Below are positions 1-59,504 of a DNA stretch of 59,504 nt, one piece after another. The first letter of the stretch is position 1. Every line of letters starts with the position of its first letter. Source of the DNA: an uncultured Muribaculaceae bacterium (GTDB lineage Bacteria > Bacillota_I > Bacilli_A > RF39 > UBA660); the NCBI GenBank assembly GCA_964630225.1, contig CAZVUK010000002.1, positions 1 to 59,504 on the forward strand. Direction: 5' to 3'. Under the pieces are notes generated by a model that was not told the DNA's origin, did no database searches, and was given only the letters and a program-made list of their open reading frames with translations. The position numbers and the translations under genes are program-made.

Positions 1-606
1 TTCTTTTTTGTCGCTTTTATTAAAATCTTTTTTGCTTTCCATTATTTCCGCTTGAATCTTTTTTACACTCATCGTTGCTAGATCAGCTTCATCATACTTG
101 CTACCAGCTTGCACCGCTTTGGTGATAAGTAACATTTTACCACTACTTATTCCATACTTTTCAGCACTTTCTCTTACCGCTTCACTGACACCACCGATAT
201 TTATCTCGGCCATGATATTGTGCTTTTCAAGTTTTTGACTGATTTCTTTTTTGAGTGTTTTGCTTATTCTATCATTTCTCGCTTCTTTAGCAGAAACGGT
301 ATTTAAATCGATGAGTCTCGTCTCGTTTTCACTTAAAAAACCAAGCTTGATCATTTCATCTGTTAAAAGGCCAACAAGCGCCGTCAAATCTTTGTTTTTA
401 AGTGATAAATCAGAAAGTAATAGTTCAGCCCCTTCGTTAAGAGCGTTTATTTCTATAACCTTATCATCTTTATTAACAACTAGTTGTAAGCTTGGATTTA
501 CTTCTAAAAAAACATATGCAGTATCGTCATTGATGAGAAGTATAACTCCTAGACTGATAGCAAATACGGCAATAACAGCGACTATTATGCCTATTGTTTT
601 TTTCAT
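1..606 (-). CDS. Membrane-anchored protein of unknown function; partial, 3' end lies left of the window
   Basis: Absent from the ORF track because it runs off the edge. Reverse-strand ATG at 606-604, with GGAGG 5 nt upstream (plus-strand cctcc 612-616). My translation is MKKTIGIIVAVIAVFAISLGVILLINDDTAYVFLEVNPSLQLVVNKDDKVIEINALNEGAELLLSDLSLKNKDL... and stays open to nt 1. N-terminal TM helix. Confidence 0.6.
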   Translation of the reverse strand, partial: MKKTIGIIVAVIAVFAISLGVILLINDDTAYVFLEVNPSLQLVVNKDDKVIEINALNEGAELLLSDLSLKNKDLTALVGLLTDEMIKLGFLSENETRLIDLNTVSAKEARNDRISKTLKKEISQKLEKHNIMAEINIGGVSEAVRESAEKYGISSGKMLLITKAVQAGSKYDEADLATMSVKKIQAEIMESKKDFNKSDKKE

Positions 607-725
607 AAAAACCTCCATATTTATTAAGTCTATTATAATCCCAAATAAAGAAAAAGGCAAATACTGGCACTCCATATTGACAAGTGCTAAATAATTGGTT
701 AGACTTATTACTAGAGGTGATTTAT

Positions 726-2591
726 TTGAAACAATTTAAAACAGAGTCTAAGAAAATTTTAGACATGATGATTAATTCGGTATATACGAATAAAGATATC
801 TTTCTTAGAGAGATTATTTCCAACGCTAGTGATGCTCTAGATAAGATTAATTATCTATCACTAACAGATAAGAAACTTAAGATTGATAAAGATAATTTGC
901 ATATTAGAATTAAGCTTGATGAAAAAAACAGAATTCTTACTATTTCTGATAATGGAATAGGTATGACTAAAGAAGAACTGGAAAACAACTTAGGAACGGT
1001 TGCTCGCAGTGGTTCTTTAGAGTTTAAAGAAGAAAATAAGAAAAAGAAAGATATAGATATTATCGGTCAGTTTGGAGTGGGATTTTATTCTGCTTTCATG
1101 GTCGCAGATAAAGTTGAAGTGATAAGTAAAGCAAGTGGAAGTAACAAGGCTTTCTTATGGTCTAGTCATGGAAGTGAAGGTTTTGAGATAAAAGAAGCAC
1201 AAAAGGAAGAAAGTGGAACTGATGTTATACTGTATTTAAAGAATTCTGATGACGAAGACTTCGATAAGTATTTAAATTCTTCGTTTATCAAAAGTATAAT
1301 TAAAAAATATTCAGATTATATTACTTATCCGATTAAAATGGAAACAAGTCATAAGCATCTTAAGGAAGGATCTAAAGATGAATATGAAGATCATAACGAA
1401 GATGAAATTTTGAATTCATTAATTCCTTTGTGGAAGCGAAATAAAAAGGATATAAGTGACGAAGAATACAGTGTCTTTTACCAAGATAAGTTTAATGATT
1501 ATGCTGACCCTGTCCATGTTATTCATACTAAAGCCGAAGGTAAGATCGAGTTTAGTAGTCTCTTGTTTATTCCATCGAGATTGCCAAATGATATCTTCAC
1601 TAAAGAATATAAGAAAGGACTCCAGCTATATTCTAATGGTGTTCTAATCATGGAAAATTACGAAGATTTACTTCCTGATTATTTAGCTTTTATCAAAGGA
1701 GTTGTCGATTGCAGTGATCTTCCACTTAATATATCAAGGGAAGTCCTTCAGCAAAATCAAGTGGTAGCTGTTATTAAGCAAAATATCGAGAACAAAGTTC
1801 TAAAAGAACTGACTGATATGCTGAAAGAAGAGAGAACTAAATACGAAGCCTTATGGACTAGCTTTGGAACTCATCTAAAGTTTGGAACTTACAATAACTT
1901 TGGAATGGATGCCGACAAACTAAAAGACTTGATCCTTTTTTACTCATCTAGTAAAAAAGAGTTGGTGACTTTCAAGGAATACGTAGAACGTACGGATAAG
2001 AAACAAGACAAAATCTATTATGCTGTCGGAGAGACAATCGATAAAATAGATTTGTTACCACAGGTTGAAAGGTATAAAGAAAAAAATATCGAAATATTAT
2101 ACTTAACAGAATATGTCGATGAGTTTGCCCTGCAAGCGATAGCAACATATGATAAAAAGACATTTGCTAATGTAAGTAGTTTGCCTGATTATGAAGAAAC
2201 AGATGAAGTTAAAGAGCTAAATGAAAAAGAAAAAGACTTATTGGCAGCTATGCTTAAGCCACTTGCAGGTGATATCAAAGAAGTTAGATTCACATCTAAA
2301 CTAAAAAATCATCCGGTTTGTTTAAGCAGCGAAGGCGATCTATCAACTGGAATGGAAAAGCTATTAAATGCTCTTCCACAAACAGAAAAAGTCAAGGCAG
2401 AAACGATTTTAGAAATAAATTATCAACATCCTATAAGTGATAAACTAAGAAAAATTTACAAGAAAGAAAAAAGAGACAAACTTGAGAACTACGTCAAAGT
2501 ATTGTATGCTCAAGCAAGATTGATCGAAGGATTAACTATCGAAAATCCAACAGAAATAAGTAATATCATGACTGATATTATGGCTGATTAA
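726..2591 (+). CDS. htpG: Hsp90-family molecular chaperone HtpG
   Basis: GHKL/Hsp90 motifs FLREIISNASDALDKI and GQFGVGFYSAFMVA; length about 620 aa. The tracked ORF starts at 684, but TTG 726 follows SD agaggtga (713-720) and gives the usual HtpG N-terminus (MKQFKTESKKILDMMINSVY). Confidence 0.93.
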   Translation: MKQFKTESKKILDMMINSVYTNKDIFLREIISNASDALDKINYLSLTDKKLKIDKDNLHIRIKLDEKNRILTISDNGIGMTKEELENNLGTVARSGSLEFKEENKKKKDIDIIGQFGVGFYSAFMVADKVEVISKASGSNKAFLWSSHGSEGFEIKEAQKEESGTDVILYLKNSDDEDFDKYLNSSFIKSIIKKYSDYITYPIKMETSHKHLKEGSKDEYEDHNEDEILNSLIPLWKRNKKDISDEEYSVFYQDKFNDYADPVHVIHTKAEGKIEFSSLLFIPSRLPNDIFTKEYKKGLQLYSNGVLIMENYEDLLPDYLAFIKGVVDCSDLPLNISREVLQQNQVVAVIKQNIENKVLKELTDMLKEERTKYEALWTSFGTHLKFGTYNNFGMDADKLKDLILFYSSSKKELVTFKEYVERTDKKQDKIYYAVGETIDKIDLLPQVERYKEKNIEILYLTEYVDEFALQAIATYDKKTFANVSSLPDYEETDEVKELNEKEKDLLAAMLKPLAGDIKEVRFTSKLKNHPVCLSSEGDLSTGMEKLLNALPQTEKVKAETILEINYQHPISDKLRKIYKKEKRDKLENYVKVLYAQARLIEGLTIENPTEISNIMTDIMAD

Positions 2592-2660
2592 CAGGCTTTA
2601 ACAAGCTTGTTTTCTTTTGTGATTTTAACTTGGCATGATATAATTTATAAAGAGGCAGAT

Positions 2661-3080
2661 ATGATAATAAAGAATTTAGATAAAAAAGATATAGCTAGTT
2701 ATAAAGCACTTATGGATAAAGTTTTCGGAGGAAGTGCCGATCTTTCTTCATATGAAAAATATGAGAGTGGCCCATATGAGATTATCGTTGCGATGGAGAA
2801 AGAAAAAGTCATCGGAGCAATTACTTTATATAAGATAGAGCTCTTTACTTTTGATCACTATCCGGCCCTGGAACTGTTTAATCTCGGTGTCGATTCTGAT
2901 TACAGGGGACAAGGTATAGCTGAAAAGATTTTTGACTATGTTCTAGCATATGCTAAAGAAAAGGGCTATCGGTCGATCAGTGTTAACTGTGGAGCCAATG
3001 CTCATGCTGCTCATAAGTTATATGAGAAGATGGGTTTTAGTCAAGGTGGAAGCGTACGCTTTAATAGGGCGGTGGAATAA
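2661..3080 (+). CDS. GNAT-family N-acetyltransferase
   Basis: Acetyl-CoA pocket motif YRGQGIAEKIF; about 140 aa. ATG 2661 follows agaggcag. The stop overlaps the next start (TAATG at 3078-3082). Confidence 0.8.
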   Translation: MIIKNLDKKDIASYKALMDKVFGGSADLSSYEKYESGPYEIIVAMEKEKVIGAITLYKIELFTFDHYPALELFNLGVDSDYRGQGIAEKIFDYVLAYAKEKGYRSISVNCGANAHAAHKLYEKMGFSQGGSVRFNRAVE

Positions 3081-4423
3081 TGAAATATGAAGAGTTAAAA
3101 GAAAAATATCCTAGATTTATATATCGCAGTTATGATGTTGAAGAAAGTGATGAAGAAATGATTCTTCGCTTCAATTTTGAAATCGAAGGACTTGCTTCCT
3201 TTCATCCTGAAACAAGAATAGCTAAAAAATATATAATTAATGAATCTATCGATAAGAAATTTTTAAATGACTTAGTTTTTCATATTGGTTTAATTGAAAT
3301 GATAAGTTATTATAAAGCTACTGTTTCAAAAGAAATAATTATCGAGGCCGGTCATCTTGAAGAAAAACAGATAGAATTTATTAAAAAGCTTATTTTTAAC
3401 GGTTTGGGAGAGTTTTTTCATGTCAATGGTATTAATATAGACAATGATTTTGTCAAAATTACCACGACTGGTTCTAAAGCATTATATGATAATAAGTCGT
3501 ATAAAGGTGATGGAAACATGATTTTAGTCGGTGGAGGAAAAGATTCTAATGTAAGTCTAAAACTATTAAAGGGTATGAATAATGATGTGATGATACAAAA
3601 TATTAAAGATGTAACACTAAATTGTGCCTTGATCGGTGGGGTTTCTGAAAAAAACATCGTTTCGATTAAGCGTAGTATCGACCCTGAGTTGATAAGACTA
3701 AACAAAGAAGGATTCTTAAATGGCCACACCCCCTTTTCATCACTGCTTGCTTTTCAGTCATATTTAGTAGCATATCTTAGAAATAAGAAATACATTGTTT
3801 TGTCAAACGAAGACAGTGCCAACGAAGGAACGGTCATCGGAACTAATATCAACCACCAGTATTCTAAAAGTTATGAGTTTGAAAGTGACTTTCAAAACTA
3901 TGTTAGAAAATTTTTGCCGATCGATATTAATTACTTTAGTTTATTAAGACCTCTTTCTGAATATCAAATCGCGATGCTATTTTCTAAATATACGGAGTTT
4001 CATAGCGTTTTTCGAAGCTGTAATGTCGGAAGTAAAGAAAAACCTTGGAAATGGTGCTGCAACTGCTCGAAATGTCTATTTGTTTATATCGTTTTATCAC
4101 CATTTCTTAAAAAAGAAGAGCTAATTGCTATTTTTGGTGAAGATTTATACGATAAGGCATCACTGCTTGAAACTTTCCAAGAAATACTTGGTGAAACAGG
4201 TATTAAACCATTTGATTGCGTGGGATCATACAGTGAAGCTAAATATGCAGTAAGCAAAGTTATCGCCACGTATGAGGGGGAACTTCCATATTTATTAAAA
4301 TATTATAAAGATACCCATGAACTTGATTTAGTAAGTGATTATGAACATTTTTATAATGATGATCATAGTGTTCCTAATCAGTTTGAAACTATTTTGAAGG
4401 AGGAATTGGCTAAATATGTATGA
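3080..4423 (+). CDS. PP-loop (SGGxDS-like) ATP-pyrophosphatase-fold protein; candidate UDP-MurNAc-L-Ala-L-Glu epimerase (MurL-like)
   Basis: Has ILVGGGKDSNVS (PP-loop-like) and a C-terminal Cys cluster SCNVGSKEKPWKWCCNCSKC. 447 aa. Translationally coupled (8-nt overlap) to the MurD-family ligase downstream, which mirrors the murL-murD2 arrangement recalled from Xanthomonas. Confidence 0.5.
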   Translation: MKYEELKEKYPRFIYRSYDVEESDEEMILRFNFEIEGLASFHPETRIAKKYIINESIDKKFLNDLVFHIGLIEMISYYKATVSKEIIIEAGHLEEKQIEFIKKLIFNGLGEFFHVNGINIDNDFVKITTTGSKALYDNKSYKGDGNMILVGGGKDSNVSLKLLKGMNNDVMIQNIKDVTLNCALIGGVSEKNIVSIKRSIDPELIRLNKEGFLNGHTPFSSLLAFQSYLVAYLRNKKYIVLSNEDSANEGTVIGTNINHQYSKSYEFESDFQNYVRKFLPIDINYFSLLRPLSEYQIAMLFSKYTEFHSVFRSCNVGSKEKPWKWCCNCSKCLFVYIVLSPFLKKEELIAIFGEDLYDKASLLETFQEILGETGIKPFDCVGSYSEAKYAVSKVIATYEGELPYLLKYYKDTHELDLVSDYEHFYNDDHSVPNQFETILKEELAKYV

Positions 4424-5756
4424 GAATATTGCTCGCGAGCTTAACGGAAAAAAAATAGCGATACTTGGCTTTGGAAGAGAGGGTAAGTCTTCTTATCGTT
4501 TTATTGTCAAACACTGCACGAATGTCGATCTTACGATAATAGATGGAGCAGATATAAGAGAATCATTTACTAAGGAGTTTCCCGAGGGAAATGTCTCTTT
4601 TGTCATTGGTGCTAATTATTTAGATAATTTATCTGTTTACGATATGATAATTAAAACACCGGGCATAAGTCTTAAAGATATAGATATTTCAGCATTCAAA
4701 AGCAAGATAAAGTCACAGCTTGAACTGTTTTTAAAATACTATGGACAGCAAGCTATCGCTATAACTGGAACCAAAGGAAAGAGCACTACAACTTCGCTAA
4801 TCTACGAAATGATTCTTGCTCAAAAAGCCAATACCTTTTTAATGGGTAATATCGGTATTCCAGTCTTTGACAAAATCGAAGAATATGATGAGTCATCGAC
4901 ACTCGTTGTCGAAATCTCGAGTCACCAATTAGAATATTTGGATTACTCTTCGCACATAGGAGTTATTTTAAATCTTTTCGAAGATCACTTAGATAAAGCC
5001 GGTACTCTTGAGAATTATCACAATATTAAGATGAAGCTGTTTAAAAATCAAAAAGAGGGCGATTACGGATTGTATTTTTATGACAATGAAGTTTTAAAAA
5101 ACAAAGTAAGTGAACTTAATTATCCTGGTCATCTTTATGCTTTTTCACTCAAAGAAAAAACTGATATCTATAAAGAAGGTGATAAATACTTCTTTATGGG
5201 AGAGGAAATATACGATAGTAGCGCTTCACGTTTATTACTTGGAGAGCACAACACTATCAATATTGTTTTGGCACTAGCGGTAGTTAAAATACTGGGTCTT
5301 GATAACGAGTTAGCGCGAAATACGGCAGCTAGTTTTAAACCGGTTGAATACCGCAACGAATTTGTTGGTAAATACGACGGAATAAACTTTTATGTCGATA
5401 CTTTAGCTACCATCCCTGAAGCGACGATTGCTAGCTTAAAGGCACTTAAAACCACCGAAACAATTATCTTCGGTGGGATGGATAGAGGCATAGATTATTC
5501 TTCGTTAATAGAGTATTTTAATAATAGCTCTATAACTAACTTTATTTGTATGCCCTCAACTGGTCAAAAGATCGGTAAAGAAATTAAAAGAGGAAATGTT
5601 TATTTTATCGAAAGTCTAAAAGATGCTGTTGTTAAAGCCAAAGAAATAGGTAGTGCAGGATCTATTTGTCTGCTTTCACCAGCCGCAGCAAGTTATGAGT
5701 TTTATAAAGACTATAAAGAGAAGGCCGAGGCTTTCAAGAAGTATATAAAAAAATAA
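4416..5756 (+). CDS. murD: UDP-N-acetylmuramoyl-L-alanine--glutamate ligase (MurD family; context suggests the L-Glu-adding MurD2 type)
   Basis: N-terminal Rossmann motif KKIAILGFGREGKS and Mur-ligase P-loop ITGTKGKSTTT; 446 aa. SD ggagga upstream. Confidence 0.88.
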   Translation: MYENIARELNGKKIAILGFGREGKSSYRFIVKHCTNVDLTIIDGADIRESFTKEFPEGNVSFVIGANYLDNLSVYDMIIKTPGISLKDIDISAFKSKIKSQLELFLKYYGQQAIAITGTKGKSTTTSLIYEMILAQKANTFLMGNIGIPVFDKIEEYDESSTLVVEISSHQLEYLDYSSHIGVILNLFEDHLDKAGTLENYHNIKMKLFKNQKEGDYGLYFYDNEVLKNKVSELNYPGHLYAFSLKEKTDIYKEGDKYFFMGEEIYDSSASRLLLGEHNTINIVLALAVVKILGLDNELARNTAASFKPVEYRNEFVGKYDGINFYVDTLATIPEATIASLKALKTTETIIFGGMDRGIDYSSLIEYFNNSSITNFICMPSTGQKIGKEIKRGNVYFIESLKDAVVKAKEIGSAGSICLLSPAAASYEFYKDYKEKAEAFKKYIKK

Positions 5757-5802
5757 TTGAAAATAATGACACTATATATTATAATATTACAAGTCTGAAA
5801 GG

Positions 5803-7452
5803 GTGATACTTTTGAATAATGAAGAATATGCTAAACTTATAATTCCAAATGTCGAATTTGATTATAAATACTATGAGGAAAAATATCCTCCTAGAAACTT
5901 AAAAGAAGGAGCGATGGTTACAAGATTTGCTCCTAGTCCTACTGGTTTTGTTCATATGGGAAGTCTATATGCTTCTTTTGCTGATCTCCAAATGGCCCAG
6001 CAAAGTGAGGGGGTAGCCCTCCTGCGCATCGAGGACACTGATCAGAAAAGAGAAGTTGAAAATGGTATTGAAGGTATCATCAAAGACTTCGATAATCTAG
6101 GCATTGCCTGGGATGAAGGCCCAGCACAAGGCGGATTATACGGTCCTTACGTGCAAAGTGAGCGTGGTGATATTTACAGAGCTTTTGCTAGAAAGCTTTT
6201 AGCCGAAGATAAGGCTTATCCATGTTTTTGTACTAGCGAAGAGCTAGATATAATGAGACAAGAACAAGAGCTTCAAAAGTATCGTTTAGGATATTACGGA
6301 TCTTGGGCAACGTGTAGGCACCTATCCAAAGAAGAAGTAAGCAAAAAAGTTAAACAGGGCGAGCCTTATATAATTAGGCTGAAATCTCCGGGTAACTTCA
6401 ATAACAAAATTGTTTTAGAAGATCTTATCAAAGGAAATATCGAAATGCCTGAAAATGATATCGATATTGTTCTGATTAAATCAGATGGTCTTCCAACGTA
6501 TCATTTTGCTCACGCTGTCGATGATCACTTAATGAGAACAACTCACGTCATAAGAGGTGATGAATGGGTATCATCATATCCAATTCATCATCAGTTATTT
6601 GATATCTTAGGCTTTGACAAGCCGTTCTATGCTCACGTGGCTCCGATTACGATTAGAGAAGGCGAAACAGTAAGGAAACTATCTAAAAGAAAAGATCCTG
6701 AAGCGTCGATATCCTTTTATCACGAACTCGGAATACCAGCTGAAGTTATCAAATTATATTTAGCGACTATCAATAATTATGATTTTGAAGAATGGTATAG
6801 CGCTAATCCTGATAAAAAAGTTGATGACTATAATTTTGAATTTTCTAAAATGCCTGTCGGTGGATCACTATTTGATATTGAAAAACTATATAGCATAGCT
6901 AAAATATATTTCTCTAAAGCATCAGCTGAATATATTTATAATAATTTAATCCGTTATACGGCCGAATATGACAAAGATTTTCATAGTTTGTTACTAAATA
7001 ATAAAGACTATTCTATTGCTCTATTAAATATTGAAAGAGAAGTAGAAAAGCCTCGCAAAGATATAGCTAAATATAGCGATATTAAAGGTCTTACCTGGTA
7101 TATGTATGACGAGCTATTCAAGCCAGAAATTTATCAGTGGCAAAAGATTAATGATTCATCACTTATTGAAAAAATAACTAGTAGCTACATAGAAAAATAC
7201 TATGATGAAGCTGACGATAAAGATACGTGGTTTAACAAAATTAAAGATCTAAGTGAAGATTTAGGTTTTGCAAGAGAAGTCAAAGACTACAAAAAAGATG
7301 CCGATAAATATCTAGGTCACGTCGGAGATGTAAGCACTGTTCTAAGAGTAGCTCTAACTAGCGAAAGCAGAACTCCTGATTTGTATGAACTAATGAAACT
7401 GCTTGGAAAAGATAGAATAAGTAAGAGATATAATAAATTAAAAGAAGTCTAA
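5803..7452 (+). CDS. gltX: Glutamate--tRNA ligase (long form)
   Basis: Class I aaRS motifs RFAPSPTGFVHMGS (HIGH position) and KLSKRK (KMSKS position), plus IEDTD. The start is either GTG 5803 or, more likely, TTG 5812 after gaaagggtga. Confidence 0.88.
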   Translation: MILLNNEEYAKLIIPNVEFDYKYYEEKYPPRNLKEGAMVTRFAPSPTGFVHMGSLYASFADLQMAQQSEGVALLRIEDTDQKREVENGIEGIIKDFDNLGIAWDEGPAQGGLYGPYVQSERGDIYRAFARKLLAEDKAYPCFCTSEELDIMRQEQELQKYRLGYYGSWATCRHLSKEEVSKKVKQGEPYIIRLKSPGNFNNKIVLEDLIKGNIEMPENDIDIVLIKSDGLPTYHFAHAVDDHLMRTTHVIRGDEWVSSYPIHHQLFDILGFDKPFYAHVAPITIREGETVRKLSKRKDPEASISFYHELGIPAEVIKLYLATINNYDFEEWYSANPDKKVDDYNFEFSKMPVGGSLFDIEKLYSIAKIYFSKASAEYIYNNLIRYTAEYDKDFHSLLLNNKDYSIALLNIEREVEKPRKDIAKYSDIKGLTWYMYDELFKPEIYQWQKINDSSLIEKITSSYIEKYYDEADDKDTWFNKIKDLSEDLGFAREVKDYKKDADKYLGHVGDVSTVLRVALTSESRTPDLYELMKLLGKDRISKRYNKLKEV

Positions 7453-7488
7453 GTTGCTTCTTTTTCTTTTTAAATATATAATTGTATT

Positions 7489-8784
7489 ATGAAAAAAGAA
7501 AACAAGAGAAAGAAACCCAATACTTTAAATAAAAAACCAGCATCGGGTTTTAAGATTTCTTATTTGATTGTACTTATTCTAATAATCGCTTTAATATCGA
7601 TTACTTTCATTTTATATGGTTATAAAAACAAAACAATTAATGATAAAAAACGTAGTAAAGATGAAGAAATAGCCCATCGCACAGCTATTATAAAAAGTCA
7701 TTATGCCAAGCGTGTATCCTTAGTTAAAGATGCTGATATATATGAAAAAGATGGAAAAAACTTTAATGATATTGGTGATATTTCAAAGGGTTATTTTATA
7801 TCATTAGATGAAGTTGAAATAAACGAAAACACTTTGTATTTCCCTGTAGCGGATAGTAAATATTATTTGAAATATGATACCGTTATTCCGCAGGAAGGAA
7901 TAAATGAATATATAGATTTTAATTACGTTTTATTTAATAAAAATGCCCACGCTAAGGCTGGAGCTCCACTTTATCAAAATGGTAAAGAAGTACTTCGTTA
8001 TAATAAAGAAAAGACTTATCCTATCTTAATTAAAGAAGATGATCACTATATCGTAAAATACCGAGAAGAGTTGTTTAAATTACTTAAAACAGATGTTTCT
8101 AAAACAACTGATGCAAACAATACTAATGAAGCAGTAGCTAGTTCTATTCCAATATTAAATTATCACTTTTTATATGATCACAGTAAAAATGATTATTGCA
8201 GAGAAAGTATCTGCTTGCGTTTAGATTATTTTGAAAGTCATTTAAAATATCTTAAAGACAATGAATTTTACTCTTTAAAGATGGAAGAGATGGCTATGTG
8301 GATGGACAAAAAGATTAGACTACCTAAGAAAAGTGTTGCCATAACCTTCGATGATGGAACTTTAAAAACCGATGAGTATTTACCTGCTAGTTTAGATAAA
8401 TATGAAGTTAATGGCGTCTTATTTCTAGTTACAAGTTGGTTTGATTATAAGATGTTTGCTAGTCCCTATTTAGAAGTTCAATCTCACGGACATAAACTTC
8501 ACGGTATAACGGGTAATACGAGTAAGGGTCTTGCGATGAACGACGAACAAATAGACAAAGATTTTAAAGATTCAATCGCTTCATTAGATGGGGCTGATGA
8601 TGCTTTTGCTTATCCATACTACCAGTATAATAATACGATGTTAAGAGCGGTCAAAGACAACTTTAAAATAGCCTTTATCGGTGGTAACAGAAGAGCAAAA
8701 CAAAGTGACAATAGATATCTATTACCTAGAATTGTTATTTATAGTGGACATGACTTAAAGCGCTTTAAGTCACTCGTTAATTAG
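7489..8784 (+). CDS. Membrane-anchored polysaccharide deacetylase (NodB homology domain)
   Basis: N-terminal TM (ISYLIVLILIIALISITFILYGY). NodB motifs AITFDDGT and QSHGHKLH in the C-terminal half. Confidence 0.8.
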   Translation: MKKENKRKKPNTLNKKPASGFKISYLIVLILIIALISITFILYGYKNKTINDKKRSKDEEIAHRTAIIKSHYAKRVSLVKDADIYEKDGKNFNDIGDISKGYFISLDEVEINENTLYFPVADSKYYLKYDTVIPQEGINEYIDFNYVLFNKNAHAKAGAPLYQNGKEVLRYNKEKTYPILIKEDDHYIVKYREELFKLLKTDVSKTTDANNTNEAVASSIPILNYHFLYDHSKNDYCRESICLRLDYFESHLKYLKDNEFYSLKMEEMAMWMDKKIRLPKKSVAITFDDGTLKTDEYLPASLDKYEVNGVLFLVTSWFDYKMFASPYLEVQSHGHKLHGITGNTSKGLAMNDEQIDKDFKDSIASLDGADDAFAYPYYQYNNTMLRAVKDNFKIAFIGGNRRAKQSDNRYLLPRIVIYSGHDLKRFKSLVN

Positions 8785-8791
8785 GTGAAAC

Positions 8792-9556
8792 ATGAAAGAA
8801 AAGACTAAAATAAGTATTTTGATAAGAAATCTATTGTTTTTAACAATCATTTTAGCGGGAAGCTTCTTTATTTACGATAGAGTCATTCTTCCAACCCTTA
8901 AAGATGAAGAAAAAGTGCCTGTCTTGCAGGAGGCAGAAACTTTTGAAGCCGATGTCGATATGAACTATATATCTGATTTTGTAAACTTCTTTAATAATTC
9001 TTCTTATAATGATTTGGAAGCATATTTTTTCAGGCAAGAGAGTATGAGTGGTAGCCAGGTGAATAATAAAGTCAAAACAAGTATAGCCATAGTAAGACTC
9101 TTAAATACTGAAACCAATGTCATATCAGCAGATGCAGTAAGGCAAGAAGTAAAAAAGATATTTGGTAATAATACGGTATATGAGCCAGTTAGTCCTATCG
9201 TATTAGGATACACAATTAACTATGATAAAGACAATGATAATTTTCATATTATCAATGATGGAAACGTTCCAAAAGAGACAATGGTTTTTACTAAAGTTGC
9301 CGATAGTTTTATAAAAAAAGATAATACTATCGAAATCGAAGTTAAGTTTGCCTATATGAAAGTTACTAGTGAAAACGGAAAATTTCTTATCAAAGTTCAC
9401 AGTGCTATTGAAACAAGTAATTATAATAATTTAGGTTACATTATAGATGGTGAGATAAGTGATGATATGATTCAAACTTTCCCCACCTATATATTTACCT
9501 TTAGCTCAGAAGGAGACAATGTTATCTTTAAATCAGTACATATTAAAAGTAAGTAG
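8792..9556 (+). CDS. Hypothetical membrane-anchored protein
   Basis: 254-aa ORF starting 7 nt after the previous stop, with a single N-terminal TM (LIRNLLFLTIILAGSFFIY). No recognisable motif. Confidence 0.6.
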   Translation: MKEKTKISILIRNLLFLTIILAGSFFIYDRVILPTLKDEEKVPVLQEAETFEADVDMNYISDFVNFFNNSSYNDLEAYFFRQESMSGSQVNNKVKTSIAIVRLLNTETNVISADAVRQEVKKIFGNNTVYEPVSPIVLGYTINYDKDNDNFHIINDGNVPKETMVFTKVADSFIKKDNTIEIEVKFAYMKVTSENGKFLIKVHSAIETSNYNNLGYIIDGEISDDMIQTFPTYIFTFSSEGDNVIFKSVHIKSK

Positions 9557-9575
9557 AAACTACTTACTTTTTTTA
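9548..9575. terminator. Bidirectional rho-independent terminator between convergent genes
   Basis: Perfect 9-bp stem agtaagtag / ctacttact with loop aaa. Flanked by an A-run (9544-9547) and a T-run (9569-9575). Overlaps both stop codons. Confidence 0.7.
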
Positions 9576-11644
9576 TATTGTTTAGCTTTTTCTTTAACTG
9601 CCTCTAAGTTAAAGTCGATACTTAGATGATCTTCGTCATAGCTGCACGCTTTAACCAGTATTTCATCAGCTACTGAAAGTTCTAGTTTACACTGTTTGCT
9701 CTTTAAGCTATGACCATTAAAATATGTATCAAGAGGAAGAGAATCAAACGAAATTCTTCCAGATATTAGATTATCTGTTCTAATTTCGATACCATCGTTA
9801 TCTAAATCCATTATATTAGCTGTAAATACTTCGTCAGGATGCTCTTTAATATATTCTATACACTTTAATTTAAAAACATCACTTTCCGCTCTAGCTGCTT
9901 CACGTTCTTTTTTTGAAGCATGAAATGAAGCTTTGGCTAGGTAGTCCTTAATGTTATTTAGTTTTCGCTTATCTAGCGTCTTATCTAAATGTTCTTTAAT
10001 CACGGTATGAATTAGTAAGTCAGGCAGCCTTCTAATGGGTGATGTGAAATGTGTATATATTTCTGACCCAAGTCCAAAATGACCACAGTTATCGACCGAA
10101 TATTTAGCTTTCGGCATAGATCTTAAAATATAAGATGAAGTAACTGGATAATCTTTGCAAAGTGAACACTGCGCTAATAGTACTTGATAAAGTTTATTAA
10201 TATCGCGAAGATGAAGGCCCTTTAAACTATGTCCTAACTTCTCGATACTGTCAATTACTTTATCGATAGTCTTATCATCTGGTTCTTCATGAACGCGATA
10301 GACAAAAGGCAAGTTCTCATGAAGACCAAACTCGCTAGCGACCACTTCGTTAGTACAAATCATAAAGTTTTCGATAATCTCTTCGGCGGCCTTTTGCTCA
10401 CGTTTACTTATCGACAGAATCTCGCCGTTTTCTCCGAAGGAGAGCTTAGATTCATTAGAGTCAAAATCAAGCTTACCACGAGCTTTAGTTTTACTGTTTA
10501 ATAATTTTGATAGCTTTCTAGCCAGCGTTATTTCATTAAGATAATCTTCATAAGCATCGGCAACTTTTCCTTCTTCGATTATTTTATTAACATCTTCATA
10601 AGTCATTTTCATCTTTGAATTTATGACTGATTTAAAGATGTCGTAAGCGATTATGTTAGCTCTACTATCTATTTCAATAATGCAGCTTAGTGCTAAACGA
10701 TCAACGCCAGGATTAAGTGAACATATCCCATTAGATAACTGATGAGGAATCATTGGAATAACCGAATTAGCTAAATAGACGCTTGTTCCTCTTTGATAAG
10801 CATCTTTAAATAAACTTGAATCTTTGTGTACGTAGTGACTGACATCAGCGATGTGAACTCCAAGTTCAAAATTACCATTATCTAATAGTCTAATCGATAT
10901 AGCATCATCTATATCTTTAGTATCTATACCGTCTATCGTAAAAATTTTTTCATCTCTTAGATCGACTCTATCGTTTATATATTCACCACTTATATCACTT
11001 GGAATGTTTTTAAGTTCATCTATCGCTTCTTTTGAAAAGTTAATATCAATGTTATGAGCAAGAGCAATTTGTTTAATCTTGATATTTGGATCATCTCTAT
11101 GTCCTACAACTGAATCAAGCTTACCTTCATAATAGCCATTTCGTATTTGAGTACCAACATTTACATAAATAATGTCCCCATCAACTAAATGATCATCATC
11201 ACTTAGTTTTAATTTTATACTATTGCCAATCGGCCTAAAGCATTTATTTACTCCGTCATCAATCACTTCAAAAAGAGCTCTTTCATCGTCTCTTTTAATA
11301 ATCTTTTTGATCTCGCCTTGTTTTCTTCCGAAAAGTTCAACAACGACAGTGTCATATTCTTTAACTCCACATAAGTCACAGTTTAAAAATAGTCTTTCAC
11401 CATCGTTATTAATTATATATTTATGCCCTTTAGAATTTGTAAAAACCTGTCCAACTTTAAAACTAGAAGACATTATTTTATATCCTTCGTCTAAATGTAA
11501 AATTCTACCTTCTAACTCCATTTTTGAAAGAGTATCACAAACAGTTATATATTCTTCGTTACATAGGTCAGCTATATCTTTTAAAAAAAGTGAATTGCCT
11601 TTCTGTTTTCTTAAAATGTCAATTATCAACTTCTCTAAATTCAT
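9560..11644 (-). CDS. rnr: Ribonuclease R (RNase II/R family 3'-5' exoribonuclease)
   Basis: RNB-domain motifs FTIDGIDTKDIDDAISI and HFGLGSEIYTHFTSPIRRLPDLLIH, with a C-terminal S1-like region. 694 aa. SD ggagg precedes ATG 11644. Confidence 0.92.
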   Translation of the reverse strand: MNLEKLIIDILRKQKGNSLFLKDIADLCNEEYITVCDTLSKMELEGRILHLDEGYKIMSSSFKVGQVFTNSKGHKYIINNDGERLFLNCDLCGVKEYDTVVVELFGRKQGEIKKIIKRDDERALFEVIDDGVNKCFRPIGNSIKLKLSDDDHLVDGDIIYVNVGTQIRNGYYEGKLDSVVGHRDDPNIKIKQIALAHNIDINFSKEAIDELKNIPSDISGEYINDRVDLRDEKIFTIDGIDTKDIDDAISIRLLDNGNFELGVHIADVSHYVHKDSSLFKDAYQRGTSVYLANSVIPMIPHQLSNGICSLNPGVDRLALSCIIEIDSRANIIAYDIFKSVINSKMKMTYEDVNKIIEEGKVADAYEDYLNEITLARKLSKLLNSKTKARGKLDFDSNESKLSFGENGEILSISKREQKAAEEIIENFMICTNEVVASEFGLHENLPFVYRVHEEPDDKTIDKVIDSIEKLGHSLKGLHLRDINKLYQVLLAQCSLCKDYPVTSSYILRSMPKAKYSVDNCGHFGLGSEIYTHFTSPIRRLPDLLIHTVIKEHLDKTLDKRKLNNIKDYLAKASFHASKKEREAARAESDVFKLKCIEYIKEHPDEVFTANIMDLDNDGIEIRTDNLISGRISFDSLPLDTYFNGHSLKSKQCKLELSVADEILVKACSYDEDHLSIDFNLEAVKEKAKQYKKSK

Positions 11645-11745
11645 AGTAAACCTCCAATTAAGTTATTATAATATCAAAAATAAATAATTTTGTAAATTGT
11701 AAAATTAATTTTTGTTTTATGATACAATAATTCTTAGGTGATGAT

Positions 11746-12363
11746 ATGCAGCAAATTATGATTAATTTAATAAATGACTTTGGATATCTAGGTATCTTTC
11801 TTCTAATAACGATTGAAAATGTTTTTCCGCCAATTCCTTCGGAAGTAATTTTAACCTTCGGTGGCTTTATGACAACTACGACTAAGATGAGTATTGTAGG
11901 TGTTATCTTCTGGGCAACTTTAGGCGCAGTCGTCGGGGCCATAATTCTTTATTATGTTGGTAAGATTTTTAATAAGGAACGCTTAAAGAAGTTTACTCAT
12001 ACTAAACTAGGTAAGTTTATCAGACTGAAAGAAAAAGATATAGATCTAGCCGATAAGTGGTTTGATACCCAAGGAGCTAAAGCTGTTTTAATCGGTCGAT
12101 GTGTGCCGATCGTGCGCAGTTTGATTTCTATTCCAGCTGGAATGAGTGCTATGCCTTGGCCCAAATTTTTATTATATACGACCATTGGTAGTGCTGTATG
12201 GAATACAGTTTTAGTTGTTCTTGGAGCCCAAGCAGGTAAGAACTGGGAGTCGATAGTAAGTGCTATCGATAAATATAAATATTTAACAATAGCTGTTTTA
12301 GCGGTTGTTGCTCTAGTATTTTTATACATATATATAAAAGGAAGAAAGAAAAATGTTAAGTAG
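11746..12363 (+). CDS. DedA-family (SNARE-associated) membrane protein
   Basis: Motifs ENVFPPIPSEVIL and GRCVPIVRSLISIPAG are typical of DedA. 205 aa, multi-TM. Confidence 0.85.
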   Translation: MQQIMINLINDFGYLGIFLLITIENVFPPIPSEVILTFGGFMTTTTKMSIVGVIFWATLGAVVGAIILYYVGKIFNKERLKKFTHTKLGKFIRLKEKDIDLADKWFDTQGAKAVLIGRCVPIVRSLISIPAGMSAMPWPKFLLYTTIGSAVWNTVLVVLGAQAGKNWESIVSAIDKYKYLTIAVLAVVALVFLYIYIKGRKKNVK

Positions 12364-12436
12364 TTTTACTTTTTAGGAATTTTTATTATAATAGTAATAT
12401 GATATAATTTATATATCTATAGAAAGGAGAAAAGTT

Positions 12437-12745
12437 ATGGCAGTAATTAAGCTAGAAAGCAAAGATTTTAAAGCTGAAGTTCTAGAAGCTAAAGGAAAAG
12501 TCTTAGTTGACTTCTACGCCGATTGGTGTGGACCTTGCCGCATGATGGGACCGGTTTTTGAAGAGCTTTCAAATGAAAAAGAAAATGTCAAATTTTACAA
12601 GCTAAACGTTGATGAAAGTGGTGAAATAGCTCAACAATATGGAGTTATGAGTATCCCGACATTCATTGTATTTGAAGATGGTCAGATTGTTAACAAGATG
12701 ATCGGAGGCCGTTCTAAAGATGAGCTGGCTAAATCAGTAGAGTAA
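12437..12745 (+). CDS. trxA: Thioredoxin
   Basis: WCGPC active site; 102 aa. Strong SD aaaggaga. Confidence 0.93.
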   Translation: MAVIKLESKDFKAEVLEAKGKVLVDFYADWCGPCRMMGPVFEELSNEKENVKFYKLNVDESGEIAQQYGVMSIPTFIVFEDGQIVNKMIGGRSKDELAKSVE

Positions 12746-12754
12746 GGAGTATAT

Positions 12755-12868
12755 ATGTATATTTGTGATGTATGCGCATTTCAAGTGGAAGGACCAGTTG
12801 CGGAAGGTTATATCTGTCCCGTCTGTGGAGTCGATCATACTCATTTCCATCCTGTAGAAAGTGAGTAA
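12755..12868 (+). CDS. Small rubredoxin-like / zinc-ribbon protein (37 aa)
   Basis: Below the ORF-track size cutoff. SD aaggag (12744-12749), ATG 12755. My translation is MYICDVCAFQVEGPVAEGYICPVCGVDHTHFHPVESE, with two CxxC knuckles (YICDVC ... YICPVCG). Confidence 0.5.
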   Translation: MYICDVCAFQVEGPVAEGYICPVCGVDHTHFHPVESE

Positions 12869-12873
12869 TAAAG

Positions 12874-12966
12874 ATGAACATAAAACTATTTTTATATATC
12901 ATTCTAGCAATCATGGCAATCGCAGCAATTACGCTATTCATCATTGCCAAAAATAAGACAAAATAA
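12874..12966 (+). CDS. Possible 30-aa single-TM micropeptide
   Basis: ATG 12874 lies 5 nt after the previous stop. Translation MNIKLFLYIILAIMAIAAITLFIIAKNKTK. Immediately followed by a terminator. No clear SD of its own. Confidence 0.3.
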   Translation: MNIKLFLYIILAIMAIAAITLFIIAKNKTK

Positions 12967-12990
12967 AGTTGATTATATCAACTTTTTTGT
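12965..12990 (+). terminator. Rho-independent terminator of the trxA unit
   Basis: 9-bp stem aaagttgat / atcaacttt with loop tat, followed by a T-run. Confidence 0.65.
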
Positions 12991-12998
12991 TGGCAATA

Positions 12999-13007
12999 TG
13001 GTATAAT
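12999..13007 (+). promoter_or_regulatory. Candidate extended -10 (TGgTATAAT) for the 13.0-23.3 kb operon
   Basis: tggtataat sits 27 nt upstream of ATG 13034, directly after the terminator. The -35 is weak. Confidence 0.4.
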
Positions 13008-13033
13008 AAGGGCGAAGAAAAGCGAGGCATAAG

Positions 13034-13735
13034 ATGGCATATATAGAATTTAATAATGTAGTAAAAGAATATCGTATGGGCGAAGTTGCAATAAGAGCTG
13101 TCGATGAAAGTAGTTTTGCCATCGATAAGGGCGAACTCGTAGTAATCGTCGGTCCAAGTGGAGCGGGAAAGACAACCGCTTTAAACCTTTTAGGAGGCAT
13201 GGATAATGCAAGTAGCGGTCAAATTATTTTTGATGGTGAAGATATAACTGCCTATAATAAGAAGAAGCTGACTCTCTACCGCCGTAACGATATCGGTTTT
13301 GTCTTTCAATTTTATAATCTTGTTCCCAATCTAACAGCGCTTGAAAATGTCGAATTGGCAACTCAAATTAGAAAGAATCACTTAAGTCCTAAAAAAACTT
13401 TGGAAAAAGTCGGTTTAAAAGATCGGATGAACAATTTTCCATCACAGTTATCAGGAGGGGAGCAGCAACGCGTAGCTATAGCTAGAGCCATTGCTAAGAA
13501 TCCTAAACTTTTACTTTGTGATGAACCAACCGGAGCGCTTGATTATGTTACAGGAAAACAGATCCTCAAGCTTTTACAAGATACAGCAAGACAAGAAAAA
13601 ATGACAGTGGTCATAATTACTCACAATACCGCGATTACCCCGATGGCTGATAAAGTAATAAGTTTTAAAAACGGTAAAGTAGAACGCATATCTGTCAATA
13701 TGACTCCAACTTCGATAGAGGAGATCGAGTGGTAA
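13034..13735 (+). CDS. ABC transporter ATP-binding protein (MacB/LolD/FtsE-like)
   Basis: Walker [10 protein letters not shown], signature [14 protein letters not shown], Walker B LLLCDEPT. 233 aa. Confidence 0.9.
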
Positions 13736-16083
13736 TGAATAAAATACTACTTAAAGACACTGCTAGATCGATAAGAAAAAGAATGAAGATTTTTTTATCG
13801 ATAATGATAATGGCTTTTTTAGGAGTCGGTTTTTATTCTGGCTTAAAGATAACAGCCCCTAATATGGCTCTAACGCAGAAGAAGTATTTTGATAAAACTA
13901 ATATGTATGATCTTCAGGTATATACAAAAGAAGGAATCTTTAATAATGAAGATATAGAAAAAATCAAGCAATTAGATGCTTTTAAAGAATATCAAGAAGA
14001 TTTTTCAGTTGATAGTGAGATTAAATTAAATGATAAAAACAAAATAGTTAAGATAATTACTTCAAACGATAAACTTAATAAAGTTATCGCAAGTAAGGGG
14101 AGTAAGACCGTAAAAAAAGGCACAGTCCTTTTAGATAGAATGTTAGCTAAAACGGAAAAAGCTAAAATCGGTGACAAACTTTACTTAAATCATCAATTGT
14201 TTCAAAAAAATGAATATGAAATAATCGGTTTTGTTGATTCACCTCTATATATATCATTAGAGCGAGGGACTACGACAATAGGAACTGGTAAATTAGATGG
14301 TTTCATCTATTTATCCAAAGAAGATTTAACAAATGAAATGGTATCTTCTATATATATATACTTTGAAAAAGACGCGTCTGTTTTTGCCAAGTCTTATAAA
14401 AAACAAATAGCGGAATTTAAAAAAGAAGTTAAAGCTATAAATAAAAATTATATTGTTATGACTAGAAGTGATAACTACGGAGCATCAATATTTGATGATG
14501 ATGTTAAACGCATCTCTAACATTGCCACCCTTTTCCCCGTAATATTTTTTCTAGTTGCAGCACTCATATCACTTACTTCAACCACGAGAATGGTCGAAGA
14601 AGAACGTGTTCAAATAGGAACGCTTAAAGCTCTCGGCTATAAAAATAGTAATATTTTAGCTAAATATGTGACCTTTGCTATGCTCGCTTCATTAATTGGT
14701 GGAACATTAGGTTTTTTAGTGGGTGTTAGAGCCTTACCTATCATGGTCTATTCGATGTATAGAACAATGTATAATATGAAAAATATAGCTTTGTCAAACA
14801 ATATGATTTATCCTTTGCTTGGTACTTTATTTTTAACTGCTTCAGTAGTTGGAGCAACTATTTATTCATGCATGAAAGAACTAAGAATTAAACCAGCTCA
14901 GTTGATGAGACCTAAAGCTCCAAAGCATGGCAAGAGAGTTTTAATTGAAAGATATAAACCGCTTTGGAAAAGATTATCTTTTACTTCAAAAGTAACTTTG
15001 CGTAATCTTTTTCGATATAAGAAAAGATTTGTCATGACTGTCGCCGGAGTTGCTGGTTGTATGTCTTTAATTATCGCTGGTTTTGGTCTTCGCCAATCTG
15101 TTAGTTCAGTTATAATAAGACAGTATGAAGATATCTTTGTCTATAACTTAATGCTTATCAGCAAAAACAAAATCGATACAAGCCAGATGCAATGGATAAA
15201 CGAATATCCAGTATCAACTTACGAAACAGCAAGCAAAAGTTTAATTTTAATCAAAGATAAGAAAAAAGTAAATGATGTTATGCTCTTCACAATTAATCCT
15301 GAATATGATGAGTATATTAAACTTCGTCATAAGAAAAAAGAACTTAAACTAAAAGACGATGAAGTAGCTCTAAGCAAAAAGGCAGCTAGTTTGTTATCAG
15401 TTAAAGCAGGAGATACAATTAAGATAAAAAGTGGCAATGAAGAAAGGTATGTAAAAATAGATCTCATTGTCGATAACTATATACTTCATTACATATATAT
15501 GAGTTCTGACAAGTATGAGTCTATCTTTAGTAAAAAGTTAGGTAATAATGCTTTATTAATTAAATATAATAAGAGCTTAGATGAAAATAAACTCAGTAAA
15601 AAAATCCTCGAAGGAGATAATATTGCTACGCTTCAGTCGATGGCTGAAAACAAGAAAAGTTTAGATGATGTTATGAAAAACTTGAACTATGTAGCTATTA
15701 TTTTAATAGTAGCAGCCGCCGCCTTGGCTCTCGCAGTATTATATACTCTTTCTAACGTCAATATAAGTGAACGTATTAGAGAGGTTGCCACCATCAAAGT
15801 TTTAGGCTTTAAAGATAACGAAGTATATAATTATATAGCCAAAGAAAACACTATTTTAGTAGCTATCGGTATCTTATTTGGAATCATCAGTGGTTACTTT
15901 GTTAACGCCATGATATTAAAAACAGCAGAAATAGATATGATCCTTTTACCTACCGATATACCTTGGTATTATTATCTCTTATCCGTATTGATAACAATTG
16001 TTTTTAGTTATATTGTATCAGTGATGAATTATTTTGCTTTAAAAAAAGTAAATATGATAGAATCACTTAAAAGTGTGGAGTAA
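13735..16083 (+). CDS. ABC transporter permease with duplicated FtsX-type domains and large extracytoplasmic loops
   Basis: TAATG overlap with the ATPase gene. About 782 aa. Two TM bundles (about aa 270-390 and 650-780), each preceded by a large soluble segment, which is the MacB/FtsX-type layout. Confidence 0.85.
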   Translation: MNKILLKDTARSIRKRMKIFLSIMIMAFLGVGFYSGLKITAPNMALTQKKYFDKTNMYDLQVYTKEGIFNNEDIEKIKQLDAFKEYQEDFSVDSEIKLNDKNKIVKIITSNDKLNKVIASKGSKTVKKGTVLLDRMLAKTEKAKIGDKLYLNHQLFQKNEYEIIGFVDSPLYISLERGTTTIGTGKLDGFIYLSKEDLTNEMVSSIYIYFEKDASVFAKSYKKQIAEFKKEVKAINKNYIVMTRSDNYGASIFDDDVKRISNIATLFPVIFFLVAALISLTSTTRMVEEERVQIGTLKALGYKNSNILAKYVTFAMLASLIGGTLGFLVGVRALPIMVYSMYRTMYNMKNIALSNNMIYPLLGTLFLTASVVGATIYSCMKELRIKPAQLMRPKAPKHGKRVLIERYKPLWKRLSFTSKVTLRNLFRYKKRFVMTVAGVAGCMSLIIAGFGLRQSVSSVIIRQYEDIFVYNLMLISKNKIDTSQMQWINEYPVSTYETASKSLILIKDKKKVNDVMLFTINPEYDEYIKLRHKKKELKLKDDEVALSKKAASLLSVKAGDTIKIKSGNEERYVKIDLIVDNYILHYIYMSSDKYESIFSKKLGNNALLIKYNKSLDENKLSKKILEGDNIATLQSMAENKKSLDDVMKNLNYVAIILIVAAAALALAVLYTLSNVNISERIREVATIKVLGFKDNEVYNYIAKENTILVAIGILFGIISGYFVNAMILKTAEIDMILLPTDIPWYYYLLSVLITIVFSYIVSVMNYFALKKVNMIESLKSVE

Positions 16084-16086
16084 ATT

Positions 16087-16950
16087 ATGTTAGAAATTAA
16101 AAAGCTATCTAAATCATATGGAAAAGTCAAAGCTGTAAAAACTATTTCTTTAACTGTCGCAAAGGGTGAAATATTTGGTTTTATCGGTCCTAATGGAGCT
16201 GGTAAATCAACAACTATTAGATCGATTATGAATTTTATTAATAAAGATTCAGGGAAAGTTATTTTCGCTGGTAAAGAGCTCTTAAAAGATGATAAAGAGA
16301 GCTATGAAAAAATTGGTTATCTTCCTTCAGAGCTCAATATATACGACGATATCTTAGTAAGAGATCTTCTTACTTATAATGCATCTTTCTATAAAAAAGA
16401 CACTAAGAAAAAAACTGATGAACTAGTAAAATATCTTGATTTAGACACTAGTAAAAAAGTCGAAGAATTATCATTTGGAAATAAAAAGAAATTAGGTATC
16501 GTAATTGCTTTGATGCATGATCCTGAACTGATTATTATGGATGAACCATCTAACGGACTCGATCCTTTGATGCAAGAAAAGTTCTATGATCTATTAAAAA
16601 AAGAGAAAAAACTTGGTCATACCATTTTCTTCTCATCACACAACCTACTTGAAGTATCGAAAGTATGCGATGAAGTAGCCATCATTAAAAATGGTGAAAT
16701 ATTAGTCAAAGAAGATATGAAAAAGTTTATGAAAAGTAAGATAGTAACTATTAAAAGCAGTGACTTAACAAGACTTCCTCAAAGCCTTATAAAAAACATA
16801 ATACATGAAGAAGCTAATGTTCTAACTTTTCCATATTCTGGCCCTTATAACGACCTATTAGAAAAATTAAGTAAAATAAAAATAGATGATATCAAAATAG
16901 AAGAACCGTCGCTCGAAGATATGTTTTTATCTTATTATAAGGAGGATTAA
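16087..16950 (+). CDS. ABC transporter ATP-binding protein (ABC-2 subfamily type)
   Basis: Walker A GPNGAGKST, signature-like SFGNKKKLGIVIAL, Walker B LIIMDEPSNGLD. Confidence 0.88.
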   Translation: MLEIKKLSKSYGKVKAVKTISLTVAKGEIFGFIGPNGAGKSTTIRSIMNFINKDSGKVIFAGKELLKDDKESYEKIGYLPSELNIYDDILVRDLLTYNASFYKKDTKKKTDELVKYLDLDTSKKVEELSFGNKKKLGIVIALMHDPELIIMDEPSNGLDPLMQEKFYDLLKKEKKLGHTIFFSSHNLLEVSKVCDEVAIIKNGEILVKEDMKKFMKSKIVTIKSSDLTRLPQSLIKNIIHEEANVLTFPYSGPYNDLLEKLSKIKIDDIKIEEPSLEDMFLSYYKED

Positions 16951-17742
16951 ATGTTTAAAAGAGAATTTAAAGTAAATTTCAAATCATTACTTATATGGAC
17001 TGGGGTTATATGTGCTTTATTTTTACTTGTTTATTTAGTTTATCCTAGTATGAGTGATGCCATGAAAGAAGGAGGAATGGATGACCTCTTAAAAGCCTTT
17101 CCTGAAGATATCTTAAAATCTTTCAATATGGATATCATTGCTATCGATACAGCATTTGGTTGGTATAAGACCGAAGGTTATGTCTTTCTCTTGCTGATTG
17201 GTGGTATTTATTCAGCAATGCTTGGAGCTAACATCTACCTAAAAGAAGAAAATGATAAAACAATTGATTTTCTCCTTGCTAAACCGATAAAACGAAAAGA
17301 TATTTTAATCGCAAAAATACTTTGTGGCATTAGCAACATAAGCATTCTTATTGCGATTACAACAATCTTTAACTACTTTGGATTATTATTTAACGGGGAC
17401 TTTGATCAGAAAGTATTCTTTATTGCCTCGATTGCTCCGATCCTAATTTTCTATTCACTTTTTTCAGTAAGTCTATTCATCTCGAGCTTCTTTAGAAGAA
17501 ACAAAAGTGCTGTCAGTCTTTCTATTGGAATAGTATTTATGACATATATTTTTCAAATGATAGGTAATTTATCAGATAAATATTCCTTTCTAAAAAACAT
17601 ATCCTTTTTTGAACTTTCTCCGATAAGATACATAGTATTAAATAGACAATTACCGCTTAGAAATGTTATAATTACTTTAATAATAATGATAATATTTTTT
17701 GGAGCCAGTTATTATAGATATAGCAAAAAAGAATTTATGTAG
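16951..17742 (+). CDS. ABC-2-type transporter permease
   Basis: Starts 1 nt after the ATPase stop. 263 aa with about 6 TM segments. Confidence 0.75.
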   Translation: MFKREFKVNFKSLLIWTGVICALFLLVYLVYPSMSDAMKEGGMDDLLKAFPEDILKSFNMDIIAIDTAFGWYKTEGYVFLLLIGGIYSAMLGANIYLKEENDKTIDFLLAKPIKRKDILIAKILCGISNISILIAITTIFNYFGLLFNGDFDQKVFFIASIAPILIFYSLFSVSLFISSFFRRNKSAVSLSIGIVFMTYIFQMIGNLSDKYSFLKNISFFELSPIRYIVLNRQLPLRNVIITLIIMIIFFGASYYRYSKKEFM

Positions 17743-17749
17743 GTGATTT

Positions 17750-18808
17750 ATGTTTCTATCAGTTTGTACTAATTCAAATCTTTTAAGTGTAATCAGTGTA
17801 GTAAAGTTCTTACTTGATTTAATATGTACGGTAATTCCCATTATTTTAATTATAATGGTAACTTTCGACATAGCTAAAATTGTAATCAGTCCTGATGAGA
17901 AAACGATGTCAGGAGCATCATCTGCTCTTGCCAGAAGAATGATTGCAGCGGCAGCTATTTTCTTTGTTCCTATTTTTGTTAATATTATTACAACTAGAGC
18001 AGAAAAGACAAACTATAATAATACTTCTTGTTGGAAGAATGCCAATACTGTGTCTATTGAACGATTTTCCGCTTTAGAAAAAGAAGCTAAAAAAACAGAA
18101 GAGTTAAAACTAAAAACAGCAAAAGAAGAAGCAAAAGCCATCAGAGAAACGCTCGATAAAGAAAGAGAAAACGAGCGATTAAAGGCCGAGGCTAAAGCTA
18201 AAGACGAAGCATCAAGAGCTTCGGCTACTACGCCGGTAGCGACGCCTGCGACAAACACAAGTAATTATGACCTATTAGCTTCTAGAAATAAAATTAAATA
18301 TTATTATCAAACTGATTATCTAGGTGAGCCTTACGGTAATATAAAACATAAAACGATGGTTTCAAGTGGATGTGGTCCAACTTCGGTTGCCGTCGTTGCA
18401 ACAGCTTTTCTTGGCGAAGCCGGAAACGATCCAATAACGGTCAAAAATTGGATATGTAAACAAGGTGGTTGTTCTAATAATGGTACATACTGGCAACAGA
18501 TGAAAGATTATCTTACTAACAGAGGTCTTAAAGTAGAAGCGATATGGAACAAAACGGCTAATGTCAATACAAGCTTTAGAAATGCCCTTGCTGATAACGC
18601 CCTAATCATTATTCTAGTTAGAGATAATGGTCATTGTTCTAACGAATTCACTAGTGGAGGACATTACTTTGTTCTTACTGGTCTAACAAGTGATGGAAAG
18701 GTCGAAATAGCCGAAGTAAATAGTCGTTCTCGCACTGCAAGAAAATGGAATATGTCTGAACTTACTAGATGTATGAATTCGGCAACGATAGTAAGAGGTA
18801 GGTCATGA
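17750..18808 (+). CDS. Cassette 1 hydrolase: 2-TM N-terminal module, coiled coil, and C39-like (Peptidase_C39_2-type) cysteine peptidase domain
   Basis: N-terminus MFLSVCTNSNLLSVISVVKFLLDLICTVIPIILIIMVTFDIAKIV, then a second TM and an SCWKNAN motif. K/E-rich linker KEAKKTEELKLKTAKEEAKAIRETLDKERENERLKAEAKAK. C-terminal motifs YYQTDY...SSGCGPTSVAVVATAF...GGHYFVLTG. Confidence 0.78.
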   Translation: MFLSVCTNSNLLSVISVVKFLLDLICTVIPIILIIMVTFDIAKIVISPDEKTMSGASSALARRMIAAAAIFFVPIFVNIITTRAEKTNYNNTSCWKNANTVSIERFSALEKEAKKTEELKLKTAKEEAKAIRETLDKERENERLKAEAKAKDEASRASATTPVATPATNTSNYDLLASRNKIKYYYQTDYLGEPYGNIKHKTMVSSGCGPTSVAVVATAFLGEAGNDPITVKNWICKQGGCSNNGTYWQQMKDYLTNRGLKVEAIWNKTANVNTSFRNALADNALIIILVRDNGHCSNEFTSGGHYFVLTGLTSDGKVEIAEVNSRSRTARKWNMSELTRCMNSATIVRGRS

Positions 18809-19428
18809 AAAAAACACTTATATTATCAGTTATACTTTTACTTACAGCTTGCAATGTAGATTATAGAGTAAAATATATAGATGGTAAATTTACCGAGTCA
18901 GCAGTAATTAGCTTACAACTTGATGAAAACTCTGAGACGATGGAAAAAATATCCGGTGGTAATTCCGGAAAAATATTTAAAAATGAAGATGATATTCCCT
19001 ATAATGTTAAATTTTCAACTAATAACAAAATAGAGACACTTGAACTAAATAAGTTTTATGAAAGTAGTAGTTTTCTTAAAACAAGAGCTATTAAGTGTTT
19101 TGAGTATAGTGATGTAAATGAAAGCGATGATTATTATATAATTAGATTATGGGGGGGAATAGGTAAATGTCAGTATGTCGATACAGTTAAATTTACTTTT
19201 GAAACTAATATGGATGTTTATCAGACCAATGCTCATGAAGTTAATATAGATAAGGGCAAATATATATGGAACAATGTAGATGATGGTATAGAAATACAAG
19301 TAAGCAAGAACTTTACAAAAAAAGACACCGAAAAAACAAATACCCCCTTGAGGTTTTTTATAGTTCTTATTGTAACAGCAGTAGCCACGATCATCATCGT
19401 CTTTAAATTAAAGAAAGATAGGGATTAG
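18805..19428 (+). CDS. Cassette 1 lipoprotein with an additional C-terminal TM anchor
   Basis: ATGA overlap with the upstream gene. Lipobox LLLTAC. C-terminal RFFIVLIVTAVATIIIVFKLKKDRD. Paralog of 20428-21051 and 22659-23309. Confidence 0.75.
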   Translation: MKKTLILSVILLLTACNVDYRVKYIDGKFTESAVISLQLDENSETMEKISGGNSGKIFKNEDDIPYNVKFSTNNKIETLELNKFYESSSFLKTRAIKCFEYSDVNESDDYYIIRLWGGIGKCQYVDTVKFTFETNMDVYQTNAHEVNIDKGKYIWNNVDDGIEIQVSKNFTKKDTEKTNTPLRFFIVLIVTAVATIIIVFKLKKDRD

Positions 19429-19436
19429 GAGGAAAT

Positions 19437-20426
19437 ATGTTTTTAACAGTATGTGAAAGCTCAAGTTTATTAAATTTAATTAGTTTGGTTAAAAGTTTAT
19501 TAGAAATTATAACTACTATAATACCAATCGTATTAATACTTATGATAACGTTTGATTTATCGAAGTTAGTTATCGATGTTGATGAAAAAACGAAGCAAGC
19601 AATTACTAAAAAAGTAATTAACAGATCGATTGCGGCTGTGGCAGTGTTTTTTATTCCTACTTTGGTAAACGTTTTTACCAATCGTTTAGGACAACAAAGT
19701 TATTCGCAGATGACTTGTTGGACAAATGCGACAACTGAAAAAATAGCAAGATACACCGCTAAAGAAGAGGAAGCCAAAGCTCTAGAACAAGAAAAAATTA
19801 CGATAGCCAAAGGTGAAGCAGCAATTGAAAGAGCCCTAGTCGAGCAAGAACGTGAAAAAGCTCGTAAAATAGCCGAGGAAAAAGCAGCGTCGGTAAAAAA
19901 TAGAATTAAACCGTACTTCCAAACAGATTATCCACATCTACCATATAATCCATATAACACAGCGATGTGTGGCTCTATGGCTGGTTGTGCATGCGGCTTA
20001 ACATCAGTGGCAGTTGTAGCCACAGCTTTTAATGGTGAAGCCGGAAACGATCCAGTATCAGTTAGAAATTGGATATGTAAGACTGGATCATGCACTGACT
20101 CAGGAACAGCTTGGGCGGGAATGATTTCTTATCTTCGACAAGGAGGATTAAACGTAACTGAAGTTCAGTATACAAATTCTCCAGAAAGAATAATGAACTC
20201 TCTTAGAAGCGGAAGAGAACTAATTATACCTTTATATCATAACAATGGTTCTTGCGATACACCATTCACAACCGGTGGTCACTACTTTGTTTTAACCGGA
20301 ATTGCTACCAATGGTGAAATTGAAATAGTCCAAGTATCAAGCAGACGTCAGACGGCTCAAACATGGCCTATAAGTACAATCACAAAATGTATGAATGGTG
20401 CTATTTACGTATCGAAAGGAGCATAA
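19437..20426 (+). CDS. Cassette 2 hydrolase: 2-TM module, coiled coil, C39-like cysteine peptidase
   Basis: N-terminus MFLTVCESSSLLNLISLVKSLLEIITTIIPIVLILMITFDLSKLV, then TCWTNAT. E/K-rich linker. C-terminal motifs YFQTDY...GCACGLTSVAVVATAF...GGHYFVLTG. Confidence 0.78.
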   Translation: MFLTVCESSSLLNLISLVKSLLEIITTIIPIVLILMITFDLSKLVIDVDEKTKQAITKKVINRSIAAVAVFFIPTLVNVFTNRLGQQSYSQMTCWTNATTEKIARYTAKEEEAKALEQEKITIAKGEAAIERALVEQEREKARKIAEEKAASVKNRIKPYFQTDYPHLPYNPYNTAMCGSMAGCACGLTSVAVVATAFNGEAGNDPVSVRNWICKTGSCTDSGTAWAGMISYLRQGGLNVTEVQYTNSPERIMNSLRSGRELIIPLYHNNGSCDTPFTTGGHYFVLTGIATNGEIEIVQVSSRRQTAQTWPISTITKCMNGAIYVSKGA

Positions 20427-20427
20427 T

Positions 20428-21051
20428 ATGAAAAAGAAATTAATATTATTAATTGGACTGTTACTCCTCACGGCTTGTGATGTCGATTACCATTTTTCTT
20501 ACAAAAAAGGAGTCTTTAGTGAAAAAGTCACTTTCTCTGAAGAAGCAAATCCTGCGATAGACAATTTTGAAAAAAGATTTGGACCAGTAGATGGAGATTC
20601 CTTCAAACATGGAACAGAGCGATACAAAGCAAGATATAGAAATGAAGGGAATATGAATTATTTAGACCTTTCCTTTACTTACGATAATATGTCGTTTAAA
20701 GAATCAAAAATATTTAAATGCTTTGATTACTCGACTTTTGAAGATGAAAAAGATTATTATTCAATTAGATTATCGGGTAATACGGCAATGTGTCCATATA
20801 TTAATAAGGTATCAGTAACGTTTGAAACCGATAGGGAAGTACTTACAACTAATGCAACAAAGCAAGATACTAAAAACGGTATATATAAATGGGATACACT
20901 TGATAAAGGAATTGAACTACAAATAAGTAAGACCTTTGCTTTAAACCAAAAAGAATCGAGTACTATGCCAATAAGATTTATTGCGATTGCTGTTACTGTT
21001 CTACTTGGTGCAGCTTTTGTCTTTCTAAGAAAGAGGCAGCAAAATGACTAA
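20428..21051 (+). CDS. Cassette 2 lipoprotein with C-terminal TM anchor
   Basis: SD aaaggagc, ATG 20428 (the tracked ORF starts at 20395). Lipobox LLLTAC, conserved CDVDY. C-terminal TM IRFIAIAVTVLLGAAFVFLRKRQQ. Confidence 0.75.
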   Translation: MKKKLILLIGLLLLTACDVDYHFSYKKGVFSEKVTFSEEANPAIDNFEKRFGPVDGDSFKHGTERYKARYRNEGNMNYLDLSFTYDNMSFKESKIFKCFDYSTFEDEKDYYSIRLSGNTAMCPYINKVSVTFETDREVLTTNATKQDTKNGIYKWDTLDKGIELQISKTFALNQKESSTMPIRFIAIAVTVLLGAAFVFLRKRQQND

Positions 21052-21706
21052 GAAAAAATTAAGCATCATATATGAAGATAACGATATTTTAGTAGTTAAT
21101 AAACCGTCTAATTTACTGAGTATTTCGACTGACAACGAAAAAGAAAAAACACTTTTCCATGAAGCATTTACTTATATCAAAGCTAAAAATAAAAATAATA
21201 AAATATTTATCGTTCATAGACTGGATAAAGGCACTAGTGGACTGCTTGTCTTTGCTAAAAGTGAAGCGATAAAGAAAACACTTCAGGATAATTGGGAAAC
21301 GATTGTTAAACTAAGACAATATGTAGCAATCGTCGAAGGTGTTCCGCAAAAACAAAGCGATCGTATTCTTAACTATTTAAAAGAAACTAAAACATTATTG
21401 GTTTATGAAAGTAATAAAAAAGATGGTAAGTTGGCAATTACTAATTATCGAACGATAGCGACGAATGGTAATTTTACGCTCTTAGCAATCGAACTAGAAA
21501 CGGGTCGTAAAAATCAAATCAGAGTACATATGGCTGGAATAGGTCATCCTATTATTGCCGATAAAAAGTATGGTTCAAAAACAAATCCAATTAGACGTAT
21601 GGGACTTCATGCCAATAAGTTAATTATCGAGCACCCACGCACAAAAAAAGAGATGATTTTTGAAACCGATATTCCAAATCAATTCTTAAGTTTAATAAAC
21701 AGTTAG
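21044..21706 (+). CDS. RluA-family pseudouridine synthase (no S4 domain)
   Basis: Catalytic motif HRLDKGTSGLLVFAK and GRKNQIRVH. 220 aa. Overlaps the preceding lipoprotein gene by 8 nt. Confidence 0.85.
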   Translation: MTKKKLSIIYEDNDILVVNKPSNLLSISTDNEKEKTLFHEAFTYIKAKNKNNKIFIVHRLDKGTSGLLVFAKSEAIKKTLQDNWETIVKLRQYVAIVEGVPQKQSDRILNYLKETKTLLVYESNKKDGKLAITNYRTIATNGNFTLLAIELETGRKNQIRVHMAGIGHPIIADKKYGSKTNPIRRMGLHANKLIIEHPRTKKEMIFETDIPNQFLSLINS

Positions 21707-21716
21707 GAGGTAAAAT

Positions 21717-22655
21717 ATGAAATATCTTACATTTTGTGAAGAACCAGCAGTCTTAAGTACAATTAGTTTTGTTAAAACGATAATTGATTTTATAACAATT
21801 ATCGTTCCGGTAATTTTGATCCTATTAATGGCTATTGAGATAGCTAAAATAGTTATTAATCCCGACGAGAAATTGACAAGACAAGTTTTTAAATCGATTA
21901 CTAATAAAATGTTAGCAACGGCTACCATATACTTTATTCCTATTATTGTCAGTCTTCTTATGTCGATGATTCAAGTTGATTATCAAAAAAACTCTTGTTG
22001 GCTTAACTCTACTGATGATGGAATAGCTTCGGCAAAAATAAAAGCTGAGGCATATAATGAAGCCAATTATAAAAGTATTTTTACTGAAAAAGAAAATGCC
22101 AAAATCGAACGTGAACGTATTGCCAAAGAACGTGAGAAAGCTCGCCTAGAGGCAGAGAAAAAAGCAAAGTCAAGTGATGCAAGTTTTGGTGTTAGAACTG
22201 TTCCGCCAACACCAAATGATTATTACTATACATACTATAGAGGTCTGGTTAGTCAGTGTCCTTGGTATGCAATAGCAAGGGCTATGGAGATAGTATCGGG
22301 ATCTAACCTTTCTGAAGCAGATAAAGAAAGAAAGCTTGCATATCTTTATGATACTCATGGAAATGGCAAAGAAATTTTTGGAATAATAAAAAATAGAGGT
22401 ACATTTCCGGTAGGTCAAGAACCTAGAGCACCAGCAATTTTAACATATGGTGGAAGTTTGACCAAATATGGTCATGTCGCTATACTTGAGAAAATAGAAA
22501 ATGGAGTTGCAACCATAACCGATAGCCGTAACAAAAATGGAGCCGATGCAACTAATGGTTGGCATGCAGTTGACTGGAGAACAAGAACTATGTCAATTTC
22601 AGAAATGGAAAATTGGATGTATATCTTTCAAGGTTATGTCTATATTTTGGAGTAG
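21717..22655 (+). CDS. Cassette 3 hydrolase: the same 2-TM module and coiled coil, but with a CHAP-domain amidase/peptidase
   Basis: N-terminus MKYLTFCEEPAVLSTISFVKTIIDFITIIVPVILILLMAIEIAKIV, then SCWLNST. Linker KENAKIERERIAKEREKARLEAEKKAK. CHAP Cys/His motifs QCPWYAIARA and GHVAILEKI. Confidence 0.78.
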   Translation: MKYLTFCEEPAVLSTISFVKTIIDFITIIVPVILILLMAIEIAKIVINPDEKLTRQVFKSITNKMLATATIYFIPIIVSLLMSMIQVDYQKNSCWLNSTDDGIASAKIKAEAYNEANYKSIFTEKENAKIERERIAKEREKARLEAEKKAKSSDASFGVRTVPPTPNDYYYTYYRGLVSQCPWYAIARAMEIVSGSNLSEADKERKLAYLYDTHGNGKEIFGIIKNRGTFPVGQEPRAPAILTYGGSLTKYGHVAILEKIENGVATITDSRNKNGADATNGWHAVDWRTRTMSISEMENWMYIFQGYVYILE

Positions 22656-22658
22656 TAT

Positions 22659-23309
22659 ATGAAAAATAAAAAAATATTGTTAATTATAGTTATTCTATTT
22701 ATGACAGCTTGTCAAACTAATTATTCTCTCAAGTACGACGGAAGCAATTTAGAAGAAACAATATCTGCAAGTGGGATAAGTGAAGAAGATATGCTTGAAG
22801 GAAGTTTTCCATTATCAAGTTTAGAAGATAAACAAGTAAAGCTTTTTCCTGATAGTAAAACTAACTTCGAACAAAATTATATTGTTGATGAAAATATGTA
22901 TACCATCACATATAAAGCGAAACATAACTTGGACAGCTTCTCTAAAGAGAGTTATCTAAACAATTGTTTTGATAAAGTAAAAACCATTAAAGGCGACAAT
23001 ACTTTTTACATTTCAGCGTATCGCGATAATTCAAATGGTCGTTGTTTCCAAAAAAACTCACTGGCAAAATTTATAACGGATTACGAAGTATTATCATCAA
23101 ATGCTGATAGAAAAGAAGGCAACAGCTATATATGGGATGTTGATAAGCACGCTAATGGTATAGAAATAATGATAAATACAAGTAAGTTAACTAATGAAAA
23201 AAGCACGCCATTTTTAGGGGTAGGACTGTTTAAAATAATATTTGCTATCGTAATTGTAGTCTTACTTGTACCTACTTACATAATACTAAAAAAGAAAGTC
23301 GAAGATTAA
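22659..23309 (+). CDS. Cassette 3 lipoprotein with C-terminal TM anchor
   Basis: Lipobox LFMTAC. C-terminal TM FKIIFAIVIVVLLVPTYIILKKK. Shares the ...C(F)...YY.IR/...W(D/N)...GIE(I/L)(Q/M)I pattern with the other two lipoproteins. Confidence 0.72.
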   Translation: MKNKKILLIIVILFMTACQTNYSLKYDGSNLEETISASGISEEDMLEGSFPLSSLEDKQVKLFPDSKTNFEQNYIVDENMYTITYKAKHNLDSFSKESYLNNCFDKVKTIKGDNTFYISAYRDNSNGRCFQKNSLAKFITDYEVLSSNADRKEGNSYIWDVDKHANGIEIMINTSKLTNEKSTPFLGVGLFKIIFAIVIVVLLVPTYIILKKKVED

Positions 23310-23310
23310 A

Positions 23311-23337
23311 AAGATATATGAAACTATATCTTTTTTT
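23311..23337 (+). terminator. Rho-independent terminator ending the 13.0-23.3 kb operon
   Basis: 8-bp stem aagatata / tatatctt with loop tgaaac, followed by a T-run. It is the first convincing terminator after 12990. Confidence 0.7.
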
Positions 23338-23362
23338 GATATACTTATATTGTAGGTGACAT

Positions 23363-24010
23363 ATGTTAGTAACAAATTTAAGCTTTAGAGATTTGGATAA
23401 AAAATGGGTCCTAATCGAAAATAAAAAGCAAATTAAAAAACTTGTTAAAAAACTCAAGATTGCTAAAACCAAAGATCCACTCATAGCATATTTTTTTGTC
23501 GACCAAGAAGATGGCTTTTGTATGAAAGTAATAGGAAATGTCTTTAAAGATGAAAAAGATAATCTCTTTTTGGAAGATGATTATATCTATGAAGATAAGC
23601 ATATCAATTATGCTGAAATACTAAAGTACGAACTAACTATTTTAGATAATAAAATAACTAATTATATAAAGGGTATTAAAAGTGTCGAAGGATCAACTGG
23701 TCTTATCATCGATGACAAACTTAAACTAAAAGAAACGAGAGTTATGACCAATATCGATCCTTTTAGAAATGATGCTTATCCTGACGATATCGAAGTTCTT
23801 TTAAAAGTAAAAGAAGATGAAGAGTATCTTTGGGCTAGAATAGAGGGTGTAATGCGTGAAGATGTCCTGATATGTAGACTTTTAACCGGATCGGAATTAT
23901 CACCTGAAAAACACGCCGAAGGAGAGTTGATCGGAGTTCGGTACAAGAAAGATGAAGAAAATGAAACACTTGAAATAGTCGGTCTTTTAAAACCAAAGAA
24001 AAACAGTTAA
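23363..24010 (+). CDS. Hypothetical cytoplasmic protein (215 aa)
   Basis: Long ORF in coding-like sequence with no TM and no recognisable motif. SD gtaggtga precedes ATG 23363. Confidence 0.55.
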   Translation: MLVTNLSFRDLDKKWVLIENKKQIKKLVKKLKIAKTKDPLIAYFFVDQEDGFCMKVIGNVFKDEKDNLFLEDDYIYEDKHINYAEILKYELTILDNKITNYIKGIKSVEGSTGLIIDDKLKLKETRVMTNIDPFRNDAYPDDIEVLLKVKEDEEYLWARIEGVMREDVLICRLLTGSELSPEKHAEGELIGVRYKKDEENETLEIVGLLKPKKNS

Positions 24011-24076
24011 AAAAGATAGCTAGTCATAGACTGCTCTTTTTTTTATGTTATAATTTTTATGATAGGAGTACTGTAT

Positions 24077-24214
24077 ATGCGACTATATATTTTAGAAAAA
24101 GAAAAACTACATAAATTTGATTTACCTCCTACAATCGAAGGGTCTTTTTTATTCTCCTATAAGAGTAATGGTATAGAAAAGATTATATTTCAGAAGTCAA
24201 AGCAGTTGCATTAA
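24077..24214 (+). pseudogene. 45-codon stub resembling the N-terminus of an EssC/FtsK-SpoIIIE type VII secretion ATPase
   Basis: Keeps a tataat box (24047-24052) and SD taggag. Translation MRLYILEKEKLHKFDLPPTIEGSFLFSYKSNGIEKIIFQKSKQLH. The beginning resembles the S. aureus EssC start MHKLIIKYNKQLKMLNL (from memory). Ends in TAA inside the next fragment. Confidence 0.3.
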
Positions 24215-24432
24215 CTGATGTTTGTAATGCAGCAGACGAAACTCAAGATTTATTCAGAATAATTGATGAAAATTGGGTTGGAGAAGCAAGCAATAGGTAT
24301 AAAGACAATCTTATAAAGGACATTAGAGTTTTAAAAAACGCTGTAGGAGATCTTTATACAATTTTTGAATCAGAAGTTAGAAACGTACAACATAAAATGG
24401 ATCAGTTTGATAAAAAACTGATTGAGAGATAG
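24169..24432 (+). pseudogene. WXG100 (ESAT-6-like) family gene fragment lacking a start codon
   Basis: Open frame from 24169 to TAG 24430-24432: ...DYISEVKAVALTDVCNAADETQDLFRIIDENWVGEASNRYKDNLIKDIRVLKNAVGDLYTIFESEVRNVQHKMDQFDKKLIER. It has a central W-x-G motif (NWVGEA). There is no in-frame ATG/GTG/TTG before codon 80. Confidence 0.45.
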
Positions 24433-24441
24433 GAGGATAAA

Positions 24442-24894
24442 ATGGCAGTAAGTGGAACTACAGAAACAATTAATACAGAATTAAGAGATAGTTTACAACA
24501 AAACATAACTGAAAAAGTTGATACATTTAAGACAACCGTTGGCACAAATCCATATGGACTTTGGGCGAGCTCAGGAGCACTAGCTGGAGTTACTCCTTTG
24601 ATGGGTACAAAAATTGTTACCGCTCTAGAAGATTATAAAACAAACTTGGAACTTGCCCTTAAAAAAATGACCAGCCCGGATATTAATAAAGGATTTAAGG
24701 GTGCAAAATTAGAGGCTTCGCTTAAAACATTTGTCGATTCTGTAATAGCAGAAGCACAAGCATACATCAATCATTTGGTTTTTGCACAAAATCAAATAAT
24801 TTGGAGTGTTAAACAGCCGTATGGTATTCAAATTGAAGCAGTTGCTAGTTCAGTTACAAGTGACGCATCTTTTGGATCTACAACCACAAGCTAA
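24442..24894 (+). CDS. Hypothetical helical protein (150 aa), possibly a T7SS-associated substrate or partner
   Basis: Strong SD ataggagga, 9 nt after the WXG-like stop. Predicted helical, with a Ser/Thr-rich tail. No motif recognised. Confidence 0.6.
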   Translation: MAVSGTTETINTELRDSLQQNITEKVDTFKTTVGTNPYGLWASSGALAGVTPLMGTKIVTALEDYKTNLELALKKMTSPDINKGFKGAKLEASLKTFVDSVIAEAQAYINHLVFAQNQIIWSVKQPYGIQIEAVASSVTSDASFGSTTTS

Positions 24895-24961
24895 GAGTAC
24901 GGAAGTGCTTTTTTCTTTGCCAAACTATATGATATAATATATTCATATTAAGGAGTGAATA

Positions 24962-25663
24962 ATGAGTACACACATAGCAGCTAAAAATGGAGATATAGCA
25001 AAACTTGTAATCATGCCAGGTGACCCTAAAAGAGCAGAGCATATGGCTCATCAGTTTTTAGAGAATCCTAAATGCATTAATAATATCAGGGGAATGCTTG
25101 GTTTTACCGGAAAGTATAAAGATAAAGAAGTTACGATTATGGCCTCAGGTATGGGTATGCCTAGTATGGGTATATATGCTTATGAATTATATAAAGATTA
25201 TGGGGTAGAAAAAATAATTAGAGTAGGCTCGATGGGAGCTTACAGTGACAAACTAAAATTATTTGATGTCGTATTGGCCCTAGAAGCTTACACTGACTCT
25301 TCTTTTGCTAAAGTTCAAAATAACGATGATAGAAACGTCATAGCATCAAATCCCAAACTAAATCTTCTTTTAGAAGAATCAGCAAAGGAACTCGATGTTA
25401 AAATAAATAAGGGAAGAATATATACATCAGACGTTTTTTATAAAGGTAAAGAAAACTATAAAGAAATAGCAGCTACTCATAATTGTGTCGGCGTAGAAAT
25501 GGAGGCCTTTGCATTATTTGCAACAGCAGACTACTTCGGCAAGGAAGCAGCGTGTCTTTTGACTGTATCAGATCATTTTGTAAGTAAAGAAGAAACAAGT
25601 CCAAAAGACAGAGAGATATTATTCTCGGATATGTTTGAAATAGCGCTTAACATCAAATTGTAA
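24962..25663 (+). CDS. deoD: Purine nucleoside phosphorylase, DeoD type
   Basis: MSTHIAAKNGDIAKLVIMPGDPKRAEHMA..., GMGMPSMGIYAYEL and GVEMEAFALF are typical of hexameric PNP. 233 aa. Confidence 0.92.
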   Translation: MSTHIAAKNGDIAKLVIMPGDPKRAEHMAHQFLENPKCINNIRGMLGFTGKYKDKEVTIMASGMGMPSMGIYAYELYKDYGVEKIIRVGSMGAYSDKLKLFDVVLALEAYTDSSFAKVQNNDDRNVIASNPKLNLLLEESAKELDVKINKGRIYTSDVFYKGKENYKEIAATHNCVGVEMEAFALFATADYFGKEAACLLTVSDHFVSKEETSPKDREILFSDMFEIALNIKL

Positions 25664-25687
25664 GAGACTAAGTCTCTTTTTTTCTTC
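25663..25687 (+). terminator. Rho-independent terminator after deoD
   Basis: Stem agagac / gtctct with loop taa, followed by a T-run. Confidence 0.6.
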
Positions 25688-25744
25688 TAACTTGCAAAAT
25701 TAAGTAAAATATGATAATATTATTCTACTTTTATGAGGTGGAAT

Positions 25745-26368
25745 ATGAAAACAAGACATGCTGTATTATTTGTCTTGCTTATAATGATAATACTAGTAAC
25801 TAGTACAATTGCCATGAGTGATGATATGACTAAAGTAACGGCTAACATCAGCTCACGAAACATAAGAAGAGAGAGTGCTAAACTAACTCTTCCAAAAGAA
25901 AATAATAAAATCCTAGCAACTGTTGCTCTTAATAAAACTAAACGAGTTGTTGTGTTCAACAACATGACTCTAGCTGAACTTGGAGATAAACTAAACAGAT
26001 CGATGAATGGTCTTTTAGCTGGGCAAGGTCATTACTTTGCGGCAAAGAGTTTAGAGCTGGGAATAGATCCATATATGGCACTAGCGATATCCTTGCATGA
26101 AACCGGATGTGAATGGACATGCAGCTACTTAGCTAGAACGTGTTACAACATCGGTGGGCAAAAAGGTTATCCTGGATGCGGTGGTGGTGGTGATTACAAG
26201 CGCTTTAACAGCCTAAAAGAGGGAATAGATGAATTTCTATACAATCTTCATGGAAACTACGTTAAAAGAGGTTTAACAACGCCTGAGCGTATCAACCCTG
26301 TCTATGCTGAAAATCCGTTATGGCATCAAAAAGTAAGACATTACATGGCAAAAATTGCTAGCAAGTAA
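25745..26368 (+). CDS. Secreted or membrane-anchored glucosaminidase-domain (LytD/FlgJ-type) peptidoglycan hydrolase
   Basis: N-terminal TM/signal AVLFVLLIMIILVTSTIAM. Motifs ALAISLHETGCEW...NIGGQKG...FNSLKEGIDEFLYNL resemble the mannosyl-glycoprotein endo-beta-N-acetylglucosaminidase family. ATG 25745 follows gaggtgga. Confidence 0.65.
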   Translation: MKTRHAVLFVLLIMIILVTSTIAMSDDMTKVTANISSRNIRRESAKLTLPKENNKILATVALNKTKRVVVFNNMTLAELGDKLNRSMNGLLAGQGHYFAAKSLELGIDPYMALAISLHETGCEWTCSYLARTCYNIGGQKGYPGCGGGGDYKRFNSLKEGIDEFLYNLHGNYVKRGLTTPERINPVYAENPLWHQKVRHYMAKIASK

Positions 26369-26390
26369 ATGTTCGTTAAATACTGTCTAA

Positions 26391-26426
26391 AAGAGAGTGA
26401 CCAAAAATGGTCAACTCTCTTTTTTC
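26391..26426 (+). terminator. Rho-independent terminator
   Basis: Stem aagagagtgacc / ggtcaactctctt (one bulge) with loop aaaaat, followed by a T-run. Confidence 0.65.
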
Positions 26427-26493
26427 TCTTGACACTTTTTCAATAACTAAAGCAAGTTTCTAAAAGCTTTATTTTACGGGCTTTTTAAAAATA

Positions 26494-26568
26494 AAAAACT
26501 TAAAAAATCAAAAATATGAAAAACTCAAAATTAATAAAAGTGCAAAAAACTCAAAAAAAATAAAAGTG
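26494..26568. repeat. Three tandem ~25-nt A-rich units upstream of nrdD
   Basis: AAAAACTTAAAAAATCAAAAATATG / AAAAACTCAAAATTAATAAAAGTGC / AAAAAACTCAAAAAAAATAAAAGTG, read directly from the sequence. Confidence 0.7.
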
Positions 26569-26806
26569 AAAAAAATGACAAAATCCTTATATAGTATAGT
26601 TGTTAGTAAAAACAACAAAAATATAAAATCGACAAAAAAAGAAAAATACTTAAACTGTAAAGTTAGCAAAAGTTATTTTTCTCTAAAAACCATATGCAGC
26701 AAGGTTGTGCGTAAAAACACGAAAAAACAAGCTGTTTTTCTCACTTAAATCGATTGACTTTAGGTCCTGATTTTTCATAAAATGATAATACAGAGAGGAA
26801 AATATT

Positions 26807-29113
26807 ATGGAGAGTGAAGAAAAATTAAAAACGCTAAATGTTATTAAGCGAAATGGCAAAAGAGTCGAGTTTAATGCACCTAAAATAGCGGTAGCAATCA
26901 AGAAGGGATTTGATAGTGTAAATAATGTTTCCTCCGAAGAGGGCGGTGTTAAATACACTGAAAAAGACGTTCAAAAAGTTTATCAGGCTGTACTTAAGAG
27001 AATTGATAGTGAATATGAAGCCGAAGATAGGATTAAAATAGAAAGCATTCAAAATCTTATCGAAGATGAATTAAAAAATAAAAATTATCAAGAAGTATAC
27101 GATTCTTTCTCAGCTTATAGGGAGCGCAGAAACCAGTCTCGTGAAATGTTCTTTGATGATAAGCGAAAACACAAGTTTTTAAAGACGATCGAAGATCTAG
27201 GTCTAAAGTCATCTAACGAAGATGATACTAAAAGAGAAAATGCTAACGTCGATGGCGATACAGCAATGGGAACTATGCTTCAATATGGTTCAACTATCTC
27301 TAAAGAGTTTGCCAAGACATATCTGATCAAGAAAAAATACAGTGAAGCTCATGATGAAGGATATATACACATTCACGATATGGATTTTTACCCGATGGGA
27401 ACGACAACGTGTACACAAATTGATTTAGATAAACTATTTAAAAATGGTTTTTCGACAGGACACGGACATCTTAGAGAACCAAATGACATTATGTCATACT
27501 CGGCTTTAGCTGCAATAGCTATTCAAGCAAATCAAAATGATCAACATGGTGGACAAAGTATCCCTGCTTTTGATTATTACATGGCTCCTGGAGTCTTAAA
27601 AACCTATCGCAAGCAATTAAAACAAACATTAGCTGATATGATGGACTACGCAGGTTTTGCAACATTCATCAATATGGATACCGTTGCTAAAGAAATAGAT
27701 AAATTGGATTCTATCGATCACAATATTTCAGTATTCGATAGATTTATGAAAGATAATGAACAGTTACTTAGACTCTTTACCATGTCAACGATAAAAGCAA
27801 GAGCTAAGACAAATCGTATTACTTACCAGGCAATGGAAGCTTTTGTTCATAATTTAAATACGATGCATTCGCGTGCCGGAGCACAAGTCCCATTTTCTTC
27901 GATTAACCTTGGGACCGATACGACTCCAGAAGGAAGGATGGTTATAACAAACTTTCTAAAGGCTGTTGATTCAGGACTAGGTCTAGGAGAAACACCAATA
28001 TTCCCAATTTCAATATTCAAAGTTAAAGAAGGAATAAACTATAATAAAGAAGACCCTAACTATGATTTATTTAGACAGGCGTGCGCCGTTTCAGCAAAAA
28101 GACTATTCCCCAACTTCTCATTCCTTGATGCGCCGTTTAACAAAGCAGCGTACAAAGGAACTTATCAAACAGAAGTAGGATATATGGGATGCCGCACGAG
28201 AGTTCTAGCGAACGTTATCGACGAAGATAAAGCGGTAACACCAGGACGAGGTAATTTATCGTTTTCAACTATTAACTTACCTAGGCTTGGTCTTAAACAC
28301 GGTATTGTTCAAGGTGAGACGAAAGCCAATATGAAAGAGTTCTACAAAGAACTCGAAGAGGTTATGGAACTAGTCAAAGATCAGTTACTTGATCGCTTTG
28401 AGCATCAATGTAGCAAGAAAAGTTATAACTTCCCTTTCTTACTAGGACAGGGGTTATGGATAGACGCTGAAAAACTCAAAGCCGGAGATCGCATTAGAAA
28501 GGTTCTTAAAAACGGAACTTTAAGTATCGGTTTCATCGGTCTAGCTGAGTGTTTGAAAGCACTAACTGGAAAACACCACGCTGAAAGTGAAGAATCACAA
28601 AAGCTTGGACTTGAAATAATAAGTTTCATGCGTAAAAAGTGTGACGAGTTTGCCAAAGAGTACAATCTTAACTTTACTTGCCTAGCAACCCCAGCCGAAG
28701 GGCTATCGGGAAGATTTACCGGCATAGATAAAGCTATCTATGGAAAGATTAAAGGAATAACTGACAGAGATTATTATACTAACTCATTTCATGTACCGGT
28801 TTACTATCCGACCACGATTAAAAACAAAATAAATTTAGAAGCACCATATCATGCATTTACTAATGCAGGACACATAAGCTATATTGAGCTCGATGGTGAT
28901 ACCACCGAAAATCTTGATGCCTTTGAAAAGGTTGTCAGAATTATGAAGGAATCAGGCATTGGTTATGGAGCAATAAATCACCCGGTCGATAGAGATCCGG
29001 TCTGTGGATACATCGGAGTCATTAAAGATGTATGTCCAGGTTGTGGCCGTAAAGAAGGAGAGGGAGTAAGTATGGAACGGCTCTCTACTCGAGGAAGATC
29101 TTGTGGAATGTAA
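26807..29113 (+). CDS. nrdD: Anaerobic ribonucleoside-triphosphate reductase, large polypeptide lacking the glycyl-radical C-terminus
   Basis: N-terminal ATP-cone (VIKRNGKRVEFNAPKIAVAIKKGF). Class III RNR core. C-terminal Zn ribbon DPVCGYIGVIKDVCPGCG. It then runs through 14 unrelated codons to TAA 29111-29113, with no RxxGY radical motif. Confidence 0.9.
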   Translation: MESEEKLKTLNVIKRNGKRVEFNAPKIAVAIKKGFDSVNNVSSEEGGVKYTEKDVQKVYQAVLKRIDSEYEAEDRIKIESIQNLIEDELKNKNYQEVYDSFSAYRERRNQSREMFFDDKRKHKFLKTIEDLGLKSSNEDDTKRENANVDGDTAMGTMLQYGSTISKEFAKTYLIKKKYSEAHDEGYIHIHDMDFYPMGTTTCTQIDLDKLFKNGFSTGHGHLREPNDIMSYSALAAIAIQANQNDQHGGQSIPAFDYYMAPGVLKTYRKQLKQTLADMMDYAGFATFINMDTVAKEIDKLDSIDHNISVFDRFMKDNEQLLRLFTMSTIKARAKTNRITYQAMEAFVHNLNTMHSRAGAQVPFSSINLGTDTTPEGRMVITNFLKAVDSGLGLGETPIFPISIFKVKEGINYNKEDPNYDLFRQACAVSAKRLFPNFSFLDAPFNKAAYKGTYQTEVGYMGCRTRVLANVIDEDKAVTPGRGNLSFSTINLPRLGLKHGIVQGETKANMKEFYKELEEVMELVKDQLLDRFEHQCSKKSYNFPFLLGQGLWIDAEKLKAGDRIRKVLKNGTLSIGFIGLAECLKALTGKHHAESEESQKLGLEIISFMRKKCDEFAKEYNLNFTCLATPAEGLSGRFTGIDKAIYGKIKGITDRDYYTNSFHVPVYYPTTIKNKINLEAPYHAFTNAGHISYIELDGDTTENLDAFEKVVRIMKESGIGYGAINHPVDRDPVCGYIGVIKDVCPGCGRKEGEGVSMERLSTRGRSCGM

Positions 29114-29152
29114 TTAAATATTTGTAATAATATAAAGAAGGAGAGGATTATT

Positions 29153-29329
29153 ATGAAAACAGAAAAAGATGTAAAAAGCGCAAAAATGGTTGGAGAGGGA
29201 GTAGGTTTCGAAAGAATCCGTAGAATTACTGGATATCTAGTTGGAACAGTCGATCGCTTCAACAACGGAAAAAAAGCTGAAGAGCATGATCGTGTTAAAC
29301 ATTCTGGCATTAACGACATATATCTATAA
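29153..29329 (+). CDS. Stand-alone NrdD glycyl-radical C-terminal domain (58 aa)
   Basis: Below the ORF-track cutoff. SD aaggagagg (29138-29146), ATG 29153. Same frame as nrdD. Translation MKTEKDVKSAKMVGEGVGFERIRRITGYLVGTVDRFNNGKKAEEHDRVKHSGINDIYL carries the RRITGYL glycyl-radical motif and an NxGKxxE...RVKH tail. The stop overlaps the nrdG start (TAATG). Confidence 0.7.
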   Translation: MKTEKDVKSAKMVGEGVGFERIRRITGYLVGTVDRFNNGKKAEEHDRVKHSGINDIYL

Positions 29330-29883
29330 TGAAAATTAGATTATCTGGTCCTATGACAAAGGACAGTATAGTCGATGGTGAAGGACTTAGGGCAGTGGTG
29401 TGGACGCAAGGATGTCCGCATAACTGCCCTTCTTGTCATAATCCTAGCACTCATAGCTATACTGCTGGAGAAATGATTGATATCTCTGCTATAAAACGAG
29501 AAATAGATACACTAGAAGGTCACGATGGAATAACATTATCTGGTGGCGACCCTTTAGAGCAAGTCGAAGCTTGCCTTGAAATAGCTAAGTATAGTCATAA
29601 AAAGGGACTAAATGTCTGGTGCTACACAGGTTATCGATACGAAGAGCTAATGCACATGGCCAAAGAAAAACCAGTCATCATCGATTTTCTCAAGGAAATT
29701 GATAGACTGATAGATGGTAGATTCTTAATAGCTCTAAAAAGTTTTGAAGCACCTTTTAGAGGATCGAGAAACCAAAGAATTATTGATGTAGCTGCTTCCC
29801 TAGCAGCAGGTGTAGTTATCGAAGATGAAAAGTATATGCTCAAGGATGATGCTAAACACGATAGTGAGAAAGTTTACATTTAA
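29329..29883 (+). CDS. nrdG: Anaerobic ribonucleotide reductase activating protein (radical SAM)
   Basis: Radical-SAM cluster motif GCPHNCPSCHN and SGGDP; 184 aa. Translationally coupled to the upstream ORF. Confidence 0.9.
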   Translation: MKIRLSGPMTKDSIVDGEGLRAVVWTQGCPHNCPSCHNPSTHSYTAGEMIDISAIKREIDTLEGHDGITLSGGDPLEQVEACLEIAKYSHKKGLNVWCYTGYRYEELMHMAKEKPVIIDFLKEIDRLIDGRFLIALKSFEAPFRGSRNQRIIDVAASLAAGVVIEDEKYMLKDDAKHDSEKVYI

Positions 29884-29884
29884 A

Positions 29885-29941
29885 AAGGTGATAACACCTT
29901 TTTTTGCATTAAAAAAAAGGTATCGTACAATACCTTTTTTT
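29885..29941. terminator. Pair of hairpin terminators between convergent nrdG and the NPKTG-protein gene
   Basis: Hairpin 1: aaggtg-ataa-cacctt plus T-run (29885-29905). Hairpin 2: aaggtat-cgtaca-atacctt, flanked by an A-run and a T-run (29911-29941). Confidence 0.75.
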
Positions 29942-29946
29942 CTGAA

Positions 29947-30630
29947 TTAAATATATCTTTTCTTACGACTTACCATAAGTGCTGTAGCAGTAATTGCTGT
30001 GCTGACACCACCTAGGACGTAAGGGTTAGCGATACCAGTTTTTGGATTTGGTGTTGTTACAGGTGTTGGAGTAGGTGCTTCACAAACTTCTGGATCTTTT
30101 AATTCTTGTAATTTATAACCGTCATAAATTGTAGATTCTACAGTTAATCTGAAGAAAACAAGTGTATAAGTTGTTGTTTGCTCACAATCAATCCAGTTAA
30201 GACTGTCTTTTGTAATTGTAAAATATTGATTTGGTATTGTAACTAAGTTATCACATTCTGCGGCGATAACAGCTTCTAACGCTTTTTTAACTGCATCAAT
30301 TTCTTCTGTAGTAGCGGTAGAATCATCCTTAATTGCTTCATATGCTTCTTCAGCTGCTTTGATTTCATCAAATTTAGCTTTTGTTAAAGCCACAACTTCG
30401 TATTGTCGTATAACATCTTCCGGTGCAACGCCGACCATATCAATCCCTTCTATTTCAGGTGTTCCTTCAATGTCTTTAGCTGCTAAGAATTCTAATTGCT
30501 TATCTACTACCAACTCTGGAACAACAATATATTCATGCAAATTGACATTTGGCACAGCTTTTACTATAAATGTTCCTCCAAAGAATAATCCGATAGCAAA
30601 TAAAGTCGCTAATATTTTTTTCCCTTTCAT
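29947..30630 (-). CDS. Cell-wall-anchored surface protein with an NPKTG (sortase B-type) sorting signal
   Basis: Signal peptide MKGKKILATLFAIGLFFGGTFIVKA. C-terminus PNPKTGIANPYVLGGVSTAITATALMVSRKKRYI (motif, hydrophobic stretch, basic tail). ATG 30630 follows AGGAGGAG; the tracked ORF extends to 30681. Confidence 0.8.
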   Translation of the reverse strand: MKGKKILATLFAIGLFFGGTFIVKAVPNVNLHEYIVVPELVVDKQLEFLAAKDIEGTPEIEGIDMVGVAPEDVIRQYEVVALTKAKFDEIKAAEEAYEAIKDDSTATTEEIDAVKKALEAVIAAECDNLVTIPNQYFTITKDSLNWIDCEQTTTYTLVFFRLTVESTIYDGYKLQELKDPEVCEAPTPTPVTTPNPKTGIANPYVLGGVSTAITATALMVSRKKRYI

Positions 30631-30645
30631 TTCTATTCTCCTCCT

Positions 30646-30681
30646 ATAAGTAAAGTCTAACACATAAGTAAAGTCTAACAC
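30646..30681. repeat. Perfect 18-bp tandem direct repeat (x2) immediately upstream of the NPKTG-protein SD
   Basis: ataagtaaagtctaacac at 30646-30663 and again at 30664-30681. Lies in the divergent intergenic region shared with srtB. Confidence 0.9.
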
Positions 30682-30818
30682 ACCAATTTACACAAGTGAA
30701 AGTAAAAAAGCAAAAGTTTCTGTAAATAGACACTTCACTTGACAGCCGGTGCAAACACAAATAAATGTTTAAGTTTCAAAAGAATTATGCTATTCTATAT
30801 ATAGAATAGGAGTACTAT

Positions 30819-32450
30819 ATGTCAAAGATATCGATAATAACATATGATAAAAAGCTTATATTTGATACAGTAAACTTTATCGAAGAAAAAGTTAATTTAA
30901 ATAACACTAATGTTATCGATGTCGAAACTATGTATTTTAGCGATATATATATTGCTAAAAACATGTACACTATGACTAGTTTTTTAAATCTGATTGTTGC
31001 TAAAAAGAATATAAAAGAACTTGTCATAAAGAAAATAAATATAGCTCCACTAGTTCTTAAATTGACAAAAGATATCCCGATACTAAGTAAAGTAACTATC
31101 GAAGAAGATGTAAACATTAACTATGAAACATACGAGGCTTTAACCTTAGCTGAACATCTTAAAGAAGTCGAATGTTTTTCGATGCCTCCGTTTATGTTTG
31201 ATAGTTTAGATCACAAATATAATAAAACCATAAAGCTACGTCAAAAAGAGATGTTCTACAGTCCCTTTATGAAGGTTAATAAATTAGAAAGCTTCGATGA
31301 AATATATTATTGTCGTAAGATAATCATCGCTGAAAAACCAAGTAGCACAGATCTCGAAGACATAGCATCATTTTTTAGAATCAATAATAGAATAAGATTG
31401 ATAGAGTTTCACTATTACGATTACAATCTAGTAACGACTATTATCGCTTATTTGAACAGAAATAATGCTCAAAACGTTTTGATTAAAATTAAACATATTG
31501 AAAATGAGAATGTTATCTCGCTTGTAAATCAGTTAGAAAAAAGCCATGCTCGGTATTTTAAGAACAACAAAGTCAGAATTAAAATTGATTACAAGAATGA
31601 ACACAAAAGCAAATACTTCTTAAAACAGTTTAATCTTAGTTTATTTAGAGCGATACTAATTATTGCAATAGTTATTATTTTACTTTTACTAAGCGTATTT
31701 AATTACAAGGAAAGACAGGATGCCAAAGCTAGCAAAAAAATAGACCAAGTAACTCAAGGAATTGGTGATGAAATGAGTGGTATTCAAGCAGCTATCGATA
31801 GCGAAATGGATGCCCAGGAAGCAATCATGGCCGCTGAAGCTAGTGGTACTGAACTTCCACACGATGCTTCTTATGATATTTATTTTCAAAAACTTGAAAA
31901 AGTTTGGGATAGCTTAATAAGTAAAAACGAAGACACGGTAGGCTGGCTAAAAGTAAATGGCAGTAAAGTTGATTACCCGGTCGTACAGGCCAAAGATAAT
32001 ATCTATTATCTAAACCGCAACTTTTACAAAAAAAGAAATATCTATGGTTGGATATTTATGGATTATCGTAACAAAAAAGCTAAGATGGATCAAAATACTA
32101 TTATATATGGTCATAGAACTAACAACGGCATTATGTTTGGTACACTTAAAAATGTGTTAAAGAAATCGTGGTACACAAATCCTGCTAATCAGGTGATAAG
32201 TTTCAATACGACAGCTGAAACTCATAACTGGAAAATATTTTCTATTTATACAATCGGTGCAACCGATGATTATTTATACAATAATTTTTATAACGATAAT
32301 CAAAGAGTCGATTTTTTCAACAAACTTAGAAATCGCAGTATTCATAACTTTGCAGTCGAAGTCGGAGCTAAAGATAAAATTCTCACTTTGTCTACATGTT
32401 ATGAGGGAGCAGAAAAACGATTAGTCATCCACGCAAAGATGATTGACTGA
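30819..32450 (+). CDS. srtB: Class B sortase fused to a ~270-aa N-terminal cytoplasmic domain of unknown function
   Basis: The C-terminal ~200 aa match SrtB hallmarks: VGWLKVNGSKVDYPVVQAKDN, IFMDYRN, TIIYGHR, ILTLSTC, RLVIHAK. TM at LFRAILIIAIVIILLLLSVF (about aa 273-292). Nothing is recognisable in aa 1-270. Confidence 0.85.
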   Translation: MSKISIITYDKKLIFDTVNFIEEKVNLNNTNVIDVETMYFSDIYIAKNMYTMTSFLNLIVAKKNIKELVIKKINIAPLVLKLTKDIPILSKVTIEEDVNINYETYEALTLAEHLKEVECFSMPPFMFDSLDHKYNKTIKLRQKEMFYSPFMKVNKLESFDEIYYCRKIIIAEKPSSTDLEDIASFFRINNRIRLIEFHYYDYNLVTTIIAYLNRNNAQNVLIKIKHIENENVISLVNQLEKSHARYFKNNKVRIKIDYKNEHKSKYFLKQFNLSLFRAILIIAIVIILLLLSVFNYKERQDAKASKKIDQVTQGIGDEMSGIQAAIDSEMDAQEAIMAAEASGTELPHDASYDIYFQKLEKVWDSLISKNEDTVGWLKVNGSKVDYPVVQAKDNIYYLNRNFYKKRNIYGWIFMDYRNKKAKMDQNTIIYGHRTNNGIMFGTLKNVLKKSWYTNPANQVISFNTTAETHNWKIFSIYTIGATDDYLYNNFYNDNQRVDFFNKLRNRSIHNFAVEVGAKDKILTLSTCYEGAEKRLVIHAKMID

Positions 32451-32454
32451 TAAA

Positions 32455-32482
32455 AAAAGATAGCTTTTAGCTATCTTTTTGT
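32455..32482 (+). terminator. Rho-independent terminator after srtB
   Basis: Stem aagatagc / gctatctt with loop tttta, followed by a T-run. Confidence 0.7.
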
Positions 32483-32527
32483 TGCTCTAATTTAACCAAT
32501 AAGCTAAACTAAAGCCAGGAGGAATTT

Positions 32528-34162
32528 ATGAAAAAAAATCAAAAAAATTGTTCATTTTCAATCAAGTCATTTCTCATTACTGTGGTATTAATGACAGCTT
32601 ATTATTACTTCTTACTACCACCGATGAACTTACATAGTCCAGAGTTTTGGGTGTTTATATCGCTCTTTTTATTCATCTATGGAATATCAGCATCAATATT
32701 TGAAGGAGCGGCCTTGTTTGATGCTAAAAAAACAAAAACTAAAACGCCAGCACCGATGCCGCGCAGTTTTAGAATTGTTTTAGTCATCCCCGCAATCATT
32801 TTGGTGATTATGCTAATCAATTTTATTGCCTCACCAGTATTTAATGCAAAAACTTATTCTAAACGTATTACTATTGACGAAGGAACAGACTTCGCCGAAG
32901 AAGTAGCCGAAGTAGATTTTGCTAAGATACCGCTACTTGATAAGGCGTCAACTAGAAAAGTTGGTGATAGAGTAATGGGGGAGTTACCAGAACTTGTATC
33001 ACAGTTTGATGTATCTAATTTATACACACAGATCAATTATAAAGATACGATTGTCAGAGTTACACCATTAGAATACTCAGATGTCATCAAATACTTTACT
33101 AATCGTAAAGATGGAATCAAAGCATATATAATGGTTGATTCAACTACCGGAAAAAGCAGCCTTGTAAAGCTTGATAAAGGTATGAAATACATGCCTAGTG
33201 CTATATTTGGTGAAGACTTATATCGCAAACTTCGTTTTTCATATCCATTTGATATCTTTGGAGAAATTTCATTCGAAGTAGACGATGAGGGTAATCCATA
33301 CTGGATAATCCCAGTTAAAACCTATACAGCTGTTGGTATGAGAGAAGAAATCAGTAGTTTAATTATCTTTAATCCAGCGGATGGAACAAGTGTTAAACAT
33401 AAAGTTAAAGACGTCCCAACTTGGGTTGATCACGTCTTTACATCGGAACTTGTTTTATCTCAAACTAACGACTGGGGTTCATATCGCGGAGGATATTTTA
33501 ACTCAATTTTCGGTCAAAAGAATGTCGTTAAGACAACCGAAGGATACAATTATGTCGTTATGAATGACGATGTATACTTATACACAGGTATAACATCAGC
33601 TGTTAGAGATGAATCTAATATCGGTTTTATTTTAACTAATCTAAGAACTAAAGAAACACGTTACTATAAGGTTGCTGGTGCTGAAGAGTTCTCGGCTATG
33701 TCTAGTGCCGAAGGGCAAGTGCAACAGATGAAGTATCGCTCTACGTTCCCGCTACTAATTAATTTAAAAGGAAAACCTACCTATTTAATATCATTAAAAG
33801 ATAATGCTGGTCTTGTCAAAATGTATGCTTTCGTCGATGTTCAAAACTATCAAAATGTTACTGTTACTAGTGCTAGTGAAGGAATTGAACAAGCAGCTAC
33901 TAACTACTTAAGTGGTCGCAAAGATACTGTTTCTCCTAGTGAGAACTTAGTTTCTAAAATCACGGTTAAGCAAATAAACTCAGCTTCAAATGACGGAGAA
34001 ACTTCATATTACATTCTAGATAATGAAAATAAAAAGTATAAGGCTCCAATTAAAGCTGGTGAAGCTATTCTTCCATTCTTAAGAAGTGGAGAAGTTATAA
34101 AAATCACTTACTTTGAAGGAGACAAAATAAATACTATTACAAAGGTCGAAGCCAATGATTAG
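32528..34162 (+). CDS. Hypothetical membrane protein with a large extracytoplasmic domain (544 aa)
   Basis: Three N-terminal TM segments followed by about 440 aa of soluble sequence. SD aggagga upstream. No motif recognised. Confidence 0.65.
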   Translation: MKKNQKNCSFSIKSFLITVVLMTAYYYFLLPPMNLHSPEFWVFISLFLFIYGISASIFEGAALFDAKKTKTKTPAPMPRSFRIVLVIPAIILVIMLINFIASPVFNAKTYSKRITIDEGTDFAEEVAEVDFAKIPLLDKASTRKVGDRVMGELPELVSQFDVSNLYTQINYKDTIVRVTPLEYSDVIKYFTNRKDGIKAYIMVDSTTGKSSLVKLDKGMKYMPSAIFGEDLYRKLRFSYPFDIFGEISFEVDDEGNPYWIIPVKTYTAVGMREEISSLIIFNPADGTSVKHKVKDVPTWVDHVFTSELVLSQTNDWGSYRGGYFNSIFGQKNVVKTTEGYNYVVMNDDVYLYTGITSAVRDESNIGFILTNLRTKETRYYKVAGAEEFSAMSSAEGQVQQMKYRSTFPLLINLKGKPTYLISLKDNAGLVKMYAFVDVQNYQNVTVTSASEGIEQAATNYLSGRKDTVSPSENLVSKITVKQINSASNDGETSYYILDNENKKYKAPIKAGEAILPFLRSGEVIKITYFEGDKINTITKVEAND

Positions 34163-34835
34163 AAAATTATTAATCTTAATTCTTGTGGCCTTTATTGTCA
34201 CGGCTTGTGCTAAAGAAACTAAATCGCCTCTTCCCTTTGTCAAAGAGTATGAAGCATTAAATGAATCTAAGACTCAGTCGGGTAAAACATACAGCAGTCT
34301 AAAACTTAAGAATGCTGAACGTATCAAATATGCTAATTATGATGAAATTGATAAAGCCTTAGAGAAAGATGCCATAATCTACTTTGGATTTCCAGAATGT
34401 CCATGGTGTCGAACGCTAGTTCCGGTCTTACTCGAAAGTGCTAAAGAGGCAGGAATCAAAGAGATACTGTATATGAACATTCTAAACGAAAGAAATTCAT
34501 ATGAACTAGATGAAAATGGCAAAGCAGTTTTAAAATCAAATGGTACTAAAGGCTATAACGCCCTAGTCGAAAAATTAGCAAATCATTTAGATGATTATAC
34601 ATTAACTAGTGAAGATGGCCAAAAGATTGAAACAGGAACTAAACGAATATTTGCTCCAACTTTAATCTTTGTATCTAAAGGGAAAGTAATCTATGTTCAT
34701 AAAGGAACAGTTGATTCACAAGAAGATCCGTATCTAGAATTAACTAAAGAACAAAAAGAAGAACTTATGAAAGTACTTATCGATAATATGAATAAAGTAC
34801 TAGACATCACTTGTGAAGAAGAGACAAAGTGCTAA
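34155..34835 (+). CDS. Thioredoxin-fold lipoprotein (CxxC)
   Basis: 8-nt overlap with the upstream gene. Lipobox FIVTAC. Redox motif FGFPECPWCRTLVP. Confidence 0.75.
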   Translation: MIRKLLILILVAFIVTACAKETKSPLPFVKEYEALNESKTQSGKTYSSLKLKNAERIKYANYDEIDKALEKDAIIYFGFPECPWCRTLVPVLLESAKEAGIKEILYMNILNERNSYELDENGKAVLKSNGTKGYNALVEKLANHLDDYTLTSEDGQKIETGTKRIFAPTLIFVSKGKVIYVHKGTVDSQEDPYLELTKEQKEELMKVLIDNMNKVLDITCEEETKC

Positions 34836-34898
34836 AGCGTTTTGTCTTTTTTCTTTGTTATTTTACAAAAAAGATATACAATTATATTAGGTGATAAT

Positions 34899-35945
34899 AT
34901 GAATGAAGGAAATAATAAATACGATAAGTTTAAAACCCCTGATTATATTAGATATGGAGGGGATGACCCTCTAGCTCAAACTAAAGAGTTAGAAAAATTT
35001 AGAAGACAACAGGATTTATATATAAGAAGTAAGAAAACAAGGGGGAAGTTTTTTAAATCTTTATTAAGTATATTAATAATTATCTTAATTATCTATATTG
35101 GTTTTTGGACCTATAAAGAATTCTTTAAGGCAATTGATCCCAATCTTCAAGTAGATAAGTCCTCTCCTCATTATGTTAATGATTTATATGCATCTGATGG
35201 TAGATTCTATGAAAAACTTCTAGATGAAAATCAAAAGAAAGCTTATATGGAGTGGCTTAATGTTATTAAAAAGGTAGAAAAAGAATTTGTTGTTAGTTAT
35301 GATTACTTTAAAGGTCAAGAAATAGATACAATGAAAGTAAATGTCGAGATGATATATAAAGTTATGTCGATGGATCATCCAGAATTATTTTATTTATCTG
35401 ATTATACTTTTTCAGGTTATGACGTATATGAAATGAAGATAACAAATAATTATATTGTTGATAGTAAAGTAATAATTGATTTTTATGAAAAAAGATTACT
35501 TAGAAAATTAGATGATTTGTATTATAAATGGAAAGATATAAAAACAGATTATGCTAAAGAAGTGGCAGTTTATAATTGGATCTCTAAAAATAAAATACCA
35601 GCTGGTGAGACGAGGATTACTAGTACGGCAACTTCGGCCCTATTAGATGGTAGAACTAATCATATAGGTGCTGCTAAAGCTAGTCAGATTTTGATGAGGA
35701 GATTAGATGTGCGCAGTGATTTAGTCTTTGGTTATTATGAATTTCCTCGTGTCTTTAATCTCGTTTATCTAGATGACGGAGTATACTATTACGATTCTGG
35801 TAGAGGAGTAGAAACAGTCGATAAAAAAGTAATTGGCCGAAAAAATGCTGGTCTAAATATCAGTGATAATGAAAAATATGGTGTATACATGATTAAACCA
35901 GATGAAAGAATGCTGGGTCAAAAGTATTTAAATGAAATAAATTAA
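34899..35945 (+). CDS. Hypothetical bitopic membrane protein (possible degenerate transglutaminase-like domain)
   Basis: ATG 34899 follows taggtga (the tracked ORF starts at 34842). TM LLSILIIILIIYIGFWTY. The segment DGRTNHIGAAKASQILMRRLDVRSDLVFGY resembles a transglutaminase core with His in place of the catalytic Cys. Confidence 0.55.
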   Translation: MNEGNNKYDKFKTPDYIRYGGDDPLAQTKELEKFRRQQDLYIRSKKTRGKFFKSLLSILIIILIIYIGFWTYKEFFKAIDPNLQVDKSSPHYVNDLYASDGRFYEKLLDENQKKAYMEWLNVIKKVEKEFVVSYDYFKGQEIDTMKVNVEMIYKVMSMDHPELFYLSDYTFSGYDVYEMKITNNYIVDSKVIIDFYEKRLLRKLDDLYYKWKDIKTDYAKEVAVYNWISKNKIPAGETRITSTATSALLDGRTNHIGAAKASQILMRRLDVRSDLVFGYYEFPRVFNLVYLDDGVYYYDSGRGVETVDKKVIGRKNAGLNISDNEKYGVYMIKPDERMLGQKYLNEIN

Positions 35946-36010
35946 AGTCAAGCTTGCTTGACTTTTTTCTTTTTTATTGTAAACTTAAAACTTGATTGGA
36001 GGCGAGTGTT

Positions 36011-37603
36011 TTGTTACAAGTTGTCGATGTAAGTTTACGTTTTGGAAAGAGAATTCTCTTCGAGGGCGTTAACGTTAAATTTTCACCAGGTAATTGCTAC
36101 GGTATTATCGGAGCAAATGGTTCTGGTAAATCAACATTTTTAAAAATACTATCGGGAGAGATAGATACAACTCACGGAGAAGTTATTATTCCTAAGGGAC
36201 AGAGAATAGCTATTTTAAAGCAGGACCATTATGAATTTGATGAAAAAAGAGTGATCGATACTGTTATCATGGGAAACGCTAGACTCTTTAAAATAATGGA
36301 AGAGAAAAATATCCTATATAGTAAGGAAGATTTTAACGATGCTGATGGGATGAAGCTGGCTGAATTGGAAGCAGAATTTTTAGAAATTAATGGTTGGGAA
36401 GCCGAAAGTGAAGCAGCAATCCTTTTAAACAATCTCGGTATCGAAGAAGAAAGTCATGAGCTTTTAATGAAGGAATTGCCAAATCCTAAAAAAGTCAAAG
36501 TATTACTGGCTCAAGCTCTATTTGGCAACCCTGACATATTACTATTAGACGAACCAACCAACCACTTAGATATCGATGCGATTAACTGGCTAGAAGAGTT
36601 TTTAATTGACTATCCCAACACGGTTATTGCTGTATCTCACGATCGACACTTTTTAAATAAAGTTTGCACTCATATTGTCGATATCGATTATAACAAGATG
36701 AAACTTTATACCGGTAATTATGATTTTTGGTATGAATCATCCCAGTTAGCAGCAAGACAGGTCAAAGAACAAAATAAGAAAAAAGAAGAAAAAATCAAAG
36801 AACTTCAAGAGTTTATTGCTCGCTTCTCGGCTAATGCATCTAAGTCAAAACAGGCGACATCGCGCAAGAAAATACTCGATAAAATCGAGCTTGAAGAGAT
36901 TGTTCCGTCATCTAGAAAATATCCATACATCGATTTTAAACCAGAAAAAGAATCTGGTAAAGAAGTCTTAGTTGTTAAAAAACTAAGCAAGACGGTCGAG
37001 GGTAAAAAGATTTTAAACAATGTTAGTTTCATTGTTCAAAAGGGAGACAAGATAGCTTTTGTCGGAAGTAACAACATTGCTAAAACGACTCTCTTTAAAA
37101 TTCTTATGGGTGAACTAGAAGCCGATAGTGGTTCTATTACCTGGGGAGCTTCGGTTCATAAGTCATATATTCCAACGGATAATACATCATATTTTTATGA
37201 TGACAGTACTATTATGCAGTGGATAGGTAATTATTACGACGTTAAAGATGAAACCATTTTAAGAGGTTTTCTTGGTAGAATGTTATTTTCGGGAGATGAA
37301 GTCTTTAAGAAAGTTCCAGTCTTATCAGGTGGAGAAAAAGCAAGATGTATGTTTTCAAAAGCGATGCTTGAATCTCCTAACTTACTTATTATGGATGAAC
37401 CAACCAACCACTTAGATTTAGAAAGTATTACCTCACTAAATAACGGTCTTATAAAGTTCTCTGGTGAAGTTCTATTCTCATCACACGACCACCAGTTTAC
37501 TCAAACAGTTGCTAATCGCATTATCGAAATAAAAGAAGAAGGAATAAATGATCGCATGGTTAGATACGATGACTATCTCGCAGAACAAAAGAAAACATCC
37601 TAA
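36011..37603 (+). CDS. ABC-F family ATPase (two ABC domains, no TM; translation-factor type)
   Basis: Two Walker A motifs (GANGSGKST, GSNNIAKTT) and two signature/Walker B sets (LLLDEPTNHLD, LIMDEPTNHLD) joined by a K/E-rich linker. The start is TTG 36011 after ttggagg, or the tracked 35996. Confidence 0.88.
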   Translation: MLQVVDVSLRFGKRILFEGVNVKFSPGNCYGIIGANGSGKSTFLKILSGEIDTTHGEVIIPKGQRIAILKQDHYEFDEKRVIDTVIMGNARLFKIMEEKNILYSKEDFNDADGMKLAELEAEFLEINGWEAESEAAILLNNLGIEEESHELLMKELPNPKKVKVLLAQALFGNPDILLLDEPTNHLDIDAINWLEEFLIDYPNTVIAVSHDRHFLNKVCTHIVDIDYNKMKLYTGNYDFWYESSQLAARQVKEQNKKKEEKIKELQEFIARFSANASKSKQATSRKKILDKIELEEIVPSSRKYPYIDFKPEKESGKEVLVVKKLSKTVEGKKILNNVSFIVQKGDKIAFVGSNNIAKTTLFKILMGELEADSGSITWGASVHKSYIPTDNTSYFYDDSTIMQWIGNYYDVKDETILRGFLGRMLFSGDEVFKKVPVLSGGEKARCMFSKAMLESPNLLIMDEPTNHLDLESITSLNNGLIKFSGEVLFSSHDHQFTQTVANRIIEIKEEGINDRMVRYDDYLAEQKKTS

Positions 37604-37618
37604 ATGGATGTCTTCTTT

Positions 37619-38134
37619 TTATTTTACATATCCGTTAGCGACGAGTCTACTATCAGTTACGACAATGAAGGCATCATGATCGTTTTCTCTAATAAACTTC
37701 TTTAACTTTTGTACACTATGATTTTTAACTTCGATAATAAGCATATCTTTTTTTACATCTTCTTTTCCTTTGACTGCAATCTGTGAAACACCATATCCTT
37801 TAGCTCTTAAAAGATGGACAAGTTCAGGGTGATCAGTAATTACTTGAACACTAGATGATCCTTTTATAAGCCTTTTGGCTAAAAATCCTCCGATATATGT
37901 GCCAAAAGCAAATCCCCCAGCATAACCGATAACGATAAAAGGACTGTTTATATTGGTATTAATAGCTTGTTTAACTATTAAAAACCAAATAGCTGCTTCA
38001 AAAAAACCGATTGTGCTTGCCAGAAAACTTTTTCCTTTGACTGTAATTACCATTCTTAAAGTTCCCAAACTGACGTCGACCATTCTAATTAAAAATATCT
38101 TTAACGAAAATAAAAGAATCGTTGATGTTGCCAT
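37619..38134 (-). CDS. UPF0316 family membrane protein (DUF5698 plus DUF2179-like C-terminus)
   Basis: RMVDVSLGTLRMVITVKGK and a following soluble C-terminal domain resemble B. subtilis YebE-type proteins. ATG at 38134. Confidence 0.65.
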   Translation of the reverse strand: MATSTILLFSLKIFLIRMVDVSLGTLRMVITVKGKSFLASTIGFFEAAIWFLIVKQAINTNINSPFIVIGYAGGFAFGTYIGGFLAKRLIKGSSSVQVITDHPELVHLLRAKGYGVSQIAVKGKEDVKKDMLIIEVKNHSVQKLKKFIRENDHDAFIVVTDSRLVANGYVK

Positions 38135-38226
38135 ATTATCACCTATCAAAATTATATATTAATTATAATAAAAGTCAATTGTTTACAAATCTATTAATAT
38201 AAAATAGAATATTAATAGGAGGACAT

Positions 38227-38769
38227 ATGAAAAAACTTAAAGATTTTTTTGTCGAATATTTTTTCTATTTTTTCATATATGCCATTTTTGGTTGGCTCTA
38301 TGAAATTATTCTATTTTTAATTGTCGATCACAAATTTATCAACAGAGGATTCTTATTTGGTCCATATCTACCTGTGTATGGTTTTGGAGCAATATTATTA
38401 ATTTATATTCTGAGGAAGAATATCGTTAAAAAAAGAAGTTTTTGGCAGCATGTCCTAAACATCATCTTTGTCTTTATCGTCGTTTTTATAATAACGACTG
38501 TTGTTGAATATATAGCTCACTATGTCCTTGATACTTATTTTGATATTATTCTTTGGGATTATAGTCATGATTATTGGAACATTAACGGAAGAGTATGTTT
38601 TGCCGCTTCCCGTAACTTTGCTATCGGTGGAACATTCCTTGCTTTGATTGTTCAACCATGGCTTTTTAACTATAGTAAGAAATATCCATATAAAAAGAGA
38701 GCCTGGATATCACTAATTCTTTTTGCGTTTGTGATTATCGACTTCATAATTAGTATTACTTATAGATAG
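38227..38769 (+). CDS. Membrane protein of the 'putative ABC-transporter type IV' (CmpB-like) family
   Basis: The N-terminal motif FFIYAIFGWLYEIILF is typical of that family. 180 aa, multi-TM. SD taggagga. Confidence 0.55.
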   Translation: MKKLKDFFVEYFFYFFIYAIFGWLYEIILFLIVDHKFINRGFLFGPYLPVYGFGAILLIYILRKNIVKKRSFWQHVLNIIFVFIVVFIITTVVEYIAHYVLDTYFDIILWDYSHDYWNINGRVCFAASRNFAIGGTFLALIVQPWLFNYSKKYPYKKRAWISLILFAFVIIDFIISITYR

Positions 38770-38805
38770 TTTCCCTAAAATATACTATAATGTAATGGGA
38801 GACTT

Positions 38806-39381
38806 ATGATTGAAGAACTAATTATAAAATTTAATATTCTAGTTAATTACTTAGCAAGTTTAGGACCGCTAGCGGGCTTTTTTCTAATTGTTTTAGAATC
38901 GATTTTGCCAATCTTACCTTTAGGTGTTTTTATCGCCATGAACGTCGAAGCGTTCGGGCCCTTTGTAGCCTATATTGTTTCGTATACGGCCACAGTCATG
39001 GGTTGTATAATTTCTTATTATGTTTTTAGATATTTTTTAGCTAAGTACTACGATAAGATAATAGCTAAAAGTGAAAAGAGGATCAAAGCTAGTAAACGAA
39101 TGAAGAAAGTTAAATTCTCTCATTTAGTTTTGCTACTATCACTTCCGTTTACACCTGCTAGTTTAGTAAATGCTTTGTGCGGAGTAAATAAAATATTGCA
39201 GCTTAAATTTATCTCAGCGATACTTATTTCAAAAATATTTACCATTTATTTTTGGGTTTTTGTGGGAAAGAACTTTATAGATAGTTTAAAAAACATCAAA
39301 GTTATGGCCCTTATTGGCTTTATGCTGGTAACAGCTTATGCATTATCTAAAATAGTAAGTAAAAAAATGGATTTAGAATAA
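38806..39381 (+). CDS. TVP38/TMEM64 (DedA-related) family membrane protein
   Basis: 191 aa, multi-TM. LESILPILPLGVFIAMN and PFTPASLVNALCG motifs. Confidence 0.65.
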   Translation: MIEELIIKFNILVNYLASLGPLAGFFLIVLESILPILPLGVFIAMNVEAFGPFVAYIVSYTATVMGCIISYYVFRYFLAKYYDKIIAKSEKRIKASKRMKKVKFSHLVLLLSLPFTPASLVNALCGVNKILQLKFISAILISKIFTIYFWVFVGKNFIDSLKNIKVMALIGFMLVTAYALSKIVSKKMDLE

Positions 39382-39390
39382 GGAGAAAAC

Positions 39391-40494
39391 ATGGAAATAG
39401 CAACTTTAGTAATTATCGCTGTTATATTATTAATTAATATAATAGTTTTAGTTAAACTTTTCATCGATAAGAAAGATGAAAAAGATACGATAGAGCGTCT
39501 TGGACGCTTTGAGTTTAACATTAGCAAGGAAATAAATAACTTTAAAACGGACTTTAACAAAAGTCTTTCAGGTGATTTCGATAAGTTAAATGAAAAGTTG
39601 GAAAACAGATTACTACAAATAAATGATCGCGTTAATGCTCGTCTTGATCAAAACTTTGAAAAGAGTAACAAGACATTTAATAATATTTTAGAAAGACTTA
39701 CTCGTATCGATGAAGCCCAAAAGAAGATTGAAACTCTTTCACATGATATCGTCTCTCTTCAAACGGTCTTAACCGATAAGAAGAGTCGTGGTATCTTTGG
39801 TGAGGTTAATTTAAAACATATCCTAAGCAGTGTCTTTGGTGAAAAAAGCGATACTATCTATCGTCTCCAATATCAACTTAAAAACGGGACGATGGTCGAT
39901 TCGATTTTATTTGCTCCCGAACCGCTTGGAACAATAGGGATTGACTCTAAGTTTCCGCTTGAAAACTATCAGCAAATGGTCGATAAAAAACTTTCGCCTG
40001 AAGCACGTAACCAATTTGAAAAAGCTTTTAAATCAGATGTAAAAAAACATATCGATGCTATTGCTAGTAAGTATATAGTGCCAGGTGAAACCAGTGATCA
40101 AGCGATCATGTTTCTCCCGGCCGAGGCTATCTTTGCCGAGCTTAATGCTTATCATCAAGATATTATCGATTACTCTTATAAGAAGAAGGTATGGATAACA
40201 TCCCCAACTACTTTGATATCGACCCTTACCGTTATTCAAATGATCCTGAAAAATATCGAAAGAGACAAATATACTTCGATTATTCATGAAGAGTTAAATA
40301 AACTTGGAATTGAATTTAGACGTTATCGTGAAAGATGGGATCATTTAGCTAAGGCTATTCAAACCGTTAATAAAGATGTCGAAAATGTTCATTTAACTAG
40401 TGAAAAAATCAGTAAAAAGTTCGAAGCTATTAGTAAAGTGGAAATCGAAGTAGAAAACGAAATAGTCGAGATTGAAAATTTAGATATAGAATGA
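39391..40494 (+). CDS. rmuC: DNA recombination protein RmuC
   Basis: N-terminal TM, a long coiled coil, and a C-terminal nuclease-like region with MFLPAEAIFAE and WITSPTTL motifs. Confidence 0.82.
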   Translation: MEIATLVIIAVILLINIIVLVKLFIDKKDEKDTIERLGRFEFNISKEINNFKTDFNKSLSGDFDKLNEKLENRLLQINDRVNARLDQNFEKSNKTFNNILERLTRIDEAQKKIETLSHDIVSLQTVLTDKKSRGIFGEVNLKHILSSVFGEKSDTIYRLQYQLKNGTMVDSILFAPEPLGTIGIDSKFPLENYQQMVDKKLSPEARNQFEKAFKSDVKKHIDAIASKYIVPGETSDQAIMFLPAEAIFAELNAYHQDIIDYSYKKKVWITSPTTLISTLTVIQMILKNIERDKYTSIIHEELNKLGIEFRRYRERWDHLAKAIQTVNKDVENVHLTSEKISKKFEAISKVEIEVENEIVEIENLDIE

Positions 40495-40541
40495 TATAAT
40501 TTTAGTGTTGAAAAAATAATTTTTCATAAAGGGAGGAAAAT

Positions 40542-41081
40542 ATGGAATTAAAAGGTTCTAAAACAGAAGAAAATTTAAAGATTGCTTTTGCAGGAGAGGC
40601 TAGTGCTCGTACTAAGTATGATTATTATGCATCTCAAGCTAAGAAAGATGGTTATGAGCAAATAGCAGCTTTTTTTGACGAAACAGCAAGAAACGAAAAG
40701 GAACATGCAAAACTTTGGTTTAAGTATCTTCATGGTGGAAGTGTTCCGGGTACTATTCAAAATTTAAACGATGCCGCTGATGGTGAAAATTATGAGTGGA
40801 CTGACATGTATAAAAAGATGGCTGCAGAAGCTCGCGAAGAAGGTTTTGAAGAAATCGCTAAAGACTTCGAAGGGGTCGCAGGAGTCGAAGCTCATCACGA
40901 AAAAAGATATAGAGCACTACTTGCTAATATCGAAGATGGAAGAGTCTTCAAAAGAGATGACGAAAGAGTTTGGCTATGCCGTAACTGTGGTCATGTTTAT
41001 GTAGGAAAAGAAGCACTAGATGAGTGCCCTGTTTGTAAACATGCTAAAAGTTATATGGAACTTAGAGCAGACAACTATTAA
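40542..41081 (+). CDS. rbr: Rubrerythrin
   Basis: Diiron four-helix motifs ([29 protein letters not shown]) plus a C-terminal rubredoxin knuckle pair CRNCGH...CPVCKH. Confidence 0.92.
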
Positions 41082-41089
41082 AAACGATA

Positions 41090-41119
41090 AAGATAGTCTT
41101 AAAAAGATTATCTTTTTTT
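41090..41119 (+). terminator. Rho-independent terminator after rubrerythrin
   Basis: 11-bp stem aagatagtctt / aagattatctt (one G-U pair) with loop aaa, followed by a T-run. Confidence 0.7.
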
Positions 41120-41185
41120 CTTTATTTCCTTTAAAAATATACTTACTTATGATAATATATTTAGTATAAGGGTAGGAGGCATTAT

Positions 41186-44100
41186 ATGTTTAATAGGAAG
41201 CTCGAAAATGATAAAGGTTTTACCCTAGTAGAAATCATATCGACAGTAATTATACTATCGATAATATTATTAATTGCAGTACCTGCAATTGGAAATTTAC
41301 TAAATGGATTTAGGACAGATTATTATAAGAAATTACAAAAGACTGTTAAAACCAGTGGTCAAGATTATATAAATGATAATCGCCGACTTAGACCTTCAGG
41401 AGTTTTTGAATCCTATGTTATTACAACTAAAGTTTTAGAGACCGATAAAAAAATAGATAAAGTAGTAGACTATCGTAAGAAAGCTTGTTCTAATACAAGC
41501 TATGCGATAGTTATTAAAACGGCAGATAAAAAATATCAATATGAAAGTTGTCTTTCTTGCCCGGAAGATAGTTATACAACGACTCTTAAAGATCGTCCAT
41601 ACTGTCACCCAGCGTGGAAGAACAATGATAATATATCTATAGAATTGTCTACCCCGCCAAAAGATATTTATATTCCTATAAATGCAAATATGGCATACAT
41701 AAGAGAAAAATTAGGAATAAAGAAACAGATTGTTAAAAAAGACAGTAGTGGCAAGATTATTGCTGCTCTTACGGTTGATGATGAAGATGTTATCCTGCCA
41801 GAAAATATCAATGGTTTTGTTGGTACAACAGCTGTTTCAGGACAAGCTATTTATAATTATGGAGGAAAGACGATTCAAACGAATGTTCATATCTTCCAAA
41901 ATGAAGCACCTAAAGTTACGATGACTAACATAAGAAATGGAACTCCTTATACAGCAGGAACCTGGACTTCAGGAGTTAGAGTAATACTGGCAGCCAACGA
42001 TGAATATTTTAATATCTTAAACTTAAAGATTTCAGAATATCAAGTATATGATGTTGCGAAAGGCACTTGGACAAAAATTACTTCTTGTCCAGCGGAATCT
42101 ACTTCTTGTACGATCAACTATAATACGACGATGGTTAGAAATTACCGATATAGGATTATCGTAGCGGGAGGATCGACAAGTAAAATAACGGCAGCTTATA
42201 GCTTCAAAATAGATGCTTCAGTGCCAAATTGTAATATAAACATGATTGATGGAAGTGGCGGTGCATATACAGGTGCTTACATCAACACTAATCAAGTGAC
42301 CATTAGATACTCGGCAGATGATCCGCAGTATGAAGGACTTCCGTTAAGTAGTATGTCTAAAGCAGAACTTTATATCACTAGCTCAAATCCAAATGAACCT
42401 GTTGTTACACAGACACTTACTGCAAACGTTGCACCTTGGCGAACAATTCATACGATAACCGATGAGGGAAGCTACAGCATCATGCTGAAATGCTACGATA
42501 CTGTTGGTAACTATAATACAGCCAGCGCAAACATAAATATTTTACGCGATATATCAGTTAAGTTTTATTCGCCAACTTCGACAACCTTATATGCAACGAC
42601 AACTTATCAATATAATAAAGCCCTTGGAACTCTTCCTACGCCAGCGCGTACTGGACATACTTTCCAAGGATGGTTTACAACGCCAACAACTGGTGGAACG
42701 AAGGCGGTTGCTACGACAGTGCTTACAACAACATCTAATACTTACAGTCTATTTGCTAGATGGACCGCAAATATATATACATTAACATATAATTCAAATG
42801 GTGGAACAACCGTTACTAACCCAACTAGTTATACCTATGGTGTTGGGGTATCATCGTTTACCAACCCAACGAGGACGGGATATCGTTTTGCTGGCTGGCA
42901 TGATGGAACATCGGTTAAAGCTAGTATCACGGCAACCGATCTTGGGAACAAAACTTTAACAGCGCAGTGGACAGCTAACACCTATACCATTGTTTATAAT
43001 GGTGCTGGAAATACGTCAGGTACGATGGCTAATACGAAATGTACTTACAACGCAACTTGTACTCTTCGAGCTAATGCTTTTGTTAGAACGGGAAATAATT
43101 TCATGGGATGGTCTTTAACTAATGGAGGAGTGGTTGCTCACAACAACAGTGCCACCGTTAGTAACTTAAGTTCGACTCATAATGCAACGATCAATCTTTA
43201 TGCTATCTGGAGTCGCAGTAGTTATACAATTACATATAACTTAAACGGCGGAACTAATCCATCTACCAATCCAGGATCATATACATATGGAGATACTATT
43301 ACCTTTGCCAGTCCAACAAGAACAGGATATCGTTTTGATGGATGGTATAAAGAAGCAGCTTTTACAAATAGAGTTACGGGCATTACAGCAACAGGTACCG
43401 GAGCGGTAGTTGTCTATGCTAAATGGCTTGCCAACACTTATTTCATCGATTATGCAGCTAATGGTGCAACTAGTGGTACGATGGCTAGAACAACCTGTAC
43501 TTATGGAACTGGTTGTACCCTTCGAACTAACACTTTTGCTAGAACTGATTATCGTTTTAACAACTGGAGTTCGGGTGGTAAGACTTATGCTGATTTAGCT
43601 AACGTCACAAATCTTACAGCAACCCATAATGGAGTAATAACTATGACTGCTAACTGGGTTCAACGTGTAAATTATATATATCTTCTTCATGGATTTAGTG
43701 GAGGAACCTCCAATCTCTATGGCTTTGGAACCCAATCTATAAATATGAATGCCAATGCACCATATTATTTGGATACAGCGGGTTATGTCGATGCCACAGC
43801 TCAAGCCAATGGGTATAGCTTAGCTACTTATGTATATCCTGCAGCAGGGTGGACTTGGAGTACAAGAACGCTAATTTCTGGTCTGGCGCCAAATAAATAT
43901 AATGGTGTATACTTCACTGCTCCAGAGACACAAGAATATAGAGTAACATCATATATGTTTCCAAATGGAGGAACACGTCTTGGGACTGTAACTTGGTCGG
44001 GAAGCACTCTTTACCAAGATCAAACCTTCCAACAAGGAAGCATTTGGAAGACGGTCGATACCGGAACTAATATTACAGTCCCGGCTGTCGCGGCGGCTAG

Positions 44101-45127
44101 GACGGGTTATAGCTTCACTGGCTGGCTCGGGGAGAATGGAACAATTTACAATGCTAGCAATGTTGTAGGAATGACCGCAGCTTTAGCGGGAACAGACTTA
44201 AACTTTGTCTTTAGAGCACAATGGCTGGGTAATCCTTACACCGTTAGTTTTAATGCTAACGGCGGAACCGGAACAATGGCAGCTCTTAACTGCCGTATTG
44301 GTCAAACCTGTACTCTTCCTGCCGAAGCTTACACTAACAACTGTTATAAATTTGATGGTTGGGCAACAAGTGCCGCTGGTGCTGTTGTTTATAGTGATAG
44401 AGCGACCGTCGCTCTTACCGCAAATGTAACCCTTTATGCGAAATGGAGTGCCAACTATGTTAACAACACAACTACTTGTGCTGCTTGTAGCGTATCCTGT
44501 GGCGGCGGAACACAAACTTGTACCGTCACGAAAAAAGATACGGCAACCGGTGTTGCCTGCCCAGCAAGTTTAAATACCAGTTACTCTCAAGCTTGTAATA
44601 CACAATCGTGCTGTTCGTCAGTAACGACAAGTTATGGTGCATGGGGTGCTTGTAGTGCATCTTGTGGTGGCGGAACGCAAACAAGATCAGTAACGACAAA
44701 AAGTACATATAATGGAGCAACCTGCAGTACTTCGACGCAAAGTCAGGCATGTAACACCCAAACTTGTCTTGTCGAACCTAACGCAACAATATATGCCCAA
44801 CAGTTAACGACATGTGTAAACGGTGTTTACTTTTACACAACACAGGCGCAAAACCCATCGAGATGGATAACAACAGAAATGACAGTACACTGGGTTATAA
44901 GTGGTGCCGTGGTTGCAACCTATTACGGTGATTTAGCAGGAACGAATCCGGGAGGTTTTGGTCCATGGTATGCTTATAATTTTGGAGCACCACCACCTGC
45001 TCCAGCAACGACTAGTGGCTACTATGTAACTAGACATACGGAACTATACTTTAGGTTAAAAGGTAAAATAGCAACGACTGGAGCGGCAATTATTAACCAG
45101 TCAGGATATGGAGGATGTTCAGTATAA
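41186..45127 (+). CDS. Giant (1,313 aa) type IV pilin-like modular surface protein A: prepilin leader, pilin-like head, about 7 Listeria-Bacteroides-type repeats, 2 TSP1-like repeats, C-terminal domain
   Basis: Strong SD gggtaggagg. N-terminus MFNRKLENDKG|FTLVEIISTVIILSIILLIAVP is a class III signal with Glu+5. Seven T(G)Y.F.GW motifs. TSP1-like motifs CSVSCGGGTQTC and WGACSASCGGGTQTR. Confidence 0.85.
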   Translation: MFNRKLENDKGFTLVEIISTVIILSIILLIAVPAIGNLLNGFRTDYYKKLQKTVKTSGQDYINDNRRLRPSGVFESYVITTKVLETDKKIDKVVDYRKKACSNTSYAIVIKTADKKYQYESCLSCPEDSYTTTLKDRPYCHPAWKNNDNISIELSTPPKDIYIPINANMAYIREKLGIKKQIVKKDSSGKIIAALTVDDEDVILPENINGFVGTTAVSGQAIYNYGGKTIQTNVHIFQNEAPKVTMTNIRNGTPYTAGTWTSGVRVILAANDEYFNILNLKISEYQVYDVAKGTWTKITSCPAESTSCTINYNTTMVRNYRYRIIVAGGSTSKITAAYSFKIDASVPNCNINMIDGSGGAYTGAYINTNQVTIRYSADDPQYEGLPLSSMSKAELYITSSNPNEPVVTQTLTANVAPWRTIHTITDEGSYSIMLKCYDTVGNYNTASANINILRDISVKFYSPTSTTLYATTTYQYNKALGTLPTPARTGHTFQGWFTTPTTGGTKAVATTVLTTTSNTYSLFARWTANIYTLTYNSNGGTTVTNPTSYTYGVGVSSFTNPTRTGYRFAGWHDGTSVKASITATDLGNKTLTAQWTANTYTIVYNGAGNTSGTMANTKCTYNATCTLRANAFVRTGNNFMGWSLTNGGVVAHNNSATVSNLSSTHNATINLYAIWSRSSYTITYNLNGGTNPSTNPGSYTYGDTITFASPTRTGYRFDGWYKEAAFTNRVTGITATGTGAVVVYAKWLANTYFIDYAANGATSGTMARTTCTYGTGCTLRTNTFARTDYRFNNWSSGGKTYADLANVTNLTATHNGVITMTANWVQRVNYIYLLHGFSGGTSNLYGFGTQSINMNANAPYYLDTAGYVDATAQANGYSLATYVYPAAGWTWSTRTLISGLAPNKYNGVYFTAPETQEYRVTSYMFPNGGTRLGTVTWSGSTLYQDQTFQQGSIWKTVDTGTNITVPAVAAARTGYSFTGWLGENGTIYNASNVVGMTAALAGTDLNFVFRAQWLGNPYTVSFNANGGTGTMAALNCRIGQTCTLPAEAYTNNCYKFDGWATSAAGAVVYSDRATVALTANVTLYAKWSANYVNNTTTCAACSVSCGGGTQTCTVTKKDTATGVACPASLNTSYSQACNTQSCCSSVTTSYGAWGACSASCGGGTQTRSVTTKSTYNGATCSTSTQSQACNTQTCLVEPNATIYAQQLTTCVNGVYFYTTQAQNPSRWITTEMTVHWVISGAVVATYYGDLAGTNPGGFGPWYAYNFGAPPPAPATTSGYYVTRHTELYFRLKGKIATTGAAIINQSGYGGCSV

Positions 45128-45138
45128 TGAAAAACAAA
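43649..45138 (+). repeat. Copy 1 of a 1,490-bp perfect direct repeat (3' third of giant gene A plus the first 12 nt of the downstream gene)
   Basis: Line-by-line comparison at a constant 6,300-nt offset. Mismatches occur up to 43648/49948, identity runs from gctaactgggtt... through ...agtataatgaaaaacaaa, and the copies diverge at 45139/51439. Confidence 0.9.
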
Positions 45139-45891
45139 AAAATACCAATAATTTTTATAATTATTCTAGGTTTAATCTTAATAGGAGTAGGAGTCTTCTT
45201 TCTAAAAGATTCCAAAATTACTAAACCTAATACAAAAACAGAAAGTCAGAAGGTCGAAGCAGCTTTAAAACTATTGATCGATGATCTATTAACTAAAGAT
45301 GCTTCACCCGAAGCTTTCAATACTAAATACAATGTCGATTATTTCAGCGACGCATATTTACCGTTTGCTGAGAAAACAATTGTTACTTATAAAGCAAAAA
45401 TTTCCTCACCAGATACTGAACAACAGGCATGTCTAGCTTTTGTTGATGTCAACTACAATGATTTAATCAAAGCCTACAAAAAGGCCTTAGATTACAAAGT
45501 ATCGATTGATGAAACAAAGAAAGAAGCATCCTTAACGATCAAAGTCTATCAACTTCGTCATTATCACAATGTTTTAACCAAAGTTAGCGATTTAATAATG
45601 GCAGATATTGAAGATAAGTCGGCTCTTGGTGAAGAAGTGTTTTTCGCTAATAGGTGTCTAGCTTTAAAAGCAATGAATAAAAACACGGATGAGTTTAACA
45701 AAGGTGAGAACTTAAACGTCAAAGTAAATTATAAATTTGATGGTGATAAATTTATCCTTGAAGATTATAGTTTATTAGGAAACGCTCTTTCAGGAATGAC
45801 TTATATTATGCAACTTGGAGGAAACGATGAGATTGAAGCAGTTATGAAACCGTTGGCAGAAAAGATTTACAAAGATGTTCAAAAAAATTGA
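45127..45891 (+). CDS. Bitopic membrane protein, accessory family 1 (copy a)
   Basis: TAATG overlap with giant gene A. MKNKKIPIIFIIILGLILIGVGVFF TM, then a soluble domain of about 225 aa. Paralog of 45875-46651 (shared ...DYK(V/I)(S/D)ID..., ...RC(L/Q)A(L/I)KAM(N/D)K...). Confidence 0.7.
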   Translation: MKNKKIPIIFIIILGLILIGVGVFFLKDSKITKPNTKTESQKVEAALKLLIDDLLTKDASPEAFNTKYNVDYFSDAYLPFAEKTIVTYKAKISSPDTEQQACLAFVDVNYNDLIKAYKKALDYKVSIDETKKEASLTIKVYQLRHYHNVLTKVSDLIMADIEDKSALGEEVFFANRCLALKAMNKNTDEFNKGENLNVKVNYKFDGDKFILEDYSLLGNALSGMTYIMQLGGNDEIEAVMKPLAEKIYKDVQKN

Positions 45892-46651
45892 TAAACAAAA
45901 AGTATTAATTATTCTTATTGCTATTATATTAGTCATAGGGATATTAGAATTCAGTAAAAGCTTTAAGTCTAAAACAACTAATTCATACGACAAAAACTTA
46001 ATTAAAGATGAAGTTATCAATCTAATAAAAGATATGACTGCTAAAGATGTAGTAATCGAAGACTTTAAATTAAAGTATAATTATTATGAATTCTCAAATG
46101 AATTTAATAGCGATAGTTTTCCTTTTAGTAACAAAAACATCTTAGCTTATATACCAGAATCAGCTATCGCTAATTCGAAAACTAGAGAGTGCATCGAAAT
46201 AGCCCACAACAGTTATCAAAAGATATATGATATGTATATTGATAATCTTGATTACAAAATCGATATCGATAGTGATAATAATTTAATAGATATCAAACTA
46301 AAAAATTTTTATCTGATTAGATATCACTATATTTTGACTCTTGTTACTGATATGTACAAGGGAGAAAGCAACGTCAAATTAAATGAAAATGAATTCTTTG
46401 GATATCGCTGTCAAGCAATAAAAGCTATGGACAAAGAACTTGATAACTTTAAAAATAAAGCTACTTACGTCAGAGTAAAATTAAAGTTTGAACTCGATGA
46501 TGAAAGAATTAAAATAGCTAATACTGATACATTAGGTTATTATCTTACAGCTAGAAACTACATAGATACTTCTAATGACACATCGATGGCTAAAGGAACT
46601 GAAAAAATCAAAGAAGAAGCTAAACGCTACTTTGAAAAAGCTCAAAAATAA
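45875..46651 (+). CDS. Bitopic membrane protein, accessory family 1 (copy b)
   Basis: Overlaps the previous gene by 17 nt. MFKKIDKQKVLIILIAIILVIGILEF TM. Same length (258 aa) and colinear similarity to copy a. Confidence 0.7.
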   Translation: MFKKIDKQKVLIILIAIILVIGILEFSKSFKSKTTNSYDKNLIKDEVINLIKDMTAKDVVIEDFKLKYNYYEFSNEFNSDSFPFSNKNILAYIPESAIANSKTRECIEIAHNSYQKIYDMYIDNLDYKIDIDSDNNLIDIKLKNFYLIRYHYILTLVTDMYKGESNVKLNENEFFGYRCQAIKAMDKELDNFKNKATYVRVKLKFELDDERIKIANTDTLGYYLTARNYIDTSNDTSMAKGTEKIKEEAKRYFEKAQK

Positions 46652-46696
46652 ACTTTAATTTGATTTGTATATGTTATAATATTCATAGGAGGATAT

Positions 46697-47407
46697 ATGA
46701 AAAATAAAAAGATTCAAGTATTGATTTATATTTTATTGATCGTAGTTGCAATAATTATTTTAGTTTTTGCTTTACCTAAGCTGTTCAGTAATAAGAAAGC
46801 TGACAAAGCAGGCGAAAAACCAGCAGAACAAAAATATAAAATAGTAAAACAATCTAAATCAGATAAAATAATTTATGATTATAAGAAATTTAAAACAGAG
46901 TTTATCAAAGTTGGTTTTGAAGAGACGAGTTGTAATGATGATGTAATAAGCGGTTTAGATCCACTTATATGTCATGCAAAGCGTAATGTTTTTGCCGAAA
47001 AAGAAATAGATGACATCCTATCATTAACCTTTAATGGGGAAGTGGTAGAAACTATGAGTGTCAATTTAAAATACGATGGCGATGACTTTAAAACTAAAAC
47101 ATTAGTCAAAGATGCTAATAACATCGTAAATAACTTAATTGATTATAAAGTTGATGATGCTATCATCAAAGATTTACTTGAAAAAATAACTAAGACCCCT
47201 ACTGAGCTTGGTGTATCAACCCATAAAGACAGTAAAGATTATAGAGTATTTTATAATATGAAATTTGTCGAAGGAAATGAAATAAATCCAAGATACTTCG
47301 ACCTAAGTATAATCTTTTATCAAAAGTCGACGATAATTGACTTAGAAACACCTGTTACTGAAGCAGAAAAAGAAACGGAATCAAGTAAATCAATTATGGA
47401 GAGATAG
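46697..47407 (+). CDS. Bitopic membrane protein, accessory family 2 (copy a)
   Basis: SD taggagga. TM VLIYILLIVVAIIILVFAL. Paralog of 51427-52029 (YDYKKFKTEFIKVGFEETSCNDDVISGL vs YPYNKFKTELIKIGFVQAKCNDDKVSGM). Confidence 0.7.
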   Translation: MKNKKIQVLIYILLIVVAIIILVFALPKLFSNKKADKAGEKPAEQKYKIVKQSKSDKIIYDYKKFKTEFIKVGFEETSCNDDVISGLDPLICHAKRNVFAEKEIDDILSLTFNGEVVETMSVNLKYDGDDFKTKTLVKDANNIVNNLIDYKVDDAIIKDLLEKITKTPTELGVSTHKDSKDYRVFYNMKFVEGNEINPRYFDLSIIFYQKSTIIDLETPVTEAEKETESSKSIMER

Positions 47408-47431
47408 AAAAAGTGCTATTGCACTTTTTTT
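47408..47431 (+). terminator. Rho-independent terminator between the two giant-gene units
   Basis: Stem aaagtgc / gcacttt with loop tatt, followed by a T-run. Confidence 0.7.
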
Positions 47432-47441
47432 GTTGATTTCA

Positions 47442-47470
47442 ATTTACTTTTCAAATACTTATGATATAAT
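47442..47470 (+). promoter_or_regulatory. Candidate promoter of giant gene B (extended -10 TGaTATAAT)
   Basis: tgatataat at 47462-47470, with tttact about 16 nt upstream. A similar acttatgataat box precedes giant gene A (about 41143-41156). Confidence 0.4.
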
Positions 47471-47497
47471 TTATTTAATAATATAATAGGTAAGAGT

Positions 47498-50400
47498 ATG
47501 AAAAAGATTAATAATAATGTCAAGGGCTTCACACTTATAGAAATAATATCGACAGTTATCATTTTGTCGATAATTTTATTGATAGCAATACCAACTTTTA
47601 GTAGAATTTTGGCAGGATTTAGAAAAGATTACTACAGTAAATTACAAGATACTGTTCAAAAAGTAGGTAAAGACTATATAAATGATAATAGGCGTCTTAG
47701 ACCAGTTGGAGTATTTCAGACAAGGATTATTAAAGTACCTGTTTTAGTTCAGGCTAAAAAGATGGATGCTCTAATTGATTACAAAAAGAAACCTTGTTCA
47801 ACGGATAGTTATATAGTTGCAGTTAAAACAGCTGATAAAAAATTTGAATATACGAGCTGTTTAACTTGTTCGGAAGATCAGTATCAAACCGATGTAAATG
47901 ATTATAAATATTGTCATCCTGCGTGGCTTACTAACGATAATATATTTGTTGAAATGTCGCCACCTCCGGCAGATATATACATACCACTTAATGCAAGTAT
48001 CGATTACATAAAAAGTAAATTAGGTATTACTAAAAGTATCGTTAAAAAAGATAGTACAGGTAAAATAATAGCTTCATTACCGGTTGATGATAAAGATATT
48101 ATCTATCCTAATAATATAAATTCATTTATTGGGACAACTGCTCAAGATGGAGTAGCTTTCTATCAGTATGGAAGTCAAACCATTCAAACCAATGTTCATA
48201 TTTATCAAAACTCAGCACCTAAGTTAAGTTTTGTTAATGTTAAGAATGGAACTGATTATGTACCGGGTACTTGGTCTTCGGCAGTTAGACTTACGATCGA
48301 AGCAAATGACCAGTATTTTGGAATATTAAATCTAACTATTAAAGAATATCAATATATGGACGAAAGTGGCGTATGGAAAAAGATTGATAATTGTACGGCC
48401 GGTTTAAAGTCTTGTACTTTCACATATAATGAAACAATGAATTCATCGATGAAGTTTAGAATTATCAATAACGGAGATGCAGCTAGTAAAGAGACGTCTT
48501 TCTATAGTGTCAGAGTTGATGCTTCGACTCCAAACTGTTATATGAGCATGCTCGATGCAAGTGGTGCTGCCTACAGTGGTAATTACATCAACACTTCATC
48601 AATAAGAGTTAATTATAAAGCCGATGATCCGCAGTATGCAGGTTTACCTGCTAGTAGCATTCAAAATGTTGAACTATATATAAATGGAGTACTTACTGAT
48701 ACACATAATCTAAATGGAACAAACGTCTATACATGGACGACAATTAAAACCATTACTAATGAAGGATCCTACAGCGCGATGCTAAAGTGTTACGATACCG
48801 TAGGAAACTTTAGTACGGCAAATGGAACAATTAATATTTTAAGAGATATCGATGTTCAGTTCTATTCACCATCTTCAACGACGCTATTCCAAACACTTTC
48901 ATATCAATATAACAAAGCCATGGCAAGTCTTCCAACTCCAAGTAGAACGGGATATACTTTTAATGGCTGGTTTGATACTCCGGCATCAGCGGGAACGCAG
49001 TATCTTGCTACAACCGTTTTGGATACGACAATAGAACCACTTAAGTTGTTCTCGAGATGGACAGCTAATATCTACAATATATCTTATGTATATAATGGAG
49101 GAACAACTGTCTCTAACCCAAGTAGCTATGTTTTTGCTACCGGTGTTGCTGGTTTTGCAAGCCCAAGTAGAACCGGATACATATTCGGTGGATGGTATAA
49201 AGAAGCATCACTAGTTACGAGAGTTACTAGCATATCGACAACTGATTATGGAAACTATACACTCTATGCCAAGTGGACCCCAATTACTTATACGATGACT
49301 TATAATGCTAATGGTGGTGCAGGTACGATGGCAAGTACCGTCTGTACTTATGATACAGTTTGTACTTTGAGAACTAATACTTTCACCAAAACGGGAACGA
49401 GCTTTATCGGCTGGGCAAACAGCACTACAGGAGCGGTTGTCTATGCCAATGGTGATACCATTAACAACTTGACGACAACTAACGGAGCAAGTTTTACCCT
49501 CTATGCAAAATGGCAAAATAATACTTACGGAATAACATACAGTTTAGGCGGAGGAACTCATAGTGGAAATCCGACCTTCTATACATATGGAACAGGAACA
49601 GCTAGTTTTGCCAATGCGAGCAGAACCGGATATATATTCGGTGGATGGTATAGCGACTCAGCACTAACTGTTAGAGTGACAAGTATTTCTACGACCGCAA
49701 CAGGCGATATTACCCTCTATGCAAAATGGACCGCTATTACTTACACTATAGCTTATGCTGCAAATGGTGGAAGTGGCGCAATGTCCAATACAACTTGTAC
49801 TTATGGTGTAGGCTGTGTGCTAAGATCTAACGCCTTTACGCAAACTGGATATCGTTTTACCCTATGGTCATACGGCGGAAGTAATTACAATGACGGAGCA
49901 ACCGTAACTAATTTAACAACAACTAATGGAGCTGTTTTAACATTTACAGCTAACTGGGTTCAACGTGTAAATTATATATATCTTCTTCATGGATTTAGTG
50001 GAGGAACCTCCAATCTCTATGGCTTTGGAACCCAATCTATAAATATGAATGCCAATGCACCATATTATTTGGATACAGCGGGTTATGTCGATGCCACAGC
50101 TCAAGCCAATGGGTATAGCTTAGCTACTTATGTATATCCTGCAGCAGGGTGGACTTGGAGTACAAGAACGCTAATTTCTGGTCTGGCGCCAAATAAATAT
50201 AATGGTGTATACTTCACTGCTCCAGAGACACAAGAATATAGAGTAACATCATATATGTTTCCAAATGGAGGAACACGTCTTGGGACTGTAACTTGGTCGG
50301 GAAGCACTCTTTACCAAGATCAAACCTTCCAACAAGGAAGCATTTGGAAGACGGTCGATACCGGAACTAATATTACAGTCCCGGCTGTCGCGGCGGCTAG

Positions 50401-51427
50401 GACGGGTTATAGCTTCACTGGCTGGCTCGGGGAGAATGGAACAATTTACAATGCTAGCAATGTTGTAGGAATGACCGCAGCTTTAGCGGGAACAGACTTA
50501 AACTTTGTCTTTAGAGCACAATGGCTGGGTAATCCTTACACCGTTAGTTTTAATGCTAACGGCGGAACCGGAACAATGGCAGCTCTTAACTGCCGTATTG
50601 GTCAAACCTGTACTCTTCCTGCCGAAGCTTACACTAACAACTGTTATAAATTTGATGGTTGGGCAACAAGTGCCGCTGGTGCTGTTGTTTATAGTGATAG
50701 AGCGACCGTCGCTCTTACCGCAAATGTAACCCTTTATGCGAAATGGAGTGCCAACTATGTTAACAACACAACTACTTGTGCTGCTTGTAGCGTATCCTGT
50801 GGCGGCGGAACACAAACTTGTACCGTCACGAAAAAAGATACGGCAACCGGTGTTGCCTGCCCAGCAAGTTTAAATACCAGTTACTCTCAAGCTTGTAATA
50901 CACAATCGTGCTGTTCGTCAGTAACGACAAGTTATGGTGCATGGGGTGCTTGTAGTGCATCTTGTGGTGGCGGAACGCAAACAAGATCAGTAACGACAAA
51001 AAGTACATATAATGGAGCAACCTGCAGTACTTCGACGCAAAGTCAGGCATGTAACACCCAAACTTGTCTTGTCGAACCTAACGCAACAATATATGCCCAA
51101 CAGTTAACGACATGTGTAAACGGTGTTTACTTTTACACAACACAGGCGCAAAACCCATCGAGATGGATAACAACAGAAATGACAGTACACTGGGTTATAA
51201 GTGGTGCCGTGGTTGCAACCTATTACGGTGATTTAGCAGGAACGAATCCGGGAGGTTTTGGTCCATGGTATGCTTATAATTTTGGAGCACCACCACCTGC
51301 TCCAGCAACGACTAGTGGCTACTATGTAACTAGACATACGGAACTATACTTTAGGTTAAAAGGTAAAATAGCAACGACTGGAGCGGCAATTATTAACCAG
51401 TCAGGATATGGAGGATGTTCAGTATAA
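47498..51427 (+). CDS. Giant (1,309 aa) type IV pilin-like modular surface protein B (paralog of A)
   Basis: N-terminus MKKINNNVKG|FTLIEIISTVIILSIILLIAIP. Same domain order as A. The first ~820 aa are diverged from A (roughly half to two-thirds identical by eye). The last ~490 aa are identical. Confidence 0.85.
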   Translation: MKKINNNVKGFTLIEIISTVIILSIILLIAIPTFSRILAGFRKDYYSKLQDTVQKVGKDYINDNRRLRPVGVFQTRIIKVPVLVQAKKMDALIDYKKKPCSTDSYIVAVKTADKKFEYTSCLTCSEDQYQTDVNDYKYCHPAWLTNDNIFVEMSPPPADIYIPLNASIDYIKSKLGITKSIVKKDSTGKIIASLPVDDKDIIYPNNINSFIGTTAQDGVAFYQYGSQTIQTNVHIYQNSAPKLSFVNVKNGTDYVPGTWSSAVRLTIEANDQYFGILNLTIKEYQYMDESGVWKKIDNCTAGLKSCTFTYNETMNSSMKFRIINNGDAASKETSFYSVRVDASTPNCYMSMLDASGAAYSGNYINTSSIRVNYKADDPQYAGLPASSIQNVELYINGVLTDTHNLNGTNVYTWTTIKTITNEGSYSAMLKCYDTVGNFSTANGTINILRDIDVQFYSPSSTTLFQTLSYQYNKAMASLPTPSRTGYTFNGWFDTPASAGTQYLATTVLDTTIEPLKLFSRWTANIYNISYVYNGGTTVSNPSSYVFATGVAGFASPSRTGYIFGGWYKEASLVTRVTSISTTDYGNYTLYAKWTPITYTMTYNANGGAGTMASTVCTYDTVCTLRTNTFTKTGTSFIGWANSTTGAVVYANGDTINNLTTTNGASFTLYAKWQNNTYGITYSLGGGTHSGNPTFYTYGTGTASFANASRTGYIFGGWYSDSALTVRVTSISTTATGDITLYAKWTAITYTIAYAANGGSGAMSNTTCTYGVGCVLRSNAFTQTGYRFTLWSYGGSNYNDGATVTNLTTTNGAVLTFTANWVQRVNYIYLLHGFSGGTSNLYGFGTQSINMNANAPYYLDTAGYVDATAQANGYSLATYVYPAAGWTWSTRTLISGLAPNKYNGVYFTAPETQEYRVTSYMFPNGGTRLGTVTWSGSTLYQDQTFQQGSIWKTVDTGTNITVPAVAAARTGYSFTGWLGENGTIYNASNVVGMTAALAGTDLNFVFRAQWLGNPYTVSFNANGGTGTMAALNCRIGQTCTLPAEAYTNNCYKFDGWATSAAGAVVYSDRATVALTANVTLYAKWSANYVNNTTTCAACSVSCGGGTQTCTVTKKDTATGVACPASLNTSYSQACNTQSCCSSVTTSYGAWGACSASCGGGTQTRSVTTKSTYNGATCSTSTQSQACNTQTCLVEPNATIYAQQLTTCVNGVYFYTTQAQNPSRWITTEMTVHWVISGAVVATYYGDLAGTNPGGFGPWYAYNFGAPPPAPATTSGYYVTRHTELYFRLKGKIATTGAAIINQSGYGGCSV

Positions 51428-51438
51428 TGAAAAACAAA
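49949..51438 (+). repeat. Copy 2 of the 1,490-bp perfect direct repeat
   Basis: See copy 1. The identical antisense ORFs in the track (44198-44515 = 50498-50815; 44526-44750 = 50826-51050) corroborate it. Confidence 0.9.
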
Positions 51439-52029
51439 TATTATTTATTAATAAGCATAATAGTTATCGCGTTAATTACTGGAATCGTAATACTCTTAAT
51501 TAGGATTCCAATCAATAAAGAGGGAACATATAAAACGCTTAAACAAAGTCAGGAAACTAAAACGATAATTTATCCCTATAATAAGTTTAAAACAGAACTG
51601 ATCAAGATCGGTTTTGTGCAAGCTAAATGTAATGACGACAAAGTAAGTGGTATGGAAAACATTGTCTGTGCCGCTACCAAAGATAACAATGTACTTCAAA
51701 ATGTCGATTCGCTTAACTTCACTTATAATGGCGATGTTATAGAAACTTTAATTCTAAAACTAAATTATGAATCATTTGATTCTAAAACAGTAAAAAGAGA
51801 CATAAAAGCAATTATTAATAATTTCATCGTCTTAAATTTAGAAGAAAAAACAGTCGCTCAGCTAAAAGAAAAATTAGATCGTAAGAACACTGTTCATGGT
51901 TCAACAACATCCTTAGTTGTCGGAGATTATTACACTCATTATAATCTCAAAGAACATGAAAGTGAAAATGATAATTATTATAGCGTTTCAGTAACAATGT
52001 ATTTAAAAGCAACTCCAACTGTAGAATAA
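51427..52029 (+). CDS. Bitopic membrane protein, accessory family 2 (copy b)
   Basis: TAATG overlap with giant gene B. TM YYLLISIIVIALITGIVILLI. Paralog of 46697-47407. Confidence 0.7.
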   Translation: MKNKYYLLISIIVIALITGIVILLIRIPINKEGTYKTLKQSQETKTIIYPYNKFKTELIKIGFVQAKCNDDKVSGMENIVCAATKDNNVLQNVDSLNFTYNGDVIETLILKLNYESFDSKTVKRDIKAIINNFIVLNLEEKTVAQLKEKLDRKNTVHGSTTSLVVGDYYTHYNLKEHESENDNYYSVSVTMYLKATPTVE

Positions 52030-52049
52030 AAGGCAAGTAATTGCCTTTT
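52029..52049 (+). terminator. Rho-independent terminator ending the giant-gene locus
   Basis: 8-bp stem aaaggcaa / ttgccttt with loop gtaa, followed by a short T-run. Confidence 0.65.
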
Positions 52050-52063
52050 CTCTTTGTCAAACA

Positions 52064-52092
52064 TTGACTTTTTCCTTCATTTATAGTATAAT
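52064..52092 (+). promoter_or_regulatory. Near-consensus sigma-A promoter
   Basis: TTGACT (52064-52069), a 17-nt spacer, then TATAAT (52087-52092). Followed by ggagg and ATG 52114. Confidence 0.6.
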
Positions 52093-52113
52093 ACGCCTTG
52101 ATTTGGAGGCCCT

Positions 52114-52569
52114 ATGTTAAGAAATATTAAAATATATTCCCAAATAGTCTTAAAATCTAACTTCAATCTTCGTATCTATAAAATTTCGCTAGTTCATTTA
52201 GGTGATAAAAAATATACTAAAGGAAGATTAATTCCGCTTAGAACGATCAGTAAAAACGCTAGACCAGTATTAGTTAAAAAGTTATCATTTGAAAACAAAG
52301 AATTGGATAAATTCAAGAGAATAGATAAATATAATGACTGCTTTGTCTTTGTTAAAAACGAAAAAAAGGGGCAAAGTACCTTAGGTATTGATATTGTTAA
52401 AAAAAGCAATCATAGTCTTGATCTAAGTGATTCTTTAATTAAAAGAAATGCAAGACAAGAGTTGATCCATATGAATTTTGATGATAGGAAATCGATCACC
52501 AGTAAAAATATAATGCTTGTAAGTAGCAAGTTCAAATATGAGTTTATGAATAATTATACTAGTTTTTAA
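52114..52569 (+). CDS. Hypothetical basic protein (151 aa)
   Basis: Has its own strong promoter and SD. K/R-rich, no TM, no recognisable motif. Confidence 0.5.
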   Translation: MLRNIKIYSQIVLKSNFNLRIYKISLVHLGDKKYTKGRLIPLRTISKNARPVLVKKLSFENKELDKFKRIDKYNDCFVFVKNEKKGQSTLGIDIVKKSNHSLDLSDSLIKRNARQELIHMNFDDRKSITSKNIMLVSSKFKYEFMNNYTSF

Positions 52570-52611
52570 TCATTAATTACTGTATAATTATTTTTGTTTG
52601 AGGAGGTAATT

Positions 52612-53988
52612 ATGGACGTAAAAGATCTATATTTAGAATATAAAAAATATCTTGATCAAGATATAAAGTTAGAAGGGTGGGTAAGGAACCATAGAAAGCA
52701 GAAAGAATTTGGTTTTATCGAGTTTTCTGATGGTACTTATTTTAAGACTGTTCAAATTATCTATGATGATAAATTAAAAGATTTTGATGAGATACAAAAA
52801 CTTAAAGTAGGATCGGCTATCGAAGTGATTGGAACTGTCGTATCTTCACCTAAAGAAGGGCAGGAATTTGAAGTATTAGTCAAAGAGCTAACGGTAGTTG
52901 GTGATTGTCCTGATGACTATCCTATTCAGCCAAAAAGACATACACGGGAGTTTTTAAGAGAGGTTGCCTATTTAAGGCCAAGGACTAATCTTTTTCAAGC
53001 AGTCTTTAGAATAAGAAGTATTGCCGCTCACGCTATTCATAGTTATTTTCAGGAAAGAGGATATGTCTATCTTCATTCGCCAATTATAACTGCTAACGAT
53101 GGTGAAGGAGCTGGAGAAATGTTCCAGGTAACAACTCTTAATTTAGATAAGTTAAAAGAGGTAAAAGAGATAGATTATTCACATGATTTCTTTGCTAAGA
53201 AAGTTGGTCTTACAGTAACAGGACAGTTAGAAGGAGAAACTTTTGCGTTAGCATTTAAAAAGATATATACCTTTGGTCCAACCTTTAGAGCGGAGAATTC
53301 TAATACTAAAACACATGCATCAGAGTTTTGGATGATAGAGCCAGAAATAGCCTTTTGTGATATTGAGGGCTTGATGGATATCGAAGAAGATATGCTTAAA
53401 TATATAATAAATTATTTATTTGACCATGCTAAAATTGAACTAGAGTTTTGCGATAAATTTGTCGAAGAAGGTTTGATCGATAAGCTAAAAGCGGTTGTTT
53501 CTAAAACAGCTAAGCGAATTACTCACGAAGAAGCAATTGATATATTAATTAATGCTAATCACAAATTTGATGTTCTTCCAAAACACGGTGAAGATCTAGC
53601 GACCGAGCATGAAAAATATCTGACCAAAGAACATTTTGATAGTCCGGTCTTTGTTTATAACTGGCCAAAAGATATCAAAGCTTTCTATATGCGCAGTAAT
53701 GATGATGGTAAGACGGTAGCAGCTGTCGATCTTTTAGTTCCAGGAGCAGGAGAGTTAATGGGTGGATCACAAAGAGAAGAACGGCTAGAAGTCCTCGAAA
53801 AGAGAATGGAAGATATGAATGTCCCTAAAGAAGGATTAGAATGGTATATTAAACTTAGAAAGTACGGTGGCTGTAAGCACTCAGGATTTGGAATGGGCTT
53901 TGAAAGACTATTAATTTATCTAACTGGTATTGAAAATATCAGAGACGTTATTCCATATCCTAGAACACCGAAGAATTGTGAATATTAA
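52612..53988 (+). CDS. asnS: Asparagine--tRNA ligase
   Basis: Class IIb aaRS: OB-fold N-terminus (GWVRNHRKQKEFGFIEFSDGT), motif 2 FRAENSNTKTHASEFWMIEPE, motif 3 GFGMGFERL. SD aggagg (52601-52606), ATG 52612. Confidence 0.92.
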   Translation: MDVKDLYLEYKKYLDQDIKLEGWVRNHRKQKEFGFIEFSDGTYFKTVQIIYDDKLKDFDEIQKLKVGSAIEVIGTVVSSPKEGQEFEVLVKELTVVGDCPDDYPIQPKRHTREFLREVAYLRPRTNLFQAVFRIRSIAAHAIHSYFQERGYVYLHSPIITANDGEGAGEMFQVTTLNLDKLKEVKEIDYSHDFFAKKVGLTVTGQLEGETFALAFKKIYTFGPTFRAENSNTKTHASEFWMIEPEIAFCDIEGLMDIEEDMLKYIINYLFDHAKIELEFCDKFVEEGLIDKLKAVVSKTAKRITHEEAIDILINANHKFDVLPKHGEDLATEHEKYLTKEHFDSPVFVYNWPKDIKAFYMRSNDDGKTVAAVDLLVPGAGELMGGSQREERLEVLEKRMEDMNVPKEGLEWYIKLRKYGGCKHSGFGMGFERLLIYLTGIENIRDVIPYPRTPKNCEY

Positions 53989-53989
53989 T

Positions 53990-54721
53990 ATGGAAAGATT
54001 ACAAAAAGTAATAGCCGCCAGCGGCGTTGCTTCAAGAAGAAAAGCCGAGGACTTAATAACGAGTGGCAAGGTCACAGTAAATGGTGAAATTGTAAAAGAG
54101 TTAGGCACTAAAGTTAGTTCATCTGATGAAGTAATGGTGAAAGGACAGCTTCTTGCTCGTGAAGATAAAGTTTACTATCTATTAAATAAACCACGCGGCG
54201 TTGTTACAACGACAAGTGATGATAAAAACAGAGAAACTGTCATCGATTTAATTAAAGAAGATAAAAGAATCTATCCAGTTGGCAGACTTGATTACGATAC
54301 AACCGGAGCTCTAATTTTAACTAATGATGGAGAACTAACTAATTTACTTACTCATCCATCAAATGAGATAGAAAAAATATATGTTGCTAAAATAAAGGGC
54401 AAGCTTTCTATCCAGGCACAAATGGCTCTTAAAAAAGGATTAAAGATAGACGGAGAATTAACCGCTCCGGCTAAAGTAAAAATTAAGTCCCAGGATCCAA
54501 AAACAGATACATCATTAATTGAACTTACACTTCATGAAGGGAAGAATCATCAAGTTAAAAAGATGTTCGAAGCAGTAGGACACGATCTTATCAAATTAAA
54601 AAGAGAGAGAATAGCTTTTCTAGATCTCAAGGGATTAAGCTCTGGAAAATACCGTTTTCTATCACCTAAAGAAGTGAAAAAATTATATTTCATAAGTCAA
54701 AATAAAAAGGATATCGATTAA
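53990..54721 (+). CDS. rluB: RsuA/RluB-family pseudouridine synthase with N-terminal S4 domain
   Basis: MERLQKVIAASGVASRRKAEDLITSGKVTVNG (S4 domain). Catalytic motif GRLDYDTTGALILTNDG. ATG 53990 (the tracked ORF starts at 53930). Confidence 0.85.
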   Translation: MERLQKVIAASGVASRRKAEDLITSGKVTVNGEIVKELGTKVSSSDEVMVKGQLLAREDKVYYLLNKPRGVVTTTSDDKNRETVIDLIKEDKRIYPVGRLDYDTTGALILTNDGELTNLLTHPSNEIEKIYVAKIKGKLSIQAQMALKKGLKIDGELTAPAKVKIKSQDPKTDTSLIELTLHEGKNHQVKKMFEAVGHDLIKLKRERIAFLDLKGLSSGKYRFLSPKEVKKLYFISQNKKDID

Positions 54722-54730
54722 TCGATATCC
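54709..54730. terminator. Palindromic hairpin between convergent rluB and ferredoxin genes
   Basis: ggatatcgattaatcgatatcc is a near-perfect palindrome with A/T-rich flanks. Confidence 0.5.
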
Positions 54731-54732
54731 CT

Positions 54733-54915
54733 TTATTCTGATACTATAGCTCCAGTTGGACAAGATTCTTGCGCTTCTTTAGCATCATCCATTAATTCTT
54801 CAGGAATTGGATTGAGCTTAACTTTTGCATAGCCCTCGTCAGTCATTTCAAAGACTTCTGGTGCAATTGCACTGCACGCACCACAACCGATGCACTGTTC
54901 TGTAATTACTCTCAT
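54733..54915 (-). CDS. Small 4Fe-4S ferredoxin
   Basis: MRVITEQCIGCGACSAIAPEVFEM...SCPTGAI (CxxCxxC...CP). SD ggagg precedes ATG 54915. Confidence 0.85.
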   Translation of the reverse strand: MRVITEQCIGCGACSAIAPEVFEMTDEGYAKVKLNPIPEELMDDAKEAQESCPTGAIVSE

Positions 54916-55065
54916 ATATGCCTCCAATAAAATTATATATTAAGTAAATAGAAAAAACAAACTTTATAAGTTTAACTTTACATTAAAAGCTTTCTTTAAA
55001 ACAATACTTATCTATTTTAAAACTAAATTAACTATGGTAAAATGTAATTATATAAGGAGGTATAA

Positions 55066-55821
55066 ATGGAAACTAGAACGACAAGAAGAACAACTAAAAA
55101 TAGTAGAGCATCTAAAAATAGTCATTTATATGATAACTTAGAACGTTTAGCAACTAATGAACATGTTATAGACTTAAATACCCAGACTAAAATAGATTTA
55201 AATATGCTCGACAAGCCTCCGATGTTAAGGAAAGAATTTCGTGCTGAGGAAAAGTTTAGTGAAGAAGTTATTGAACTTCAAAATAAAATTTATGATATAA
55301 ACAAAGTCTTAGAAGAAGCACGCAAATCAAAACCAGAGGATGATAAAGATCGCTTTAGAGCCCAAGAGTATTCTTTGATTGCTGATCTAAATAGAAAATA
55401 TATAGAGCAACGAGAAAGACAAACGGAAGAGTTAGAACGTGAAGGAATAGAAGAAGTAATAAAAAGTATCACTAATAGTGATCTTAAAGAAGAATTTAGA
55501 GAGCTTCTCGAATATGATACTAATGAAAAAGAGTTAATGGGTGACTTGATAGCAACAAACGCTGACTTAAATTCACAACTTGAAGATGGTAAGTTTATGA
55601 CAGATGAGGGTATTAACACCGAGGATATGAGTGACAGTGGACATCTAGTTAATTCCTTTTATACTAGATCGATGGACTTATCTGAAGACGATTTTGAATT
55701 TAAAGATTTAGTTGAAAAAGAAAAATCAAACATGAAGATAATTATTTTGGTCGTTGCAATTACTTTGCTAATATTAACGATGATAGGAATATTTGTCTTA
55801 AGCAAAATAGGGGTCATTTAG
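55066..55821 (+). CDS. Hypothetical acidic coiled-coil protein with a C-terminal TM anchor
   Basis: SD aaggagg. E/D/K-rich. C-terminal MKIIILVVAITLLILTMIGIFVL. Confidence 0.6.
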   Translation: METRTTRRTTKNSRASKNSHLYDNLERLATNEHVIDLNTQTKIDLNMLDKPPMLRKEFRAEEKFSEEVIELQNKIYDINKVLEEARKSKPEDDKDRFRAQEYSLIADLNRKYIEQRERQTEELEREGIEEVIKSITNSDLKEEFRELLEYDTNEKELMGDLIATNADLNSQLEDGKFMTDEGINTEDMSDSGHLVNSFYTRSMDLSEDDFEFKDLVEKEKSNMKIIILVVAITLLILTMIGIFVLSKIGVI

Positions 55822-55829
55822 GGGGATAG

Positions 55830-56108
55830 ATGAAAAATATAACAGTACTGGATACAGAATATGTATTAGAGCGAGAGTATAAGGACGGATTTGTCCTAGA
55901 TGAGTTCCAAGAATTATGCACTGATTATTTTTTGGATTTCGATTATATATTCGGAGACTATTCATACGGGAAACTAAGATTAAAAGGATATCGAGACAAG
56001 GGTCCAAAGACGACAAAAATCAATGACATCAAAGAGCTTGATAACTATATTAAGAACAATTGTGCATTTGAATGCAAATATTTTTTGTTAGCCAAGAAAA
56101 AGCAATAA
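55830..56108 (+). CDS. yutD: YutD-like protein (DUF1027)
   Basis: YKDGFVLDEFQELCTDYFLDFDYIFGDYSYGKLRLKGY resembles B. subtilis YutD. Confidence 0.65.
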   Translation: MKNITVLDTEYVLEREYKDGFVLDEFQELCTDYFLDFDYIFGDYSYGKLRLKGYRDKGPKTTKINDIKELDNYIKNNCAFECKYFLLAKKKQ

Positions 56109-56173
56109 AATAGTTGTCAAATGCTATTTTTGTGGTAAAATTATTGTAGAAGGAATAAAAGGGAGGCATTGCC

Positions 56174-56467
56174 ATGGGAGAATATGAAGATAAAAAGATA
56201 ATGTCAATCGTTTTAGAAGATGGTTCGATCGATGAAGTCGAAGTATTATTGACGTTTGAATTTACAGATACAAAGAAAGAATATATTGTCTATACAAAAA
56301 ACGAGACAGATGAGAATGGTAATGTGACAATCTATGTTGCAGCACTTAATCGTAAACCAGAAGAAGATCCAGTTTTAGGAAGTATTGAAACCGACGAAGA
56401 ATGGACGAGAATAAAAGGTGTTCTAAAAGAATTGTCAAAAAGTGATGAGGACGTAGAACAACAATAA
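56174..56467 (+). CDS. DUF1292 (UPF0473) family protein
   Basis: IVLEDGSIDEVEVLLTFEF...KEYIVYT...YVAAL pattern and an acidic tail. SD gggagg. Confidence 0.65.
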   Translation: MGEYEDKKIMSIVLEDGSIDEVEVLLTFEFTDTKKEYIVYTKNETDENGNVTIYVAALNRKPEEDPVLGSIETDEEWTRIKGVLKELSKSDEDVEQQ

Positions 56468-56480
56468 AGGAGGTTTTGAA

Positions 56481-58577
56481 ATGGATGGTTTAGAGCCAAT
56501 GACAGGGATACCGTCATATGAAAGTGGTCCGGTTCGAATAACAGAAGCGGATTTTGATCGTGTGTATCAGCCGAAGGGTGTAACGCCTAATATGGCAGCA
56601 ATGACTAGTAAGACTTATAGAGGTTTTAGAGGTTTTGTGCAAAATTTAAGATCTGATTTACATAGAGGTAAAGTAGATAAGAAGATCAAAGAATACAACA
56701 CTAAACTAAGAGAGATTGAGACCTATTCAAATCGCGTTGAATCGCGGCTTGCAGAAGGTAAATCTTCTAATTTATTGGCGATTAAACTTAGAGTTAGAAA
56801 AGCTGAAAAAGCCGGTAAAGAGCTTGCAAAACTAGGTGTTAAAATCTTTGCTTTAGAAAATAAACAAGCTAAACTTGAAGGTAAACCAAAAGCTATTAAA
56901 GTACCTTCGGAAGTAGTAGATAAATCTATTATACTTTCTGCGATAGGGTTGATGAAACTCCTCGATCGTAGACAAGAGAAGAAAATTATTCGTGAAGAAG
57001 TAAGTAAAATTATGAAAGAAGTTCAGAAGGGTGAAACCGGTGACTTCGAATCATTGCAAAAAGAAAATTTAGCTGATTTCGTCATCCAAAAGATGAAGGA
57101 AAAAGGCATAGATAGAGAAATGGAAGCAGCAGAGCGTGCTTCTATAGAACAGTTGGGTGGAGAAGCAGTTATTAACTTCCGTGGGGAATTTGTAAATGCT
57201 ATCAACGAAGGAAATCTATCTCCAGAAGATGAAGCTAGATTCCGCAAGTTCTGTGCTGACAACGGACTAGACTTTAGTAAAGAGTTAAAACTTGCATATG
57301 ATACGGATATGGCTCTAGGTGGGCACGATGGACCAGCTATAAGCTCTCAAGCAGAAATGCCACCAGTCGCAGCTTTTGATATAAAAGAGGCAATAAGGAA
57401 TGATTGGGGAACACAAATTCCAGATTTTACTAAAACAGCAGGAACTCCACCAGTGCAAGAAGAAGCGGCGTTTGACTTACAAAAATATTTAAAAGAAAAT
57501 AGAGCAGAATTAATAAGCGAATTTAACAAGTTTTTAGAACAAAGAAAGACAAACACAGAGCCTCAAAGTGAATTAGCAAAAGCTCTTCAAGAAAAGATAA
57601 AAGCTGATGCAGCTCTTCAAGCGTACAGATTCTCTGGTGAAAACAACCCAGAGCGCGAAGCAGAGCTTTTAGCAGCAGTAGAACGTAGTAAAGCAAAAAT
57701 AAGCAGCATTACAGAGGAAACAGTAATCAAAGCTGATGATGTAATTAATAGACAGAGTGAAGCGGTTGTTCAAGAGCAAGCCCAAGTAGATCCGGAAGAA
57801 GCAAGCCCGAGAATAACAATCGAACCCGTAGTAGAACAAGTTGAAAAAGAACCAATAGCACCAATTAGAATACCAAGTATCGAAATAGATGATAATTATA
57901 ATCCTATTATTGATAGTTACAGTATGGCTGATATCATTGCTGAAATATTACCAGATGCGGATATCAGAAATGAAAAAGGTAAAATTGATGCCGATAAAAT
58001 TCTAACTGTTCAAAGAACAAGAAGACTAGAACTCGATAATTTCTTAGTGGATCACCCGGAATATGAGGATAGATTCGCACAGCTACAAATACTTGATACA
58101 ATTAGAAATAAAGATGGATCATTAAGTAAAACCAAACTTAAATTAAATCCAGAAATAATCGATAAACTGACCGAGATTAATCAACGTCAAACTGCACGTC
58201 ACGAGCAGTACTTAGCAAACGAAAGAGCAAAATTTGAAGAAGGACGCCAAGGCATTATTGAAAAAAACAGAGAACGTTCAGAAGCGCTTAGACAATCAAT
58301 TGCAGCACGTAAAAATCGTGAGATGTTCTATAAAGTAGGATCTGACTATTCATCAGTATCAGATAAAGATTTAAATGAATTAGTTACTACTCTTTCACCA
58401 ACAGCTGTTTCGGCTTTTGAAGAAAGAGGACGTTACTTCGATGAAGTAGCAGCAGAGATACCTATGAGTCAATTTAGAGATGATAAAGACCGTTGGTACT
58501 CACATGTCGTATCACTTTCGAAAGCACGATATGAAGAAGCCAAAACAGTAAGCCAAGAAGAAAGTAGAACAAGATAA
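56481..58577 (+). CDS. Hypothetical large acidic, coiled-coil-rich protein (698 aa)
   Basis: SD aaggagg. Long uninterrupted ORF with no TM and no recognisable catalytic motif. Confidence 0.6.
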   Translation: MDGLEPMTGIPSYESGPVRITEADFDRVYQPKGVTPNMAAMTSKTYRGFRGFVQNLRSDLHRGKVDKKIKEYNTKLREIETYSNRVESRLAEGKSSNLLAIKLRVRKAEKAGKELAKLGVKIFALENKQAKLEGKPKAIKVPSEVVDKSIILSAIGLMKLLDRRQEKKIIREEVSKIMKEVQKGETGDFESLQKENLADFVIQKMKEKGIDREMEAAERASIEQLGGEAVINFRGEFVNAINEGNLSPEDEARFRKFCADNGLDFSKELKLAYDTDMALGGHDGPAISSQAEMPPVAAFDIKEAIRNDWGTQIPDFTKTAGTPPVQEEAAFDLQKYLKENRAELISEFNKFLEQRKTNTEPQSELAKALQEKIKADAALQAYRFSGENNPEREAELLAAVERSKAKISSITEETVIKADDVINRQSEAVVQEQAQVDPEEASPRITIEPVVEQVEKEPIAPIRIPSIEIDDNYNPIIDSYSMADIIAEILPDADIRNEKGKIDADKILTVQRTRRLELDNFLVDHPEYEDRFAQLQILDTIRNKDGSLSKTKLKLNPEIIDKLTEINQRQTARHEQYLANERAKFEEGRQGIIEKNRERSEALRQSIAARKNREMFYKVGSDYSSVSDKDLNELVTTLSPTAVSAFEERGRYFDEVAAEIPMSQFRDDKDRWYSHVVSLSKARYEEAKTVSQEESRTR

Positions 58578-58599
58578 AAAGACACGCAAGTGTCTTTTT
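58578..58599. terminator. Rho-independent terminator (bidirectional context)
   Basis: Stem aaagacac / gtgtcttt with loop gcaa, followed by a T-run. Confidence 0.7.
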
Positions 58600-58601
58600 C
58601 A

Positions 58602-58829
58602 TTAGTCTACTTTAATTATTCCTCTAACTTCTGGTATTTCATCGACAAGCATTGCCTCTATACCATCACTTATCGTAACATCGGCATGAGGGCAGTTGCT
58701 ACATGCTCCAAGTAGCTTTAAATGGACAAAACCATTTTCGAACTTAATGTATTGAAGGTTACCCCCATCGCTTATTAGAAAGGGTCTAATACGCTCTAGG
58801 ACCTCTTTAATTTTATTTTCAATTTCCAT
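58602..58829 (-). CDS. NifU-like (Nfu C-terminal domain) Fe-S cluster protein
   Basis: IRPFLISDGGNLQYIKFENGFVHLKLLGACSNCPHADVT (CxxC). ATG at 58829 (the tracked ORF extends to 58847). Confidence 0.8.
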   Translation of the reverse strand: MEIENKIKEVLERIRPFLISDGGNLQYIKFENGFVHLKLLGACSNCPHADVTISDGIEAMLVDEIPEVRGIIKVD

Positions 58830-58910
58830 AATATCACCTAGAAGCATTATACTTAAGATTTTTTAAACTGTAAAGCTTATTATATGATATAATTATTTTA
58901 TAGGTGAATT

Positions 58911-59249
58911 ATGTCTAATTATGAAGTAGGAAAAATTATTAACGGAAGTGTTACCGGTATTGAATCATACGGGATTTTTGTCAATCTTTTAGACTACTAT
59001 AGTGGACTTATTCACATATCAGAAATATCTGATGGTTTTGTTAGAGATATATCTGATTATGTCAAGATTGGCGATACAGTTAAAGCTAAGGTTTTAGAGG
59101 TAGATGATGAAAAGTTTCAAGTGAAATTATCGATCAAAGGAATAGACTACCAAGATAAAAAATCTAAGCGTCAACCAGTTGTCGAAACAGGCAGTGGATT
59201 TGAAATTTTGCGTGATAATCTTAAAGAGTGGGTGGAAAACTACAAATAA
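58911..59249 (+). CDS. S1 RNA-binding domain protein (YugI/GSP13-like)
   Basis: GKIINGSVTGIESYGIFVNLLDYYSGLIHISEISDGFVRDISDYVKIGDTVKAKVLEVD is a canonical S1 motif. Confidence 0.85.
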   Translation: MSNYEVGKIINGSVTGIESYGIFVNLLDYYSGLIHISEISDGFVRDISDYVKIGDTVKAKVLEVDDEKFQVKLSIKGIDYQDKKSKRQPVVETGSGFEILRDNLKEWVENYK

Positions 59250-59282
59250 GCTTGTCTAGTATATAAAAAATCGGTTTTTTTG

Positions 59283-59311
59283 TTGACATTAAATTGATAA
59301 AATGGTATATT
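59283..59311 (+). promoter_or_regulatory. Sigma-A promoter of the tRNA cluster
   Basis: TTGACA (59283-59288), a 17-nt spacer ending in TGg, then TATATT (59306-59311). Lies 20 nt upstream of tRNA-Val. Confidence 0.6.
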
Positions 59312-59331
59312 CTATATTGTCAATTACTAAC

Positions 59332-59408
59332 GGGTGATTAGCTCAATTGGTCAGAGCACCTGCCTTACAAGCAGGGGGTTATAGGTTCGAGTCCTATATC
59401 GCCCACCA
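59332..59408 (+). tRNA. tRNA-Val (anticodon TAC), CCA encoded
   Basis: Hand-folded cloverleaf. Acceptor gggtgat/atcgccc, D arm gctc..gagc, anticodon stem cctgc/gcagg with loop cttacaa, T arm atagg-ttcgagt-cctat, then A-CCA. Confidence 0.9.
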
Positions 59409-59417
59409 TTTATAGAT

Positions 59418-59493
59418 GCCGAAATAGCTCAATTGGTAGAGCAACTGATTTGTAATCAGTAGGTTCCGGGTTCAAGTCCTGGCTTCGGCACCA
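59418..59493 (+). tRNA. tRNA-Thr (anticodon TGT), CCA encoded
   Basis: Hand-folded cloverleaf. Acceptor gccgaaa/cttcggc (one A-C mismatch at pair 7-66), anticodon stem actga/tcagt with loop tttgtaa, T arm ccggg-ttcaagt-cctgg, then A-CCA. Confidence 0.85.
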
Positions 59494-59504
59494 TTTTTTT
59501 GGAG

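Follow-up and report, generated by a model that had tools for sequence, protein, structure and literature searches.

Tandem thrombospondin type-1 repeats in two giant modular pilin-like proteins of an uncultured bacterium

In the usual account, thrombospondin type-1 repeats (TSRs) are adhesion modules of animals that reached the Apicomplexa by lateral transfer (PMC3417536). What, then, would a pair of such repeats do in a bacterial pilin-like protein? We addressed this question in a contig of 59,504 nucleotides from an uncultured bacterium of the RF39 lineage (hereafter the window), for which an original prediction, made from the letters of the sequence, had placed two TSR-like repeats at 44477-44767 and a second copy at 50777-51067. 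Translation of both intervals gave the predicted peptide, the same in the two copies, and each lies within a long intact open reading frame (genes A and B). The only adjustment was a small one to the coordinates, the first repeat, with Cys1098, starting two codons earlier at 44471. The repeats are laid out as follows.

44471 to 44614, + strand: TSR1 of A (residues 1096-1143), degenerate; three strands at pLDDT 86-94, register compared with TSR2
44615 to 44767, + strand: TSR2 of A (residues 1144-1194), canonical spondin-type; PF00090/PF19028, phmmer and Foldseek
50771 to 50914, + strand: TSR1 of B
50915 to 51067, + strand: TSR2 of B

The 97-residue pair scored above the Pfam cutoffs of both TSP_1 (PF00090; 45.9 bits, E = 6.5e-12, cutoff 21.6) and TSP1_spondin (PF19028; 51.7 bits, cutoff 41). 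TSR2 alone still exceeded both (PF00090, 38.4 bits, E = 1.4e-9; PF19028, 42.2 bits), whereas TSR1 alone reached 18.3 bits against PF00090 (E = 2.7e-3), below the cutoff of 21.6; the proposal that profile searches would recover both repeats thus held for the second and not for the first. A phmmer search against PDB sequences matched the TSRs of thrombospondin-1 at E = 4e-9. In an AlphaFold2 model each repeat formed three strands, with pLDDT of 83-96 across both, and Foldseek ranked 1LSL (TSP-1 TSRs) and properdin as the best PDB matches (probability 1.0, E = 3e-5), the top seven PDB hits all being TSP-1 or properdin TSRs (E = 3e-5 to 9e-4). The anticipated TSR fold was therefore predicted for both repeats, and Pfam, phmmer, AlphaFold2 and Foldseek all indicate TSR homologues, which disposes of the possibility that the region is just a Cys/Gly-rich linker. 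Because the HMM and PDB sequence E-values are significant, we rejected a convergent origin, one of the two originally offered.

TSR1 contains neither Trp nor Arg, which fits the earlier remark that the first repeat lacks the Trp layer, and carries Cys at both positions (C1098 at that of Trp, C1112 at that of Arg); it has seven Cys plus the first Cys of a 'CC' linker. TSR2 has a single Trp (W1153, in YGAW) and a single Arg (R1167), and its N-terminal Cys is the second Cys of the 'SCC' linker (C1143); with C1143 included, its sequence displays the six Cys of the spondin C1-C4 pattern. The window repeats show significant sequence homology to spondin-type or C1-C4 TSRs (PF19028, clan CL0692; TSP-1 1LSL, properdin), with which they share the motifs CSxSCGGGTQ(T)R and QACNTQxC, the placing of the six Cys of TSR2 (one N-terminal, none after the Arg) and a predicted elongated three-stranded fold; with properdin they also share 'CC' junctions between successive repeats. 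Unlike eukaryotic TSRs they are bacterial and fused to a pilin, their C1-C2 spacing is two residues longer, and the WxxW/RxR (CWR) ladder is incomplete in TSR2 and absent from TSR1. An incomplete ladder, also seen in accepted TSRs such as that of CCN3 (CCN3 TSP1 paper), weakens the label 'canonical' and leaves the homology intact. These sequence comparisons and predicted structures show that region 44471-44767 encodes a tandem pair of true TSRs homologous to eukaryotic TSRs, TSR2 being a canonical spondin-type (C1-C4) repeat and TSR1 a degenerate internal duplicate.

The proteins that carry the repeats are built from the following parts.

41186 to 45127, + strand: gene A, a modular type IV pilin-like protein of 1313 residues (intact ORF; Pfam; TIGR02532)
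41186 to 41377, + strand: class III (prepilin) signal peptide and alpha-1 helix of A (PF07963; AlphaFold2)
41633 to 42565, + strand: Ig/FN3-like beta-sandwich stalk domains of A, residues ~150-460 (AlphaFold2, Foldseek)
42566 to 44455, + strand: InlB B-repeat array (Flg_new/TIGR02543) of A (Pfam PF09479, PF18998; TIGR02543)
44768 to 45124, + strand: orphan C-terminal domain of A, presumed distal head, 119 residues, with Cys1210 and Cys1311
47498 to 51427, + strand: gene B, paralogue of A, 1309 residues, same architecture as A (ORF; Pfam)
51068 to 51424, + strand: C-terminal domain of B

From its N-terminus, A consists of a leader, an alpha-1 helix, a small beta head, Ig-like domains, seven InlB-B (Flg_new) repeats, TSR1, TSR2 and the C-terminal domain, and B is 73% identical to it overall. 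At full length, A matched Flg_new over seven stretches (E = 6e-60), TSP_1 (34.8 bits) and N_methyl (22.1 bits); the corresponding Pfam values for B were E = 1.4e-63, 34.6 bits and 23.5 bits. To our knowledge, a 140-kDa subunit is far above the size of any characterised pilin. A class III signal is present in both proteins, ending in ...NDKG before FTLVEIISTVIILSIILLIAVP in A and in ...NVKG before FTLIEIISTVIILSIILLIAIP in B. The leader of A reads MFNRKLENDKG followed by FTLVEIISTVIILSIILLIAVPAIG..., with cleavage predicted after Gly11 and Glu at mature position 5, and that of B reads MKKINNNVKG followed by FTLIEI. PF07963 scored 23.6 bits on residues 8-31 of A alone and 22.1-23.6 bits across searches (cutoff 21.2), TIGR02532 scored 22.4 bits on A and 20.2 bits on B (cutoff 16.3), and the only other N-terminal matches of either protein were ComGC/GE/GF. 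AlphaFold2 modelled the N-terminus of A as a 51-residue helix (residues 14-64; pLDDT 65-92) and a beta head (76-125); a value of pLDDT 72-92 was obtained for this helix and these strands, and a Foldseek search with the 470-residue model, in which the Ig-like domains dominated, gave no pilin structure. The motif scores above cutoff, the G/FTLVE site with its Glu5 and the modelled helix uphold the prediction that the TSRs belong to a pilin-like protein.

The Ig/FN3-like stalk was modelled as all-beta, with pLDDT of ~73-91 at residues 150-340 and poor values beyond; it matched tandem Ig/FN3 arrays such as those of GhpA, NCAM2 and SiiE by Foldseek, and no Pfam family covers it in A. The InlB-B array of A gave seven stretches of PF09479, five of PF18998 and a TIGR02543 match at E = 6e-31, with repeat starts at residues 531, 680, 752 and 1018 and a poorly matching insert at residues ~825-1015; over the two proteins, PF09479 (199.7 and 211.3 bits) and TIGR02543 (106 and 130 bits) were above threshold. 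Sortase anchoring was rejected, since A and B both end in ...INQSGYGGCSV, with neither an LPXTG/NPQTN-type motif nor a hydrophobic tail. A class B sortase gene does occur at 30819-32450 and is unrelated to A and B.

By the published definition (PMC8179133), a modular pilin combines an N-terminal IPR012902 motif with one or more domains that are not peculiar to pilus biology; in A and B the N_methyl motif is followed by Flg_new seven times and TSP_1 twice. The modular type IV pilins of Streptococcus sanguinis, PilB (pilin plus vWA) and PilC (pilin plus lectin; Raynaud et al. 2021, PMC8179133), likewise come from a monoderm, begin with a class III signal and pilin module onto which non-pilin modules are grafted, and are predicted to present an adhesive module on a filament. 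A and B, known here from sequence, differ from them in being roughly three times their size, with over 12 additional domains, and in lying outside a pilus operon beside genes for small bitopic partners. A second set of relatives combines a pilin with InlB B-repeats (IPR012902-IPR013378; P0062, P0084, P0106 and P0123); in these, too, Flg_new arrays come after a prepilin leader, and the alignment of P0062 with A spans 63% of A at 28% identity. Among the listed relatives of this type, no TSP1 Pfam domain was found except in paralogue B.

The ends of genes A and B coincide in an exact repeat.

43649 to 45138, + strand: repeat copy 1, covering the last 492 codons of A, its stop codon and the first codons of the overlapping next gene
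49949 to 51438, + strand: repeat copy 2, within gene B (base-by-base comparison)

The predicted second copy of the TSR pair is thus part of a 1490-bp block that is equal base for base, not merely similar, comprising 1479 bases upstream of the end of the stop codon and 11 downstream. Its boundary is sharp: the two proteins are 46-72% identical before residue ~822 and 100% identical after it. We infer that the shared 3' end results from recent gene conversion, which would have placed the same head on two diverged pilin and stalk modules. So knife-sharp an edge to perfect identity between otherwise divergent paralogues, in a metagenome- or MAG-like contig whose proteins fall in tiny clusters, could also mean that the duplicated region at 50771-51067 is a collapsed or chimeric repeat introduced by assembly, and that one gene only bears the TSR and C-terminal-domain end. 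We regard this as very unlikely: both reading frames continue in frame through the boundary, each downstream gene begins in the same register, overlapping the gene before it, TSR-pilin cassettes in related MAGs are normally tandem, and gene conversion between tandem paralogues is common and sufficient as an explanation. Moreover, locus L003 independently has a gene with TSRs and the same C-terminal domain at the position of gene B, adjoining AsnRS and RluB as gene B does, and locus L057 has a TSR pilin at the position of gene A that aligns to residues 1-676 of A and likewise adjoins RmuC and rubrerythrin.

The flanking genes are housekeeping genes syntenic in L003 and L057, and a prophage or mobile-element origin was rejected on that basis. 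Homologues of the AsnRS place the organism no more closely than among 'Bacilli / Tenericutes-like' MAGs. Downstream of A and B lie small membrane-protein genes.

45115 to 45891 and 45875 to 46651 (together 45115 to 46651), + strand: two small N-terminally anchored membrane proteins, co-oriented directly after A
46697 to 47407, + strand: small bitopic membrane protein of the partner family, with an N-terminal TM helix; last gene of the A unit
51415 to 52029, + strand: small bitopic membrane protein of the partner family, its start overlapping the end of gene B

No Pfam or NCBIfam family was found for any of them. The overlap at the end of gene B suggests translational coupling. The two partner-family proteins are paralogous (36%), and the product of 51415-52029 is 58% identical to that of a syntenic gene at 689-1309 of L003. 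An iterated profile of the family recruits genes directly 3' of TSR pilins in L003, L037, L015 (twice) and L026; the other two proteins, mutual paralogues at 32% identity, had no relatives in the other loci covered. Candidate expression signals (a strong Shine-Dalgarno sequence, AGGAGG, 7 nt 5' of the ATG of A; a terminator-like hairpin at 47403-47434 preceding a promoter-like site at 47443-47470 before gene B; and a terminator-like hairpin at 52028-52049, at the end of the last partner gene) delimit two units.

The C-terminal domain has few relatives. No Pfam or NCBIfam family covers it, an exhaustive search of 1.84e9 representatives returned as homologue only paralogue B, plus two low-complexity hits, and a scan of JGI metagenomes found none. 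The one further homologue, in L003, is 69% identical across A residues 1099-1312. The original prediction had put the TSRs near the tip of a surface fibre; they do lie near the distal C-terminal end, but subterminally, the true tip being the orphan domain. Because the AlphaFold2 model of this domain is of low confidence (pLDDT < 50), a role as binding head is argued only from its position and its variability across the family.

To place these proteins in context, we scanned GTDB species-representative genomes for TSR loci with a six-sequence alignment, a 34-sequence one being too divergent. At least 320 confirmed loci were found, spanning Bacilli, Bdellovibrionota, Patescibacteria, Acidobacteriota, Myxococcota, Proteobacteria and others; the carriers include free-living lineages of soil, lake and groundwater, and giant viruses carry TSRs too. 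The module had been called rare in bacteria, which is wrong on these counts and was already at odds with a pilin-TSP1-TSP1 protein in Dataset S1 of PMC8179133. That architecture (IPR012902-IPR000884-IPR000884) is represented there by one protein and has never been studied beyond a table row. P0039, a protein of 335 residues that we found to have it, shows the prepilin motif and then two TSRs, as in A and B, but is small, lacks an Ig-like/InlB-B stalk, has a different Cys-rich tail and two-Trp TSRs, and its neighbours (L002) are unlike those of the Bacilli cassettes. In the literature we found no dedicated study of bacterial TSRs or TSR pilins; the only paper matching both terms, on Pseudomonas aeruginosa type 4 pili and a vWA protein in surface sensing, has one occurrence of each.

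Nearly all TSRs of low-GC gut Bacilli MAGs belong to pilin-like proteins, whose genes often form tandem cassettes that include a small membrane partner (tandem cassettes in L015, L009, L022, L006 and L081), and among 80 GTDB TSR loci about 21 from low-GC Bacilli begin with (K/R)GFTLxE. The TSR array is subterminal in 26 of 26 Bacilli TSR pilins. It is followed by a C-terminal domain of 52-242 residues in 25 of them, the second L009 pilin having only 2 residues after its last TSR, and these domains fall into at least 15 BLAST-unrelated classes, a comparison by BLAST only that may miss distant kinship. These results show that A and B are members of a recurrent family of modular, TSR-carrying pilin-like proteins in uncultured low-GC gut Bacilli, with a fixed order of pilin module, variable stalk, TSR array and highly variable C-terminal domain, and that a small bitopic membrane protein usually follows.

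Apicomplexan adhesins of the TRAP/MIC2 type combine vWA and TSR modules on a stalk. Like A and B they are microbial surface adhesins with a TSR near the distal end of an extended extracellular region, and 4HQL and 4HQO (TRAP-type) were among the weaker Foldseek matches of the TSR pair. They differ in having a type I TM anchor linked to a gliding motor, in using the eukaryotic secretory pathway and in that ligand binding by their TSR is documented, and they share no homology with A and B outside the TSR.

In eukaryotes, the ligands of TSRs include glycosaminoglycans as well as matrix and receptor molecules. The window pair could accordingly be adhesive itself, a heparan-sulfate, ECM or CD36-type module, derived from the host or mimicking host TSRs, that serves attachment to tissue. 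A heparan-sulfate site has been predicted in the CCN3 TSP1 paper, PilB of S. sanguinis carries on a pilin a eukaryote-like vWA able to bind host matrix proteins (PMC8179133), and the O-fucosylation-type motif CxxSCG is kept in the window TSRs. The closest relatives listed come from animal-gut MAGs (human, rabbit, mouse, rumen and chicken), which also agrees with the host-associated lifestyle proposed at the outset. Nevertheless, we consider an adhesive TSR pair distinctly improbable. The breadth of bacterial loci, free-living lineages included, and the presence of TSRs in giant viruses mean that a recent host-to-bacterium transfer is not needed, and the nearest listed relatives of the window TSRs are other bacterial TSRs at 46-72% identity, against 26-29% for human TSR structures in Foldseek alignments. 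Of the Trp/Arg ladder that forms the positively charged groove, a single Trp and a single Arg remain in TSR2 and nothing in TSR1, with net charges of only +1 and +2; across the family the array is conserved and the domain beyond it variable, as would be expected of a scaffold. Acquisition from a eukaryote is therefore not favoured, nor, judging from these sequence features, is heparin or matrix binding.

We favour, with a probability of roughly 0.65, a reading drawn from sequence and predicted structure in which A and B are modular type IV pilin adhesins that carry a variable head on a neck of disulfide-stapled TSRs. After export, prepilin peptidase would cut between Gly and Phe, and the hydrophobic alpha-1 helix would dock A or B into a type IV filament, possibly of Com type, where it would most likely be a tip subunit of low abundance. 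A long disulfide-stapled stalk, in which all 30 Cys could pair, would be built from the Ig-like, InlB-B and TSR modules, and the TSR pair would act mainly as a thin, rigid neck presenting the lineage-specific C-terminal head. That head would set the target, be it host surface, mucus or another microbe. Disulfide capacity is indicated by an exported CPWC thioredoxin-fold lipoprotein encoded at 34155-34835. As a caveat to stapling, the organism is an anaerobe, in which extracellular disulfide formation is not guaranteed.

Incorporation into a filament is putative because no prepilin peptidase, assembly ATPase or platform gene was found in the 59.5-kb window or beside related cassettes. The same absence would suit proteins that are not filament subunits, their class III signal and helix serving as export signal and membrane anchor of a pseudopilin-anchored surface adhesin. 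The very large size of the proteins (1313 residues in A) points the same way, the stalk of about three Ig-like domains, seven InlB-B repeats and two TSRs could span the wall, and the co-transcribed bitopic partner could retain the protein in the membrane. We nevertheless think this unlikely, since Gly-1, Phe+1 and Glu+5, which serve peptidase processing and filament packing, are kept in both paralogues and about 21 relatives, modular pilins with large C-terminal modules are documented as filament-borne (PMC8179133), the L022 and L042 cassettes adjoin comEA-comEC, and genes for the machinery commonly lie in other parts of a genome.

Taken by itself, the window extends the modular pilins by a new member or variant that is unusually large and has an orphan domain at its tip. 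The survey reaches further: with TSRs at so many loci across bacterial phyla, and with gut Bacilli using them systematically in pilin-like surface proteins, the inference that a eukaryote-like domain implies host mimicry is weakened. It also brings out a family of adhesins, so far unstudied, in an uncultured and little-known part of the gut microbiota and offers a tractable hypothesis in which the TSR neck is conserved, the head can be exchanged and the membrane partner is a dedicated one. More speculatively, the TSR-pilin cassettes may constitute an unrecognised, fast-diversifying adhesin system of uncultured small-genome gut Bacilli, in which interchangeable heads on a TSR neck, shuffled by gene conversion and displayed on a Com-type filament, would mediate attachment to mucosa or microbes. 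If so, the TSR would be an ancient module of bacterial cell contact, and the 'animal-origin' history of the domain would need revision. As a separate observation, TSRs are enriched in predatory or epibiotic lineages (Bdellovibrionota, Patescibacteria, Myxococcota and Rickettsiales), which would parallel such a system in gut Bacilli.

Translation of 44477-44767 and 50777-51067 reproduces the peptide quoted in the original prediction, identical in both places. The two copies lie in paralogous giant pilin-like genes, A and B (residue numbers are those of protein A).

41186-45127, plus strand: gene A, ORF of 1313 aa, repeat stretch near the 3' end
44471-44614 and 44615-44767, plus strand: TSR1 (residues 1096-1143) and TSR2 (residues 1144-1194) of A
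47498-51427, plus strand: gene B, ORF of 1309 aa, repeat stretch near the 3' end
44768-45124 (A) and 51068-51424 (B), plus strand: orphan C-terminal domain, 119 aa

The minus-strand ORFs overlapping A and B are short, and we found no support for them.

These stretches are true thrombospondin type-1 repeats (TSRs). Together, the 97 residues score 45.9 bits against PF00090 (cutoff 21.6) and 51.7 bits against PF19028, TSP1_spondin (cutoff 41). TSR2 alone remains above cutoff (38.4 and 42.2 bits, respectively), but TSR1 alone falls under the threshold (PF00090, 18.3 bits, E 2.7e-3). Searching PDB sequences with phmmer recovered the TSRs of thrombospondin-1 (E 4e-9), as well as properdin and semaphorin-5A. 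The AlphaFold2 model of residues 1088-1313 has pLDDT of 83-96 across TSR1 and TSR2, with three strands apiece, and its top Foldseek matches in the PDB are TSP-1 TSRs (1LSL, 7YYK, 3R6B) and properdin, at probability 1.0. The alternative of a Cys/Gly-rich linker, which predicts no HMM match and an unrelated fold, therefore fails.

In the classification of Xu et al. (bioRxiv 10.1101/779553), TSR2 fits the spondin type (C1-C4): it lacks a Cys past the Arg, and it retains a single Trp (YGAW) and a single Arg. The second Cys of an 'SCC' linker serves as its N-terminal Cys, and properdin shows the same kind of Cys-Cys junction. The motifs CSxSCGGGTQT and SQACNTQxC are common to both repeats and mark TSR1 clearly as an internal duplicate, but its strand A no longer has the usual sequence. 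In the register of TSR2, Cys1098 falls at the position of Trp1153 and Cys1112 at that of Arg1167 (44477-44521), and a predicted fourth disulfide between these cysteines would take the place of the Trp-Arg (CWR) layer in TSR1. A and B each contain exactly 30 cysteines. Because cysteine counts are odd both in TSR1 (seven) and in the last InlB B-repeat preceding it (three, including Cys1053 at 44342-44344), an interdomain disulfide between the two is plausible. A candidate extracytoplasmic oxidoreductase that could catalyse the disulfides of both proteins is encoded 6 kb upstream of A:

34155-34835: lipoprotein (lipobox VTAC) with a CPWC thioredoxin motif and weak similarity to the PedC/BrcD and TrbB disulfide isomerases

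The pilin-like nature of the host proteins, also part of the original prediction, is borne out by matches above cutoff to PF07963 and TIGR02532 at both N termini. Each begins with a class III signal (...KG|FTL(V/I)EI), has Glu at +5 and continues with about 20 hydrophobic residues. Beyond these two families, the N termini match only the competence pilins ComGC/GE/GF, at scores far under the cutoffs. In the AlphaFold2 model of residues 1-470, a helix (14-64) leads into a small, four-cysteine beta head; the beta-sandwich domains that come next resemble the tandem Ig/FN3 arrays of adhesins by Foldseek. Seven InlB B-repeats (PF09479, E 6e-60 in A and 1.4e-63 in B) lead into the TSR pair and the 119-aa C-terminal domain. 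Neither protein has an LPXTG signal. The C-terminal domain matches no Pfam family and is modelled with low confidence by AlphaFold2; apart from paralogue B, a search of 1.84 billion representative proteins gave no homologue, and we found no relatives in JGI metagenomes. Only L003, a TSR locus on one MAG contig, encodes a homologous domain (69% identity over residues 1099-1312). A and B are singletons in a collection of 5.8 billion proteins; their combination of modules is unique and their C-terminal head an orphan.

Residues 1-820 are 46-72% identical between A and B, and beyond that identity is 100%. At the nucleotide level, 43649-45138 equals 49949-51438 base for base: 1490 bp with a sharp boundary, spaced by exactly 6300 bp and reaching 11 bp beyond the stop codon into the next gene, whose start overlaps. 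Most simply, this reflects a recent gene conversion between the tandem paralogues; an assembly artefact could also yield identical blocks but is less likely than gene conversion. Sequence signals suggest two transcription units:

Unit 1: A and three genes for small membrane proteins, up to the hairpin at 47403-47434
Unit 2: B and one gene for a small membrane protein, up to the hairpin at 52028-52049

We scanned one genome per GTDB species for a TSR pattern and confirmed the matches by tblastn. At least 320 loci in many phyla were found, and giant-virus MAGs also encode TSRs; TSRs are therefore not rare in bacteria, contrary to the original prediction. IMG/VR viral contigs hold 42 TSR-encoding stretches (L108-L147), several in giant-virus MAGs (GVMAG); membrane-anchored TSR arrays (P0004 and P0025, for example) have a similar appearance. 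Among the best 80 of the at least 320 loci, about 28 come from low-GC gut MAGs labelled Bacilli, Bacillales UBA5026, Tenericutes or Mycoplasma sp., accompanied by a few probably mis-binned contigs; many are from Bdellovibrionota and Patescibacteria, and others from Acidobacteriota, Myxococcota, Rickettsiales, Binatia and Gammaproteobacteria. One locus labelled Micrococcales (L048, PAAU01000036.1, 62% GC) has an ORF of more than 3590 aa, cut by the contig end, with 31 TSR units; its source is either an actinobacterium, which would make the protein remarkable, or eukaryotic DNA contaminating the MAG.

Nearly every TSR protein of the low-GC group starts with (K/R)GFTLxE. The 981-aa protein of L057 aligns to residues 1-676 and its gene follows RmuC and rubrerythrin genes, like A, while the L003 gene precedes the same 151-aa ORF, AsnRS and RluB, like B; these genes are thus chromosomal, with a conserved position in related species. 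Tandem cassettes are frequent (two each in L015 and L006, three in L009, four in L022). A and B are among the largest members seen; the pilin-like protein encoded at 7181-11539 of L022 (CAKPDM010000012.1) has 1452 aa and 14 TSRs, and its gene is one of four successive genes with a pilin motif, immediately downstream of comEA, comEC and a DnaI-like gene. Both comEA and comEC also neighbour the L042 cassette, and no cassette examined adjoins pilus assembly genes. L003 (labelled Muribaculaceae, 34% GC) and L004 (labelled Phocaeicola vulgatus, 27% GC) are short contigs with Bacilli-type TSR-pilin genes, almost certainly mis-binned into Bacteroidota genomes in public MAGs.

The TSR array is subterminal in every one of 26 Bacilli TSR pilins compared; 25 of them continue with a C-terminal domain of 52-242 aa, and the second L009 pilin has only 2 aa beyond its last TSR. 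These domains form at least 15 classes unrelated by BLAST. A hypervariable end placed after a conserved module is characteristic of scaffolds that present a specificity determinant. The Trp/Arg ladder is reduced in Bacilli TSRs, mostly to one Trp versus two in other bacteria, and the TSRs of A carry net charges of only +1 and +2. Because of this subterminal position and hypervariable ends, together with the reduced ladder and low charge, we favour a reading in which the TSR pair would form a thin, disulfide-stapled neck and the orphan domain a binding head. This fits modular pilins such as S. sanguinis PilB and PilC, for which the concept is established (PMC8179133). Incorporation of A and B into a filament, a ligand and a role for the partner protein are presumed.

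In the related cassettes examined, small bitopic membrane proteins are almost always what the gene directly 3' of a TSR pilin encodes. Seeded with the two window products, a profile recruits those genes at four other loci:

46697-47407 and 51415-52029, plus strand: partner-family bitopic membrane proteins of the window
L003 689-1309; L037 5072-5734; L015 6949-7545 and 9917-10513; L026 6825-7361: partner-family genes elsewhere

Members have about 180-240 aa, match no database family, and their start codons often overlap the stop of the TSR-pilin gene; they may serve TSR pilins as dedicated partners, chaperones or anchors.

In the standard account, the TSR is an animal domain handed to Apicomplexa (PMC3417536). 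Our literature searches found no dedicated study of bacterial TSRs or TSR pilins, although 'thrombospondin type-1 domain-containing proteins' of bacteria already appear in database annotation (for example, P0033), and Dataset S1 of PMC8179133 lists one pilin-TSP1-TSP1 protein and nine pilins with Listeria/Bacteroides repeats. A and B thus belong to kinds already catalogued, and what is added is mainly a family-level picture rather than a single locus.

The housekeeping genes in the window (GC about 32%) are those of an anaerobe with a cell wall: NrdD/NrdG, rubrerythrin, MurD, HtpG, GltX, AsnRS, RluB and a class B sortase. Its AsnRS shares about 71-74% identity with proteins that carry the label 'Bacilli bacterium' or 'Tenericutes/Mycoplasmatota' and 86% with that on the L003 contig. 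These identities and the tiny clusters into which window proteins fall indicate an uncultured, poorly sampled Bacilli lineage as the source. In the 543-aa sortase protein (30819-32450), the sortase domain (TIGR03064, 163.6 bits) takes up the last 180 residues, behind a long, unannotated N-terminal region; the 544-aa protein encoded after it matches no family. Separately from the TSR finding, paralogous Peptidase_C39_2 proteins (17750-18808 and 19437-20426), one with a weak T4SS_pilin match, adjoin ABC-transporter genes and a CHAP-domain protein.
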